In this document: one piece after another, positions 1 through 46,189 of the stretch | Position numbering within the stretch: the first letter of the stretch is position 1 | Layout: every line of letters starts with the position of its first letter | Origin: a virus | Reading direction: 5' to 3' (one strand) | Virus record (IMG/VR): IMGVR_UViG_3300025769_000214 | DNA: 46,189 nucleotides | Notes under the pieces: model-generated | Told to the model about the DNA's origin: nothing | Seen by the model: the letters and a program-made list of their open reading frames with translations, nothing else | Databases searched by the model: none | Position numbers and translations under genes: made by a program

Positions 1-127
1 CGGACAATTTCACGATCCGCAACAAGGAACAGCAAAGGTTTGGCACGAAGTTTGCAACTCTTACTATTAGACACAAAGAAACAGTCGAAGCCAAAAGTTG
101 GCTGAAGACTCTTCGCGAAGAACAGGC
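1..127. repeat. Terminal duplication, copy 1 (identical to 46063-46189); most likely a circular-assembly overlap
   Basis: Read base by base: cggacaatttcacgatccgc...cgcgaagaacaggc occurs at both window ends. Confidence 0.9.
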
Positions 128-185
128 AATTGAAAAGATCAATGACCTGATCAAAGAGCATGACTTGAAGACATTCTCACAATAA
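1..185 (+). CDS. 3' end of the YqaJ/lambda-Exo-like exonuclease gene (continuation of 45261..46189 across the junction)
   Basis: The frame from nt 3 (DNFTIRNKEQQRFGTKF...KEHDLKTFSQ*) is in phase with the open frame leaving the window end; stop TAA at 183-185. Confidence 0.7.
   Translation, partial: DNFTIRNKEQQRFGTKFATLTIRHKETVEAKSWLKTLREEQAIEKINDLIKEHDLKTFSQ
41..55 (+). promoter_or_regulatory. Sigma-54-type -24/-12 motif copy (inside the exonuclease CDS)
   Basis: TGGCACgaagtTTGC. Confidence 0.4.
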
Positions 186-193
186 AATGAGTT

Positions 194-208
194 TGGCACG
201 AAACTTGC
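194..208 (+). promoter_or_regulatory. Sigma-54-type -24/-12 promoter candidate upstream of ssb
   Basis: gtTTGGCACgaaacTTGCt; intergenic, 70 nt before ATG 278. Confidence 0.65.
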
Positions 209-210
209 TC

Positions 211-254
211 TCCTTAACAACGTACTAAGATAGTCTTAGTGCATCCTTAACAAC
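211..254 (+). promoter_or_regulatory. ssb leader element: 11-mer direct repeat flanking a hairpin/palindrome
   Basis: TCCTTAACAAC at 211-221 and 244-254; ACTAAGA-tag-TCTTAGT at 224-240. Confidence 0.6.
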
Positions 255-277
255 ACCTAAATACAGGTAAATCGATC

Positions 278-700
278 ATGGCTAGAAATGTCAACAAAGT
301 CTTCCTTCTTGGTAACGTAACCGAAACACCAGAACTGAAGCACACTCGCGGCGGCACAGCCGTAACGAACTTCTCCCTTGCGACGAACGAATCCTACAAA
401 GATTCTGAAGGCGAATGGCAGGAGAAAGCTCAGTTTCACAATATCACAGCATGGGGCAAGCAGGCTGAATTGATCACGGATCTAGTCCAGAAAGGACAGC
501 AGATGCACGTTGAAGGTTCAAACAACTATGGCTCCTATACGAAGGAAGTTGGTGGCGAAGAAGTTACCATTCCGACTACTGAAGTGAAGCTCCGCGAGTT
601 CACCTTAACTGGTGGCCGACCGAATGGAGCCGCACCTGCGGCCAACACCGGATCAGATGATGATCTTGGTGATGAAGATGAAGATGATCTTCCGTTCTAA
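278..700 (+). CDS. ssb: Single-stranded DNA-binding protein
   Basis: OB-fold SSB signature NKVFLLGNVTETPELKHT..G.AVTNFSLATNE, HNITAWGKQAE, and an acidic tail ending DDLPF. Confidence 0.9.
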   Translation: MARNVNKVFLLGNVTETPELKHTRGGTAVTNFSLATNESYKDSEGEWQEKAQFHNITAWGKQAELITDLVQKGQQMHVEGSNNYGSYTKEVGGEEVTIPTTEVKLREFTLTGGRPNGAAPAANTGSDDDLGDEDEDDLPF

Positions 701-713
701 ATGAATGACGATA

Positions 714-750
714 CCCCGTTCGGAGAAATCTGAGCGGGGCGTTCGTTTTC
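714..750 (+). terminator. Terminator-like hairpin after ssb
   Basis: Stem ccccgttcg / tgagcgggg (with G:U pairs) followed by cgttcgtttt. Confidence 0.4.
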
Positions 751-778
751 CCTTAATCCCGTATCTAAAGAAAACAAT

Positions 779-1009
779 ATGTCTGATATCAAAATGCAAA
801 TGATCGTCCACCTTCCAGAGCTAACGCTTGAACGCTTTAAGGCATGGAATATGGGAATGAATTTGCTCAAGTCTTCGCTCCCTGACGTTCGAGAAATCGG
901 ATTCAACATTTGCCGCGCAATTTCAATGCAGGACAAACTGAATCCGCTAGAACTGAAGTCGAGATTGACCGAACTTGAATCTCTTCTCACAAATGGAAAC
1001 CCAAAATAA
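779..1009 (+). CDS. Hypothetical protein
   Basis: 76-aa ORF between ssb and the annealing-protein gene; its stop TAA (1007-1009) shares its last base with the next ATG at 1009 (TAATG). Confidence 0.5.
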   Translation: MSDIKMQMIVHLPELTLERFKAWNMGMNLLKSSLPDVREIGFNICRAISMQDKLNPLELKSRLTELESLLTNGNPK

Positions 1010-1755
1010 TGAGTACAATCTCTCATAATCTGCCGGAAATCTTGGAGCGTTTATCGGCCTTGTTCCCTGCGGATCAGGTCAAATCGTTCCCGATGACCAC
1101 AACGCGCTCTGCGCCTTGGAAGGGAATGGCCGCATTCTACATCGACAACCGCGCCGTTCAGCAACGTCTGGATGATACGTGCGTCTGGAAGAATGAGTAC
1201 ATCGAAGATCCCCGTTCAGCCAAGTCGATCCTTTGCGGGATCACGATTCTGGTTGAGACCTTTCCGGGCCACTTCGAATGGATCTCACGTTGGGATGGTG
1301 CTGACAATACAGATATCGAAGCGACCAAAGGTGGTCTGTCCGGCTCTATGAGACGTGCGGCTGTCCAATGGGGAATCGGTCGATACCTGTATGACGTACC
1401 GGGTCAATGGTGTGAAATGAAAGATCCTTCTGGATCTGGTAAGCCGAAGTATTTCAAAGCGGAACCACGCATGCCTGCGAAATTCCTTCCGGGCGCATCA
1501 CGCGCAAGAAGTGTTTCTCAGTCAAGCTCCCCGGCTCCGGCTAAAGCGACCACAAAGAAGGCTCCGGCCAAGAAAGCCGCTCCTGAAAAGGTGAAGCTGA
1601 CTGCGGCCCAAACGTCAGAATTCAAATCCCTGACGGACGGACTTTCACGAACGGTAGTCAAAAACTACTACAACAAAATCATCAACGGCAAGATCTCATA
1701 TGAAGATGCGTGTGACGAAATTGCCGTGACGATTGCATCCAAACCGGATAAATAG
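1009..1755 (+). CDS. Rad52/Sak-type single-strand annealing protein with a Lys/Ala/Pro-rich basic region
   Basis: GSMRRAAVQWGIGRYLYD resembles the Rad52/Rad22 family core; the gene sits between ssb and the exonuclease module. Confidence 0.7.
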   Translation: MSTISHNLPEILERLSALFPADQVKSFPMTTTRSAPWKGMAAFYIDNRAVQQRLDDTCVWKNEYIEDPRSAKSILCGITILVETFPGHFEWISRWDGADNTDIEATKGGLSGSMRRAAVQWGIGRYLYDVPGQWCEMKDPSGSGKPKYFKAEPRMPAKFLPGASRARSVSQSSSPAPAKATTKKAPAKKAAPEKVKLTAAQTSEFKSLTDGLSRTVVKNYYNKIINGKISYEDACDEIAVTIASKPDK

Positions 1756-1756
1756 A

Positions 1757-2233
1757 ATGAATCATCGTTTACCCACAGACGTTCCCACTTCAGGAGAACG
1801 CTTCAATCTCACCCTGACCGGATCGGGTCTGGACAAGCGCAAACGTGAATTGGCTCACTTCGTCATTGACGGAGAAAAGTCTCGCGGAGTTCGTGTGTCC
1901 CTGTTCCTGACTCCACAGGTGAAGGCTGAATTCATGGAGTTGTTCGATATGGAATCGGATGATCTCTCAGCAACGGCATTGGACGCAAGGAAGTATGACT
2001 TCCGGTTCTCAGCCGAAATCGCTGTCACCAGATTGGCCAAAAACTCACACGGTATGTTTACGGAAGTAGACGAAAAGTACGACCGTACAAACGTGTATTG
2101 CAGTTATGACCTATCTGAGTTCCGCCAAGCTGACGGTGCATCGACTCTCGTTAAAGCTCTGAAGCAGAGCGAGAAGAAGTTCACCCGTAAACCTGCGGCT
2201 AAAAAGAAGGCTCCTGCGACAAAAGCGGAGTAG
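1757..2233 (+). CDS. Hypothetical protein with a basic AKK-rich C-terminal tail
   Basis: ATG at 1757 directly follows the upstream stop (the track start 1733 overlaps it); C-terminus is KKFTRKPAAKKKAPATKAE. Confidence 0.5.
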   Translation: MNHRLPTDVPTSGERFNLTLTGSGLDKRKRELAHFVIDGEKSRGVRVSLFLTPQVKAEFMELFDMESDDLSATALDARKYDFRFSAEIAVTRLAKNSHGMFTEVDEKYDRTNVYCSYDLSEFRQADGASTLVKALKQSEKKFTRKPAAKKKAPATKAE

Positions 2234-2260
2234 GACAGGCTCAAGTCAGTCGTTCTTCTT

Positions 2261-2299
2261 CCCCCGGTTGGATTCGTTTCTGGCCGGGGGGTTTTTTTT
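2261..2299 (+). terminator. Rho-independent terminator after the recombination module
   Basis: CCCCCGG-loop-CCGGGGG followed by G and T8. Confidence 0.75.
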
Positions 2300-2313
2300 G
2301 GCACGACTTTTGC
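2299..2313 (+). promoter_or_regulatory. Sigma-54-type promoter candidate (helicase operon)
   Basis: TGGCACgacttTTGC, directly abutting the terminator T-run; 43 nt before ATG 2356. Confidence 0.65.
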
Positions 2314-2355
2314 TCTATTACAGTAGTACACCGATAAACAAAATGTCCTACTATA

Positions 2356-2775
2356 ATGAGACGAAAAGAATCACCAACTAAGCCGCGCAAACGAATGTTC
2401 GATACAGTCGTAGTCGAATGCGTCCTGACAGGCTCCGCCGTATTCGGCTATGAAGTGCCGAAAGATCTGGACTATCTGGCCAAGTCAACCCCCGCGCTTG
2501 AACGCAAATTGAAAGCCGCCGGGTTCAAGGAATGCCTACCTGAGACTGTTGACGATAAAGGATATCCGCCGGGATCATTCCTAGCATTGCGGCGTAAGTT
2601 CGTAAACATCATTCTGTCCAGAACGGATTACTTCTATGAGACGTGGATTGCCGCTCACGACTTCTGCCTGAAGCACCCTGAACTGGCCAAGACGAAAGAC
2701 ATGCGGATTATGGTATTCAACCATTTCCGGGGAACAGAGACAAGTGAGATAATCGAAGCATTCCAGAAGAAGTAA
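2356..2775 (+). CDS. Hypothetical protein
   Basis: 139-aa ORF 43 nt downstream of the motif copy at 2299; its stop shares one base with the helicase start codon (TAATG). Confidence 0.55.
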   Translation: MRRKESPTKPRKRMFDTVVVECVLTGSAVFGYEVPKDLDYLAKSTPALERKLKAAGFKECLPETVDDKGYPPGSFLALRRKFVNIILSRTDYFYETWIAAHDFCLKHPELAKTKDMRIMVFNHFRGTETSEIIEAFQKK

Positions 2776-4571
2776 TGATCTTACGACCGTATCAAGACGA
2801 AACACATGACGCTCTCCTGTATCATTATGAGAAAGGAGAAAATCGACTCATGGCGCATCTGGCCACCGGGCTAGGTAAAACGTCCGGGGTTGCCGCATTC
2901 CTTCCAGAGAAGTTTCCCGATCTGGCAGACAAGGGAGTTGTATTCCTGTCTCACCGCCGGGAGATTCTATTCCAAGCCTACCAGACTTTCAAGCGTAGGT
3001 GGGGAACTGAGAAATGGATCGGAATCGAAATGGGCGAGTACCATTGCACCGGGGAAGAAGATTTCATCTTCTGCTCAGTCGATTCAATCGGACGGTACAT
3101 GGGGAACAGGATCGGCAAGCTCCAACATCGATATCCGGGAATTATCATCGTGGATGAAGGACACCACGTTTCGCTTGATGGGACTTGGGACAACATTCTG
3201 AACTTCTTCGGTGTAGGCTCAGACGAATCTCAGCACCATACATTTGCAGACGGTTCCAAGCCGCTCTCAGTTTTCCTTACGGCTACGCCAATCAGGGCAG
3301 ATGGGCAGGCTCTTCTACCGTTCTGTGATAAAATTGCCGTGTCGTTCGATATCAATTATGCGATCCGGGAAGGATGGTTGACCGATATCAAGGCGTACCA
3401 TGCTGAACTGACCAACGGAGACTACAAAGAATTCGATCCAGAAGAGCAGGTAGACTTCCTGATCAAGACGTGGATGAAATGGGGCAAAGGCTCCCGGACT
3501 CTGGCGTTCGCAAAGAACGTAGCTCAGTCTCAAATGTTGGCGGCTACGCTCGAAGCATCCTACGGGATCCGGGCCGGACACGTTGACGCAAAGACCGATG
3601 ACGAAACCCGGCAGAGCAATCTCAAACGCTTTGGAATGGACTATCAATCACCTGACTCTCTTGAGTTTCTTTCGAATCGATTGGTTCTGACTGAAGGGTA
3701 CGACAACCCGATGATCCAGACTGTACTGGACAACGCGCCAACAGACTCCCAAAGTCTCTACATCCAGAAGATCGGACGTGGACTGCGGACTGACCCTGCG
3801 TTGGATCTGGGGGCATACAGGACAGCTTCAGATCGAAAGGAAGCGATCCGTACATCCAGAAAACCTTTCCTGACATACATCACGGCCTTTCCGTTGAAGC
3901 ATGGTTTGGACATGCCTGCAACTCTATTCGGTCTGCCTAAGAATGTGGACAGCAACGGCAAGCTACTGTCTGAAGTTGTGGACGTTATCCAGTACGAAGA
4001 AGAAGAAATGCCGGAAGCTCCAACAAGGGATCTGGCCGGAATGAGCAGTCTGGACATAACGTTAAAACGTCAAGATCTGTGGACACAGACTGTCTACAAC
4101 GAAGAACTGAAGGCTCTGACTCCTTTGCGTTGGATCATGGGAGAATCTTTCGCCGCCCTGCGGCTCCCTATGAATCCTTGGGCCAAAGGGATTACGGAAC
4201 GGACTCCTATCATCATCCACTTCAATTTCAATGGACACGATTGGGAACTGCACCGGGTTCTGGAAGGTGGTTGGATTCAGGAGATCAAGCGACCTGCGAG
4301 ATCGAAGCACATGGATATGAATTATGTCGAATCTGACATACAGAAGGGGATCACGAAAGTTGACCGTTGGCTCCAAGAACATCAACCTGACCTGTTCGCA
4401 ATGATGCAACGGGATCACAATGGCCCCGCATCCAGTAAGATGAAAGAATACCTGAAGCGCAAAAAGGTGAAGTGCAACTTCGACGCGCTGACGATGGAAA
4501 CAGCCATGATATTGAAAGACAATGCATTGGCCATGCCCAAGCTCGAATCGTTCGGATTGAACACCGACTGA
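2775..4571 (+). CDS. Superfamily-2 DNA helicase (DEAD/DEAH-like)
   Basis: Motif I ATGLGKT, motif II VDEGHH, motif III LTATP, motif VI QKIGRGLR. Confidence 0.85.
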   Translation: MILRPYQDETHDALLYHYEKGENRLMAHLATGLGKTSGVAAFLPEKFPDLADKGVVFLSHRREILFQAYQTFKRRWGTEKWIGIEMGEYHCTGEEDFIFCSVDSIGRYMGNRIGKLQHRYPGIIIVDEGHHVSLDGTWDNILNFFGVGSDESQHHTFADGSKPLSVFLTATPIRADGQALLPFCDKIAVSFDINYAIREGWLTDIKAYHAELTNGDYKEFDPEEQVDFLIKTWMKWGKGSRTLAFAKNVAQSQMLAATLEASYGIRAGHVDAKTDDETRQSNLKRFGMDYQSPDSLEFLSNRLVLTEGYDNPMIQTVLDNAPTDSQSLYIQKIGRGLRTDPALDLGAYRTASDRKEAIRTSRKPFLTYITAFPLKHGLDMPATLFGLPKNVDSNGKLLSEVVDVIQYEEEEMPEAPTRDLAGMSSLDITLKRQDLWTQTVYNEELKALTPLRWIMGESFAALRLPMNPWAKGITERTPIIIHFNFNGHDWELHRVLEGGWIQEIKRPARSKHMDMNYVESDIQKGITKVDRWLQEHQPDLFAMMQRDHNGPASSKMKEYLKRKKVKCNFDALTMETAMILKDNALAMPKLESFGLNTD

Positions 4572-4574
4572 GTT

Positions 4575-4589
4575 TGGCACGATACTTGC
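4575..4589 (+). promoter_or_regulatory. Sigma-54-type promoter candidate (HNH gene)
   Basis: TGGCACgatacTTGC, 4 nt after the helicase stop; 45 nt before ATG 4634. Confidence 0.65.
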
Positions 4590-4633
4590 GCTATTAAAAG
4601 AAACGGCCCTAAACTTTAATAAGACCAATCGTT

Positions 4634-5065
4634 ATGAAAACTTGCATCACATGTAACATTCTGAAATCCCCCACGCTTTTCAATAAGCGGAAGAATGAAT
4701 GCAAAGTCTGCCAGAAACGCAGATTCAAAGAATGGGCTTCCAAGCCTGAGAACATTCTTCGCCAGTTGGTGAACAATGCCCGTTACCGTAGTGCCAAATT
4801 GGGACTCGAATTCGGTATCACTTACAAGGATCTGCACTTGCCGATGAATTGCCCGGTGTTGGGTATTCCGATTTTCGTTGGCGATGAAGTGTCAAGCGAA
4901 AACTCTCCAAGCATTGATCGCCTGAATCCAGAGAAGGGCTACATCCCCGGAAACTGTCTGGTGATCTCACATTTGGCCAACCGCATCAAAACGAATGCAT
5001 CAACCGACCAGATCCGTAAGGTCGCAGATTGGCTAGATGCAGTAACCGCAGAGCGTGAGCTATGA
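4634..5065 (+). CDS. HNH endonuclease
   Basis: Cys pairs CITC / CKVC and SIDRLNPEKGYIPGNCLVISHLANRIK (HNH-type core). Confidence 0.75.
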   Translation: MKTCITCNILKSPTLFNKRKNECKVCQKRRFKEWASKPENILRQLVNNARYRSAKLGLEFGITYKDLHLPMNCPVLGIPIFVGDEVSSENSPSIDRLNPEKGYIPGNCLVISHLANRIKTNASTDQIRKVADWLDAVTAEREL

Positions 5066-5090
5066 GCAGGAAGACTCACCCAATCGTGTT

Positions 5091-5105
5091 TGGCACGATC
5101 TTTGT
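5091..5105 (+). promoter_or_regulatory. Sigma-54-type promoter candidate, -12 variant TTGT
   Basis: TGGCACgatctTTGT; 67 nt before ATG 5172. Confidence 0.55.
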
Positions 5106-5171
5106 ACTACAAATGTGTATGTGGGCAACCATAATCTACGTATTGACAATCTTAACAGCAGGGTAATTGAA

Positions 5172-5717
5172 ATGGCAGTCTCGAAGTCAACTCACATGAA
5201 GGAAGCGTTCAAGGGAACGTGGGCCGAATCAGCGAAAAAAGAAGCGTTCGTGAAGGAGTGCATTGAACGTTTGACAGGCCACGTTGTCATTGACGAAGGT
5301 TTCGGTGCAGGATCGACCGACTACATCGAAGGTGCTTCAGGTGATCATGGCTACGAGAAGGCGGCTCCTGATCTTCAGATACAGGGAACAAATATCTGTG
5401 TTGAAGTGACGGGGCCGCTCCGCCCAATTCGTCGGGGATCAGATCTCCTGATCAACGTTGGGAAAGTGAAGTACGCTTTCAATCATCCAGAGCGTGAGTA
5501 TTGGGTAGCTTGGTCGAATGGTGTTACCCAAAACCGCCAAGGCGTTCTGATGATTCGAGTTGGAGAACAATTCGCCAGAGCGCAAAGACGCGGCATCATT
5601 GTCCGGGAACAATTCAAATCCCGGAACGTTATGCAGTTCTTCCACGCTGTCCCGGCCGATCACCATTGCGTGATCTCGTTCGACAAATTCCTACACTATC
5701 TGAAGAAAAAGAAATGA
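5172..5717 (+). CDS. Hypothetical protein (possible nuclease-like fold)
   Basis: ATG at 5172 lies downstream of the motif copy at 5091, so the track start 5055 would put that motif inside the gene; APDLQI...VEVTG weakly resembles PD-(D/E)XK. Confidence 0.5.
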   Translation: MAVSKSTHMKEAFKGTWAESAKKEAFVKECIERLTGHVVIDEGFGAGSTDYIEGASGDHGYEKAAPDLQIQGTNICVEVTGPLRPIRRGSDLLINVGKVKYAFNHPEREYWVAWSNGVTQNRQGVLMIRVGEQFARAQRRGIIVREQFKSRNVMQFFHAVPADHHCVISFDKFLHYLKKKK

Positions 5718-6046
5718 CACCCGAACAATTTGATAAGCTACCGCTCTATGCCCAACGGGTAATAGAACAGCAGGGCGAAGAAGTTGCCACTCTGAGAAGG
5801 ATCCAAGGATCCGTTGATCAGGATTCCGCTCATGGAGTTGTGCGGACGTATGATGACATGGGAAAGCAGGGGATCTTCAGCCTGAAGCAAGGTGATTACG
5901 TGCGGTTTCCAAAGCCGTACCCATTCGACCTACGATGGATCGACATTCACCTGACAGAAGATGGAGATCTGGTTGTTCGTGGTTCTAACAGAATTTCGAT
6001 CTCTCCATTCGCCGCAAACACCGTTCACTTAATCTTAGAAGACTAA
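5714..6046 (+). CDS. Hypothetical protein
   Basis: ATGA start/stop overlap with the upstream gene (MTPEQFDKL...). Confidence 0.55.
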   Translation: MTPEQFDKLPLYAQRVIEQQGEEVATLRRIQGSVDQDSAHGVVRTYDDMGKQGIFSLKQGDYVRFPKPYPFDLRWIDIHLTEDGDLVVRGSNRISISPFAANTVHLILED

Positions 6047-6315
6047 TGGCCGCTACAATAGATCCTAAACTAAAGACTCTCATGCTGACCCTTCCCGGAC
6101 ATTATGTTATCGGAATTACAGGCGGCAAGGTCATCAATGCGGAAGTTGAATACGTTGATGAAGGCTTAACGATTCCACAGTACCTTGTACTAGATCCAGA
6201 TCGGGTAACGTCCATTGTACTGTACGATACGCCTGACGGCCCCGAAAGTAGATTCAGGAAGATTTGTCCGGCATGGCTTCCACACTTTCCGAACACAGCC
6301 CGGACGTTAGCATGA
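6046..6315 (+). CDS. Hypothetical protein
   Basis: 89-aa ORF with start and stop coupled to its neighbours. Confidence 0.5.
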   Translation: MAATIDPKLKTLMLTLPGHYVIGITGGKVINAEVEYVDEGLTIPQYLVLDPDRVTSIVLYDTPDGPESRFRKICPAWLPHFPNTARTLA

Positions 6316-6902
6316 GCATTACAAAAGCCAAACGAGACAAGATCCTGAACCAGATCGTAACCGAATGCAAGGCGGAATTCTACCGCGCAGAAATCGAAGC
6401 GATCCTGAAGAAGAATCTCGCACCGGGCAAGACCGCGAGTAGCGCAAAGGCCAAAGGCAGACGCGCACAGCAATGGCTACGCGACAGGCTCCGAACAATC
6501 CTGAAATCCGTATGGTACGCTGAGTTGCGCGATCCAGATCACGTACATTCTATCGGAATGGGCCAATCTGGTGCAGATATCGTACTTTCCCCAACTGCCA
6601 AAGGGGTGTTCCCTTTCGCTTGCGAAGTCAAGAACACAGAGAAGATAGGGTTCTGGCCCACAGTCAGGCAGGCCGAAGCTAACAGGGGCAATCAACTCCC
6701 CCTGATCATGTTCGCCAAGAATCGCACTAAGCCTTGGATAGCCGTTGAAGCCGAAGTATTTCTTGCCATGTATGGGAACTTGGCACAGTATTTGCAATCA
6801 TATGGTCATATGCACCACGATAATCGCCTGCCAGATATGCTTACAGAATTGCAGGATATGATAAAAGAGATAAATGAACAGATTCAAAAAGAAAAGGGCT
6901 AA
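6312..6902 (+). CDS. PD-(D/E)XK nuclease, Holliday-junction-resolvase-like
   Basis: GADIVLSP...FACEVKN fits a D...E-x-K catalytic pattern; ATGA overlap with the upstream stop. Confidence 0.5.
   Translation: MSITKAKRDKILNQIVTECKAEFYRAEIEAILKKNLAPGKTASSAKAKGRRAQQWLRDRLRTILKSVWYAELRDPDHVHSIGMGQSGADIVLSPTAKGVFPFACEVKNTEKIGFWPTVRQAEANRGNQLPLIMFAKNRTKPWIAVEAEVFLAMYGNLAQYLQSYGHMHHDNRLPDMLTELQDMIKEINEQIQKEKG
6781..6795 (+). promoter_or_regulatory. Sigma-54-type promoter candidate (primase), inside the upstream CDS
   Basis: TGGCACagtatTTGC; 79 nt before ATG 6874. Confidence 0.5.
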
Positions 6903-8331
6903 TCCCTACCAATTTTCACTCGTACCAGAAACATTATGGAACCCAAACAAACCACTTCCGGCCCTAGTTTTTTCCCGCATTTTGTCGGGCGTGTCGTATC
7001 AAGACTCGTCATACTTGACGAATTCAGGAAGGACGTTACAGATTCCGTCCGGCACTTCATGGGTGTCAATCGAAACAATCCGCGAAGATATTTCGTCGGC
7101 TCTGGGTTTGATCTTCACCCGGCGCAAAATCCAATATGCGATCCAGAAGTTAAAGGAGAGATCGATGTTAGCTTCTACTTTAATGGAACCAGATACCAAG
7201 GGTCGGTACGGGCTGTTGATGAAGCCGACGATTCCTGCTTCAACAGTAACAACGATTGACCCGGTGAAGGAATTCAAAATACATGCTTACGGCAAAACGT
7301 CAGCTTTCGTTCATGGTGGGATTGCTCATTCTGGAAACGGAGTTGAATGGATCCAACGCCAAGCCGGAGACGTTATGCGTCTCATGGATAGCGTAGCCAA
7401 GAACGGAAACCCGGATGCTTTATTCCGCACAGTTGGAATGTGGCGTGACCGGAAAAGTGTCCGCAAAGTGAACGAACCAGTATACCTTCCTTGGATCGTT
7501 CTGGATATCGACGTACCCGGAGACATGTACCACGCTCACGACACGACCAAAACGATTCTGAGCGACCTGACGGATGCCGGGGTGGACATGGACAGAACCT
7601 TCGTGTCCTTCTCCGGATCCAAGGGGTTTCACATTGCGATTGCCACGTCTCAGATTGGGTCTCCGATCTTCCGGGATTCAGACAATGCGCGTGGATGCAT
7701 GATCAAGTTTGTGAAGTTCCTGACCGATCACAAGTTCGATCCGTCTACCCTGTCACCATTGCAGATGCTCAGACTTACTGGAAGTCAGCACCAGAAAACG
7801 CAGATGTTCAAAACGACTTGGGTGGCCACACGTTTCAACGGCCTGAAGCTCCATTCAATTATTGAGCAGGCCAAATCATTCAAGCCATTCGTCTACCCGG
7901 ATCCTACCGTTGGCGGAGTAGAAGAAGAAATGCATGAAGCATTCGAAGCGAAAGCTGAAGCTCAAGCCAAGGAAGCGTGGGAAGCGTTGCAGGCAGAAGC
8001 GAATCAACCCGCAGGCCCGAAATGGCATAGTCCACGCGGCCCGTTGAAGCAGATCATTGAGAACGGCGTAGCTCGCGGTGAAGATTGGGGAAACAAGTCA
8101 GGGCGTGATTGGGCGGCTTTTACCCTGTCCTGTTATTGCTTGGCGCATCCGGAACAACACAATGCCATGAGAAAAATGCTTGGCATGCTCCCGGAGAATG
8201 AAGCCACGTTTGAAACCGTACATGGAACAATGGACGAATGGAACGAAAGATGTTCTCCGCCGTTGACAGGTAAGGAGATTTCACAGAAAGTCGGATCTGC
8301 CGACCGATACCTACAAAGGAGACAAAAATGA
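6874..8331 (+). CDS. Archaeo-eukaryotic-type primase-polymerase (AEP) with a C-terminal PriCT-like region
   Basis: WIVLDIDVPGD (DxD motif), SGSKGFHIAI (sGxGxH motif), C-terminal GRDWAAFTLSCYCLAH. Confidence 0.7.
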   Translation: MNRFKKKRANPYQFSLVPETLWNPNKPLPALVFSRILSGVSYQDSSYLTNSGRTLQIPSGTSWVSIETIREDISSALGLIFTRRKIQYAIQKLKERSMLASTLMEPDTKGRYGLLMKPTIPASTVTTIDPVKEFKIHAYGKTSAFVHGGIAHSGNGVEWIQRQAGDVMRLMDSVAKNGNPDALFRTVGMWRDRKSVRKVNEPVYLPWIVLDIDVPGDMYHAHDTTKTILSDLTDAGVDMDRTFVSFSGSKGFHIAIATSQIGSPIFRDSDNARGCMIKFVKFLTDHKFDPSTLSPLQMLRLTGSQHQKTQMFKTTWVATRFNGLKLHSIIEQAKSFKPFVYPDPTVGGVEEEMHEAFEAKAEAQAKEAWEALQAEANQPAGPKWHSPRGPLKQIIENGVARGEDWGNKSGRDWAAFTLSCYCLAHPEQHNAMRKMLGMLPENEATFETVHGTMDEWNERCSPPLTGKEISQKVGSADRYLQRRQK

Positions 8332-8696
8332 CCGTAGAACAAGCGATCCGAAACGGAGTTGAATACTTCAACGAATCCCAAACTGATTCAAGCAGGCATC
8401 CCCTGTCCAGAATCGAAGGAAACATGTTGGTGCAATGCGTACTGACCGCCGTACAGAAGCAGGTCGATGAACTACGCACAAAACTGGAACTTGCCGCGTC
8501 TCAGAGCGATCTGAAGACACAGAGAGAACTGGATTGGGCTACGGACATGATTGTTGCGTTCATCCGAATGGAGAACCAAATGTCCTTGGACGTTCGCGCT
8601 GACGAGATACAGAAATTCGCCGCCGGATTCAACTTACGGGTTGAACACGAAGACGGAATTATTAAACTGGAACTACAAAAATCGGGATCTAGCTGA
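8328..8696 (+). CDS. Hypothetical protein
   Basis: 122-aa ORF; ATGA overlap with the primase stop. Confidence 0.55.
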   Translation: MTVEQAIRNGVEYFNESQTDSSRHPLSRIEGNMLVQCVLTAVQKQVDELRTKLELAASQSDLKTQRELDWATDMIVAFIRMENQMSLDVRADEIQKFAAGFNLRVEHEDGIIKLELQKSGSS

Positions 8697-9069
8697 CTTC
8701 GATTGTTGCGTCGAATAGAATCTCGAACTTGCGAGTTGCGTCATTCAGGTAGATTTCATCACCCGGTTCATCATCGCCAACGGTGATCTTCTTCACACGC
8801 GCAATGGCCGTGACCGTGTTGGTCACATCGATACCCATTGTGGTAGGAATGAAGGTTCCAGAGAACCAAGTTTCAAATGCGGTGATCAGCGCATCCATGC
8901 CAAGCGTTGCCGTAGTCGAAACTCCGGAACTTGCTGTCATTGAATAAGTATAGTCTTCAACCGTGAAGGGAGAAGTTTGAGAGATAGCGGTAGTGGGATC
9001 CGTGTAGCCTGTCGGCTTCGGAACATTACTATCGTTATCAGCGAAAAGCATGTCGCTAGTAAGTGCCAT
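8689..9069 (-). CDS. Hypothetical acidic Thr/Ser-rich protein; lone reverse-strand gene in the replication arm
   Basis: 126-aa ORF filling the gap between + genes; its 3' end overlaps the 3' end of 8328..8696 by 8 nt. Confidence 0.5.
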   Translation of the reverse strand: MALTSDMLFADNDSNVPKPTGYTDPTTAISQTSPFTVEDYTYSMTASSGVSTTATLGMDALITAFETWFSGTFIPTTMGIDVTNTVTAIARVKKITVGDDEPGDEIYLNDATRKFEILFDATIEVS

Positions 9070-9111
9070 GAAAGTAGTAGGTTTGGTGAACGTTCAGATT
9101 CTCCTACGGTT

Positions 9112-9126
9112 TGGCATGATATTTGA
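9112..9126 (+). promoter_or_regulatory. Degenerate sigma-54-type motif upstream of polB
   Basis: TGGCATgatatTTGA; 28 nt before ATG 9154. Confidence 0.4.
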
Positions 9127-9153
9127 TGCATTATAGATAAAGACCAGAAAATT

Positions 9154-11532
9154 ATGAATCACTTACTGTTTGGATCGGACGAAACTGAAAGGATCGTGGG
9201 CATGGCCGCTCACGGCAATCATCAGATCCGACAATGGATCCGGGACGAGAATGATGTTGTCTCCGATACCATACATGACGTGCATCCTTTTATATACACA
9301 ACGCCGGAAGGAATCGAAGTCATGCGTAGAGCCGTTGGGCCGCATGCCTTTAAGGTCAAGGAAATGTCCGGGGCGAACGAAATGAATCGTCTTGCGGTTT
9401 TCCCCGACATGGATATTTTCAGAGCCGCCCGGAAGGATCTCTACAATGATCCTGTATTCTCCAATTCTGGTAAGAACGAATTCTTCACCTACGGAGACCC
9501 GGTTGCCGCCTATCTGGTACAGTCAGGGAAGACTTTCTTCAAGGGCATGAACCCGCAGACCGTCCACCGGATGCAGGTCGATATTGAGACCTACCGAATC
9601 GATGGGTTTCCAGATGCGAAACTGGATCCAATAACCGTTATTGCGATCAGCGACAATCGTGGATTCGAGAAGGTTCTATTCCAGACCCACACACCGGACG
9701 TTGGCCTTGGGAAGAAGGCTCCGGAATTCGCGGAATGTATGGACAATGAAACACAAATGCTCCGGGAGTTGGTCAAGATCATTCAACGCCGGGATCCTGA
9801 CATTCTGGAAGGCCACAACTTCTTCGCTTACGATATGCCGTATATCACGGAACGTTGCGAACAGCTTGGTGTCAACTTTGCAATCGGCCGGGACTCGAAA
9901 GTTCCCTACTCCTATGCGGCTGAGAAGAAATTCGCAGAGCGGGATATCAAGTACACCAATTTCATTGCAGGCGGTCGATCCATAATCGACACAATGTTCC
10001 TAGCAATCGATTGGGACGTGTACACCCGGAAACTGGAAAACGTCACCCTGAAGGGAGTTGCCAAAACGCTAGGCGTTTCGCCAGAGAACCGAACATACAT
10101 TGAAGGTGCTGACCTTGCTCAAACTTGGTTGGACGATCCAAGCCGGGTTCTTGATTACGCTCTTGATGACGTTCTTGAGACACGCGGGATCTCAGATCAG
10201 TTATGTAGCTCCCAATTTGCCCTGACCCAGATGATGCCCCTTCCATACCAGAAGGTTCACCTATCTGGAAAGGCTTCCGTCATTCAGTCGTTGTTCATTC
10301 GGGAATATCTGCGCGAACGCGCATCCATACCGACTTCCAAGCCCGGTTCTCAGGAATGGGGCGGCTACACCGACATTTTCAAGACAGGCGTGTACGACAA
10401 GGTATGGTACATTGACGTTGCTTCCCTGTACCCGTCGATCATGCTGAACTATGATATCAAGCCTGCTCAAGATCACCTTGGACTGTTTCAGGGGATCCTG
10501 CAAAGCCTGACTGACCTACGCTTCCAGACAAAAGGGGCGATGAAGAAAACGTCGAACAAAACCCGACTCGCTGAACTGGACGCTAGACAGCAGGCGTTCA
10601 AAATCATCATCAACTCATTCTACGGTATGCTTGGTGCAGGCGGGATCGCCCTGTTCGCTACCGTCTCCGAAGCAGACAGGGTTGCCCGTACCGGGCAGGG
10701 ATTGTTGCGGAGAATGATGGAGCTAATCGACTCATCTGGTGCGGAGATTATCGAATGTGATACGGACGGGGTACTGTGTACCGCTCCCCCGGATAAGGAC
10801 TTCTTCAAGGATGGGCCGGACTTCTGCCAATGGGTTACAGACCGAATGCCGGAAGGAATCATTGCAGACTTCGACGGTGCATATCTGAAGATGTTGTCCA
10901 GAGCCAAGAAGAACTATGCCTTGGTTGACCTGAACGGAAAGATCACGATCAAGGGTGGATCATTCAAATCCAGATCGCTTGAACTGCTCTTCCGGGATTA
11001 TATCACCCTGCAACTTGGTAGTCTACTTGACCGCGATTCCGTAGCGTTGCGAAATCGACACATTGACTTCCAGAAGATGATCATGTCTCCAATTGAACCT
11101 GCTCAGATTGCCCGTACCGTCACGCTGAAGGAGAGTTTCGACGTGTATGATGATAAGGTAGCTGAAGGTGGAAACCGCGCCCCGCAGTATGAAATCGGAA
11201 AGGCATTGGTCAGGGGGGAAGGTAGGCGAGTACAAAAAGGTGATCGAATCAGTTATGTAATCTGTGGCACGAAATTGATCTCAAAAGTGAAGTCATATGT
11301 GGACGCTACTGCCCTAGAATTTGTACGTCCCGGAACGCACCACACTAAATTTTACCTTCAGAAGCTACGGAAAATAGCGGAAGGAAGGTTTGGCATGTTC
11401 TTTGCAGAAGAAGATGTAGACAAGGTATTTCCCCGCACACCACCATCGAACACAATCGATATGTTTGGCGGCGTGGAATTCAACGGAGTAGAAATCAACA
11501 ATCAAATCGTACAGCAATATGAGCCTATCTAA
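9154..11532 (+). CDS. Family-B DNA polymerase with 3'-5' exonuclease domain
   Basis: ExoI VDIETY, ExoII GHNFFAYDMPYI, ExoIII YALDDVLET, motif A DVASLYPSIM, motif B KIIINSFYGMLG, motif C ECDTDGV. Confidence 0.9.
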   Translation: MNHLLFGSDETERIVGMAAHGNHQIRQWIRDENDVVSDTIHDVHPFIYTTPEGIEVMRRAVGPHAFKVKEMSGANEMNRLAVFPDMDIFRAARKDLYNDPVFSNSGKNEFFTYGDPVAAYLVQSGKTFFKGMNPQTVHRMQVDIETYRIDGFPDAKLDPITVIAISDNRGFEKVLFQTHTPDVGLGKKAPEFAECMDNETQMLRELVKIIQRRDPDILEGHNFFAYDMPYITERCEQLGVNFAIGRDSKVPYSYAAEKKFAERDIKYTNFIAGGRSIIDTMFLAIDWDVYTRKLENVTLKGVAKTLGVSPENRTYIEGADLAQTWLDDPSRVLDYALDDVLETRGISDQLCSSQFALTQMMPLPYQKVHLSGKASVIQSLFIREYLRERASIPTSKPGSQEWGGYTDIFKTGVYDKVWYIDVASLYPSIMLNYDIKPAQDHLGLFQGILQSLTDLRFQTKGAMKKTSNKTRLAELDARQQAFKIIINSFYGMLGAGGIALFATVSEADRVARTGQGLLRRMMELIDSSGAEIIECDTDGVLCTAPPDKDFFKDGPDFCQWVTDRMPEGIIADFDGAYLKMLSRAKKNYALVDLNGKITIKGGSFKSRSLELLFRDYITLQLGSLLDRDSVALRNRHIDFQKMIMSPIEPAQIARTVTLKESFDVYDDKVAEGGNRAPQYEIGKALVRGEGRRVQKGDRISYVICGTKLISKVKSYVDATALEFVRPGTHHTKFYLQKLRKIAEGRFGMFFAEEDVDKVFPRTPPSNTIDMFGGVEFNGVEINNQIVQQYEPI
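11391..11405 (+). promoter_or_regulatory. Sigma-54-type motif variant inside the polB 3' end
   Basis: TGGCATgttctTTGC; 114 nt before ATG 11519. Confidence 0.4.
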
Positions 11533-11758
11533 AATGACACCAATCGAATACTTCGATCCGCAGGAAGCAGACCAAGCTCCGGTCTACTTTATCGTCCGGG
11601 CCAAACGAGTCGCAGGATTCGAATGGCAAAGGCACGAAATGTACTTAGCGACATGGGATCCTGTTTCCGGCTTCATGTGCAACTACTGGTCAACCATTCA
11701 GGATGCAGTTTTGCATGACGTTACTCATTTTCACATCACAGATATACCAGTTCAATGA
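11519..11758 (+). CDS. Hypothetical protein
   Basis: 79-aa ORF; an alternative ATG lies at 11534 just after the polB stop. Confidence 0.5.
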   Translation: MSLSKMTPIEYFDPQEADQAPVYFIVRAKRVAGFEWQRHEMYLATWDPVSGFMCNYWSTIQDAVLHDVTHFHITDIPVQ

Positions 11759-12015
11759 ACATCAAGAAATTCACAAAACTATCGCGTCTGGTCACGAACA
11801 ATTTCGAGATCCACACCGTAAGACGTGATCCGGTTCACAAGACTCTGCACGTCACAGTTTCGTATTCCGGGCCGGAAGCAGGGAAGATGAAATTCACCAA
11901 GGGCCAGAAGGACACGTTCTACAAGGAACAGGCCAAGGAAATGATCGATCCCCTGCTCATGCTCATGTCGAAATTGAAGCCACGTTGCAAAACTCTGAAG
12001 CTCCATGTTAGATGA
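11755..12015 (+). CDS. Hypothetical protein
   Basis: 86-aa ORF; ATGA overlap with the upstream gene. Confidence 0.5.
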   Translation: MNIKKFTKLSRLVTNNFEIHTVRRDPVHKTLHVTVSYSGPEAGKMKFTKGQKDTFYKEQAKEMIDPLLMLMSKLKPRCKTLKLHVR

Positions 12016-12202
12016 AATCATTGATCGGTTATCCGATCACAATATCTCCGTTGCAGATCTAGCGATATCGCATGATCCGGAGACCGGGCATTTTGTAGTA
12101 GCAGTCGTGATTGATATTCCGAACATGCTACCCCCGGCAAAACTTCAGGAAGCCATGTTGGTCTCATTGCTTCAAACACTTGAACCTAAAACTGGAAACT
12201 AA
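12005..12202 (+). CDS. Hypothetical protein
   Basis: 65-aa ORF bridging to the RNR gene (TAATG coupling at 12202). Confidence 0.45.
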   Translation: MLDEIIDRLSDHNISVADLAISHDPETGHFVVAVVIDIPNMLPPAKLQEAMLVSLLQTLEPKTGN

Positions 12203-13887
12203 TGTCAGAATTCCGCACTCCACTAGCGCAAACCATATTCGAAAATAAATATCAACTCCACGAAGGAGAGACGTGGCGCGAACGCGCCGAAAAGATCGTT
12301 GATTGGGTCTGTGGTACTATGGGCGATACCACCGAAGCCCTGCTCCCGCAAGATGAACGGGACGAACTTGTAGAAGCCATTGCCACGATGAAGTTCATGC
12401 CCGGTGGACGCTACATCTACTATGCCGGGAGAGACGCAAACTTCTGGAACAATTGCTTTCTCCTGAAGGCAGAAGAAGACACACGCGAAGAATGGGCTGA
12501 ACTGGCCAACCGTGTAACGTCATGCCTAATGACAGGCGGCGGAATCGGAGTTGATTATTCGGTGATCAGACCACGCGGCGCAACCCTGAAGAGAACAGGG
12601 GGCGAAGCATCCGGGCCTATCCCCCTGATGAACATCGTGAACGAGATCGGACGAAATGTAATGCAGGGTGGCTCCCGGAGAAGTGCCATATACGCTTCCC
12701 TGAACTGGCAACACGGAGACGCAGAAGAGTTTCTGCATGCGAAGGATTGGAAGAACCAGATGATTCCCGGCACAGAGATTTCTATCCACGATGCCAAGAA
12801 TGCCGACTTCAACTTCCCGGCTCCATTGGACATGACGAATATCAGTCTGAATTATGATGATGCGTTCATCACGGCCTGCACCAATGATCAGGGAGAGTTT
12901 GACGCGACAGGGATCCCGGAGATTTTCTTCCAGAACGTCAGACAAGCAATGTCATCCGGGGAACCCGGCTTCAGCTTCAACTTTGGCGATAAGGAGAACG
13001 AAACGCTGAGAAATGCGTGTTGCGAAGTAACGTCTGAAGACGATTCTGACGTTTGCAACCTTGGTTCTGTGAATTTAGGACGAATTGAGTCGATAAATGA
13101 ATTCATGGAGATTTCACAATTGGCCACACGGTTCCTAATGTGCGGGACGCTCAGAGCCGATCTTCCATTCCATAAGGTTTATGAAGTTCGCAAGAAGAAT
13201 CGCCGCCTTGGATTGGGTCTCATGGGAATGCATGAATGGCTCCTGAAACGTGGCGAACGATACGAAGTGACTCCGGAGCTACACCAATGGTTGAAAGTCT
13301 GGAAAGCAACGTCAGATCTGACTGCATGGTTCACCGCAGAAGAGTTCGGTGTCTCTCAGCCCGTTGCTGTACGCGCAATCGCTCCCACAGGGACTATCGG
13401 CCTTCTGGCCGGGACAACTACCGGAATCGAACCCCTGTTCGCTGTGGCGTACAAGAGACGCTATCTGACGAATGGTACAGAATGGAAGGAGCAGTACGTA
13501 ATTGACGGGACTGCAAAGGAAATGATCGACCTGTACGGGTTGGATCCATATTCGATTGACTCAGCCGTAGATCTGGCCAATGATCCTGTCCGGAGAATGA
13601 AGTTCCAAGCTGACGTTCAGGACTACGTGGATCAGGCGATCAGTAGCACGATCAATCTCCCGGAATGGGGAAGCCTACTGAACAACGAATCAAAGGTACA
13701 CCAGTTTGCGGTCGATCTGGCGAGACTCGCGCCCCGGCTTCGTGGGTTCACCGTCTACCCGGATGGAGCAAGGGGTGGACAACCATTGACTCCATGTGAC
13801 TACTATTTAGCACACGAAAATGAAGGCGTGGAGTTTGATTCCGTCGATGTATGCGAATTAACAGGGGGCGGAAGCTGTGGATTGTAG
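12202..13887 (+). CDS. Ribonucleotide reductase catalytic chain, probably class II (cobalamin-dependent)
   Basis: RNR active-site region CCEVTSEDDSDVCNLGSVNL and C-terminal Cys pair CELTGGGSCGL. No beta-subunit (NrdB) gene is present in the genome, which is why class II is inferred. Confidence 0.8.
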   Translation: MSEFRTPLAQTIFENKYQLHEGETWRERAEKIVDWVCGTMGDTTEALLPQDERDELVEAIATMKFMPGGRYIYYAGRDANFWNNCFLLKAEEDTREEWAELANRVTSCLMTGGGIGVDYSVIRPRGATLKRTGGEASGPIPLMNIVNEIGRNVMQGGSRRSAIYASLNWQHGDAEEFLHAKDWKNQMIPGTEISIHDAKNADFNFPAPLDMTNISLNYDDAFITACTNDQGEFDATGIPEIFFQNVRQAMSSGEPGFSFNFGDKENETLRNACCEVTSEDDSDVCNLGSVNLGRIESINEFMEISQLATRFLMCGTLRADLPFHKVYEVRKKNRRLGLGLMGMHEWLLKRGERYEVTPELHQWLKVWKATSDLTAWFTAEEFGVSQPVAVRAIAPTGTIGLLAGTTTGIEPLFAVAYKRRYLTNGTEWKEQYVIDGTAKEMIDLYGLDPYSIDSAVDLANDPVRRMKFQADVQDYVDQAISSTINLPEWGSLLNNESKVHQFAVDLARLAPRLRGFTVYPDGARGGQPLTPCDYYLAHENEGVEFDSVDVCELTGGGSCGL

Positions 13888-13889
13888 TT

Positions 13890-13904
13890 TGGCACGATAC
13901 TTGA
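13890..13904 (+). promoter_or_regulatory. Sigma-54-type promoter candidate, -12 variant TTGA
   Basis: agtTTGGCACgatacTTGa shares an 18-mer with the copy at 4572-4589; it starts 3 nt after the RNR stop. Confidence 0.5.
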
Positions 13905-13922
13905 TGTATCATGGTCAGAACG

Positions 13923-13972
13923 AAAATTGTTCACCTTCTTCAACAAGTAACAGATCAGGGGTTAATAATAAG
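13923..13972 (+). repeat. 50-nt conserved element, copy A (abuts ATG 13973)
   Basis: aaaattgttcaccttcttc-aac-aagtaaca-g-atcaggggtta-ataataag-ATG. Confidence 0.8.
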
Positions 13973-14272
13973 ATGGGAATAGCAGACGGAACTATGGCAG
14001 ACGAAGCCGCACCACGCGGGATCCTAGCCGTAGCAAATAATCTTGAGCAACTGCAAGACGGTTTCTCAGCATTGGATCAGCAGGTTGGTGGCGGACACTA
14101 CAAAGACCTGAAGATTCAGCCAGTAGAATACATTCACGCAAACAATCTTGGTTTCATCGAAGGTTGCATCGTGAAGTATATCACCCGGTTCAGGAACAAG
14201 AACGGCAAGCAGGATCTTCTGAAGATCAAGCACTTTGTCGATCTCCTGATCCAACTCGAATACCCGGACTAA
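13973..14272 (+). CDS. DUF3310-like phage protein
   Basis: GGGHYKDLKIQPVEYIHANNLGFIEGCIVKYITRFRNKNGKQDLLKIKHF matches my memory of the DUF3310 core. ATG 13973 was chosen because the motif copy at 13890 lies inside the longer track ORF. Confidence 0.65.
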   Translation: MGIADGTMADEAAPRGILAVANNLEQLQDGFSALDQQVGGGHYKDLKIQPVEYIHANNLGFIEGCIVKYITRFRNKNGKQDLLKIKHFVDLLIQLEYPD

Positions 14273-14340
14273 ACCGGGAACCAACTTCTGCGATACTCGT
14301 AGGAGAAAATCACCCCTTAACTAAAAAAAGGAAAAGATAC

Positions 14341-14982
14341 ATGCGAAAGCATTCAATCATTGCCATGCTCTTTATGGCATTTCTACTCGTAGGCTGTTCT
14401 GACAATTCCGTATCGGAAGAATCAGTCGGTCGTAGCGAAGCCATTCCAGAGTACATTGCATCCAACGTACAACCTGAATTCACTCTCGAATCATTCGGAG
14501 CGCAGAAAGGTGATATCGTTGAAATCAAAGTCACATTTGATAACGAAGGCGATGTACGAACGTTCTCTACCAACGGGCCTGCCAGAAAAGTCGGACTCTA
14601 TGCATATGAAATCACACGATTCGTAAGCATAAACGCGATAGATCAAGAACAAGCCGTGTTAGTAACCGTGACGATCAATGGAGTCGAATATGCGTCATTC
14701 AATACCGAAGATTATCTAGTTGCGCCTGCCGTGTACAATGATAAATTCCTTTGGGCGATGGAAGCCGTAGTGATTAACCCCGGTGCTGAGATCAACGGAT
14801 TCGGAGAAGTAAACAGACACGGAGCAGGTAAAATGCAGGAAGTTGGGTGTTGGAATTCCAAATGTTGCTCATCGTGGGTTTGGGGCATTCCGCTCGTTAC
14901 CGATGGAATTGAATTCCTAGAAGGTGAAGAGAACTGCACAGGTACTTGCTATACAGGGTACGACCGATGCGGATTGGCATAA
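14341..14982 (+). CDS. Lipoprotein with a Cys-rich C-terminus
   Basis: Signal peptide plus lipobox MRKHSIIAMLFMAFLLVGC; C-terminal CWNSKCCSSW...CTGTCYTGYDRC. Confidence 0.7.
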   Translation: MRKHSIIAMLFMAFLLVGCSDNSVSEESVGRSEAIPEYIASNVQPEFTLESFGAQKGDIVEIKVTFDNEGDVRTFSTNGPARKVGLYAYEITRFVSINAIDQEQAVLVTVTINGVEYASFNTEDYLVAPAVYNDKFLWAMEAVVINPGAEINGFGEVNRHGAGKMQEVGCWNSKCCSSWVWGIPLVTDGIEFLEGEENCTGTCYTGYDRCGLA

Positions 14983-15227
14983 TCACAATCCTTCTTCTCC
15001 TTCTCGCGGGATGTGGAGAACGAAGTGAACAAGCAACGATCCCCGCTCCATTCGTGCCGACCGCGCTGACTCTGGACACAATTCATTCGCTTGACGCGGA
15101 TAGCTGTGTTGCGGGAATACCGCTTCAGGTTGACGCTGAATGGAAGACCGCCGTTATCGCAAGAGATCTTGAGATCGGTGAGAATTCAATCTTCGAGTTT
15201 GACTCCCTACCGGATTCAACCAGATAG
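14967..15227 (+). CDS. Small lipoprotein
   Basis: MRIGIITILLLLLAGC lipobox. Confidence 0.6.
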   Translation: MRIGIITILLLLLAGCGERSEQATIPAPFVPTALTLDTIHSLDADSCVAGIPLQVDAEWKTAVIARDLEIGENSIFEFDSLPDSTR

Positions 15228-15242
15228 ATTGAAACATGGTAA

Positions 15243-15285
15243 GCCCGGTCTACGTTGAATTGATTTTCACTAGACCGGGTTTTAT
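15243..15285 (+). terminator. Rho-independent terminator after the second lipoprotein gene
   Basis: gCCCGGTCTA ... TAGACCGGGt followed by ttttat. Confidence 0.65.
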
Positions 15286-15591
15286 CGTGCCTAACCTTCA
15301 CGCCACAACTATTCGATGCGCTCAAGCAATCTTCTTCACGTTCTTTTTGCTTCAGCTTTTGAGTATTATGGTGGGAGCATTCCAGACGAAAATAGTCGTT
15401 CAGGATTGCACACGGCAAAGCCAGATCACTACCCGGTGTGTGACCTATCATCTGACCCCTGAAGAATGGCAGAACGCCAACGCTTCACCGCGCGAACAGC
15501 GAAGGCCAGAGTAATCGATATGTATGCCGCGCTTAACATTCTATGAACATAAACGTAAAACCATCTAATGTCACGACATGGGTTGACCAAT

Positions 15592-15798
15592 ATGAAATCT
15601 CTTTTCTACACCCTGATTCTCATAATCGCCCTTTGCATGCTTGCAGGGTGTATTACGCTCAATATCGGTACGTCTCAGACCCCGAAGAATTCAGAAGACA
15701 AGGTGTTTACCCAACTCAGCGAGACTGACAGCTTATGGTTGGCACAGGGTAGACGGGATCTGGAAAAGATCAGGGGGTTGGCTAGGGATTCCCGGTAA
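15592..15798 (+). CDS. Small lipoprotein
   Basis: MKSLFYTLILIIALCMLAGC lipobox. Confidence 0.6.
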   Translation: MKSLFYTLILIIALCMLAGCITLNIGTSQTPKNSEDKVFTQLSETDSLWLAQGRRDLEKIRGLARDSR

Positions 15799-15966
15799 GT
15801 AGGGACTTTTTGCCGCGTCAGCATGAATTTTAAGCGCATAGCTTGAAAAACACGCGCATATCATCAAGGTATAGCCTGAATTGCCGCTATAACGCGAAAA
15901 GGCCAACCTTTCGATTGACCTTCCGCGACCTTCCCCGTTGGGGATTCCCATGTTGACCAGACATGG

Positions 15967-16272
15967 TTACTTAGGATCCCATTCAATATGAATATGTGTT
16001 GAATGTAGGACGTAATCATAATCCCGACCCAAGGCAACTTTCAGCTTCTCGAATACGAGTTTGGTCTGTGCCTTGGTGAAAAAGCGTGTCCGGAAGTCGA
16101 GTCCTTTTCCTGTGTAATGTAGGGAATTGTCAGAATGTACTCCGTCAAGCCCGGACGTAACCCAAAGGTCGAAACCTTCGTCGTGGTAAATTTGTTCGGC
16201 GGCAACCAAGACGGGAAGCATCCGAAAATGCAACCCGTCAAGGATAACGCCAGTTTTGAGTTTGAGTCCCAT
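15967..16272 (-). CDS. Peptidase M15-family peptidoglycan hydrolase (endolysin)
   Basis: Zn-ligand pattern HSDNSLHYTGKGLDFR (H-x6-D) and HIHIEWD (H-x-H); last gene of the late operon, next to holin-like genes. Confidence 0.75.
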   Translation of the reverse strand: MGLKLKTGVILDGLHFRMLPVLVAAEQIYHDEGFDLWVTSGLDGVHSDNSLHYTGKGLDFRTRFFTKAQTKLVFEKLKVALGRDYDYVLHSTHIHIEWDPK

Positions 16273-16276
16273 TGGA

Positions 16277-16648
16277 CTAACCGTTGTCTTCGGCTTCTTT
16301 CTCAGCCTTGTCTTTCAAGAATACAGATACAAGACCTGATACTGCAACGAGAGTCGAAATGACTTCTGCGGCAAGTTCCTGAGAGATTCCAACTGCGGCG
16401 GCGATCATTCCGATCCCTGCCCAAGAAGAGCCTTCTTTGAGACGGTCAACCGCCCATTTGAATAGCTGTTTCATTGTTAGCTTTATGTCTGGTTCGCGTA
16501 AATCCGAAAGGGTAAACTTCCGGTAGGTTCCAACTGATACGGGGTCAGGTGGTAGTGGTTTCACTTTCTCCAAGGTAGGAAAGAGCGAAGTTTGATCAGG
16601 ATCTTGTCCAGAAAGACTGTCCTGCGTTGGGTCATCCATTGGTTCCAT
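16277..16648 (-). CDS. Membrane protein of the lysis cassette (holin, antiholin or spanin-like)
   Basis: Hydrophobic segments SSWAGIGMIAAAVGI and VISTLVAVSGLVSVFL with a charged C-terminus. Confidence 0.5.
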   Translation of the reverse strand: MEPMDDPTQDSLSGQDPDQTSLFPTLEKVKPLPPDPVSVGTYRKFTLSDLREPDIKLTMKQLFKWAVDRLKEGSSWAGIGMIAAAVGISQELAAEVISTLVAVSGLVSVFLKDKAEKEAEDNG

Positions 16649-16678
16649 TGGTCTATCGGATTTATCTGGGGGAAGTGA

Positions 16679-16933
16679 TTAAACGTCTTCCTTGGTAGCC
16701 TTTTCATATTCGTGCTTCTTCAGTCTCATTGTGTACCACCCGGCCACCAGAGCGAGAGTTGCGCCGATGAAGGCAATGACCGGAGTTATGTAGCCTAGCG
16801 CGTCTAAAAGTACGGATGATCCCGCTAACCCGCCAGTAAACGTTTCACCAAGGCGAGTCTTCAAGAGAAAGTTGTCCAAGGTGTCGTGAAGTTTAAGAGT
16901 TGTCATTTCTGTGAGTGAAGATTGCCTTCTCAC
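16679..16933 (-). CDS. Holin-like protein
   Basis: Two predicted TM segments (GGLAGSSVLLDALGYI, TPVIAFIGATLALVAGWYTM) and a charged C-terminal tail; adjacent to the endolysin. Confidence 0.55.
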   Translation of the reverse strand: MRRQSSLTEMTTLKLHDTLDNFLLKTRLGETFTGGLAGSSVLLDALGYITPVIAFIGATLALVAGWYTMRLKKHEYEKATKEDV

Positions 16934-16974
16934 CGTCTGTACGGAAAACGAGTTGTGAAGGTTCCATTAAATTA

Positions 16975-19900
16975 TTATGAAATTGCGGTGACGATCCCAT
17001 TTACTACCGTGATTGAAGAAACTGCCGCAGGCCCGAAATTCGCTCCGCCTGCGTTGATCGTGAAACCTGAGATCGTTTTGGATCCCGCTCCCCCGGCCGT
17101 GATATCGTTCACATCCAGAAGATCGTTCTGCTGAAGATCCAAATCGACTTCCATCGTGATCGACGTTGCATCAATCTCCATAAGTTCTGCGGAGTTGACA
17201 TGGAATTGGAATGAATCACCTGTCGCAATGTCGAAATGGAGTCCGTTCGAATCCAGAAGAATTGCGTCAAGTGAATTCGTGGTGAGTTTCCAATAGTCCG
17301 TATTCGGGACGGTCATCTGGATTCCGTTATCATCCAGATCGAACATCTTCACCGAGTTGTGGGTGATACTGAATTCGTCCAATGCCGCCTGAACGAACGC
17401 TATTCCGCTTTCGTCGATTGTCAGGAAGTCAGTACCCAACACGTCCACGATGAACGCATCCCCGGACAGAACTGAGACTTCGAACCCACCATCATCGACG
17501 GTCAGAACCGTACCCGCAGAATTCATTACGTCCCACGAATCCCCGGCAGACAGATCGAAGAGAACGCCAGTATTGTCAACCAGAACGTACTCAACGGAAT
17601 CGATGTTGTACGAAACCGTATCGGCCGCGCCACCATCAACATCAACGTTCCCTGAAACCGTCAGGGTATCGCTGATCGTCAGAAGCTCCGTGTCACCACC
17701 CAGATTATTAAAGACCCGGACGATTGATTCATTCGAAGACGTAGCTCCATCGGAATCATTGAGCAACTGGATTCTAAACCAGATCGGAGTGTCTTCCGCC
17801 AAGCCGGAGTAGACCAATTGATCATTGACAGGATTCGAATAGGAACCAACGTTCGTCCAAGGGCCGCTATTACTGGTCAAGCTCTGGTCAACAGATATAG
17901 CCGAAGAACCAAAATCGGTGTATGGTTTCACCCCTGACACAGTTACGTAAATGTCTCCCGCAGAGTCTACGGAGAAATCAGGGCCGTTCTGGAAGTCAGC
18001 TTCAATCACGCCTGTATTATCGCCAGTAGCCGTATCGTCAGCAATGACGAGTAATACGTCCACCGAATCGGTCGAGACCGTATCATCAACTGTTAGCCGG
18101 ATCGTGTACGAGCCGACTGTCATTCCTGTGTTCTCCAATATCGGATCCGTTCCGATAACGGTAGCCGCGCCGAGCGGATCAAGAACCCAAGAATAGGTGA
18201 ACGGCACACCGTCCGGGTGATACGAGCGCATCCCGGAGAGATAGATATCCGTTGAGCCAGAAGCCCCAACATCATTGTAGAGTAGATCACCATCGATGAT
18301 AGCGACCGGAGACGTTGTGATTGTTGGCGTGTATTCTCCAACGCGGCCTGCGACCGTTGTTTCTCTGGTGAGTGGATTCCAACTCCGCTTTGTAACGAAA
18401 ATCGTTCGCGTCAGCGATCCTTCATTGAGTGTAACGAACCCGCCCAAATCGGTTGCGGCAAGTTTCCCGTTCATCACGAATTCACATTGGCGAGACAGGG
18501 CGGCATAGAAACCGTAGAATCGTTCAGCGTAGCGGCCAAGATTGTCTGGACGATAAACGCCTTTCCCGTTGGAAGCAAATACCAGACCATCGGCCCAATC
18601 AACCACCCGGTTCACGTCCATCTTCAACAGATCACCAGACTCCGGAGCAGGCTTTGTCAGATAATCGCTGTCCGCATACCCATCATAGTAGAACCCTTGT
18701 GTGGTGTACTGCTTTCTACCTTTCGGAAGATTGTATTTGATGTGTGGCTTCACGATCACACCACGCGGAGTTAGGTCAGCCACGTTTTCGCCGTAGCTGA
18801 TAATGTCCGTTATTGCGGTTGCCGCTCCTAGCGTTGCGGTATTCACTTCCGTCCGATCAATCAACTCAATCGTCATTCGCGGAAGATCTGATCCATCCAA
18901 CGTTGGGGTAATCTTGAGAAACGACCGTTCGGTGTTCTGCATGAGCCGAAGGCTCTTGATCAGATTGTCGGGAAACTCAAGGAACCTTGGCCACGTCCTA
19001 GATGTGAAGCCAGTAGGATATGTGAAGGTATCTGCAACGTACTGGAATATCCCGGTGTCAGAAATACTGAACAACCCTTCGATCACTTCGTTCGCCACAT
19101 GTTGCTTGAACGCGGCGGCGGCTCCTGAAGGAGCATAACCGTAAATGTCTTTTCCAAGGATCCGAATCTTCGTACCCTTCTTGATGTTCGTTGGGATCAC
19201 AATCGAATCAATCGTGAGACCGTTCGAATCAGCATCGTCACGGTACGAATCTGCGACCGTCCAACGAAGAACGACCGTAGTTTCATCATCCTTCAGCGAC
19301 CAAGCCATAGGGTTGTCACCCGCCCTACCGTCAGCCGTTACCATATTCTTAGTACCGTTCGGGTACAGAATCATAGTTGCTGTATCGCCAGAAGTCGAAT
19401 ACGTGACTGCGAGATTGATGAACGAATTCTCCCGGACAGAAAGATCGTCCTGCGCCATGATATCATCACGCATCGCATCAAGCGCACCCCAAAGGTTCGC
19501 GTTGCTCACTTCAACCTTCAATACCTTGTAGTATGAGTTTTGGCGAGACTGATAGCTCTCCTTCTCAATTGCGCCACCCGCAACCGCATGAGCCGACAGA
19601 ATGACTGACTCCGGTTCGCCCAGGATTAACAGATTGACTTCAGACGCAGTTTTGGAGATCACGCCCATTATGGTCGCTCTCCATTCGCCGTAGGTCGTTT
19701 CGAGTACCGCTTCGTCTCCGGAGACAATGAGATCGGTTACACCGTCCTGCATGTCAGTTCCGTCATCGGCAATACGCGGAACGGTTACGGATGTAACGCC
19801 CGTCTCATCGGAAGACTTCGAATACTTCTTCGTTAGCTGAGTCTCATAGACTGTCCTTGCGGCGGCGTTCGTCTGCTCCAAAACGTAGGCCCACGATAGA

Positions 19901-20283
19901 ACGTCAAAACTTGTGTATTGGGTCTTCGGTTCCCAACGGCAAGACTGACGATCTATGGGGCCATGAAATAAAACTTCGCTATCATTTACGTCATAAATCT
20001 CGCATATGTAAGGTTCATTCAGCGCATCATCATATGCATTGAAGAATGTCTCAGCGAGACCATCGACTGTCAGACTGACGGAATCAATCTGGTACACACC
20101 CTTGTCAATCTCAATCGTTTCCGTAATGTCGGACATTGAGATCAGGTGGAAGTCGTTGCTTGCTCCCCCGGTCGTAAAAGCTACTTGTGCCGGGGAAGAT
20201 TTCTTTTGTAGGTCAGTTCCCCCACCATTTTCTTCAAGTTGGTAGAGCCGGATCCTGAGAGAAGGTTTAGTAAATGTTGACAT
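16975..20283 (-). CDS. Large tail tip / fibre protein with PKD-like and FN3-like modules
   Basis: 1102 aa directly downstream of the tape measure gene. PKD-like stretch HPDGVPFTYSWVLDP...YTIRLTVDD; repetitive C-terminal fibre-like segments. Confidence 0.7.
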   Translation of the reverse strand: MSTFTKPSLRIRLYQLEENGGGTDLQKKSSPAQVAFTTGGASNDFHLISMSDITETIEIDKGVYQIDSVSLTVDGLAETFFNAYDDALNEPYICEIYDVNDSEVLFHGPIDRQSCRWEPKTQYTSFDVLSWAYVLEQTNAAARTVYETQLTKKYSKSSDETGVTSVTVPRIADDGTDMQDGVTDLIVSGDEAVLETTYGEWRATIMGVISKTASEVNLLILGEPESVILSAHAVAGGAIEKESYQSRQNSYYKVLKVEVSNANLWGALDAMRDDIMAQDDLSVRENSFINLAVTYSTSGDTATMILYPNGTKNMVTADGRAGDNPMAWSLKDDETTVVLRWTVADSYRDDADSNGLTIDSIVIPTNIKKGTKIRILGKDIYGYAPSGAAAAFKQHVANEVIEGLFSISDTGIFQYVADTFTYPTGFTSRTWPRFLEFPDNLIKSLRLMQNTERSFLKITPTLDGSDLPRMTIELIDRTEVNTATLGAATAITDIISYGENVADLTPRGVIVKPHIKYNLPKGRKQYTTQGFYYDGYADSDYLTKPAPESGDLLKMDVNRVVDWADGLVFASNGKGVYRPDNLGRYAERFYGFYAALSRQCEFVMNGKLAATDLGGFVTLNEGSLTRTIFVTKRSWNPLTRETTVAGRVGEYTPTITTSPVAIIDGDLLYNDVGASGSTDIYLSGMRSYHPDGVPFTYSWVLDPLGAATVIGTDPILENTGMTVGSYTIRLTVDDTVSTDSVDVLLVIADDTATGDNTGVIEADFQNGPDFSVDSAGDIYVTVSGVKPYTDFGSSAISVDQSLTSNSGPWTNVGSYSNPVNDQLVYSGLAEDTPIWFRIQLLNDSDGATSSNESIVRVFNNLGGDTELLTISDTLTVSGNVDVDGGAADTVSYNIDSVEYVLVDNTGVLFDLSAGDSWDVMNSAGTVLTVDDGGFEVSVLSGDAFIVDVLGTDFLTIDESGIAFVQAALDEFSITHNSVKMFDLDDNGIQMTVPNTDYWKLTTNSLDAILLDSNGLHFDIATGDSFQFHVNSAELMEIDATSITMEVDLDLQQNDLLDVNDITAGGAGSKTISGFTINAGGANFGPAAVSSITVVNGIVTAIS

Positions 20284-22464
20284 TTATCCCGAAGTTTGAA
20301 CGCGGCGTTGATTAGTCTTCTCACCAGTACGAGCTACTTCCGCAATGGTTGCCTGATCGATCACCACCTTCTGATCCTGCATAGCTTCGATTAGAGCTGC
20401 GTTTTGTTTGGCTCCATCTGAAGCGGCCTGCGCCGTACTCGAAGAATTCAAGCGTTCCTGACCTGCGGCATAATCATTGGCCCGACCTGCGGCCACATTG
20501 CCGTTCAGGGCGGTGAACCTGCCACCGGAAATTGATGCACTTGAAGACGCTCCGTTCGGATTGTCGATCTGGCGGATCTTGGACATAAGAGACATGAGTA
20601 CCGCACCGGACGCGGCGAACGCGGCGGCTACGGACAACGGATTGGAACGAACCATTCCCCGGAATATCGAAATACTCGCGGCGATAGCTTCCGCAGTAGC
20701 GGCGGCTTTCATCAAGCCCCGGTGATTCTCCAAACCCTTCTCCCCTTCAGAAGCCATGAGCGAAGCCATGCTACCGAACATCTGCCCGGTCGATGAAGCG
20801 ATACTGGCCATGTGGCCCAAATCTTCTTCACGCGCCCGTTTCTTCATGCGTAAGATTTTCTCTTCAGCCGATACTGTGATCTCTACACGTCTCCCTTCGA
20901 ACCCGGTGATTTCATCTTCAAGGCGTTGGTGGTGAGTCTGAAGATCGGTCAATGCCTGACCCTGCTCCCGGCTCATCCGATCATCTAATTCTTTCTGAGC
21001 ATCCCGGCGGATAGCGATCTTCTCTTCGAGTCTCGCTTTCTCCCAGAACGCTTCCATGTTCACGCGCTCCTGCTGTTCATTTCGAGACAGATCTGCGGCG
21101 GCGGCTCCCATTGCTCCCGCACCGATAGCTGTTGCGGCCCGGTCTCCACCAGAAATCCCCTTGTTGAGATTCTGCATGAATTTCCGGGAACTTTGAAGCT
21201 GTCTTGAGAGTTCCGCTCTTGCGGCGGCATCCCGTTCCTTCTTCTTTTTTGCTCTGTAATCGTGGGCTTCCTGAATACGCCTATTCTCAGCAATAACGGC
21301 ATCCCGCGCCATTTGGTTTTTCTCTTGCTCAGTTTCGTACCAGTAGTCACGTTCTGCCTTGAGAATCTTCAGTTGCTCTTTGCGCCTGCGCTCCGCATCT
21401 GCATCTGCTTTCTTCTTCTTCCGTTCGGCATCCTTTTTGGCTTCTTCATCTTCGATACCAAACTTCAGATCACGCGCTTTCTCAGCTTCGTCAAGCATGA
21501 TCTTTTTGTTGACTTCATGTAGCTGATCGGCCAACTCTTCACGAAGGTCAACCCGCTTCTGAATTGTGTCTCGCTCTAATCTTGTCAACCGATCCGATTG
21601 TAGCCCTGACTGACGATTGATCCGATCTAATTGAAGTTTCTCAATATCTTCAACAGAGTCACCATAGAATTCAATGTAGCCTTCCAATGCCTTCTTGGAA
21701 TTCTGCAAGTCTTCCGGACTCATTCCGTCCACAAACTTCTCGAACGATTCGTCAGAGTTGAAGTCGCGCATGGCCTGATTCAGATCGCGCTGTTTCTCTG
21801 AGAGACCGTCTAGCATTTCCCCGAACCTTGTCCCGGCATCGACAATCGCATCCCATTTCTGGATGATCAATGTACCGATAGCGATAACGGCGGCAATGGC
21901 CATTGGGCCTGCCACCAGAGAACGAAGCGCACCCTTCAGGGTGTCAGCCGCAGAAGTTCCCTTGGCGAGTCCACGCGAGATATCTTCACCGAGCATCTGG
22001 ATATTGTTCGCCATACCAAGCATCCCGAAAGGGGAATCCTGAATCACGCGCAACATGTTCTGCGAAGCTAGAGAAGTACGCTGAGTGGCCGTAGCCGTTT
22101 GGCGCATCTGATCCTTGTAATGCCGGAGAGCATTCGTCGCACGATTGGTTTCCCCAACTTCAAGAATCTGGCCACGCTTACCCTGAGTCTTGGACAGGAT
22201 CTTCCCGATCCGTTCAGCTTCATCGGCAACCGCACCCATCGAAAGCTGAAGGTTCTTGAACGTCTCCGGATCATTTGATTCGGCCAGTTCCTTCTTCAGT
22301 CGTTCGACTTGTGCCAGTACCGCTTTGAATCCGCCCTTGGCTCCCTTGGGAATTGCATTCCCCAACTTGGCCATTTTCGGTTCGAGCTTCTTGATCTCCG
22401 CTTCAACTCCTGCGAATTGAATGCCGACTACTGCTTTTGCCTTTTCGGTTGTTGTCCGGGCCAT
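20284..22464 (-). CDS. Tail tape measure protein
   Basis: 726 aa with long charged coiled-coil stretches (KKKKADADAERRRKEQLK...) and hydrophobic glycine-rich segments; follows the chaperone pair. Confidence 0.85.
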   Translation of the reverse strand: MARTTTEKAKAVVGIQFAGVEAEIKKLEPKMAKLGNAIPKGAKGGFKAVLAQVERLKKELAESNDPETFKNLQLSMGAVADEAERIGKILSKTQGKRGQILEVGETNRATNALRHYKDQMRQTATATQRTSLASQNMLRVIQDSPFGMLGMANNIQMLGEDISRGLAKGTSAADTLKGALRSLVAGPMAIAAVIAIGTLIIQKWDAIVDAGTRFGEMLDGLSEKQRDLNQAMRDFNSDESFEKFVDGMSPEDLQNSKKALEGYIEFYGDSVEDIEKLQLDRINRQSGLQSDRLTRLERDTIQKRVDLREELADQLHEVNKKIMLDEAEKARDLKFGIEDEEAKKDAERKKKKADADAERRRKEQLKILKAERDYWYETEQEKNQMARDAVIAENRRIQEAHDYRAKKKKERDAAARAELSRQLQSSRKFMQNLNKGISGGDRAATAIGAGAMGAAAADLSRNEQQERVNMEAFWEKARLEEKIAIRRDAQKELDDRMSREQGQALTDLQTHHQRLEDEITGFEGRRVEITVSAEEKILRMKKRAREEDLGHMASIASSTGQMFGSMASLMASEGEKGLENHRGLMKAAATAEAIAASISIFRGMVRSNPLSVAAAFAASGAVLMSLMSKIRQIDNPNGASSSASISGGRFTALNGNVAAGRANDYAAGQERLNSSSTAQAASDGAKQNAALIEAMQDQKVVIDQATIAEVARTGEKTNQRRVQTSG

Positions 22465-22465
22465 G

Positions 22466-22792
22466 TTAATCTATTTCTGGATCCCACGAAGCTGAATGGA
22501 CTCTCATGCCATTCCACAACATTAGGATGTGTAAAGGAACGTCTTTAAGCATAGTCCAAGCCGCTTGAGCATCACCGTTAGATAAATGCCATGCGGTTCC
22601 GATCCAGTTAGACCCTAACTTCTCAATCTGTTCATCTATTTCCGAGCCTAGTATCTTGGCCCAATCTGGAAAATCGCCTTTTGGAGCAACTTGCTGTGCC
22701 GAACCCTGTTCTATACAGGCTGAAATCCGGTCAGCAAGAGATACGCTTGCTTTGAAGGCGGTACGAAAGATAGTACAGCATTTTCGGCTTCT
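22466..22792 (-). CDS. -1 frame extension of the tail assembly chaperone (gpGT-like frameshift product)
   Basis: The -1 frame is open with no usable ATG from 22792 to the stop at 22466-22468. It overlaps the last 27 codons of 22711..23016 and ends 1 nt before the tape measure ATG. Confidence 0.5.
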   Translation of the reverse strand, partial: RSRKCCTIFRTAFKASVSLADRISACIEQGSAQQVAPKGDFPDWAKILGSEIDEQIEKLGSNWIGTAWHLSNGDAQAAWTMLKDVPLHILMLWNGMRVHSASWDPEID

Positions 22793-23016
22793 CTAGCATT
22801 GAAGTCCTTTGCTGTAACGTCCCATTCGCCCCGATCTTCTATCACAAGCTGAAGCAGTTTGTCGTAGTATTCGAATTCCGTGATCTTCCCTTCGGTTAAT
22901 TCCTTGGAGATCATGGCCCCCGCATTATTCAAGCGTTCCAAGTTGAATGCCGAGTAAGGCTTCAAATTGTACGTTTTGCCCTGAACAACTACTGTTTCTG
23001 AAGCAAGTCCTAACAT
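22711..23016 (-). CDS. Tail assembly chaperone (gpG-like)
   Basis: 101-aa acidic ORF just upstream of the tape measure gene, with a downstream -1 frame extension. Confidence 0.6.
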   Translation of the reverse strand: MLGLASETVVVQGKTYNLKPYSAFNLERLNNAGAMISKELTEGKITEFEYYDKLLQLVIEDRGEWDVTAKDFNAREAENAVLSFVPPSKQAYLLLTGFQPV

Positions 23017-23072
23017 GTCCGTTTCCTGTTGGTGAAGGTAATCGCCTACAATACGCAGGAATCGCGGAAAAG

Positions 23073-25106
23073 TTATAGAGATGTGTCGAAGATCTGAATT
23101 CCGAGATCTCCGGCAAAGGATCCACCAAAATGGGTAGACATGTCCGAAAGTTCGGTTCTGGATCCGGGAGTGGTAACATCAACCTGCCAGATTTTGAACG
23201 TAGTATCTTCGAAGTAGTAAAGCTGTCCGTCATACATTGTCAACCCTTTCGGTACTCCCCCGGCGGGTGAATGCCAAGCTGTTGAGTGAGTGTCCGTGTC
23301 CAGATGATACTTTTCAATCGTTGAGTCGGTCTCATTCGTGAAATACAGAATGTTGGCCGTTGTGTCCTTGAACATGTACCCGTAGACTTTTCCGGCTGTC
23401 AGATCAGCGATCTTAGTATCACTTGCTCCGGCGGCTGTAATCGTTCTGAGCGAAGGAGTAGCGGCCAACGAATCGATGAAGTACAATAGTTGATCGGGGA
23501 TATGCCAGTAGAGTGTGTGTTCGGTTTCATAGGTTCCAGTAGCAAATATCTCGCTCCAAGATCCATCATTTTCCGTCAGGGCATCACACAACCAAATGGT
23601 ATCTCCGCTTGTCGAAGATCCGCCTGCAACGAAACAACGATTCCCCGCAACATCCACAGCGAGTCCGCGATTCCGTCCACCCGGAGAATTAAATGTACTA
23701 ATGTATTGACGTTCACCACCACTAAAGTCCATTCGTTTCATGCGACCAATACTGGTTCCGCCTTCCATGTAATAACAAACTTCGTTTTCCTGATCCATGT
23801 AGATACCATGACCAAGTGCCACGCTTCCAACTTGATTGTCAACGGTTGACCCGCCCGTAGCATCAAATGAGAATGGTGAACGATGGATATCGCCTGACGG
23901 GGGATTTCCGACTAATGCTCCCACCGGAGTTCCGTCTGCCGGGACTTGACTCATATTCCAAGTGTCCCGCATGTATGCATAAATCTCGCGTGAGCGGCCT
24001 TTGCTCAATAATCCATCCACAGCCTTAAACATACCGATTTGCAGATTTAGGGCGGCGGACGTGACCGGGAAAGGATCGCCCATACCATGATAACCATCTA
24101 CCCCACTCATAGTAGAGCTAGAATCTTCAGAATCGACATATACACCGTTCAAGTTCGTTGTCCAGTTTCCGGATGTTCCACCTACCCTGATAGAACGCCA
24201 TACGTTCCAAGTTCCGCCTGCCCCAACCCAATCGGGTACATTCGACGAACGCTCATTATTGTTGATCGTTGTGGAAAGACCGGGCGTACTTCCATCAACG
24301 ACATTCCAAGTAGACTGTCCTGTACCGAGATCCCAATACCAAACATTCCCACCATTTGTACCGTCCGGCATGAAGACACACCATATTTCGTATGTGTCCG
24401 TACTGAGATTTAATCCGGTGTAATCATCGGCGGTATCAGAATGAATCGATTGATTGGTTGCCGTGAATTTAATAACATCCCCCAAGTCACCATCCGTTAC
24501 GACAGTAGGTGCGCCTGCGGCATGAGCGGGAACCGTACCGAGATTGTAGCCCGATCCAAGTGAACCAGTATTCGGCCATTCGGTAAGCGTTCCCCCGGAG
24601 TCAGACATTGTGCTTGGCATATGCAGAAGAAGATCCGTCAGATCAGATAGCGGATTTGGATCAGCTTCACAACCAAGGAACCAAGGCATATCAGCGAGAA
24701 TGTCAGGTGATACCCAGCGTGTCTTCATGGGTCGGTTTCGGATGTGGCCTGAGAAGTTCGCTCCTAGTGGTACGGGAGATTCTGCCATGACAAACTCACC
24801 AGTTCGCGTCCCGGCGTTGTCTGGATCAAAGTCGATTGTCCAAGTCACGTCATTCGAAATATCGTCCAACAGGTCAGACCAACTTTCGTTGTCCGTACCG
24901 TTGTGGGAGAAATTCAAGTCCATTTCACATTCGATACGAAACCCTTGAATGCGCTGAACGTTCTTGCCGTAAAAGTATTCAAGATGAACTGCCCCTGACG
25001 CATGGTAGGGGATTGCCCGGAGCCTGAGATTCCAAACCGGAATCGTGTAGGTGGTCGTTCCATCGTAGAAGGTCACTTCCTTCAGATATCCATCTTCGTA
25101 AGCCAT
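23073..25106 (-). CDS. Tail protein: N-terminal domain paralogous to 25108..25575, then a LamG-like lectin domain and a YWTD-like beta-propeller
   Basis: N-terminal 150 aa align with the upstream gene. LamG-like ending LQIGMFKAVDGLLSKGRSREIYAYM; propeller-blade repeats LLYFIDS..., ILYFTNETDSTIEKYH, QLYYFEDTTFKIWQVD. Confidence 0.6.
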   Translation of the reverse strand: MAYEDGYLKEVTFYDGTTTYTIPVWNLRLRAIPYHASGAVHLEYFYGKNVQRIQGFRIECEMDLNFSHNGTDNESWSDLLDDISNDVTWTIDFDPDNAGTRTGEFVMAESPVPLGANFSGHIRNRPMKTRWVSPDILADMPWFLGCEADPNPLSDLTDLLLHMPSTMSDSGGTLTEWPNTGSLGSGYNLGTVPAHAAGAPTVVTDGDLGDVIKFTATNQSIHSDTADDYTGLNLSTDTYEIWCVFMPDGTNGGNVWYWDLGTGQSTWNVVDGSTPGLSTTINNNERSSNVPDWVGAGGTWNVWRSIRVGGTSGNWTTNLNGVYVDSEDSSSTMSGVDGYHGMGDPFPVTSAALNLQIGMFKAVDGLLSKGRSREIYAYMRDTWNMSQVPADGTPVGALVGNPPSGDIHRSPFSFDATGGSTVDNQVGSVALGHGIYMDQENEVCYYMEGGTSIGRMKRMDFSGGERQYISTFNSPGGRNRGLAVDVAGNRCFVAGGSSTSGDTIWLCDALTENDGSWSEIFATGTYETEHTLYWHIPDQLLYFIDSLAATPSLRTITAAGASDTKIADLTAGKVYGYMFKDTTANILYFTNETDSTIEKYHLDTDTHSTAWHSPAGGVPKGLTMYDGQLYYFEDTTFKIWQVDVTTPGSRTELSDMSTHFGGSFAGDLGIQIFDTSL

Positions 25107-25107
25107 A

Positions 25108-25575
25108 TTAGTCTCCTGCTATCCATGCGGGGATTGCCCCGGTTGCGTAAGGTGTCTGCGTGATCAACGTCAACTTCTGCTTCCGATATCGCACCTTCCC
25201 TTCAAACCCGGTCTGTATTCCGCCTTGCGGATCCTTCAGAACGAGTGTCAGCGTTCGTGTACCGTTATTGTCAACAGGGTCGAAGTCGAATAATCCTGTA
25301 CCACCCTGATACATGTTATTGATCATTTGGGTTGCGTTACAATGATCATCTGTATTGACCACAGAGAAATTCATCGAAAGATCAACAACCACATGCCACC
25401 CCCTGACCTTTTGACGAAATGAACCGTCAGCAAGTTCTTGTGCAGGGCCAACGCCACCAGACCAAGGAATAACCGTCAGGCTGAGATCCCAGATCGGGAT
25501 CGTGTAGTCTACTCCGTTGGTGGTGATTGCTATCGCCGGGAGATAGGCATTGTATTCGTAATTCGAGATAGCCAT
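25108..25575 (-). CDS. Tail structural protein (candidate tube or tube-like subunit); short paralogue of the N-terminus of 23073..25106
   Basis: YTIPIWDLSLTVIPW / YTIPVWNLRLRAIPY; VVVDLSMNFS / IECEMDLNFS; FDFDPVDNNGTRT / IDFDPDNAGTRT. Confidence 0.5.
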   Translation of the reverse strand: MAISNYEYNAYLPAIAITTNGVDYTIPIWDLSLTVIPWSGGVGPAQELADGSFRQKVRGWHVVVDLSMNFSVVNTDDHCNATQMINNMYQGGTGLFDFDPVDNNGTRTLTLVLKDPQGGIQTGFEGKVRYRKQKLTLITQTPYATGAIPAWIAGD

Positions 25576-25584
25576 AATTGTTCC

Positions 25585-25628
25585 CCAAAAAGAAAGGGGT
25601 CAGCCAGTATGTGAACCGACTGACCCCC
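25585..25628 (-). terminator. Rho-independent terminator after gene 25651..26127
   Basis: The - strand reads GGGGTCAG-loop-CTGACCCC followed by tttcttttt. Confidence 0.7.
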
Positions 25629-25650
25629 GCAAGTGTTCTTGCTAGAATTC

Positions 25651-26127
25651 TTAACCGTCGAACGTCAAGTCCTGAGTTGTACCCAGACCTGCGAAGTCGG
25701 CAACGTTACAACGTCCTTTCGCTGTCATCGTGAGACCAGATTCGGTATTATCGAATTTGATTTCTGCCCCGAAGGACGGGAAGACATTCTTGAACGTGTA
25801 GCCTGCGGCGGCTCCGGCTCCTGCGGCGTTAGTGAAGACTGAAGTAAACTTCAACCAGACACCGTTTGTCGCGACTGCGTTCAGGTCATCAAGTTCAACC
25901 AATTCGGTGTCGCTTGTCTGCGTAAGAACGGCAGTCAAAACAACATCGTAAGCAAGTTGAACAGTACGACCTGCGGTATCAGGCTCAGTTTCTACGGGAG
26001 TTGCTTCGAGCATGACGTTTTTGACGCGCCCCATATCGAAGTAAGTCGATCCGCTATCTTCAGAAACGAAAGCCCCACCACCACGCGCAACAACGTTTGC
26101 GACCGTCTTTGTGATTGCAATAGCCAT
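25651..26127 (-). CDS. Abundant virion protein (candidate major tail protein or head-proximal protein)
   Basis: 158-aa beta-rich ORF immediately after the capsid gene, followed by a strong intrinsic terminator. Confidence 0.45.
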   Translation of the reverse strand: MAIAITKTVANVVARGGGAFVSEDSGSTYFDMGRVKNVMLEATPVETEPDTAGRTVQLAYDVVLTAVLTQTSDTELVELDDLNAVATNGVWLKFTSVFTNAAGAGAAAGYTFKNVFPSFGAEIKFDNTESGLTMTAKGRCNVADFAGLGTTQDLTFDG

Positions 26128-26161
26128 TAGATAATTGTGGTTTTAGGTGAAGACCCTTGCC

Positions 26162-26177
26162 CCGGCCCGAAGGCCGG
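26162..26177 (-). other. Stable UUCG-tetraloop hairpin just downstream of the capsid gene stop
   Basis: The - strand reads CCGGCC-uucg-GGCCGG; no U-run follows. Confidence 0.5.
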
Positions 26178-26195
26178 AGCTTAGATCAATTTCGT

Positions 26196-27104
26196 TTACG
26201 CATCTGCGCGGTAAGCCAACTGCCAGATACCGTAACCAACGCCGAAGCGTGAGCGGGTTCCGTAGAAGAACGCATCGTTCATCACGACGAATTCATCTTC
26301 CACGCTGTTAAGCGTAGACAGTTCGAGATCGTCAGCATCCTGAAGGATCAGGGGCTTCAGAGCTTTCGACGTGTCGAGCAAGTACCAGTTAGATCCAGAG
26401 ATCAATGGCTCCACGATCACTTTAACAGCACCGAAGTACGGGTTAGACCCGGCATTCGCGTTGTCGTAATCAGAAGTGATCTGGAACAGGTTACGAGCCG
26501 TAGCACGAAGGGCAGGGCCGACAACGATAGTGTCAGGCATGATATCCATCGGGTTTCCGCGATGGTCTACCAACAGTTCCATCTGCTGAACTGCGGAATC
26601 GAAATTCGCATCAGTCAGAGCAGTAGAAGTATCGTAGTTCGACTGCACAGCACCGTTTCCATCGGAAGGGTGAGATGCATTGAAGAATGATACTCCATCA
26701 TAGGAGTTGTTGCCGGACGTAGCACCGTTCACAAGAAGATTCGCAATCAGCGAACGTCTCTTGCGGAAGTATGCTTCCACCATAGATGCAACCTTTGGCC
26801 CGTAAAGACCAAGAGAATCGCTCTCAACGTCCACGCGATCAACGGTCATGCTTGACTCGTATTTCACGTTAGGTACGGTGTGAGATTCGACTGCCATGTT
26901 AGCAATCTGACGCTCTCCGATCCATTCACGGAGTTCGTCAAAAGCATTCAACCAATCGTATTCGACGGTCTTGGCTTTCGAGCGGGTACGCATGGTAGCG
27001 GCGTTGATAATCTCGCCTTCACCACGTTTAGACAATTCTTCGTTGAAGAGTGCGCGAAACGTTTTGTTTGCGGCATCCAACGTTGTCTGATTAGCAGTAG
27101 ACAT
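26196..27104 (-). CDS. Major capsid protein (Mu gpT-like, HK97 fold)
   Basis: 302 aa downstream of the protease/scaffold gene; the N-terminal region ...YDWLNAFDELREWIGERQ resembles my memory of the gpT family. Confidence 0.8.
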   Translation of the reverse strand: MSTANQTTLDAANKTFRALFNEELSKRGEGEIINAATMRTRSKAKTVEYDWLNAFDELREWIGERQIANMAVESHTVPNVKYESSMTVDRVDVESDSLGLYGPKVASMVEAYFRKRRSLIANLLVNGATSGNNSYDGVSFFNASHPSDGNGAVQSNYDTSTALTDANFDSAVQQMELLVDHRGNPMDIMPDTIVVGPALRATARNLFQITSDYDNANAGSNPYFGAVKVIVEPLISGSNWYLLDTSKALKPLILQDADDLELSTLNSVEDEFVVMNDAFFYGTRSRFGVGYGIWQLAYRADA

Positions 27105-27130
27105 AGTGTTTTAGCTAAGTTTGTGTTAGA

Positions 27131-27583
27131 TTACGCAGGGTGCGTAGCAAACGGTTTCAAGTATACATACACTTCAGTCGCAGAAACGAATTCAGTAATA
27201 TGCCCGATTGCGGGTGTCGAATCGGCAGGATCCGTTACAGTAACGGTTTGGTTGTCCGTGATGTAGACTTCATCACCAACCCGCGCAATAGCGGCTCCGG
27301 CGATTACAAGACTAGCGACACAACCAGAACGAACAGCGATAGTGGTATCACCATCAGCAGTATCGCCAGAAACATCCGTTTCAGCAGTCGCAAGACCAAC
27401 CAAAGGATAAGCGATATTTGCGGCGGCAATTTCGCCATAACCGTCCGCTTTGACTCCGATAAGAGTGAAGGCAGGGATGATAGATGCGGCAGAGCTATCT
27501 TCCAACTGTACTTCTATATCGAAACCACGCGGTTCGGCTTTAAGCAAGCCTGCGCCAACACGAGAAACAGCAGTAGCTGACAT
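27131..27583 (-). CDS. Head accessory / decoration-like protein (DUF2190-like?)
   Basis: 150-aa Ala/Gly/Val-rich ORF between the protease/scaffold and capsid genes, the usual position of this class. Confidence 0.4.
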   Translation of the reverse strand: MSATAVSRVGAGLLKAEPRGFDIEVQLEDSSAASIIPAFTLIGVKADGYGEIAAANIAYPLVGLATAETDVSGDTADGDTTIAVRSGCVASLVIAGAAIARVGDEVYITDNQTVTVTDPADSTPAIGHITEFVSATEVYVYLKPFATHPA

Positions 27584-27622
27584 TTTATTTTCTCAGGTTT
27601 AGTTAAGAGAGATTGATAGAGA

Positions 27623-28927
27623 TTATCCGGCCTTCGTTGCGAGAGACGGAAACAGAGAAAACATTCTGCGTTCTTCGTCCGTTTGCGGAGCAAGCGGGTC
27701 AGCGTCAGCAGTATGTTCGGTAGTAGGCTCCAAATCTTCTGTTGGTACGGCAGTACCCGCAGAAATGTTTCCTACCATGCGTTCGAAGGCTTCAAGAGAT
27801 ACGGAACCTGAGTTCAAGTCCTGTAACCATTCGGCTTTCAATCCCGGCGCAATTTTGCCAGAATCTATTGCGGCATCAACCGCAGTTTCAAATCCAAGTG
27901 CTTCAGCTTCAGCTTCACGGGCTTCGTCTGCGGCAGTCAGTTCTGAAATCTGCTTCATTGCGGCCTGCAATTCGGTGTCCAGAGTATCGACTTCCGCCTG
28001 AAGATCAGCCAACTTTGCTTCATCAGCAAGATAGGCATCTTTCATAGACTGAAAACGTTCGTCCAGATTTTCAACAGCTTCGATTTGGGCAAGCACATCA
28101 GCGCGTGACTCTACGACTTCATCGACGAGTCCGGCTTCAACTGCATCTGCACCCAAATGTACTTCGCCGTTGGCGAGTTTTTCAGCTTTATCCATTGAGA
28201 TATTTCGGTTTAGTGAAACGGCTTCCGTGAAGGAAACGTGTAGACGTTGTATGTCTCCGAGCAACTTACTACGGGACTCTTCTGATAAAGGTTCAAAAGG
28301 AGTCATAGCGGCCTTGCCCGGTACGGAACGAATGATCTCCACCCGTTCCTGATCTTCCTTAGACGCGAACTTCATCACGCTGATTACCCCAATCGAACCT
28401 ACATTCGACGTAGGGGTAGTGAAGACCTTTTCAGCCGCGCTACCAATCCAGTATGCGGCAGAATTCATATTGTATTGTGCGATTGCCCAAACTCGTTTGG
28501 TCTCACGCGCTTCTCTGACTGCGTTTGCGGCCGCAGAGATTCCGTGTACAGATCCACCATTCGAGTCAACGTCCAAAAGGATCGTATGAACATCATCCCG
28601 CTTAGTCAGGTGTTTGATGTTGGTGGCTAATAGTTCCGCACTTGTTCCGCCTGAGAATGCCTGCATAGCATTTGCCTTGGGGACGATTGAACCGTTTACA
28701 GGGACACTTGCAACCCCGTTCGAGATTTTGATTCCGCCCATATCGAACATGGACGCGACAGGATCAGAAGGATCCTTTGGCTCATTTGCTTCGAGAAAGG
28801 ATTCGCGCAAAACAGAATTGTTCCCGTTCACAATAGATTCTGCCACTTTCGAGACAGTTTCCATGTGAGCATCGGTCGCAAGCCAAACACTTCCAGACAG
28901 GAAGTTAATTACATTCGAATGTTTCAT
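27623..28927 (-). CDS. S49 (SppA/ClpP-like) head maturation protease fused to a coiled-coil scaffold domain
   Basis: ILLDVDSNGGSVHG and AYWIGSAAEKVFTTPTSNVGSIGV (S49 signatures); C-terminal Ala/Glu-rich coiled coil. Confidence 0.8.
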   Translation of the reverse strand: MKHSNVINFLSGSVWLATDAHMETVSKVAESIVNGNNSVLRESFLEANEPKDPSDPVASMFDMGGIKISNGVASVPVNGSIVPKANAMQAFSGGTSAELLATNIKHLTKRDDVHTILLDVDSNGGSVHGISAAANAVREARETKRVWAIAQYNMNSAAYWIGSAAEKVFTTPTSNVGSIGVISVMKFASKEDQERVEIIRSVPGKAAMTPFEPLSEESRSKLLGDIQRLHVSFTEAVSLNRNISMDKAEKLANGEVHLGADAVEAGLVDEVVESRADVLAQIEAVENLDERFQSMKDAYLADEAKLADLQAEVDTLDTELQAAMKQISELTAADEAREAEAEALGFETAVDAAIDSGKIAPGLKAEWLQDLNSGSVSLEAFERMVGNISAGTAVPTEDLEPTTEHTADADPLAPQTDEERRMFSLFPSLATKAG

Positions 28928-28959
28928 GTTCGCTCTGTACGTTTTATGTGAATTAAAAG

Positions 28960-29991
28960 TTACGCAGGTTGTGGAAATCCGGTATCAAGGAATTGATCGC
29001 CGCCCGAATAAATTGGTTCCATCCAAAACCGCCGAGATTGACTTACGTATTCTGCGGACATGTCTGCGACTTCGGTTGTGTCGAGAATATCAAATGTTGT
29101 GGTTCCGGGTTCGATAGAACGGATCCCGTTATACGTGGTTCCGCTATTCATTACAATTTGCATGTAGACCAATTCGCTGATCGGGTCATACCAGAGAGCA
29201 TCAACCCTGCACGAATCAGATAGAGAAGACCAAAGAGTTGATGTTGGGACTCCGGTATCGGTTCGGTGCATATGCACTTGCCCGGTATTTCCGTTGCTTG
29301 CATGCATGATGTATTCTACGCCGCCCATATTCGGGGCATCGGAAGGAATGATACACCCACCACACGCCCAACTCGTTACAAAAGTACCCAATCCTGAACC
29401 GATTGTAGTAGGGGCTGTTGAGTAGGAGCCGATATCCTGATAGAGCAGATCGGTTGAGAACCGGGGAATAATGTACACCCGATCACCAGAGAACTCCGCC
29501 CAGACGATATCGCTGTAATCTGGCGAACCGCGTTCATCGGTGTAAGTGTATGGAGACGCATCCAGAATAGAACTGATACTATCCGTTGCGCCGTTTCGCT
29601 CAGACGATGTGACCAATTTACCTGCTGTCATATCCCACACAAACTGAACGCCACGATCATAAGCGTAAGCGTCAACCGATCCCCGATTCGTTGGAGCCGC
29701 ACCCGTAGAATTGAACGCTTCTCCTTCAGCATATTCCCAAAGGTCTACGCCAACACCATCTCCATCATCGACTGCCAATGCGAATACTCGCCCTGACCCA
29801 TCCGGAGCTATGATCCCACCATTGACTCCACGCCCTGTTGCCGGAACATCCCAAGTAGAAACGTTTCCGTCCATATCGATTTTCCAAATGGTGTCAAGAT
29901 TCGGATTCCCCATAAGGAAACCTTCCAACGCCACGCCCCCGCCGGGAGCGCGGTTAATACCCAAACCTTGATTGAAACCAAGGCCAAACAT
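28960..29991 (-). CDS. Beta-propeller fibre-like protein, paralogue 2
   Basis: Its N-terminal peptide MFGLGFNQGLG is shared with the upstream gene, and it has repeated blade-like segments. Confidence 0.5.
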   Translation of the reverse strand: MFGLGFNQGLGINRAPGGGVALEGFLMGNPNLDTIWKIDMDGNVSTWDVPATGRGVNGGIIAPDGSGRVFALAVDDGDGVGVDLWEYAEGEAFNSTGAAPTNRGSVDAYAYDRGVQFVWDMTAGKLVTSSERNGATDSISSILDASPYTYTDERGSPDYSDIVWAEFSGDRVYIIPRFSTDLLYQDIGSYSTAPTTIGSGLGTFVTSWACGGCIIPSDAPNMGGVEYIMHASNGNTGQVHMHRTDTGVPTSTLWSSLSDSCRVDALWYDPISELVYMQIVMNSGTTYNGIRSIEPGTTTFDILDTTEVADMSAEYVSQSRRFWMEPIYSGGDQFLDTGFPQPA

Positions 29992-30917
29992 TATATTGTA
30001 AACCTGTCTAATGAAATGTCTATCATATCTGTGGGATAAGTTACACCATCCAGAATGATATCTGTTACCGCCGCCGCCGCGATATAATCTTTATCGATGT
30101 AGGAGATCTCGCCGCCTGAATTATGGACGAAATAGATATTCTCGTTGTTCCATAATCCATGCCACGTCATTCCCATGATTGTACCAGTTATACCATTTGT
30201 GGTATTCCGATAAACAAGTTCAGTAGAGCGATCAATTGCCTGTAAGTTTGCGGTATTTCCAACACCGTAAAACCATGTATCATCAATAAGACCACTATCA
30301 CCATTAAAGAATGCGTTAGGTGAAGTATTGACGAATGTGCCGTCAAACTTTTCGATAGTTACGGCACGAACGCCACCGCTTGTAACCACGTAGGCGATTT
30401 CACCCCCGCTTGGAGACTCAGGGTTTATCGACGGGGATGCAGGCTGAGAACCTGTCGGTGTTATGCTTGTTTCGTTCCCACCGTCATAATCGGCTCTCAT
30501 CGCGTTGCCCGTCTGAGAACTACCGTAGAAGATATACTCATTGACAGGATCGCAAGCGATACCGTTTGGTTGTTTTGAATTTGTAAAGAACCCGCCAGAA
30601 GGAGTTATATCGGTTTCGTTCCCACCATCCAAATCAGTTCGAATGATTTTGTCTCCGCCTGTCGGATCATCGATTACCATGAAGACGTAATTGTTGGTAG
30701 CGTCACCAGATATTCCAACTACTTCAGCGTTGGTGTTTGGTGTACTGTAAATGAGAGTCTTACTGATCATGGTTGCCCCGCCAGTAATCTCACATTTATA
30801 TGCGTGTCCTTTAGTGCCAGTATCGCCCGAACCCGTACCGATGAACATTAAGTCCGCGACAACCGGGCCGGACACACCACCTAATCGACCCAAGCCTTGA
30901 TGGAATCCAAAAAACAT
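29991..30917 (-). CDS. Beta-propeller (YWTD-like) fibre-like protein, paralogue 1
   Basis: MFFGFHQGLG N-terminus; repeats IIRTDLDGGNETDITPSG, AMRADYDGGNETSITPTG, IYFVHNSGGEISYID. Confidence 0.5.
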   Translation of the reverse strand: MFFGFHQGLGRLGGVSGPVVADLMFIGTGSGDTGTKGHAYKCEITGGATMISKTLIYSTPNTNAEVVGISGDATNNYVFMVIDDPTGGDKIIRTDLDGGNETDITPSGGFFTNSKQPNGIACDPVNEYIFYGSSQTGNAMRADYDGGNETSITPTGSQPASPSINPESPSGGEIAYVVTSGGVRAVTIEKFDGTFVNTSPNAFFNGDSGLIDDTWFYGVGNTANLQAIDRSTELVYRNTTNGITGTIMGMTWHGLWNNENIYFVHNSGGEISYIDKDYIAAAAVTDIILDGVTYPTDMIDISLDRFTI

Positions 30918-30929
30918 ATTATCCCCCGA

Positions 30930-31223
30930 TTAAAGCAGGCCGATCATAAGCGTTGCTGTGGAAGTTGTATTGATGTGCGTGAATGCGACATTCAAAACGG
31001 TTCCTGCGGCTACACCAGTAAAGGTCTGCTCCGTAGCAGTACCGCTTTCGGTGAATACTGTGCCTGTAACATCACCCGCGCCACCAACATAGATAGCGCG
31101 AACCGTAACGTCTTCGCTATTCTGCTGAAGGTGATTCGTTGCGTGTGGGGTGATTGAGAACGGAGAGTGTCCCGGCCCGTAGGCTAGTTGCGCTCTGGCT
31201 TGTGTTGCGTTTGCTCTTGCCAT
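30930..31223 (-). CDS. Small beta-rich virion protein (possibly a spike-base-like protein)
   Basis: 97 aa. RAIYVGGAGDVTG...GTVLNVAFTHI resembles small phage/GTA spike-base proteins as I recall them; not verifiable here. Confidence 0.4.
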   Translation of the reverse strand: MARANATQARAQLAYGPGHSPFSITPHATNHLQQNSEDVTVRAIYVGGAGDVTGTVFTESGTATEQTFTGVAAGTVLNVAFTHINTTSTATLMIGLL

Positions 31224-31258
31224 TGTAGTTTCCCTTTATTTTCGGGTTAGTGGTTAAA

Positions 31259-31858
31259 TTAAGATCCGACCATTTTGTAGCCTTGTACGGTAACTCTATG
31301 TGATACGAGATCCGTATGATCGTCTTCAAGACGAATGATAGCCTTGTCGTTCGTGTCTCCATCCAGTTTTAGGATAGACCCACCTTTAGTAAAGTCTCCG
31401 ACAAAGATTATGAAGTTGTTTCCTGCGCCAAAATCAATCGTTTCGGCGTGTCCGGTAAACCCGGCCCAATCAGCGAGATGCGTAATGTTTCCCTGTGCGG
31501 TAAAATCAGTCTCAACAGAATTGGCTTCCCAAACCAGTTTGACTCCATTGGTTAATGCCGCGTTTCCGTAACGCTCTGGCCTGAGTGAGCCTGAATATTC
31601 AATCAAACCGATGAAGCGCGTCAAGTGCCAAATCTCTCCGGCGGGTGGCTCCGTCCAGAAATCGGTTGCACCACCAGAGTAGTTACCGATCATGTTTGTC
31701 GTTCCCGCGCCAGTACCCAAGGAATCAACCCGTTGAGAAATCAATGGCCGATCAGTTGCAGGCATTGATTGGGGGTAGTAGACACCGTTTCCCGAATCAA
31801 ACCCGGCGGCAACTTCAAAGTTGGTTCCGTCTCCGTCTTTTGCTGTAAATGAACTCAT
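31259..31858 (-). CDS. Virion structural protein, function unknown
   Basis: 199-aa ORF in the late operon. Confidence 0.5.
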   Translation of the reverse strand: MSSFTAKDGDGTNFEVAAGFDSGNGVYYPQSMPATDRPLISQRVDSLGTGAGTTNMIGNYSGGATDFWTEPPAGEIWHLTRFIGLIEYSGSLRPERYGNAALTNGVKLVWEANSVETDFTAQGNITHLADWAGFTGHAETIDFGAGNNFIIFVGDFTKGGSILKLDGDTNDKAIIRLEDDHTDLVSHRVTVQGYKMVGS

Positions 31859-31859
31859 G

Positions 31860-32459
31860 TTATCGCCCTATCAGGGGTATAAAGTGACTGTTTGCTCCGA
31901 GATTGAAGAGATAGCCTGCGCCAGTATCTTCATCAACAAATCCTTCAACGTCATGTGCTAAAGAAAGTTCCACACGCAAAGTATGTACCGACATTCCGGG
32001 AACGTGTAATTCCCTGTCGATTGCGAGTGGAGTGAAATATGCATTTGAATGAATAACGGCTTCAGATTCTAATTCCAAGCCCATAAACATTCGCTTCACG
32101 TCCCACGCCAACCCATACGATGATTTCCATTGAATTGATTCATCGAACCGATTTGAGACGCAACAAAAGAATATGAAGGTGAACAATTCATCCGGCATCG
32201 TCTGTGATGCATCGGTTTCTATGGTGTCAATGACTTCGAGATCATACATTACGTGCATGAACTGAGAAACGTCAGCTTTCAGGCGGTCAAGGTTGTCTTC
32301 TGCAAGGAATTCCCCGGCATAATGCTGAACCTTGTAAGGGGGAACGTTCGAGATCTCCCCCAACTTCAAGGTCACATAGTCTTCAACCATACTGGCCAAG
32401 CCGGACGGTAAATCCCTATGCTCTGTTATGTCAGTCCGAACCTGTTCGTGGTTTGCCAT
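31860..32459 (-). CDS. Virion structural protein (possible neck/completion protein)
   Basis: 199-aa ORF following the DUF1320-like gene and preceded by copy B of the 50-nt element. Confidence 0.5.
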   Translation of the reverse strand: MANHEQVRTDITEHRDLPSGLASMVEDYVTLKLGEISNVPPYKVQHYAGEFLAEDNLDRLKADVSQFMHVMYDLEVIDTIETDASQTMPDELFTFIFFCCVSNRFDESIQWKSSYGLAWDVKRMFMGLELESEAVIHSNAYFTPLAIDRELHVPGMSVHTLRVELSLAHDVEGFVDEDTGAGYLFNLGANSHFIPLIGR

Positions 32460-32508
32460 TACTTATGTAACCCCTGATTGTTACTTAAAGAAGAAGGTGA
32501 ACAATTTT
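32460..32508 (-). repeat. 50-nt conserved element, copy B (abuts ATG 32459 on the - strand)
   Basis: The - strand reads aaaattgttcaccttcttc-ttt-aagtaaca-atcaggggtta-cataagta-ATG. Confidence 0.8.
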
Positions 32509-32521
32509 GTGATAAGCGGCC

Positions 32522-32935
32522 TTAAAAGACCTGTACGGAGAATACTTCAGTTTCGTTGTCTTCGTCTGCTCCGGTCGTAAGAGCATCGTCTTCTGTGGAC
32601 AATTCGACTTCTCCTGAAGCTACCATTTCGAGCCATTCGATTATCTTGTCACAATCTGCCTGAATCTCGTCCGGGATCGCACCGGGGCGGCGTTTGTACA
32701 GGTAGCACTTCGCCAGAGTCAGAACAGCGTGAGCAATAGAATCTTCAACCGGAGTCGAAAGTGGAACACTATACACCTTTGCAACGTATGAGTCCACAAC
32801 TGACTCAGCACGATCAAGCGCAGAGTCCACATATGTCGTATTTACGGTGATTCCTGCGGTATCGTCCGTCAGTTCAGCAACTATTTTGCTAGAAACTACG
32901 TTATAGATATCGGCTGTCGCTGTATAAGTCGGCAT
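32522..32935 (-). CDS. DUF1320 / Mu gp36-like head completion (connector) protein
   Basis: The pattern ...ELTDD....V..ALDRAESVVDSYVAKVYSVPL...LAKCYLY matches my memory of the gp36 family. Confidence 0.6.
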   Translation of the reverse strand: MPTYTATADIYNVVSSKIVAELTDDTAGITVNTTYVDSALDRAESVVDSYVAKVYSVPLSTPVEDSIAHAVLTLAKCYLYKRRPGAIPDEIQADCDKIIEWLEMVASGEVELSTEDDALTTGADEDNETEVFSVQVF

Positions 32936-32960
32936 TTCCTTAACTCAAATTGAATTTATC

Positions 32961-34418
32961 ATGGCAAAGACCATTGGACGGTTCGCACCCGCAGAAGTTC
33001 CAAACCTTCCGGCTAGTTTCGGCAAGTTCCCGAAGGAACAAGACGGGTTCATGGATCGACTGAACCTGATTGCTACGTCAGTTTCACCTTCGACCCTTGA
33101 TTCTATCCGAACGGAAGCGGAATCTGGTAGTCTTGGAAGGCTATACGAGCTTTATGAGAAAATGGTTGCTACGGATGCCCGTATCGGCGGAATTACAGGT
33201 TCGCTGAAGGCAACGGTGTCAGGGTTACCGCTCAAGACGGTACGTGCTGAAGTTGCGAGTGCGGCGGAAGTCCGATTAGCAGAAGATTATCGTGGAGTTG
33301 TCCGAGAAGCCTTTGCACAGATCGATATGCACAGTCTCGTCTCCGATATGGTGGATGTGTATCTGTGGGGAACGAAAGCGTTCCAGATGAAGTGGGTGAT
33401 CGAAGATTATCCACGCGGACGCAAACTGGCATTCCCAACCGTTCAGGTTATACCGGGTCAGAGCTTGCAACAGGAAATGCAACAGCTTCATCCAAACTAC
33501 GGTGAGTTGAAAGTCATCGAAATGAACAACCCCAAGGGAACTTTCTTCTCTACCGTCGATCCCCGCAAAGCATTCGTCGTTACAGACGGAAGTGCCAATG
33601 CGAGACATGATACCGTTGGCGCACTTCGCCGGGTTCTGGGTTGGTGGATCACAAAGATGTACGCTCAACTCTGGTGGATCGAATATGTCGAAAGCTACGG
33701 TCAGCCAATGCGTATCGCCAGATACTCAGAAGAGCAGACTTCGAGCGAACGCGCAGAATTGAAATCGTTCCTACGCGGTATCGGGAGAAACAAGTGGGGG
33801 CTATTCCCAACGGGTGCTGACATTCAGCTTCTCGAAGCGAACCAAGCCGGGAACATCACCACGTTCTCCGATCTGATCAAAGTGGCCAATCACGAAATCG
33901 CGGTTGCGCTCGTTGGACAAACTGGAATCACGCAGGACTCCGCTCAAGGTTCCCGCGCCAAGCTAGAAGTGTTGGACGGTGTTCGTATTGAGATCGTCAT
34001 GCACATTTCGGCAATCGTGCAGAAAGGTCTGGACAGCCTGACCGATTCGATCCTTCGAGTCAACTATGGCGAAGCCTACATTCCGCGTCTGCGTCCAAAG
34101 ACACGCCCAATCATTGCGAAGCCCGGTTCAGCCAAAGAGAAGGTTGAAGTTTGGAACGCTCTTGCAGAAGCAGGCATCCCGGTTGCAATGGATGAGATCC
34201 ATGAGCAGTTAGGAATTCCGCAGGCTGAGATTGGACAGATGGTTCTGTTCAACGGCAAAATCACCGAGATGAAAGATCTCAAGAAAATGCAGGAAGAGAA
34301 AGATGAGTCAAATGATCTTCAGTCTGGACAAGGAGTTGTTTCCGGCGGGGTTGAAACGGAAGGCGGCAACGAGAGCGGCGGATCTAGCGGAACAACGGAT
34401 TCGGGATCGGACTCTTAG
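32961..34418 (+). CDS. Portal protein (Mu gp29 / DUF935-like)
   Basis: 485 aa, with the size, acidic Gly/Ser-rich C-terminus and head-module context expected of a portal. Unlike the rest of the late genes it lies on the + strand. Confidence 0.75.
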   Translation: MAKTIGRFAPAEVPNLPASFGKFPKEQDGFMDRLNLIATSVSPSTLDSIRTEAESGSLGRLYELYEKMVATDARIGGITGSLKATVSGLPLKTVRAEVASAAEVRLAEDYRGVVREAFAQIDMHSLVSDMVDVYLWGTKAFQMKWVIEDYPRGRKLAFPTVQVIPGQSLQQEMQQLHPNYGELKVIEMNNPKGTFFSTVDPRKAFVVTDGSANARHDTVGALRRVLGWWITKMYAQLWWIEYVESYGQPMRIARYSEEQTSSERAELKSFLRGIGRNKWGLFPTGADIQLLEANQAGNITTFSDLIKVANHEIAVALVGQTGITQDSAQGSRAKLEVLDGVRIEIVMHISAIVQKGLDSLTDSILRVNYGEAYIPRLRPKTRPIIAKPGSAKEKVEVWNALAEAGIPVAMDEIHEQLGIPQAEIGQMVLFNGKITEMKDLKKMQEEKDESNDLQSGQGVVSGGVETEGGNESGGSSGTTDSGSDS

Positions 34419-34767
34419 CGGACGATTCCACCCGCAGAAGTCTCGCGGACGTTGGGGAAGCTACGAAATGTCGTATGCGAAGAAACAGGGGCGGCAAGCC
34501 CCCGTTACTCTCATGCAGTCACGCGGCTCAACTGGCATGATGGAAGGGATGAAGGGTGCAGGCTCATTCACTTCGACTGAGATGAACATCGCTATGGCGT
34601 TTGCCACGTCTAGGCATGAACGCATAGCACGATATCACAACACAGAAGGAATACGCTACAAGGGCGGAATCAAGATACGTCATTTTCTTTACCTGTCTAG
34701 GGCTGACATTCGAGCCATTCTACGTGAAGTTGGGAACATTTTGGGTTTCACCGTTTCGTATCGCTAG
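34303..34767 (+). CDS. Virion morphogenesis / minor head protein-like
   Basis: ARYHNTEGIRYKGGIKIRHFLYLSRADIRAILREV resembles the phage virion-morphogenesis family. The start is uncertain: 34303 overlaps the portal gene by 116 nt, and an alternative ATG lies near 34468. Confidence 0.5.
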   Translation: MSQMIFSLDKELFPAGLKRKAATRAADLAEQRIRDRTLSGRFHPQKSRGRWGSYEMSYAKKQGRQAPVTLMQSRGSTGMMEGMKGAGSFTSTEMNIAMAFATSRHERIARYHNTEGIRYKGGIKIRHFLYLSRADIRAILREVGNILGFTVSYR

Positions 34768-35000
34768 ACGGTAGGTATTAGACGGTCAAAGAGAGCGATA
34801 ACTGCATCACCCACTTCTTGCCCAACTAGGGCGGGGGGTATGCGGTCAACGGCATTCCGTTTCTTACGCTCTATTTCGAGCCTGTACTTGAGCAGATCCA
34901 TTGCCGCATCGATCATTGCGACTTGTTCTTCAGGTAGAGCCATTTGGAAAGTAATGGATGCGCGAATAGTACGCATCATGGTTGAGAGTGATAATTGCAT
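34764..35000 (-). CDS. Hypothetical protein
   Basis: 78-aa ORF after terL; its stop overlaps the stop of 34303..34767 within CTAG. Confidence 0.45.
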   Translation of the reverse strand: MQLSLSTMMRTIRASITFQMALPEEQVAMIDAAMDLLKYRLEIERKKRNAVDRIPPALVGQEVGDAVIALFDRLIPTV

Positions 35001-35037
35001 GTGTGCCGTTACGGAATGTCAAGACGATAGGTACAGT

Positions 35038-35052
35038 ATTCACACAATCTTC
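35038..35052 (+). repeat. 15-mer ATTCACACAATCTTC, copy immediately beyond the terL stop
   Basis: Exact match to 37808-37822. Confidence 0.7.
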
Positions 35053-36843
35053 TTAAAACGACCACCCACCCCTGTCCGCATACTCTTCCCGCTCTTCGCG
35101 TTGTTTCTCTAAGCGTCTCCGCACGTCAGATTTTCCACGTTCCGGATTCTGGAATTTGGTATTTGATGGTGGCCTTCCGTACCAAGCGAAGTATTTGAAC
35201 GTATCGCCAAAGTGAGACCGGGCTACGTTTCGATCCATCTTGCGCTCTTCTCGCACGTCAAAGGTTCCGTCAGCCTTGAACCCCAATCCTGAGACAGATC
35301 CCGCTAATCCCCCTGACCCGTATTTGCTCTCTGACATAAAACAGACCCATGCTTGCCCGTTGGCATCCATAAGCATTCTGTTTGCATTCTGAAGCACGTC
35401 ACGTTGAGCCGGGTTCGAGTACCTTGTAATTCCGGCTTTAAGATCCGAGTTTGCAATGAGACCGCGCTTCACGATGGGCTGAACGAATTTCTTCATGCTC
35501 TTGCCGATGATCCCCCAATCCGTAGTGGTCGAACTGGAACGTCTCTGATTACCAGAAGCGTCACCAAGGACAATCACTTTGCCGGGGTGATCTGAATATG
35601 CGGCTTCGATATGAGATACCGCGCCCCGCGTCATTCCCCCTTTGGGATCGTCCGGCCATACTTCAAACTCATCGACTTGCGCCCACACCTTGCGGTCAGG
35701 AGCCAAGTAGTCTTCCGGCCGTTCGAATATCTCTTCAGTCTCCATGTGGATCCACGTCTCCCGATCCTGCATAACGAGATCGTCCCAACCGTCATTCCAA
35801 TCCTTCTCCTGATAGAGAGAGACTGACATTGGGTACACGTTGAAGTCATAGCTGATTACGAGATCTCTGTGCGGGGTGTAGTCGCAGAGCATCTTCGACA
35901 TGGTTCCCTTGCGGTGCAGGTCATCGCGGTACTGGAAGAAAACACGATCCGAGCGAGAGCCGCCACGCTTGCCGTACACGTAGCGTTGTGCGTCTTCCGG
36001 GGAGTAGGCTTCCAAAAGTCGGTTGATGTATTCTGCGCCAACGTTCTGCTTGTTCTCGAATACGCTAGGCTCATACAGGATCCCGATTGACGGGACGAGC
36101 ATTATTTCGTTGGTCTCCGGATCAACAATCTCCTTTTCGATGATCCCTTCGAAGTGTTCTTCTTCCTGATAGCCGAGCTTGGGCAGAGCCTTGTACTGCC
36201 AATGCGTTCCGTTCTCAGGCATGCCTGCGGCGAAGATACAGTTGGGGCTTCCGGCTCCACGAATCCTTGTAACGAAAATCGTCAGAGCATCTTTGTCTGA
36301 GTCCTGAACTTCTTCCGCCCAACCCCAATCGATCTCCGCGCCTTCCAGTTTGTTAATCGCGTCGAACGACCGGATCAGCACGAAGAATTCTTTGCCCTGC
36401 GTCATCGTCACGCGGTAGACACTAGAATAGGAACGGCCGTTAATCTTCTTCTGGTTGAAGAACTCGACTTCCCAACCGAGTTTGGATGCGACCTTGATCA
36501 GAAGCGGCCCACCATTATCCTTCGCCTGCGTGTAGGAGTTGGAGATCAGACAGCCCACACTTCCGGGATAGTTCTGACCCATTTCACACGCGAAGCAAGC
36601 ACCCCAATGCGTTTTCGATGAACCCTTCGCCCCGATCATTCCGACTAGCGGAGCCAGAGTATGCGTCACACCGTCAGCAGTTGTGTACTTCTGGCCTTGA
36701 TACTTCTTCAGAAATCTCCACGCCTTCTTCTGGGTGTCGGTCGCTCTCGCGGTATTTCCGTATGGATCCAGAAGCGCGTCCCGGTATTCAACCTTCGACT
36801 CGTATAGAACGTCATCGAATATCTTGTTCAGGTCAATCTGCAT
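35053..36843 (-). CDS. terL: Terminase large subunit
   Basis: Walker A GMIGAKGSSKTHW; 596 aa; adjacent to a small HTH protein and the head module. Confidence 0.85.
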   Translation of the reverse strand: MQIDLNKIFDDVLYESKVEYRDALLDPYGNTARATDTQKKAWRFLKKYQGQKYTTADGVTHTLAPLVGMIGAKGSSKTHWGACFACEMGQNYPGSVGCLISNSYTQAKDNGGPLLIKVASKLGWEVEFFNQKKINGRSYSSVYRVTMTQGKEFFVLIRSFDAINKLEGAEIDWGWAEEVQDSDKDALTIFVTRIRGAGSPNCIFAAGMPENGTHWQYKALPKLGYQEEEHFEGIIEKEIVDPETNEIMLVPSIGILYEPSVFENKQNVGAEYINRLLEAYSPEDAQRYVYGKRGGSRSDRVFFQYRDDLHRKGTMSKMLCDYTPHRDLVISYDFNVYPMSVSLYQEKDWNDGWDDLVMQDRETWIHMETEEIFERPEDYLAPDRKVWAQVDEFEVWPDDPKGGMTRGAVSHIEAAYSDHPGKVIVLGDASGNQRRSSSTTTDWGIIGKSMKKFVQPIVKRGLIANSDLKAGITRYSNPAQRDVLQNANRMLMDANGQAWVCFMSESKYGSGGLAGSVSGLGFKADGTFDVREERKMDRNVARSHFGDTFKYFAWYGRPPSNTKFQNPERGKSDVRRRLEKQREEREEYADRGGWSF

Positions 36844-36903
36844 GTGAAGTTTCTGTTAAGGATGAATCTTTTCGGTGGGGAAGGGGTAAGGGGATTTAGG
36901 GGA

Positions 36904-37578
36904 TCAGGGGATGGGGTTCTTAGGAGAAGATGGATCAGGGCCACTTAGGGTAACTACTTTATGTTCAGCAGACGGAAGTTCTACAAATGCCGTTTCCTGT
37001 TCCAAAGCGATCTCAGCCGGAGTAGGTAAATGTTCGGCCCCCGGAATGTTTCCGAGCTTCTTTCTCTCGCCTGCGGCAATGGCCACCATTTCGTTTTTGA
37101 TCATCAAGAGCATTCGCTCGTCCTGAACCACGCCTGCGACAGCCCGGATAATTTTCGTCATCACGTCCTGCATCCAGATCACACGATCCGCACCTTGATT
37201 GTCAAGCCGGATGAAAATGTTCAGTAGCTTCTCAGCGTCCGCGAACGAGACCTTGCCTTCTCCGCTCATCAAGCGACGATGCATTTCCGTGTACAAGTCC
37301 TGAATGTCTCCCTTCGCCTTCTTGAAGAAGTCCAGAGAATCGGATGCGGTCTGTTCAGATCGACGTGCCAACGCCTTCGCGGTTTGCTCCGCTCTGTCCG
37401 TCTCCCGGAACTCTTCCCAACTCAGCCCACCAGTAATTGACAGGGGTTCCCCTTGGGCTTTCCACTTCTGTAAAGTCGGACGGGAGATTTTGTGTTGCTT
37501 GGCAATTTTGGAGATTGAGTCTCCATCAAGCCACATTTGCAGACACCGTTTTTGATCCATTTCGGAGTAGGTAGCCAT
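36904..37578 (-). CDS. terS: Terminase small subunit (HTH DNA-binding)
   Basis: N-terminal HTH ISKIAKQHKISRPTLQKWK; the gene is immediately upstream of terL. Confidence 0.6.
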   Translation of the reverse strand: MATYSEMDQKRCLQMWLDGDSISKIAKQHKISRPTLQKWKAQGEPLSITGGLSWEEFRETDRAEQTAKALARRSEQTASDSLDFFKKAKGDIQDLYTEMHRRLMSGEGKVSFADAEKLLNIFIRLDNQGADRVIWMQDVMTKIIRAVAGVVQDERMLLMIKNEMVAIAAGERKKLGNIPGAEHLPTPAEIALEQETAFVELPSAEHKVVTLSGPDPSSPKNPIP

Positions 37579-37688
37579 AGTCGGGGCGGAAGGTCGCGGG
37601 GTAGTTAAGTATCATTGACAAGTTTCCACTACGCTGTCCCGTGTTGGCAGTTTCACTTGGTCAGAAATTAGCAACCCGTAACTACCGT

Positions 37689-37716
37689 CTTAACACGGCT
37701 TAACAGACCCTTAAAC
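37689..37716 (+). repeat. Three helically phased CTTAA(A)C repeats in the terS upstream region
   Basis: CTTAACA at 37689 and 37699, CTTAAAC at 37710 (10-11 nt period). Confidence 0.6.
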
Positions 37717-37807
37717 TACTGTGTCCCAAGACTTTACAGTTCACCTGATTTGAGCCTAGATTCTTTGAGATGGAGTATAGCACACCGACACCCCACCCCC
37801 CATAGGA

Positions 37808-37824
37808 ATTCACACAATCTTCAT
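37808..37824 (+). repeat. ATTCACACAATCTTCAT copy, 230 nt upstream of terS and 10 nt before the motif copy at 37834
   Basis: Exact 15-mer shared with 35038-35052; 16-mer with one mismatch shared with 39408-39423. Confidence 0.7.
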
Positions 37825-37833
37825 CGGGGAGTT

Positions 37834-37848
37834 TGGCATGGTTTTTGC
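37834..37848 (+). promoter_or_regulatory. Sigma-54-type motif, control-region array copy 1
   Basis: TGGCATggtttTTGC. Confidence 0.45.
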
Positions 37849-37932
37849 TAGTGTGAAGATTCAGCGAAATTTATGTTAAGACCTAGCGAATACCCCATGA
37901 AATACAATTCACATATCATATCTGCTAAAAGT

Positions 37933-37947
37933 TGGCACGATTTTTGC
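37933..37947 (+). promoter_or_regulatory. Sigma-54-type motif, control-region array copy 2
   Basis: TGGCACgatttTTGC. Confidence 0.5.
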
Positions 37948-38048
37948 TGTCCTTCTGATGCATATTTTCCTGTCACTATGTCAGGTTCGGCCATAATCCG
38001 TTGACGTTTTAATGACAGAATGGCAGATTCGAAAGTGGTCTGTAAAGT

Positions 38049-38063
38049 TGGCATGGTTTTTGT
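38049..38063 (+). promoter_or_regulatory. Sigma-54-type motif, control-region array copy 3
   Basis: TGGCATggtttTTGT. Confidence 0.4.
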
Positions 38064-38109
38064 GGGAAGGGGCTGTCAATTCAGCCATTGAATGTAAATG
38101 ATTTGAAGC

Positions 38110-38763
38110 CTATCGGCCTGAATGATCGCGGCGGAATGCAACCCAAGTAACGGCCTGCAATGCGTTGGCTGTTTTGTACCCAAGGTGAAGAGCGGCGGCT
38201 CTGTATGCATCGGCTATCTTCCGGTATCGGTTCGCGGTTATGCTCAGACGTTGGTGAGATGTATCGGTCGATCCCAACGCTATACCGATTGCGTGACGGT
38301 CAATTGTGACGGCATCGGCAAAACTCGGTTTTGCTATGTTGATCAGGAAATTGTCCGTCTTTGTCCCGGCCGTGAATTGTTCCCGGACGTTAACCAACGG
38401 AGTTGGGCCGGACAAGATACGGAATGCCTTGGCCTTGTTTTGGCCGTATGTTGATACCGTGATTGCGTCAAAATCGATCCCGGCACAAAATCCCTTGATC
38501 AAGGTTTCGGCATCGGCAACGTTGGTCTCCCAACTGCATGCAGGCGAAAGAGCGGAAACAACTCCGGCAACTTGCGAGAGTGAAAAACGTTCTTGGCATT
38601 CCGGCATTGCGGCCAAGTCTTTGCAGATTGCGTTCGCTACATAATACCAACGGTTCGCGGTCGTTTTATCGTCCGTTGTTACGGTCGAATTGTGAAACCG
38701 AACGATTTCGGCTTTCATACCTTCAACATCTTTCACGCGCTTTTTATATAGGTCTAACATCAA
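38110..38763 (-). CDS. Conserved-looking phage protein of unknown function (leftward early gene)
   Basis: 217-aa globular-looking ORF (WYYVANAICKDLA...VVSALSPACSWETN...VTIDRHA); the only - strand motif copy (39219-39233) lies upstream. Confidence 0.6.
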   Translation of the reverse strand: MMLDLYKKRVKDVEGMKAEIVRFHNSTVTTDDKTTANRWYYVANAICKDLAAMPECQERFSLSQVAGVVSALSPACSWETNVADAETLIKGFCAGIDFDAITVSTYGQNKAKAFRILSGPTPLVNVREQFTAGTKTDNFLINIAKPSFADAVTIDRHAIGIALGSTDTSHQRLSITANRYRKIADAYRAAALHLGYKTANALQAVTWVAFRRDHSGR

Positions 38764-38789
38764 ATTTACCGTGTTTTGGTGTACTTACT

Positions 38790-38801
38790 GTATCGGCCGG
38801 A
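38790..38801 (-). repeat. 12-mer TCCGGCCGATAC (read on the - strand)
   Basis: + strand GTATCGGCCGGA; intergenic between the two leftward genes. Confidence 0.7.
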
Positions 38802-38823
38802 ATCCCGGCCAACTTAAATGAAT

Positions 38824-39075
38824 CTAAAAATTTATCCCGATTACCTGAATTGAATTCAATTTCGGATCGCAATAATTGTCCCGGAGTTGGTTCAATGCAT
38901 CGGCCGGATTTTGGGCCTTGATGATTTTGAATCGGTTTTCACGTTCTCCGTACAGACCTGCAAAACTGAAATCGACTGAAAATGTAAACATGATTTTGAT
39001 CGTTTGGTTGATTGTTTCTCCCTTGTATACGGTATCGGCCGGAATGATCCCGAAATTAAGCACTTCACACAACAT
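38824..39075 (-). CDS. Hypothetical protein (leftward early gene)
   Basis: 83-aa ORF, first downstream of the - strand motif copy. Confidence 0.45.
   Translation of the reverse strand: MLCEVLNFGIIPADTVYKGETINQTIKIMFTFSVDFSFAGLYGERENRFKIIKAQNPADALNQLRDNYCDPKLNSIQVIGINF
39032..39043 (-). repeat. 12-mer TCCGGCCGATAC (read on the - strand)
   Basis: + strand GTATCGGCCGGAAT; the 14-mer is identical to 38790-38803. Confidence 0.7.
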
Positions 39076-39196
39076 TCACATAACTCGCAATAACGGACTA
39101 TTGAAGCCGTAGGATTGCGTCTAACGAACGCAAATTATTCCGGTAGTTTACTATTCAGGAAAATAGATACGCGATTCTGAGCGATTTCGACATTTC

Positions 39197-39211
39197 TGGC
39201 ACGATTATTGT
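39197..39211 (+). promoter_or_regulatory. Sigma-54-type motif, control-region array copy 4
   Basis: TGGCACgattaTTGT; 16-mer identical to the copy at 39388. Confidence 0.5.
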
Positions 39212-39218
39212 GGGTTAA

Positions 39219-39233
39219 GCAAATTTAGTGCCA
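39219..39233 (-). promoter_or_regulatory. Only reverse-strand sigma-54-type motif; candidate promoter of leftward genes 38824..39075 and 38110..38763
   Basis: The - strand reads TGGCACtaaatTTGC. Confidence 0.5.
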
Positions 39234-39387
39234 AATAACCGATTATGAAGATTCAATGAATGGGTTAAGTTGCGGAAACCTTTGGCCGATACATTGAATT
39301 CATACAGTCAACCTTCACCAAATTTTGGGTGTCCAATATACAAGACAGTTCGTCTTCATACTATCTTCACAAAGCAGATCCCTGTTT

Positions 39388-39402
39388 TGGCACGATTATT
39401 GT
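39388..39402 (+). promoter_or_regulatory. Sigma-54-type motif, control-region array copy 5
   Basis: TGGCACgattaTTGT. Confidence 0.5.
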
Positions 39403-39407
39403 GTGTC

Positions 39408-39423
39408 TTCACACGATCTTCAT
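39408..39423 (+). repeat. TTCACACgATCTTCAT copy just downstream of the motif copy at 39388
   Basis: 15 of 16 identical to 37809-37824. Confidence 0.6.
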
Positions 39424-39547
39424 GTATCAAAATGAGAATCCTGTATCAAAATGGGACTTGAAATGAGACCCGATCTGAGACCGGAGAAATGCTTTCTGAC
39501 CGTCACCGGAGAAATGATGACCCGGCACGACCGTATCAGGAGAAATG
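39423..39547. repeat. Iteron-like direct repeats in a non-coding region
   Basis: TGTATCAAAATG at 39423 and 39442; CCGGAGAAATG at 39481 and 39506; CAGGAGAAATG at 39537; AAATGAGA at 39431 and 39461 with variant AAATGGGA at 39450. Confidence 0.6.
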
Positions 39548-39606
39548 AAAACGCATTCTACCCGCGACAGAATCACCCTATACAGGGAATTGAGACCGTT
39601 TCGGGG

Positions 39607-39655
39607 AAAATTGTTCACCTTCTTATATACATTCAATCAGGGGTTCTATAAGTAA
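39607..39655 (+). repeat. 50-nt conserved element, copy C (no adjacent start codon; 11 nt upstream of the motif copy at 39667)
   Basis: aaaattgttcaccttctt-atatacattca-atcaggggtt-c-tataagta. Confidence 0.75.
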
Positions 39656-39666
39656 CCGGGCAATCT

Positions 39667-39681
39667 TGGCACGATGCTTGT
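39667..39681 (+). promoter_or_regulatory. Sigma-54-type promoter candidate for the early gene array
   Basis: TGGCACgatgcTTGT; 33 nt before ATG 39714. Confidence 0.6.
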
Positions 39682-39713
39682 AGAGTACCAGAGAAACTAA
39701 CCAGAGAAATTCC

Positions 39714-39899
39714 ATGCTAGTAGATACCAAAACCAAACAGCCAGTAAGCCTACCATACCAGACCACAGATTTTCGTGGCGATCCGATCACGGTGGTAGGG
39801 TTCACCGCCCCAAGGCATGCAGGCAGTACCGGGAGAATTCAGACCAAGGAAGGAAATGAGTATTTCCCCGGCGTAGCGAATTTGAAGATAGTAGAGTAA
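39714..39899 (+). CDS. Hypothetical early protein
   Basis: First ORF after the motif copy at 39667. Confidence 0.5.
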   Translation: MLVDTKTKQPVSLPYQTTDFRGDPITVVGFTAPRHAGSTGRIQTKEGNEYFPGVANLKIVE

Positions 39900-39945
39900 C
39901 CTACTATCACGCGACCAATTGAAACAGTAAACGAGTAAAGATATT

Positions 39946-40245
39946 ATGACAATGAAAGAAGCATACGAGAGAGCGTACAACAACTCTCAGATCCTAAAAG
40001 CCGCCTTCACGATTGGCGATCTATCCTGCGCCGTTGGCGTGGATTCAGATTCATTCACACCTTGGGTTCGGGCATCCGTCGAATTCCTAGACGATGTAGA
40101 ATTCTCGTTCTACAAAGACATGGAAGGTGCATTCCGTCCCGGAGAATTGAAACGTGCGGCGAGAATCGCCACCAAGCACAATTTCTCATTCGACCTTCGG
40201 TGGCCTTCTGGCGAGACCTTCCGCATCAGACCAACGGTGAAGTAA
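39946..40245 (+). CDS. Hypothetical early protein
   Basis: 99-aa ORF in a same-strand array. Confidence 0.5.
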   Translation: MTMKEAYERAYNNSQILKAAFTIGDLSCAVGVDSDSFTPWVRASVEFLDDVEFSFYKDMEGAFRPGELKRAARIATKHNFSFDLRWPSGETFRIRPTVK

Positions 40246-40485
40246 ATGCAGAAGCTAATTGCCCTACTCGCAGAAAACTTTTCCGGCAACACGCTCATAG
40301 TTGAGCCGGGAGTCAATTCAATGGTTCTGGTTCTGTTCATTCCCCAACGGTATCAGGACAGCACCCGGAGCCGATCAGAATGCATCACACTCCTGAAGGA
40401 GCTAGTAGACGAATGCCAGTACGGTGTCATGGTGCAATTCGAAGACGAAAATCGTCTGTACATTTCAAACCACCGCGCTTCGTGA
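40246..40485 (+). CDS. Hypothetical early protein
   Basis: Its ATG immediately follows the upstream TAA. Confidence 0.5.
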   Translation: MQKLIALLAENFSGNTLIVEPGVNSMVLVLFIPQRYQDSTRSRSECITLLKELVDECQYGVMVQFEDENRLYISNHRAS

Positions 40486-40517
40486 AGAAACGGTGAAGAG
40501 CTAAAGATCCGGGAACG

Positions 40518-40529
40518 TCCGGCCGATAC
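40518..40529 (+). repeat. 12-mer TCCGGCCGATAC
   Basis: Intergenic between 40246..40485 and 40553..41023. Confidence 0.7.
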
Positions 40530-40552
40530 CTGAGTTAGAAGAGAAAAGCAAA

Positions 40553-41023
40553 GTGAAAAACGATATGAAAAATACAGAGAAAAGTCTCCCGCAGGGAGCC
40601 GTTGCAATGATGGAACGTTTCGTAGAGAACTACGACAATTCAGAGTACCCGGATTCAGACGTAGCAGAATACTGCTTTGACGAATGGTTGATCAGGGGGA
40701 CGGAGAAGTACCCCAAGTCAAATATCTGGAACTACCGCGCCGAACATACTTGGTCATGGGTTCTGGGAGTAATGGTCTACCAGATCAAATGTGCGTTGGG
40801 CTTGATGAAATTTGCCCGGAAGGGATTGTGGAGAAAACGATTCAACACGATTAAGGAAGCATTCTCGTCCGTCTGGACGCTTGGATCTTTCACCCTGTCA
40901 GAAGAACAACTTAGGGATGCAGGAGAGTACCTGTATGAATGGATCACAGAAGGAGTCAACGACTACCGATACGATTCAGACCCACGAAATCATCCTTCAC
41001 TCTCTGCCGCGCAGAGAAACTAA
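40553..41023 (+). CDS. Hypothetical early protein
   Basis: 156-aa ORF; the track start is GTG and an alternative ATG lies at 40565. Confidence 0.5.
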   Translation: MKNDMKNTEKSLPQGAVAMMERFVENYDNSEYPDSDVAEYCFDEWLIRGTEKYPKSNIWNYRAEHTWSWVLGVMVYQIKCALGLMKFARKGLWRKRFNTIKEAFSSVWTLGSFTLSEEQLRDAGEYLYEWITEGVNDYRYDSDPRNHPSLSAAQRN

Positions 41024-41037
41024 CCAAAAACAATACA

Positions 41038-41259
41038 ATGAATCCTACTAAATACTTCCGCAACTTCGCCGCATTTTTCGGTATCGCATTGGCCGCATCA
41101 GGTTCAACCGTTGCACCAACGCCTGCTCCTACACGGAGAAAAAGCGTTGCCATGTCAACCGTCCGCAATGCCTACACAGGGAAAGAAGTTGAAGTGCCTA
41201 CTCACAACGTTGAGTATTTTCTCTCAAGACGCACAAACCGTTGGAGCGTAGTCAAATGA
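41038..41259 (+). CDS. Small secreted or membrane-anchored protein
   Basis: MNPTKYFRNFAAFFGIALAASGS is a signal-peptide-like N-terminus. Confidence 0.5.
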   Translation: MNPTKYFRNFAAFFGIALAASGSTVAPTPAPTRRKSVAMSTVRNAYTGKEVEVPTHNVEYFLSRRTNRWSVVK

Positions 41260-41492
41260 CAACCAATGCAAAGGGCGCACAGCCCCACAATCCGGCCGAT
41301 ACCGGAATCGTGTACGACCGTTTGAATCCACGCGACTACATTCACATTCTGGATATCTCAGACAGCGTTTGGACTGCTTCCAAATCGATCCGGGCCTACC
41401 GTAAGGCCAAGGGAATGAACATGCACTACATCATGGACTTCGCAGAATTGCAGAACGCAATTGCCCTGTCCAAATTCAAGGATGAATTATGA
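41256..41492 (+). CDS. Hypothetical early protein
   Basis: ATGA overlap with the upstream stop. Confidence 0.45.
   Translation: MTTNAKGAQPHNPADTGIVYDRLNPRDYIHILDISDSVWTASKSIRAYRKAKGMNMHYIMDFAELQNAIALSKFKDEL
41291..41302 (+). repeat. 12-mer TCCGGCCGATAC
   Basis: Inside CDS 41256..41492. Confidence 0.7.
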
Positions 41493-41920
41493 TCACCTTC
41501 TACATCATCATGGGTTCGCTACTAGCGATTTATCTCTGGTCGGAGAAAAGTTGGCACGACTGTTGCAAGGAATCGGGTGAGTTCCCGCCCGTTGAATCTT
41601 ATTGGGCATTGTGTCGAACGTGCGGAGAAGATTATCCGCGTCACGAATTGGAATGCCGAATGTGCGCCGAATGGAGCAATGATCCGGCCAGATACTTCCA
41701 TATGACTAAAGTTCTACCATTCTCACACGTCGAAGCAATGATGGAAGCCTTGCACATTGCAGACCTTCCCGTATCGTATGATCTGGAAGCCGGGATTGCA
41801 TCCTGCCGCCACCCGAAGACTAGGAAGCAGATCTGGGGGGCCATTGAGAAGACCAACGGCTACTGGATTGTGTTGCATGACGATGACCTTTTCGCAACCA
41901 CCATGACCGTCGAATCGTAG
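41489..41920 (+). CDS. Membrane-anchored zinc-ribbon-like protein
   Basis: N-terminal TM segment ITFYIIMGSLLAIYLW; CRTCGEDYPRHELECRMC. Confidence 0.5.
   Translation: MITFYIIMGSLLAIYLWSEKSWHDCCKESGEFPPVESYWALCRTCGEDYPRHELECRMCAEWSNDPARYFHMTKVLPFSHVEAMMEALHIADLPVSYDLEAGIASCRHPKTRKQIWGAIEKTNGYWIVLHDDDLFATTMTVES
41552..41566 (+). promoter_or_regulatory. Sigma-54-type motif inside CDS 41489..41920
   Basis: TGGCACgactgTTGC. Confidence 0.4.
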
Positions 41921-41949
41921 TAGGGCGTTCACCCTAGACGAAGAAAACA

Positions 41950-42195
41950 ATGGCTAAGAACGCTTTAACAAATTGGGAAGACGCAAAGTACCTACTCTAT
42001 ATGAGAGACGTGTACGATCATCCCGACACAGACGATGCCCTGAAGACACAGATTGAAAGTGAAGTCGTAAACGACTTTGGCCTGAATATCAACCAATTCG
42101 CCAACGTCCCGATTCAACACGTAATGTCCAACGCCAGTATCAATTCAGCACATGCGGCTGACCTGATCGCAGGCACAAGATCCCAAAGGAGATAA
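41950..42195 (+). CDS. Hypothetical acidic early protein
   Basis: 81-aa ORF. Confidence 0.5.
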   Translation: MAKNALTNWEDAKYLLYMRDVYDHPDTDDALKTQIESEVVNDFGLNINQFANVPIQHVMSNASINSAHAADLIAGTRSQRR

Positions 42196-42199
42196 AACC

Positions 42200-42406
42200 A
42201 TGTACAACCTGACCACAGCCCTGAACGTTTTTCACATCATAGAAGTTAAAAGTTGTGTTTCCTGCCTGAGTTTCAAGCTCATGGCTGAGACCGAAACCGG
42301 GACTCTAACTGAGACAGGAATCACCGGGTATTCAAGGGCCGGACTCAGAGAGATCGCTCACCACGCTCTAACAGCCAATTCGAGCGATGCGTTGGTGATA
42401 GGATAA
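42200..42406 (+). CDS. Hypothetical early protein
   Basis: 68-aa ORF. Confidence 0.45.
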   Translation: MYNLTTALNVFHIIEVKSCVSCLSFKLMAETETGTLTETGITGYSRAGLREIAHHALTANSSDALVIG

Positions 42407-42567
42407 TGGAAAAGAAGAAAGCTCATAGGTGTTTCTACTTAACCGTGAACGGCCGATGGTGGGTTGGTGATTGTGGTTTTGCAGTACCATATCTACCCAA
42501 GCCCGGAGACAAGTGCTTAAAGTGTGGTACAATCGTCGGTTCTGGGATCACGATCAACTCAAAGTGA
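42406..42567 (+). CDS. Small Cys-rich (zinc-ribbon-like) protein; below the ORF-track size cut-off
   Basis: Hand translation gives MEKKKAHRCFYLTVNGRWWVGDCGFAVPYLPKPGDKCLKCGTIVGSGITINSK*; TAATG coupling to the upstream gene. Confidence 0.45.
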   Translation: MEKKKAHRCFYLTVNGRWWVGDCGFAVPYLPKPGDKCLKCGTIVGSGITINSK

Positions 42568-42570
42568 GAT

Positions 42571-42585
42571 TGGCACGATGTTTGT
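42571..42585 (+). promoter_or_regulatory. Sigma-54-type promoter candidate
   Basis: TGGCACgatgtTTGT; intergenic, 44 nt before ATG 42629. Confidence 0.6.
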
Positions 42586-42628
42586 ACTATATAAGTCAGT
42601 AACTCAAACACAAATCTGGTAAGATACC

Positions 42629-42994
42629 ATGCCTACTTTTACACAACTACTCGAAACAGCCGTTCACTTCGACGGATCCTTGACGGTTGGTGGCAATCCG
42701 GATATCCGGGTCTCATTAGCTTCAGCCCTTGCGTCAGTCGTAACAGGGTCAGGGGAGAAAAGGAGACTCCGCAAATCGTGGCCAAAGCCCCTGTCTGGAA
42801 TGATGTTCCAAGACGGGTTCAATAAGCAACTCTGGCAGATGATCCGCTTCGACGTTGGATTGACCAACTCCATTGGTGGGCTTATGTGTACTTCAATCAT
42901 GGGGCCACCGCTCACAGAAGATGAACACCGGATCCTGAAGTCATTCGCTTCCATGTGTGGTTCGGTTCACCTTTGCCTTGGATGGGGAAAATAA
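42629..42994 (+). CDS. Hypothetical early protein
   Basis: 121-aa ORF 44 nt downstream of the motif copy at 42571. Confidence 0.5.
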   Translation: MPTFTQLLETAVHFDGSLTVGGNPDIRVSLASALASVVTGSGEKRRLRKSWPKPLSGMMFQDGFNKQLWQMIRFDVGLTNSIGGLMCTSIMGPPLTEDEHRILKSFASMCGSVHLCLGWGK

Positions 42995-43200
42995 TGAAAG
43001 AGATCATCGCTTTTGACTTCTTGGGCGAACGCCTACATTTCTCAGATCAAGTGGTCTACACGGAATTGAGATACAGGAATTTCCGGAAGGGTTATATCCT
43101 GAAGATCACACCGAAATGCGTGTTCATCGGTTCAGAGCCGAACACCGATCCAAGAATGGGAGCCAAGCAATTCCACAACCAAGTAATCAAACTGAAGTGA
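42994..43200 (+). CDS. Hypothetical early protein
   Basis: TAATG coupling (MKEIIAFDF...). Confidence 0.5.
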   Translation: MKEIIAFDFLGERLHFSDQVVYTELRYRNFRKGYILKITPKCVFIGSEPNTDPRMGAKQFHNQVIKLK

Positions 43201-43484
43201 TGGGACACATCAAGATGCGTAAGGGGCCGCGCCAAATGGCCACCGCAACTAGGCCACACGGTAAACGGGGAAAAAGGTACATGCCTGACACCGCCGTTCG
43301 TTGCGAAGATTGCGACCGGGAACTTCCCAACAGCACCAACGTAGTATGCCTAGACTGCGAGAGAAAACGTGACGCTGAATGGGACGCGCATTGGGCCGAA
43401 ATGGACGCAGAACGTGATGGGATGCTAGATGAGTTTCCCATGTATGATGAAGATTCACCTTACCACAGTAATGACAATGAGTAG
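43200..43484 (+). CDS. Zinc-ribbon protein with a basic N-terminus and an acidic C-terminus
   Basis: CEDCDRELPNSTNVVCLDC; TGATG coupling (stop TGA and next ATG share one base). Confidence 0.5.
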   Translation: MGHIKMRKGPRQMATATRPHGKRGKRYMPDTAVRCEDCDRELPNSTNVVCLDCERKRDAEWDAHWAEMDAERDGMLDEFPMYDEDSPYHSNDNE

Positions 43485-43827
43485 CACTTTTAAGCCGGAA
43501 GGCACAGCCGAAACCCTTGACGAAGCATTGAAGATGCTGAAAGCCTTGGGCCTATTCTCAGCGCACGAATGGATCTCATTCGCATGCATGAACGATGGGG
43601 TAGCGCAATTCCGCAAGACCCTGTACCATGAAGGAGCCAACGGCTACCTTGAACTGGAAATCTCGTTCGGGACAAATGACCCGGAAGATAATTCCGGTCA
43701 AATGACCTTCAATCGGAATGAACTGGTAACGAAGAAATTCTGTACGCCTGCATCCAAAATCGTTGTATGGGAGCCGGGGCATTCTGGCAAACCATTCATC
43801 ATCAATTACATCAACCGGGCATTTTAA
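43471..43827 (+). CDS. Hypothetical early protein
   Basis: Start at ATG 43471 or 43477, overlapping the upstream stop. Confidence 0.5.
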   Translation: MTMSSTFKPEGTAETLDEALKMLKALGLFSAHEWISFACMNDGVAQFRKTLYHEGANGYLELEISFGTNDPEDNSGQMTFNRNELVTKKFCTPASKIVVWEPGHSGKPFIINYINRAF

Positions 43828-44084
43828 TGAAAGACCTGATCCAATTCCTTACTGGTTTTTACGGGCCACAGAACGTACTCGAAGAAAACGGAAACGTTGT
43901 TGTGATCGTGGACGAAGAAACCGCAACTGGTGTTGCCCTTCCGTCCCGGTACGCCGACATGTTGAACCAGAATCCGCTAGATTGGGAGACTCCGTTTCTC
44001 CTTCACCTGTCTGAGATTGCGAAAGGCTACGGCTATCCAATCACCGTCAGACACTACCGCGCATCCCAAGACAAAACGGTGTAG
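43827..44084 (+). CDS. Hypothetical early protein
   Basis: TAATG coupling (MKDLIQFL...). Confidence 0.5.
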   Translation: MKDLIQFLTGFYGPQNVLEENGNVVVIVDEETATGVALPSRYADMLNQNPLDWETPFLLHLSEIAKGYGYPITVRHYRASQDKTV

Positions 44085-44087
44085 GTA

Positions 44088-44369
44088 ATGGTTGCCGCCA
44101 AGGTCGTTCTGGACTACAAGGAATCTAAGGGCCATTGGCCCGACATTCTGATCTGTGATCCTGTCTGCATTCATCATATCTCATTTGAGTTGGCCATTGT
44201 TGCGGACATGCACGAAGACTTTGAGCCGATTCGACTCGTTCACGACCGATGCTTACCCGCCGGGATAACTGTTCCGATCTCCCTGACCGAATGGATAGAA
44301 TTCTGTACGATTGCAGGCGGCGCAGAGCAGGTATATGAGCCGCATTTCCACCCTGAAGCCCGAAATTGA
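44088..44369 (+). CDS. Hypothetical early protein
   Basis: 93-aa ORF. Confidence 0.5.
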   Translation: MVAAKVVLDYKESKGHWPDILICDPVCIHHISFELAIVADMHEDFEPIRLVHDRCLPAGITVPISLTEWIEFCTIAGGAEQVYEPHFHPEARN

Positions 44370-44373
44370 AAGT

Positions 44374-44388
44374 TGGCACGATAATTGC
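44374..44388 (+). promoter_or_regulatory. Sigma-54-type promoter candidate
   Basis: TGGCACgataaTTGC; intergenic, 41 nt before ATG 44429. Confidence 0.65.
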
Positions 44389-44428
44389 TCTATAAGTGAA
44401 GTAATCCTTTCACAAACTGACCAAGACC

Positions 44429-44683
44429 ATGATTTATGCTCTGATCCCTGTACAGGGAGAATTCAAGTTGCTCCTGAAATCCGTCAACGCAGACGATTTC
44501 GCCCTGAAGATTATTCAGGACTATAATCGCGCCAAGGGTGCGATCAAGGACAAAGACCTGCGGAAGAAATTCCTGATGGTGGATTATCTGGCAGACAAGA
44601 AAGCTGTCAAGATTCAGATCGAAAACATCGAACTGGATGAATTGTTTCCCGCAACCGAAAACGGAGAAACCGATGAATCCTGA
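44429..44683 (+). CDS. Hypothetical early protein
   Basis: 84-aa ORF 41 nt downstream of the motif copy at 44374. Confidence 0.5.
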   Translation: MIYALIPVQGEFKLLLKSVNADDFALKIIQDYNRAKGAIKDKDLRKKFLMVDYLADKKAVKIQIENIELDELFPATENGETDES

Positions 44684-44891
44684 AGAACACGTCGAACCGG
44701 AAAAGCCTGAGAAGGTTAAATTCGAGATCACCCCGGAAGGGTTGTTCGTTCGTCAGGGGGAGAAGGAGATTCTTCTAGCGAGTAGGTATCTACCGTCCCT
44801 TGTTAGCAAGATAGCAATTGCGCTCCCTGTCAAGAATCGGGTGGATATCATTGGACTCATTGCGAGATCACTTTCAAAACTCATTGGATAA
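44673..44891 (+). CDS. Hypothetical early protein
   Basis: ATG at 44673 overlaps the upstream 3' end. Confidence 0.45.
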   Translation: MNPEEHVEPEKPEKVKFEITPEGLFVRQGEKEILLASRYLPSLVSKIAIALPVKNRVDIIGLIARSLSKLIG

Positions 44892-45271
44892 TGACTACCA
44901 TTGGCAGGCACATAACCGAATACTGGCTACGCTCTCTCAGAGAGATTGCGGCCACCCGGAAGCGTATCAGAGCGGACAAAGGCCCGGAACCGCCCGAATT
45001 GGAACGGCTTCATAAGAAGGCTCTCACGTCCTATGCGAACTGCGCCGTTGGCGTATCGCTTCGCTCGTTCGATCTGGCAGTAGATTATGCTGAGAGCATT
45101 GCGGTAACGAATCCAACGCGAGAGATTGCAATCGTCCACCTGATCATGTCTCCTTTCAGGGGAGAAGAGCGGGAAGAATGGATGGTCATTCCACGCAAGA
45201 TGATTCCAGAACACCCGGCCTACATCAAATTAGATATCATTCACACATACAACAATCGAAATGGATCGTAG
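44891..45271 (+). CDS. Hypothetical early protein
   Basis: TAATG coupling; 126 aa. Confidence 0.5.
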   Translation: MTTIGRHITEYWLRSLREIAATRKRIRADKGPEPPELERLHKKALTSYANCAVGVSLRSFDLAVDYAESIAVTNPTREIAIVHLIMSPFRGEEREEWMVIPRKMIPEHPAYIKLDIIHTYNNRNGS

Positions 45272-46189
45272 AAAATACATTGGTGGAGCCGATGCCGCAT
45301 CAATCCTTGGCCTGAACGATTTCCAATCCGTACAGAAATGTTGGCGGAAGAAAGTCGGTCTGGAAACGGATGACGTGGACAATAGACATATCCGCCGGGG
45401 AAACCGGATGGAATCTGTCATTGAGCAGTATTGTATCGATGAACTGGATGGGGATATCAACTCCGTCCAAATGTTCGAACGGTACGGTACTCCGCAGGCG
45501 GTCGCTAACCTAGCTTCATACAACGAAGCAATGAACGGCCCGGCACATGCTATGGTCGGAGTTCAGCGTCCACAGATCACCGTTCTGCATCCTGACCTAC
45601 CGTACTGCGGCGGACACCCTGACGGGCTGACTGACAAGTACGTGTGGGAATTCAAGGCTCCGGCCATGCGGAATTTCAAGTACATTGAGAGCTACGGTGT
45701 GTCCCTGTCGTGGGTCATTCAGGTTCAGTATTACATGTGGATCACGAAGATCCCTGAAGCTCGAATCTGTGTCTGGAATTACGACGAATGGGAACCGATG
45801 ATCGTCCGGATCAAACCAGACCGGAGACTGTTCAAATCCTTCGACGAATTGATGCCTGCATTCTGGTTTCATGTTGAGACTCAAACTGAGCCTGACTTTG
45901 AAGGATTGCAGGACGTTGGCCACATCACGGAGAACGATCTACTGGATCTGATTCTGGACGATTACTGTCTTCAGAAGGAGACAAAGTTCGAAGCAGAGAC
46001 CCAAGTGAAGCTCCTGAAGGCCACTATTGAGACGCACCTTCCCGGCTTTGGTGACTTCGAAACGGACAATTTCACGATCCGCAACAAGGAACAGCAAAGG
46101 TTTGGCACGAAGTTTGCAACTCTTACTATTAGACACAAAGAAACAGTCGAAGCCAAAAGTTGGCTGAAGACTCTTCGCGAAGAACAGGC
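45261..46189 (+). CDS. YqaJ / lambda-Exo-like 5'-3' exonuclease (runs off the window end and continues at 128..185)
   Basis: Hand translation gives MDRRKYIGGADAASILGLNDF..., HPDG...WEFKAP (a D...E-x-K nuclease core). It is absent from the ORF track because no stop occurs before the window end. Total length 328 aa across the junction. Confidence 0.75.
   Translation, partial: MDRRKYIGGADAASILGLNDFQSVQKCWRKKVGLETDDVDNRHIRRGNRMESVIEQYCIDELDGDINSVQMFERYGTPQAVANLASYNEAMNGPAHAMVGVQRPQITVLHPDLPYCGGHPDGLTDKYVWEFKAPAMRNFKYIESYGVSLSWVIQVQYYMWITKIPEARICVWNYDEWEPMIVRIKPDRRLFKSFDELMPAFWFHVETQTEPDFEGLQDVGHITENDLLDLILDDYCLQKETKFEAETQVKLLKATIETHLPGFGDFETDNFTIRNKEQQRFGTKFATLTIRHKETVEAKSWLKTLREEQ
46063..46189. 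repeat. Terminal duplication, copy 2 (identical to 1-127)
   Basis: Same 127 nt as the window start; an ORF runs through it in phase. Confidence 0.9.
46103..46117 (+). promoter_or_regulatory. Duplicate of the 41..55 motif copy (terminal duplication)
   Basis: TGGCACgaagtTTGC inside the 127-nt repeat. Confidence 0.4.

Follow-up and report, generated by a model that had tools for sequence, protein, structure and literature searches.

A repeated sigma-54-like promoter motif ahead of the early and replication genes of an uncultured virus

We found 19 unique sites of the form TGGCA(C/T)-N5-TTG(C/T/A) in the window, the whole stretch of 46,189 nt of viral DNA that was analysed: 18 + strand sites and a single - strand site. 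These counts refer to both strands of the whole genome and to the relaxed pattern TGGCA[CT]-N5-TTGN. Judging from the sequence, we consider it likely that the sites are promoters read by the host sigma-54 (RpoN) holoenzyme and opened in trans by a host activator. The phage would then probably lean on host sigma-54 machinery far beyond any described phage. Sigma-54-class promoters had been proposed in a first-pass annotation of this DNA, and the proposal gained support wherever sequence analysis can address it (consensus, position and lack of an encoded activator).

The motif and its statistics

Bases 1-127 are identical to bases 46063-46189. Because of this 127-nt end identity we take the contig to be circular or terminally redundant, with a circular size of about 46,062 bp, and count the sites at 41 and 46103 as one. 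The exact sequence TGGCAC-N5-TTGC was matched 10 times with 0.09 matches expected from shuffles (the duplicate of site 41 still counted), and 18 matches with at most one mismatch were found with 2.3 expected. The + strand copies listed in the first-pass annotation (41, 194, 2299, 4575, 5091, 6781, 9112, 11391 and 13890) are all real matches, and its eight exact + strand copies were recovered once 41 and 46103 were merged. Its list was right for the + strand and had overlooked an exact - strand copy at 39219-39233. The spacer is constant, as had been claimed: it is 5 nt in all 19 sites, and spacers of 2-4 and 6-9 nt gave 0-2 matches per strand, which is background. When the genome was scored with a weight matrix made from the 19 sites, as had been suggested, the sites themselves scored 20.6-29.2 bits and the next genome position 10.2 bits, which is lower than the mean random maximum of 13.8 bits. 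About 10 bits thus part the sites from every other position, and a gap of this size marks them as a class of their own, with degenerate copies absent from the late arm. Pattern search and weight matrix agreed with the earlier observation that neither strand of the late arm holds a copy.

The GG doublet is invariant across the 19 sites, as is the G of the GC doublet, and the two doublets lie 10 bp apart as in sigma-54 promoters. The consensus of the 18 + strand sites, agtTTGGCACGAT-N-tTTGc, fits the extended sigma-54 consensus YTGGCACG-N4-TTGCW, a likeness that had been recognised before. This classical consensus reportedly comes from Barrios et al. 1999. The extended consensus of the sites, TTGGCACGAT-N-tTTGc, matches the classical sigma-54 -24/-12 element, and the agreement extends to the CG that follows TGGCA and to the precise spacing. 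The C of the -12 GC doublet is kept in 11 of the 19 sites and is T or A in 8 of the 18 + strand sites; this swap of a nearly invariant base speaks against the preferred reading. The triplet flanking the sites was AGT in 5/9 sites of the early region and GTT in 7/9 sites of the replication arm. This hints at two subclasses that could differ in timing, the contrast being one of 9 versus 9 sites and less clear in C82, a relative of this genome. The sites are listed below.

41..55, + strand: TGGCACGAAGTTTGC, inside the 3' end of the YqaJ-like exonuclease gene (45261..185), which crosses the circular junction; 24.0 bits
194..208, + strand: 69 nt upstream of ssb (278-700); 27.7 bits; kept in C82 and L002
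2299..2313, + strand: exact match, 42 nt upstream of the gene for a 139-aa protein (2356-2775)
4575..4589, + strand: exact match, 44 nt upstream of the endonuclease VII/HNH gene (4634-5065)
5091..5105, + strand: TTGT variant of the -12 element, 66 nt upstream of the ATG at 5172 (ORF end 5717); the C82 orthologue of this site is also TTGT
6781..6795, + strand: 78 nt upstream of the primase gene (6874-8331), inside the 3' end of a PDDEXK nuclease gene
9112..9126, + strand: TGGCAT...TTGA, 27 nt upstream of polB (9154-11532)
11391..11405, + strand: in the 3' end of polB, 113 nt upstream of the 11519-11758 gene
13890..13904, + strand: TTGA variant at the end of the ribonucleotide reductase (RNR) gene, upstream of a DUF3310-like gene and the 14164-14982 gene
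37834..37848, + strand: first site of a tandem trio at the late/early boundary, at most one mismatch
37933..37947, + strand: second site of the trio, 29.2 bits, the top score of the genome
38049..38063, + strand: third site of the trio, TGGCAT...TTGT
39197..39211, + strand: rightward early site, with a 7-nt gap to the leftward site 39219-39233
39219..39233, - strand: the sole - strand site, exact match, 20.6 bits
39388..39402, + strand: 48 nt upstream of a small early ORF (39451-39651)
39667..39681, + strand: 32 nt upstream of an early ORF (39714-39899)
41552..41566, + strand: exact match, inside or at the start of ORF 41489-41920
42571..42585, + strand: 43 nt upstream of an early ORF (42629-42994)
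44374..44388, + strand: exact match, 40 nt upstream of an early ORF (44429-44683)
46103..46117, + strand: copy of site 41-55 through the 127-nt overlap, not independent

Placement, conservation and recurrence of the sites

All sites except one (18/19) have the same orientation as the early and replication genes, and the lone - strand site precedes the - strand genes 38824-39075 and DUF7178 (38110-38763). Where a gene follows, it is co-oriented with the site and its start codon lies 27-113 nt from the motif end. The first-pass annotation had described the sites as close to start codons and mostly in non-coding gaps. The proximity was confirmed, but the gap was not for 41, 6781, 11391 and possibly 41552, which lie inside the 3' ends of upstream ORFs. 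Sites 41 and 194 form a tandem pair upstream of ssb. Site 2299 stands directly after a strong terminator hairpin (2260-2291), the strongest terminator of the arm, and the gene for the 139-aa protein is followed by an SF2 helicase gene (2775-4571). The trio at 37834-38063 has no downstream ORF and faces the 3' end of the convergent - strand DUF7178 gene, an arrangement that counts against the promoter reading. As promoters, the sites would drive every rightward unit: first the small early genes, which run from 39.2 kb past the circular junction, and after them the replication genes (ssb, helicase, primase, polB and RNR) as far as about 15 kb. The - strand site would drive the small leftward DUF7178 operon, and the structural/late arm would run on some other signal.

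In C82, whose polB is 58% identical, at least 16 motif copies were found. Copies stand at orthologous places, namely ssb, the 139-aa gene, primase, polB and the early/late boundary, where C82 has four tandem copies with 26-34 nt spacing at the place of the trio. In the alignment with C82 no block other than the motif is conserved in the diverged upstream regions, and upstream of polB site 9112 is the sole conserved block in a diverged intergenic region. The same motif also forms dense same-strand clusters, located before genes or at operon heads, in many viral contigs with no protein in common at the BLASTP level, and contig L086 has exactly one site in each short intergenic gap. As protein-unrelated contigs carry the same clusters, the reader of the motif would be shared across hosts rather than specific to one phage. 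When 120 motif-bearing viral loci were searched for signatures of enhancer-binding proteins and sigma-54, an enhancer-binding protein was found in L097 only, which has one motif copy per strand.

It is very unlikely, in our estimate, that the sites have no promoter activity and only bind sigma-54 holoenzyme or some other DNA-binding protein, for example as a roadblock, an insulator, an operator or a sink titrating the host holoenzyme. Sigma-54 holoenzyme forms stable closed complexes, and this stability would suit such a role. In E. coli many intragenic sigma-54 sites are described as bound without obvious transcription (PMC4591121), and the ORF-less trio, the four copies with 26-34 nt spacing in C82 and the nearly palindromic pair 39197/39233 would also be consistent with binding alone. 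However, the near-palindrome is explained by two divergent promoters, and 17 of the 19 sites are single, oriented and not palindromic. The dyad symmetry of a dimeric-repressor operator was seen in that pair only, the sites being asymmetric. The co-oriented genes at 27-113 nt, the single site in each short gap of L086 and the lack of any other enriched promoter-like signal on the arm also argue for promoters. Sigma-70-type promoter matches were at chance level only. Bacteroidota primary-sigma promoters (-33 TTTG and -7 TAnnTTTG, about 19 nt apart) were considered and rejected, as the boxes were rare and never paired: the -7 box TAnnTTTG has 12 occurrences, counted over the two strands, and none of them is accompanied by a -33 element at a distance of 17-22 nt.

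Reader, activator and host

No Sigma54 domain was found in Pfam scans of about 60 ORFs, and all six frames lacked a GAFTGA motif and an RpoN box. The genome has one Walker A motif, in the SF2 helicase, and no other P-loop ATPase or AAA+ protein. These searches agree with each other and with the first-pass annotation that no enhancer-binding protein or sigma-54 is encoded. Domain scans of the about 60 ORFs also found no RNA polymerase or sigma domain, and hence no phage-encoded polymerase or sigma that would read the repeated promoter; remote homologues may be present among the unannotated ORFs. The tRNA and Rfam scans of the genome found nothing. DUF7178 is the sole conserved gene with its own motif copy and is kept in C82, and it has no match among solved structures. 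It was rejected as reader or activator, since a DUF7178-bearing podophage contig with 66% GC has zero motif copies. The 14164-14982 protein was uninformative as a candidate, with no Pfam, PHROG or PDB match and a single, identical database relative.

The least probable of the readings we weighed is that a factor of the phage's own, an unrecognised sigma-like protein or one that retargets RNA polymerase, reads the motif and that the likeness to sigma-54 is only apparent. Phage-encoded sigma factors are known, for example from phiEco32 and T4, and most early proteins here are unannotated, which would leave room for such a factor. Against it, the match spans the whole extended sigma-54 consensus with its exact spacing, the motif heads the earliest operons, and protein-unrelated phage contigs use it as well. 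The domain scans of about 60 ORFs and the motif-free podophage contig with DUF7178 point in the same direction.

Host sigma-54 holoenzyme is the reader that we prefer. Its closed complexes open only with an AAA+ ATPase enhancer-binding protein, usually with an upstream binding site, and among bacterial promoter classes it is, to our knowledge, only the sigma-54 one that needs an ATP-driven activator in order to fire. Because the phage has no sigma-54 or AAA+ ATPase and the earliest operons, some of them headed by these sites, would have to fire before any phage protein is made, the opener would have to be a host protein, and a host enhancer-binding protein would open the closed complexes. Neither k-mers nor dyads within 200 nt upstream of the sites exceeded the control level. 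Sigma-54 requires an activator, yet no enhancer or dyad was seen in these 200 nt, which weighs against the preferred reading; since a shared upstream enhancer is lacking, the host activator would probably act from solution. The early phage programme would be plugged into the host stress and proteostasis regulon, the activator of which is maybe switched on by infection itself.

Alternatively, the sigma-54 holoenzyme promoters might be opened by a phage-specific route, through a small non-AAA+ protein that is encoded or co-injected, or activator-free through weakened -12 elements. We regard this as unlikely. An upstream enhancer was found at no site, TTGT or TTGA replaces TTGC in 8/18 sites, over 20 early ORFs could be assigned to no family, and the AGT and GTT flanks may mark subclasses, all of which would fit such a route. 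Non-consensus -12 elements are said to raise unactivated transcription (reportedly Wang and Gralla 1998). On the other side, we know of no ATP-independent activator of wild-type sigma-54, the heads of the early operons would have to fire before any phage protein exists, the unrelated motif-rich phages have no common protein family at the BLASTP level, and the contrast between the flanks is one of 9 versus 9 sites and less clear in C82.

A bolder reading, which we hold tentatively and with considerable doubt, is that of a recurrent, unrecognised class of uncultured phages with immediate-early transcription from enhancer-less sigma-54 promoters. If true, either a host activator without a DNA site would be triggered by the stress of injection or infection, so that the phage senses and exploits the stress response, or a phage factor would open the closed complexes of sigma-54 with no AAA+ ATPase involved. 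The sigma-54 holoenzyme pool of the host might, in addition, be captured by the tandem arrays of 3-5 sites.

A Shine-Dalgarno site was found in 1/31 genes, and among cultured phages TerL and polB had matches to Salinibacter phages only. Based on the lack of Shine-Dalgarno sites and on these nearest cultured relatives, the host probably belongs to a Bacteroidota/Rhodothermota-type group. The Bacteroidota link may not cover all motif-rich contigs, because some appear to use Shine-Dalgarno sites. Three cultured Bacteroidota-group phages (Salinibacter M8CRM-1, Flavobacterium laban6-1 and Cellulophaga phi38:1) have 0 motif copies, indicating that motif use is not general for such hosts. Megablast against phages gave no match to this genome, the proteins of motif-rich contigs gave no informative cultured relative, and a polB profile scan of metagenomes found relatives of at most 40% identity only, nearly all motif-poor. 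The RNR gene was rejected as a route to the host: its best match (63%) is on a 'Candidatus Kapaibacterium' single-cell contig, MAGs from several phyla contain similar matches, and neither another common gene nor the motif is present in the flanks of the matching loci. The 'Candidatus Kapaibacterium' match is a weak hint to the host.

In F. psychrophilum, sigma-54 promoters with mapped start sites are those of groES/EL, lon, dnaK and envelope-stress genes (PMC9723704), and in Bacteroidota and Planctomycetota an enrichment of sigma-54 promoters is seen at chaperone genes (PMC12316311). As the class drives highly expressed proteostasis genes in Bacteroidota, it would be a plausible one for a phage to copy. 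With the early and replication programme on sigma-54 promoters, infection would be tied to the state of a host signalling pathway. If this is true, phage sigma-54 use grows from a curiosity to a full transcription strategy, and infection success may hinge on the stress/proteostasis regulon of Bacteroidota-type hosts. The signature is simple and already picks out many unrelated uncultured phages, and it could aid host prediction (the host must carry rpoN) and transcription-unit annotation in viral metagenomes. It also prompts one to ask by which activator sigma-54 promoters that lack an enhancer would be opened on phage DNA entering the cell.

Comparison with known systems

T7 (A1-A3) and lambda (pL/pR) offer a parallel for the arrangement of the sites: their early regions, too, begin with clusters of strong promoters read by the host, and divergent pairs mark operon boundaries. 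Those promoters are activator-free and of the sigma-70 class, whereas the sites here would be of the sigma-54 class. A model for infection itself switching on sigma-54 promoters is the E. coli psp system, in which the sigma-54 activator PspF is released by the envelope stress of phage infection. Psp is a host defence/repair regulon whose enhancer is bound by PspF, and we know of no phage genes driven by it; the analysis identified no Psp component.

Cellular RpoN promoters, especially the F. psychrophilum SM4 class, have the same GG-N10-GC architecture and extended consensus as the sites here. They usually have an upstream activator site and occur a few per 46 kb, in contrast to the 19 sites without a shared enhancer in this genome. 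Nearly half of these sites have a non-consensus base for the -12 C, unlike the cellular class.

For Pseudomonas phage YuA, rpoN dependence has been shown experimentally and three late promoters are known (PMC5053324, PMC10914365). It was the only case found in the literature on phage programmes run by sigma-54. YuA is virulent, has no RNA polymerase of its own and uses host sigma-54 for part of its programme. Like the phage studied here, YuA and its relative M6 encode no enhancer-binding protein and use host sigma-54 holoenzyme, a use that is predicted from sequence in our case. The three annotated -24/-12 promoters of YuA lie in the structural and lysis (late) region, whereas the 19 sites here belong to early and replication genes and none is late. 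The YuA promoters are weak, none being within one mismatch of TGGCAC-N5-TTGC, in contrast to the near-consensus sites here, and YuA also uses sigma-70 promoters, a signal that is not enriched in this genome. The YuA pattern of a few late sigma-54 promoters beside sigma-70 ones is thus not that of this phage. The first-pass annotation knew of no described phage strategy of this kind. Phage use of host sigma-54 does have a precedent in YuA (PMC10914365, PMC5053324), and what would be new here is the much larger scale and the use for early and middle genes.

Distribution of the motif and layout of the genome

Bases 1-127 of the contig were identical to bases 46063-46189. With this exact 127-nt terminal overlap the contig is therefore circular or terminally redundant, and its unique length is about 46,062 bp. 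The phage was present in samples ERZ27275032, SRR6830113, SRR6191113 and JGI 3300022068. The genes were arranged as follows.

39.2 kb onward, + strand: block of small unannotated early ORFs
45261..185, + strand, spanning the junction: YqaJ-like exonuclease, 328 aa (absent from linear ORF lists)
278 to about 15 kb, + strand: ssb (278-700), Rad52-like annealing protein, 139-aa protein, SF2 helicase, endonuclease VII/HNH, gene from 5172, PDDEXK nuclease, primase, polB, class II ribonucleotide reductase, DUF3310 protein
Late arm, - strand: Mu-type head genes (protease, gpT capsid), terminase, tail genes
32961-34418, + strand, within the late arm: Mu-like portal

The sigma-54-type motif TGGCAC-N5-TTGC was found 10 times exactly (0.09 expected from shuffles) and 18 times at one mismatch (2.3 expected). 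The relaxed form TGGCA[CT]-N5-TTGN matched 19 unique sites, of which 18 were on the + strand and one (39219-39233) was on the - strand; site 46103 is a duplicate of site 41. All site coordinates in the first-pass annotation were correct on rescanning, but the - strand site had been overlooked. The spacer was 5 nt at every site and the consensus was agtTTGGCACGAT.tTTGc, the 18 + strand sites ending in TTGC (10), TTGT (6) or TTGA (2). All 14 occurrences of TGGCACGA in the window were on the + strand.

The whole window was scanned with a 22-nt weight matrix, derived from the same 19 sites that it scores. The sites reached 20.6-29.2 bits and the next best position 10.2 bits, less than random sequences attained on average at their best position. 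A score of 24 bits was reached in 1 of 30 random sequences, and thus one site may be due to chance, but nineteen cannot. In this comparison with random sequence the sites formed a separate class. The same scan showed the - strand structural arm (15.7-37.6 kb) to be devoid of sites, weak ones included, and the earlier description of a motif-free late arm was borne out.

The sites were located 27-113 nt from the start codon downstream, and one adjoined the 3' side of the arm's only strong terminator (2260-2291). Their reported placement in non-coding gaps was true for part of them, while others were within the 3' ends of upstream ORFs. Among the nine replication-arm sites (41-13890) GTT preceded seven and the ending was mostly TTGC; among the nine early-region + strand sites (37834-44374) AGT preceded five, and five ended in TTGT. 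These may be two subclasses differing in strength or timing, though the sites are few and the related contig C82 shows the pattern less clearly.

Site clusters and conservation in a related phage

The closest relative was C82 (IMG/VR contig 3300006916_000082, represented by loci L001, L003 and L034), with a polB 58% identical. It carried at least 16 motif copies at positions matching the window, including two before ssb, single copies before the 139-aa gene, primase and polB, and four in tandem at the late/early boundary; no copy was found in its late arm. When the regions upstream of polB and ssb were aligned, the motif was the conserved block between diverged flanks. In a more distant relative (L002; polB 47%, GC 57%) the ssb site alone was retained, and Salinibacter phage M8CRM-1 had the same gene order and zero sites.

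Sites 37834, 37933 and 38049 form a tandem trio (37834-38063) with no ORF downstream. They point towards DUF7178, which lies on the - strand, and would enter this convergent operon from its 3' end. The four copies in the C82 counterpart (L003 9104-9204) were spaced by 26-34 nt, with a GGCACGA fragment just upstream. These tandem sites could serve for antisense or non-coding RNA, for read-through to the early genes, or for holding of sigma-54 holoenzyme.

Sites 39197(+) and 39233(-) are interleaved and divergent with a 7-nt gap, forming a near-palindrome (39197-39233). This pair was kept in C82, likewise with a 7-nt gap (L003 10852-10888), and similar pairs were detected in unrelated viral contigs (L065 4152-4185, L048 5450-5483, L004 223-256). 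In such opposite-strand pairs, 4-7 nt apart, each site is inside the other's predicted transcribed leader. As two polymerases cannot occupy the pair simultaneously, it may act as a switch.

The ssb leader contained a 9-bp hairpin at 222-242, GUACUAAGA-N3-UCUUAGUGC, with a folding energy of -12.9 kcal/mol for the leader (z-score -3.4); the hairpin was nearly base-for-base identical in C82 and may be a translational operator or RNA-stability element. The start codon of C82 polB was 12 nt from the predicted promoter, which implies a leaderless or near-leaderless mRNA. The region preceding the first late gene shared two conserved blocks between window 37570-37850 (- strand) and L003 8775-9120: an ECF-sigma-like GAAAC-N16-CGTA (window 37654, L003 8912), the sole such element at the late-arm head in both phages, and a G-rich block, TATGGGGGGT(A)GGGG. 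Each of the two blocks is a candidate for the late promoter, or for a signal in packaging or replication.

A second repeat, about 40-50 nt long, AAATTGTTCACCTTCTT-N11/13-ATCAGGGGTT, was present in three copies in the window, and not in C82.

13924-13963, + strand: second repeat
39608-39645, + strand: second repeat
32507-32469, - strand: second repeat
32189-32173, - strand: second repeat, partial

It ended just before a start codon (two copies) or just before site 39667 (one copy), and may represent a further regulatory element or what is left of a mobile element. The gene for ribonucleotide reductase (12202-13887), too, had no counterpart in C82. Short contigs carried its closest genomic matches (53-63%); they were binned to widely differing phyla (a Kapaibacterium single-cell genome, Nitrosopumilus, Gammaproteobacteria, Actinomycetota) and are probably viral sequence within those bins. 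A 126-aa ORF (8689-9069, - strand) on the opposite strand within the rightward replication arm had a C82 homologue (56%), no family match and no sigma-54-type site; on its strand a sigma-70-like TTCATA-17-TATAAT overlapped the polB promoter region.

Candidate readers of the motif

No sigma-54, sigma-70, RNA polymerase or Sigma54_activat domain was found with Pfam in about 60 ORFs, covering all ORFs of at least 250 aa bar the already annotated polB, and PHROGs added nothing relevant on a reader or activator. The GAFTGA motif, the Walker A of enhancer-binding proteins (bEBPs) and the RpoN box were absent from every frame of the window, the sole Walker A motif in the genome being that of the SF2 helicase. 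This agrees with the first-pass view that no ORF resembles a bEBP or sigma-54. No k-mer or dyad was shared within 200 nt upstream of the sites. Sigma-70-type promoter matches in the window were at chance level only, and the Bacteroidota TAnnTTTG box was rare and unpaired. DUF7178 was ruled out as the reader, because a podophage contig bearing it has zero motif copies. The endonuclease VII/HNH protein (4634-5065) gave weak secondary PHROG matches to two families, 'Srd anti-sigma factor' and 'decoy of host sigma70' (E ~1e-4), which are probably not meaningful; its endonuclease matches were far stronger (1e-30).

Scanning IMG/VR for TTTGGCACGA-N3-TTGC gave at least 120 loci, so that the motif frequency estimate is rough. 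Among the 120 loci listed, 36 had at least three relaxed-motif copies on one strand (about 0.08 per 10 kb per strand expected by chance), three of them pieces of C82. The other motif-rich loci had no protein in common with our phage by BLASTP. Dense same-strand clusters were found in many unrelated, uncultured viral contigs of GC 33-50% (L086, L048, L073, L110, L065, L004, L049, L083, L095, L058, L087). In L086, ten genes in a row were each preceded by a short gap with one site; L065, L083, L095, L058 and L087 had clusters of 3-4 sites at operon heads or divergence points; L048, L073 and L110 had tandem pairs followed by a hairpin; and in L049, a 147-kb contig, 21 copies distributed over the two strands fell within 6.5 kb. 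Shine-Dalgarno sites were apparently used in some motif-rich contigs, by a noisy measure. The occurrence of the motif in unrelated phages and at early-operon heads argues for a conserved host factor as its reader. The sole factor known to have such specificity is the sigma-54 holoenzyme, and we infer from the motif sequence that this holoenzyme would read it.

We also infer a Bacteroidota host. A Shine-Dalgarno match preceded 1 of 31 well-supported genes, and leaders were A-rich throughout the window; Bacteroidota genes habitually lack Shine-Dalgarno sites. Among cultured phages, TerL and polB matched those of Salinibacter phages only. The motif was absent from three cultured phages of the Bacteroidota group, M8CRM-1, Flavobacterium laban6-1 and Cellulophaga phi38:1. 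In Flavobacterium psychrophilum, groES/EL, lon, dnaK and envelope-stress genes are under sigma-54-type promoters with mapped starts (PMC9723704), and in Bacteroidota and Planctomycetota sigma-54 promoters are enriched at chaperone and protease genes (PMC12316311). Given this control of stress and chaperone genes, we propose that the phage copies the promoter class of the host stress/proteostasis regulon. The complexes would be opened by a host activator not requiring a specific DNA site, possibly turned on by the infection itself; the E. coli activator PspF is switched on by infection. The non-consensus -12 bases (8 of 18 + strand sites) may ease opening, as such bases reportedly lower the opening barrier (work of Wang and Gralla).

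Comparison with phage YuA

No description of a comparable phage sigma-54 programme was found in the literature searched, which covered the journals in part. Use of sigma-54 by phages is rated as rare, though with precedent (PMC5053324), and phage YuA needs the host sigma-54 (PMC10914365). The YuA record has three annotated -24/-12 promoters in the structural region, none within one mismatch of the consensus. Our phage differs from YuA in the number of sites (19 versus 3), in their quality (near-consensus versus weak matches) and in the class of genes they precede, which are early and replication genes in our phage but late genes in YuA. Unlike YuA, it also has no enriched sigma-70-type signal.

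Follow-up and report, generated by a model that had tools for sequence, protein, structure and literature searches.

Sigma-54-type promoter motifs clustered in the control region of an uncultured phage: a probable stack of early promoters

Introduction

Bacterial promoters of the sigma-54 (RpoN) class, with the consensus YTGGCACGR-N3-TTGCW, are rpoN-dependent and initiate transcription roughly 12 nt past the −12 element. Transcription from them stays shut until an ATP-driven activator opens the complex; this AAA+ enhancer-binding protein is required, and is usually bound upstream. Normally just a few stress, nitrogen, and motility operons are served in this way, by a holoenzyme that is scarce and forms stable closed complexes. 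Two further arrangements are relevant here. In coliphage 186 the promoters pR and pL lie face to face and form a switch based on transcriptional interference, and the primary origin of T7 consists of the tandem promoters phi1.1A and phi1.1B followed by an AT-rich region.

Tandem early promoters of the sigma-70 class are found in T7 (A1/A2/A3) and in LUZ19, which has five host promoters in a row (P002–P006) at its left end (PMC10914365). For sigma-54, the literature searched yielded a single phage case, in Pseudomonas phage YuA, where PMC10914365 (citing Ceyssens et al., 2008) lists one sigma-54-like promoter (P015) among sigma-70-like and phage-specific ones.

The DNA considered here, referred to as the window, is a viral assembly of 46,189 nt (IMGVR_UViG_3300025769_000214). 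An original prediction made from its sequence pointed to six rightward copies of a sigma-54-like motif in a control region and offered three readings: a stack of early promoters, a sink for host sigma-54 holoenzyme, or a source of antisense or other non-coding RNAs. The first of these fits best: the cluster probably represents a genuine series of stacked early promoters, whose type has seldom been described in phages. As in YuA, these would be phage promoters of the sigma-54 class, but where YuA is listed with one there are 17 sites here, apparently covering the entire early and replication programme.

Motif sequence and distribution

TGGCAYG-N4-TTG has 18 matches in the window, compared with 0.22 ± 0.46 expected from dinucleotide shuffles. 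All 18 are on the + strand. The assembly is circular, and the sites at 41 and 46103 are a single site within its 127-bp identical terminal overlap, so there are 17 unique copies; the strand bias has p = 1.5e-5. None is found in the leftward structural arm (22 kb, 15–37.5 kb). The control region has six in 1848 nt, where 1.4 would be expected from the density in the rightward arm (Poisson P = 0.003). Their coordinates (Table 1) are exactly those originally given, with start-to-start distances of 99, 116, 1148, 191, and 279 nt, of which the first two had also been reported. The pairwise matches beyond the core hold as well: TTGGCATGGTTTTTG is confined to 37833 and 38048, and TGGCACGATTATTGTG to 39197 and 39388.

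The description of these copies as a tandem array does not stand. No tandem array was detected by TRF over the rightward copies, the 80 nt downstream of each are mutually unrelated (z from −1.0 to 1.7), and only the 16–19-nt core is common to them, which together rule out a tandem DNA repeat or iteron array. They form two triplets, spanning 231 and 486 nt, on either side of a leftward cassette encoding a DUF7178 protein.

At the level of sequence, the motif fits the sigma-54 −24/−12 consensus, including positions left free by the search pattern (Y at −27, R at −19, and W at −11). Of the 17 copies, 16 have T at −27, 16 have A or G at −19, and 13 have A or T at −11. The likeness to bacterial RpoN promoters thus covers the core, the exact spacing, and these preferences, and extends to an asymmetric, directional element placed upstream of genes outside the control region. 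There the distance from copy to ATG is usually 42–84 nt (ATGs at 278, 2356, 4634, 9154, 42629, and 44429), and the copy at 2299 directly follows a terminator with a 13-bp stem (2260–2291). G is found at −13 in every copy. A difference is that the C at −12 is replaced in eight of 17 (C in nine, T in six, A in two); among the six control-region copies, two have C (37834 and 37933) and four T. The phage sites would also serve a whole gene arm, rather than a few stress or nitrogen operons, and the phage has neither an activator gene nor a recognizable enhancer. Neither a phage bEBP nor a sigma factor was found by Pfam scans of 50 ORFs, by PHROGs, or among precomputed domains (no Sigma54_activat), there is no GAFTGA motif or bEBP-type Walker A in any frame of at least 45 aa, and no common upstream enhancer or IHF site was seen near the copies. 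Activation is therefore left unexplained.

Other promoter types do not stand out. Sigma-70-type sites equal the shuffle expectation, there are 12 Bacteroidetes TAnnTTTG sites where 19.9 would be expected, and scans for sigma-70, Bacteroidetes TTTG/TAnnTTTG, terminator, and IHF sites showed no enrichment in or near the region.

Gene context

Table 1. Features of the control region and its borders (37–40 kb), numbered from the first nucleotide of the window.
Feature	Position	Strand	Evidence or remark
terS-like gene, N-terminal HTH	36904..37578	-	Pfam HTH_23/HTH_28; TerL directly downstream
C-box GCACACCGACACCCCACCCCCCATAGGAAT, C-rich block just 5' of first rightward copy	37780..37809	+	Conserved
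Sigma-54-type copy 1, TGGCATGGTTTTTGCT	37834..37849	+	Motif scan
Sigma-54-type copy 2, TGGCACGATTTTTGCT, full match to TGGCACG-N4-TTGCW	37933..37948	+	Motif scan
Sigma-54-type copy 3, TGGCATGGTTTTTGTG, T for C at −12, aimed at DUF7178 3' end	38049..38064	+	Motif scan
DUF7178 gene, leftward cassette between triplets	38110..38763	-	Pfam PF23802, E = 3.8e-40; phrog_3842
83-aa ORF, candidate gene upstream of DUF7178 in leftward cassette	38824..39075	-	ORF call
Sigma-54-type copy 4, TGGCACGATTATTGTG, rightward half of face-to-face pair	39197..39212	+	Motif scan
Seventh sigma-54-type copy, leftward, TGGCACTAAATTTGC, one mismatch, facing copy 4	39219..39233	-	Motif scan
GAAGAT/CTTCAC iteron-like repeats, both orientations; TTCACACGATCTTCAT at 39408 just after copy 5	39243..39423		Repeat search
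Sigma-54-type copy 5, TGGCACGATTATTGTG, downstream flank conserved in L125	39388..39403	+	Motif scan
Three (GA)CCG..ACCGGAGAAAT repeats, 25 and 31 nt apart, 120–190 nt upstream of copy 6	39473..39548	+	Repeat families D4, D7, D10
Element AAATTGTTCACCTTCTT-N-ATCAGGGGTT-N2-ATAAGTA, ending 12 nt before copy 6	39608..39654	+	One of three genome copies
Sigma-54-type copy 6, TGGCACGATGCTTGTA	39667..39682	+	Motif scan; ATG 39714, 47 nt from motif start
First ORF of rightward (early + replication) arm	39714..39899	+	Called as gene in identical contig L126

The terS-like gene is the first of the leftward packaging and structural arm. Of the rightward copies, only that at 39667 is directly followed by a gene, as had been noted, and it is the predicted proximal promoter of the first rightward ORF. 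The ORFs after 39197 and 39388, earlier considered short or implausible, are small and conserved in no relative. The second triplet (39197–39667) reads directly into the early genes. The first (37834–38049) does not, since the DUF7178 cassette intervenes; the earlier observation that it faces the 3' end of this leftward gene was borne out. The control region holds seven copies in all, six rightward and one leftward. The last, in order of its reading 39233–39219, points at the cassette and is probably the promoter of the 83-aa ORF and DUF7178. This copy, the C-box, and the nearby iteron-like repeats were all absent from the original description. For the C-box, CCCCCATA occurs once in the window.

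Among the proteins of the region, terS and DUF7178 are the only ones conserved in relatives. The terS-like gene is kept in seven (L122, L125, L128, L129, L131, L212, and L213). DUF7178 is 46% identical to its homolog in L122 and gave nothing significant against PDB sequences; L128, L129, and the L341 family described below have no such cassette at the corresponding place. The 83-aa ORF has no Pfam or PHROGs family match and is not conserved in relatives; L122 has an unrelated 149-aa gene in its place. No + strand terminator is predicted downstream of the copies, and no canonical one was found after DUF7178 in the window.

Conservation among phages

In relatives with a TerL 46–59% identical to that of the window, a unit recurs that combines the C-box with between one and four rightward copies and a convergent copy pointing leftward. 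All of these relatives keep the C-box, and the contigs reaching past it keep at least one recognizable adjoining copy, that of L125 being degenerate. The C-box can be aligned, and is partly invariant, with those of L122, L129, and L125; it is also present in L128, L212, L361, and the unrelated L341 family, always 1–37 nt before the first copy. Most have a cluster next to it, with border and sense unchanged, in surrounding DNA that cannot be aligned. In this comparison with related genomes, which had been suggested, the copy number varies: four in L122, two and one reverse in L128, one and one reverse in L129, and one in L212. Loss of the array beside retained flanking genes, which the original prediction held to count against it, is seen only in the distant L213 (TerL 42% identical), where DUF7178 and terS are present, the motif is absent, and the intergenic region has no analogous repeat cluster.

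These arrangements bear on the proposal that the cluster is a decoy titrating host sigma-54 holoenzyme off host genes. Several consensus-grade sites do lie close together, as might suit the capture of a scarce holoenzyme in stable closed complexes. However, copies in L122 are 26 nt apart, too close, given holoenzyme footprints as generally known, for all to be occupied at once. Of the 17 sites in each genome the cluster supplies only six, and titration would in any case come from the dispersed promoters; the number of copies falls to one in L129 and L212; and a decoy would not need the strict one-strand orientation. A sink is very improbable, and the stack of promoters remains the preferred reading.

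The same unit is found in an unrelated marine phage family of ~34 kb, here called L341 after one member, with PolA, a T7-type primase-helicase, and an SU10-type portal. It has three copies between the packaging genes and the rightward replication genes; the full arrangement, between leftward terminase arm and rightward replication arm, is a C-box together with a face-to-face pair and a further two copies. Across seven members 47 of 50 motif columns are invariant, compared with 18 of 46 in the spacer between copies 2 and 3, which has two alternative versions. The first rightward gene, ~200 nt past the cluster, has its own TTGACA-type promoter and SD, and the cluster is followed by palindromes and a very AT-rich stretch of roughly 60 nt. 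The C-box was also considered as a pac or cos site for a shared terS; for the time being this is rejected, since the proteins found at the terS position are unrelated between the two families.

Because related and unrelated phages alike keep the cluster, it is probably a real promoter stack. SD-like sequences precede two of 34 genes in this phage and nine of 14 in L341, so different hosts seem likely, and the same 14-nt motif in phages of seemingly different hosts suggests a broadly conserved reader, such as sigma-54, rather than a phage-specific factor. Such a factor, a small sigma-like or appropriator protein, would redirect host RNA polymerase, with the resemblance to sigma-54 promoters arising by convergence. 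It would account for the lack of a phage bEBP, normally needed by sigma-54, and for the frequent replacement of C at −12, and most early ORFs, having no known family, could encode it. Against this, the match extends to the unforced consensus positions, no small protein common to the window and the other, unrelated motif-bearing phages was detected among the sequences compared, and no other host-type promoter is visible from which the factor could first be expressed. It appears improbable beside reading by the host sigma-54 holoenzyme.

Opposed, overlapping copies are conserved as well, at 39197(+)/39233(−) in the window, 7074/7038 in L122, 883/849 in L128, and +6/+39 in seven L341-family contigs, as judged from sequence. 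A convergent leftward copy is found in every phage having the unit, and overlaps a rightward one in the window, L122, L128, and the L341 family; in L129 it is 166 nt away. Where the two overlap, the predicted start of each promoter falls within the opposing one, so occupancy should be mutually exclusive. By analogy with pR and pL of coliphage 186, interference might be expected from such opposed promoters, with colliding transcripts or complexes between oppositely oriented gene blocks. The phage pairs differ in that their −12 elements are only 4–7 nt apart, so that the promoters overlap outright, and in that both are sigma-54-type, with no repressor known.

The original prediction also raised antisense or non-coding RNA, and for the first triplet this is possible. 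Its chief purpose would be to make antisense RNA and to meet the leftward cassette and its readthrough with convergent transcription, as a face-to-face switch in the manner of coliphage 186, timing or silencing DUF7178 and shielding terS and terL from early leftward transcription. The convergent and overlapping copies would suit this role, as would the lack of a canonical terminator behind DUF7178 in the window. In L122, however, a canonical intrinsic terminator directly follows DUF7178, ahead of the cluster, so insulation there would be needless, and L128 and the L341 family keep the cluster despite having no cassette for it to oppose. The RNAs themselves are unremarkable: Rfam gave no match at E up to 1, and the two putative leader or antisense transcripts fold no more stably than shuffles (z +1.1 and +0.2). 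A structured non-coding RNA has no support, and these results, with the missing + strand terminator, do not fit a sigma-54-dependent small RNA gene of the Qrr, GlmY, or CrcZ type. An antisense function as the main role of the first triplet is quite unlikely, and a stack of early promoters again accounts better for the cluster.

Repeats adjoin the unit in relatives also. L122 has ~17 GTGAAG units at the place equivalent to the iteron-like repeats, and L125 has five CTTCAC units after its copy; repeats homologous to (GA)CCG..ACCGGAGAAAT number three in L122 and four plus two in L125. In L129 and L125 the homologous motif copy is antisense to every neighboring called gene. These features could indicate that the C-box, clustered copies, face-to-face partner, and iterons belong to a replication origin, opened or primed by transcripts from the promoters; the G-rich strand of the C-box could stabilize an R-loop for leftward transcripts. 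The unit lies between divergent arms, a usual place for phage origins, with copies that are not gene-proximal in either phage family; its composition is kept in L125 and L129, but its orientation to neighboring genes is not; and the palindromes and AT-rich stretch of the L341 family would fit. By analogy with the T7 primary origin, the promoters are in tandem with no gene directly behind them, and the L341 family, with its T7-type replication genes, has the AT-rich stretch past the cluster; the window differs in lacking a marked AT-rich element and in having host-type promoters. Its minimum GC is 0.34 (80-nt window), which is not a strongly AT-rich unwinding element, and no initiator protein was identified. 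The distance from leftward copy to C-box, from ~15 nt to ~1.8 kb, fits fixed priming geometry poorly, and elsewhere in the genome the motif is clearly an ordinary gene-proximal promoter. An origin is an unlikely alternative to the promoter stack.

Searches of wider collections gave few further comparisons. The best IMG/VR match to TerL is only 38% identical, and TerL against one genome per GTDB species gave no prophage or host clue. The closest cultured relatives are Salinibacter phages (34–38% identity), which are without the motif; in M8CRM-1 it is not enriched (7 matches, 5.1 expected). A nucleotide search with 37600–39720 gave zero matches in 50,697 phage records, and DUF7178 used as bait in IMG/VR, with exact look-up, found no related loci. 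The C-box and motif as a combined pattern, which is loose, gave nearly all chance matches in IMG/VR, with only L299 credible, and seven in GTDB genomes, all single sites resembling chance or ordinary host promoters. Paired motifs were found at 120 or more IMG/VR loci. Most of these are iteron-like arrays or terminal inverted repeats, and at the protein level none showed a relationship to the window.

A model for the promoter stacks

The preferred model, as a whole, has about an even chance of being correct. Host sigma-54 RNA polymerase would read the copies, and promoters of this class would drive the entire rightward early and replication arm, without a recognizable phage-encoded activator. 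The stack at 39197, 39388, and 39667 would head the arm, with 39667 proximal to its first ORF and the other two as upstream promoters whose transcripts would cross a repeat-rich, untranslated leader. The stack at 37834, 37933, and 38049 would belong to the conserved unit bordering the packaging genes. In this phage and L122, the leftward DUF7178 cassette, probably driven from the copy at 39233, separates the two stacks; because of this position, the first stack would fire antisense through the cassette, opposing DUF7178, and its transcripts could run on into the early arm. Stacking would give several chances to catch a scarce holoenzyme and fire.

In this arrangement, three same-sense promoters in ~250–500 nt heading an early unit, beside the boundary with the opposite end of the gene map, the cluster resembles T7 A1/A2/A3 and LUZ19 P002–P006 (PMC10914365), a likeness read from the gene map. 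It differs from these in being sigma-54-type rather than sigma-70, in that a leftward cassette stands between one triplet and the early genes, and in including a convergent partner and a C-rich box.

The motif behaves as the promoter of the whole rightward replication arm, which the second triplet heads; a reading as early promoters leaves unexplained the first triplet and the homologous copies of L129 and L125. Several points sit poorly with the model: only one of the six rightward copies is directly followed by a gene, what the first triplet faces is a real leftward gene, C at −12 is often replaced, the phage has no recognizable activator or shared upstream enhancer, and a view limited to promoters leaves the C-box and iterons unaccounted for. 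Given the antisense copies in L129 and L125 and the separate promoter of the first gene in L341, the conserved unit may not serve mRNA.

A broader interpretation is doubtful: that the C-rich box, stacked sigma-54-type promoters, and overlapping face-to-face partner form a portable unit common to unrelated lineages with apparently different hosts, acting as a sigma-54-based developmental or origin switch for a whole early and replication programme with no recognizable activator. With that programme on the sigma-54 class and no activator gene, either sigma-54 closed complexes would be opened by a new phage-encoded route or the phage would depend obligatorily on a host activator responding to stress. 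Infection might then be tied to the signaling state of the host. Each of these routes would be new to phage biology, and an orthogonal expression tool could come of either. Since the unit recurs in an unrelated marine family and similar stacks occur in other contigs, the arrangement may be a widespread, unrecognized control element in uncultured phages; the viral contigs L026 and L040 have tandem stacks of the motif spaced 26–35 nt apart.

Motif Copies and Genome Layout

The six plus-strand copies of the sigma-54-type motif TGGCAYG-N4-TTG originally predicted between terS and the rightward arm lie exactly where they had been placed (listed in the table), and the extended matches are exact and unique as well (TTGGCATGGTTTTTG at 37833 and 38048, TGGCACGATTATTGTG at 39197 and 39388). 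The window has 18 copies, all on the plus strand, against 0.22 expected from dinucleotide shuffles. Because its ends are an exact 127-bp overlap (1–127 = 46063–46189), the copies at 41 and 46103 are a single site, leaving 17 unique ones. The assembly is a complete circle with a unique length of 46,062 bp; a YqaJ-type exonuclease gene spans the junction. With six copies in 1848 nt, the control region exceeds the 1.4 expected from rightward-arm density (P = 0.003). These copies do not form the tandem repeat that had been supposed: TRF finds nothing over them, the 80-nt stretches behind copies are mutually unrelated, and only 16–19 nt are common. The core, TGGCACG-N4-TTGC(W), corresponds to the −24/−12 consensus of sigma-54 promoters. 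Positions not forced by the search also fit the extended consensus, with T at −27 and A or G at −19 in 16 of the 17 copies each and A or T at −11 in 13; C at −12 is less regular (9/17 genome-wide, 2/6 in the control region).

The map divides into two arms. Starting at 39.7 kb and crossing the junction to about 15 kb, the rightward arm carries genes for SSB, an Erf/Rad52 annealing protein, an SF2 helicase, a primase-like protein, a family B DNA polymerase, and ribonucleotide reductase, along with numerous small ORFs without assigned function. The leftward arm, from 37.6 kb down to 16 kb, encodes terS, TerL, a protease, the capsid protein, and tail proteins. A Mu-type portal gene and two small ORFs (32961–34418, plus strand) oppose the rest of this structural arm, an inversion found in all relatives examined. 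Motif copies are confined to the rightward arm and control region, with none found on either strand of the leftward arm in a motif scan. Outside the control region, most are 42–84 nt upstream of rightward start codons (278, 2356, 4634, 9154, 42629, 44429), and the copy at 2299 is directly preceded by a strong intrinsic terminator (2260–2291). Window scans gave no excess over shuffle expectation for sigma-70-type sites and none for the Bacteroidetes −7 element, which is if anything depleted. Since the copies stand before rightward genes and no other promoter class is enriched, the motif behaves as the promoter of the rightward arm.

SD-like sequences precede only two of 34 window genes, and among cultured phages those of Salinibacter ruber are the closest relatives (TerL 34%, PolB 38% identical); together these point to, but do not prove, a host in the Bacteroidota/Rhodothermota group. 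The Salinibacter phage M8CRM-1 has no motif excess.

Features of the control region, in order from terS to the first early ORF
Feature	Position	Strand or direction	Remarks
terS start	37578	leftward	first gene of leftward arm
C-box GCACACCGACACCCCACCCCCCATAGGAAT	37780–37809	+	just before first rightward copy
First triplet, rightward copies	37834, 37933, 38049	+	from motif scan
DUF7178 gene	38110–38763	leftward	kept as protein in relatives
83-aa ORF	38824–39075	leftward	upstream of DUF7178
Rightward copy	39197	+	face to face with leftward copy
Leftward copy TGGCACTAAATTTGC	39233–39219	−	missing from original prediction
GAAGAT/CTTCAC repeats	after the 39197/39233 pair
Rightward copy	39388	+	flank CTTCACACGATCTTCAT
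GTATCAAAATG			two occurrences in control region
ACCGGAGAAAT-type repeats	39473–39548		three
47-nt element	39608–39654	+	one of three in genome
Rightward copy, two ACCAGAGAAA repeats	39667 (copy)	+	right end of control region
First early ORF	39714		right end of control region

Conservation of the Control Region

At the protein level, conservation in the relatives is limited to terS and DUF7178. That few genes lie behind the copies was correctly anticipated: the small ORFs that follow 39197 and 39388 show no conservation, and the first triplet is indeed aimed at the 3′ end of DUF7178, which reads leftward. Both here and in the relative L122, the cassette of DUF7178 and a small gene separates a terS-proximal from an early-gene-proximal part of the unit, which is why the first triplet aims as it does. 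A better description of the cluster is two triplets and a leftward partner within a conserved unit marked by a C-rich block, the C-box (consensus CCCC-N-CCCCCCATA-NN-AAT). This block is found in the window, in the relatives L122, L125, L128, L129, L212, and L361, and in a family with unrelated genes (the L341 family); it is not palindromic and does not match the IHF consensus.

The relatives are contigs from other samples, reached through TerL homologues. L122/L123 (TerL 59% identical) have the layout of the window, with four full copies and a partial one, 26, 26, and 34 nt apart, stacked after a C-box between the DUF7178 stop and terS in the same sense as in the window. A face-to-face pair (7074/7038) lies ahead of their small-gene/DUF7178 cassette, followed by about 17 GTGAAG units and three CCACCGGAGAATTCAA repeats, and in L122 a canonical terminator immediately follows DUF7178. 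L128 combines a C-box with two rightward copies and a leftward one that overlaps; the DUF7178 cassette is missing from the equivalent position. The C-box abuts one copy in L212 and a single rightward copy in L129, where a leftward copy is 166 nt off; the L361 contig stops 20 nt beyond its C-box. In L125 (47%) the C-box persists and the copy beside it is degenerate; a second unit, in an intergenic gap and antisense to its neighbours, combines a good copy with five CTTCAC units and four GACCGTCACCGGAAAAA repeats. L213 (42%) keeps DUF7178 and terS and lacks the motif. Upstream of terS, only the C-box and a short GTCGCGG block beside terS align across the relatives. By eye, there is also a tRNA-like candidate between terS and TerL in L125 (~9850–9990).

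A metagenome scan for a C-box followed by the motif recovered the L341 family, made up of the marine contigs L334, L335, L337, L339, L341, L345, L349, and L350 and the IMG/VR record L299. These encode a T4/T7-type terminase, SU10-type portal, T7-type primase-helicase, and family A polymerase, with a GC content of 37% and SD sequences before 9 of 14 genes. The metagenome stretches have no protein in common with the window at E < 1e-5; L299 shares a distant PDDEXK nuclease and ribonucleotide reductase with it. Their control region likewise lies between a leftward terminase arm and a rightward replication arm, in the order ATACCCCCTCCCCCCATATCAAT, a rightward copy at +6, an overlapping leftward copy at +39, and rightward copies at +69 and at +121 or +133. 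The motif is found only there, and a separate TTGACA-type promoter and SD serve the first rightward gene. In seven members, 47 of 50 motif columns are invariant, against 18 of 46 in the spacer between copies 2 and 3, which comes in two mutually unalignable versions; near-invariant copies around a swapped spacer indicate that selection acts on the copies themselves.

Possible Roles of the Unit

The motif cluster is real, conserved, and far in excess of chance, and its original interpretation is partly right. What is conserved is a C-box accompanied by one to four sigma-54-type copies reading rightward and a convergent copy reading leftward. Our interpretation, the first of the original readings, is that the copies work as sigma-54-class promoters and that their clusters are stacks of promoters heading the rightward programme. 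The position of the leftward copy at 39233 would suit a promoter of the DUF7178 cassette, as would that of its L122 counterpart, and the first stack would oppose that cassette by convergent transcription. No plus-strand terminator is predicted between 38049 and 39714, so that first-stack transcripts could run on into the early arm. The alternative that non-coding RNAs are made there finds no support in its structured form (no Rfam match, fold z of +1.1 and +0.2, no terminator), while an unstructured antisense RNA is possible. A sink for sigma-54 holoenzyme, also proposed, fits poorly: some relatives have a single copy, the cluster holds only 6 of 17 sites, and L122 copies are 26 nt apart, too close for joint occupancy given the holoenzyme footprint.

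The promoter model does not account for a C-box common to phages with apparently different hosts and unrelated terS-position proteins (a shared terS does not explain it), always upstream of the first rightward copy at a distance varying from 1 to 37 nt. Nor does it explain why the unit is not gene-proximal in either phage family, being antisense to all neighbours in L125 and L129, or the dense iterons beside it. These features keep alive the possibility that the unit is part of an origin of replication, where clustered promoters would act as at the T7 primary origin, although the window has no marked AT-rich element.

For the promoter stacks, no enhancer-binding activator, GAFTGA motif, or sigma factor was found in the phage, and neither a common upstream element nor an IHF site was seen. 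Activation would therefore have to come from a host activator or an unrecognised phage mechanism. The full-text literature searched describes no phage with a sigma-54-driven programme. The closest precedent is the one sigma-54-like promoter reported in Pseudomonas phage YuA and re-observed by ONT-cappable-seq (PMC10914365); LUZ19 has five tandem host promoters at its left end (PMC10914365). The unit combines known kinds (sigma-54 promoters, tandem early promoters, face-to-face promoters) and is not a categorically new element, but the setting of the sigma-54-type cluster is unusual enough to merit experiments.

Other Repeated Elements

Four unrelated viral contigs, L026 (IMGVR_UViG_3300020160_002556), L040 (IMGVR_UViG_3300002520_000024), L031, and L032, have 6–17 TGGCAYG-N4-TTG copies within a few kb, many stacked 26–60 nt apart or face to face; stacks of sigma-54-type promoters may thus be widespread among uncultured phages.

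The 47-nt element, AAATTGTTCACCTTCTT-N11-13-ATCAGGGGTT-N2-ATAAG(TA), also occurs at 13924–13970 (+) and 32507–32461 (−), in both cases with an ATG immediately after it (three occurrences, against 0.16 expected for the first half). It was not found in the relatives examined, and could represent a second class of promoter or an element acting at translation starts. A GGGATCATTCCGGCCGATAC-like element occurs four times on the minus strand in and around the leftward cassette (38111–38130, 38791–38810, 38896–38917, and 39033–39052), in two cases with a possible start codon ~50–60 nt further on; in L122, both cassette genes are instead immediately preceded by GGCCAGACGGTCA. L122 and L129 also keep the short minus-strand block CTACCCCGCGAC that lies ~20 nt before terS.
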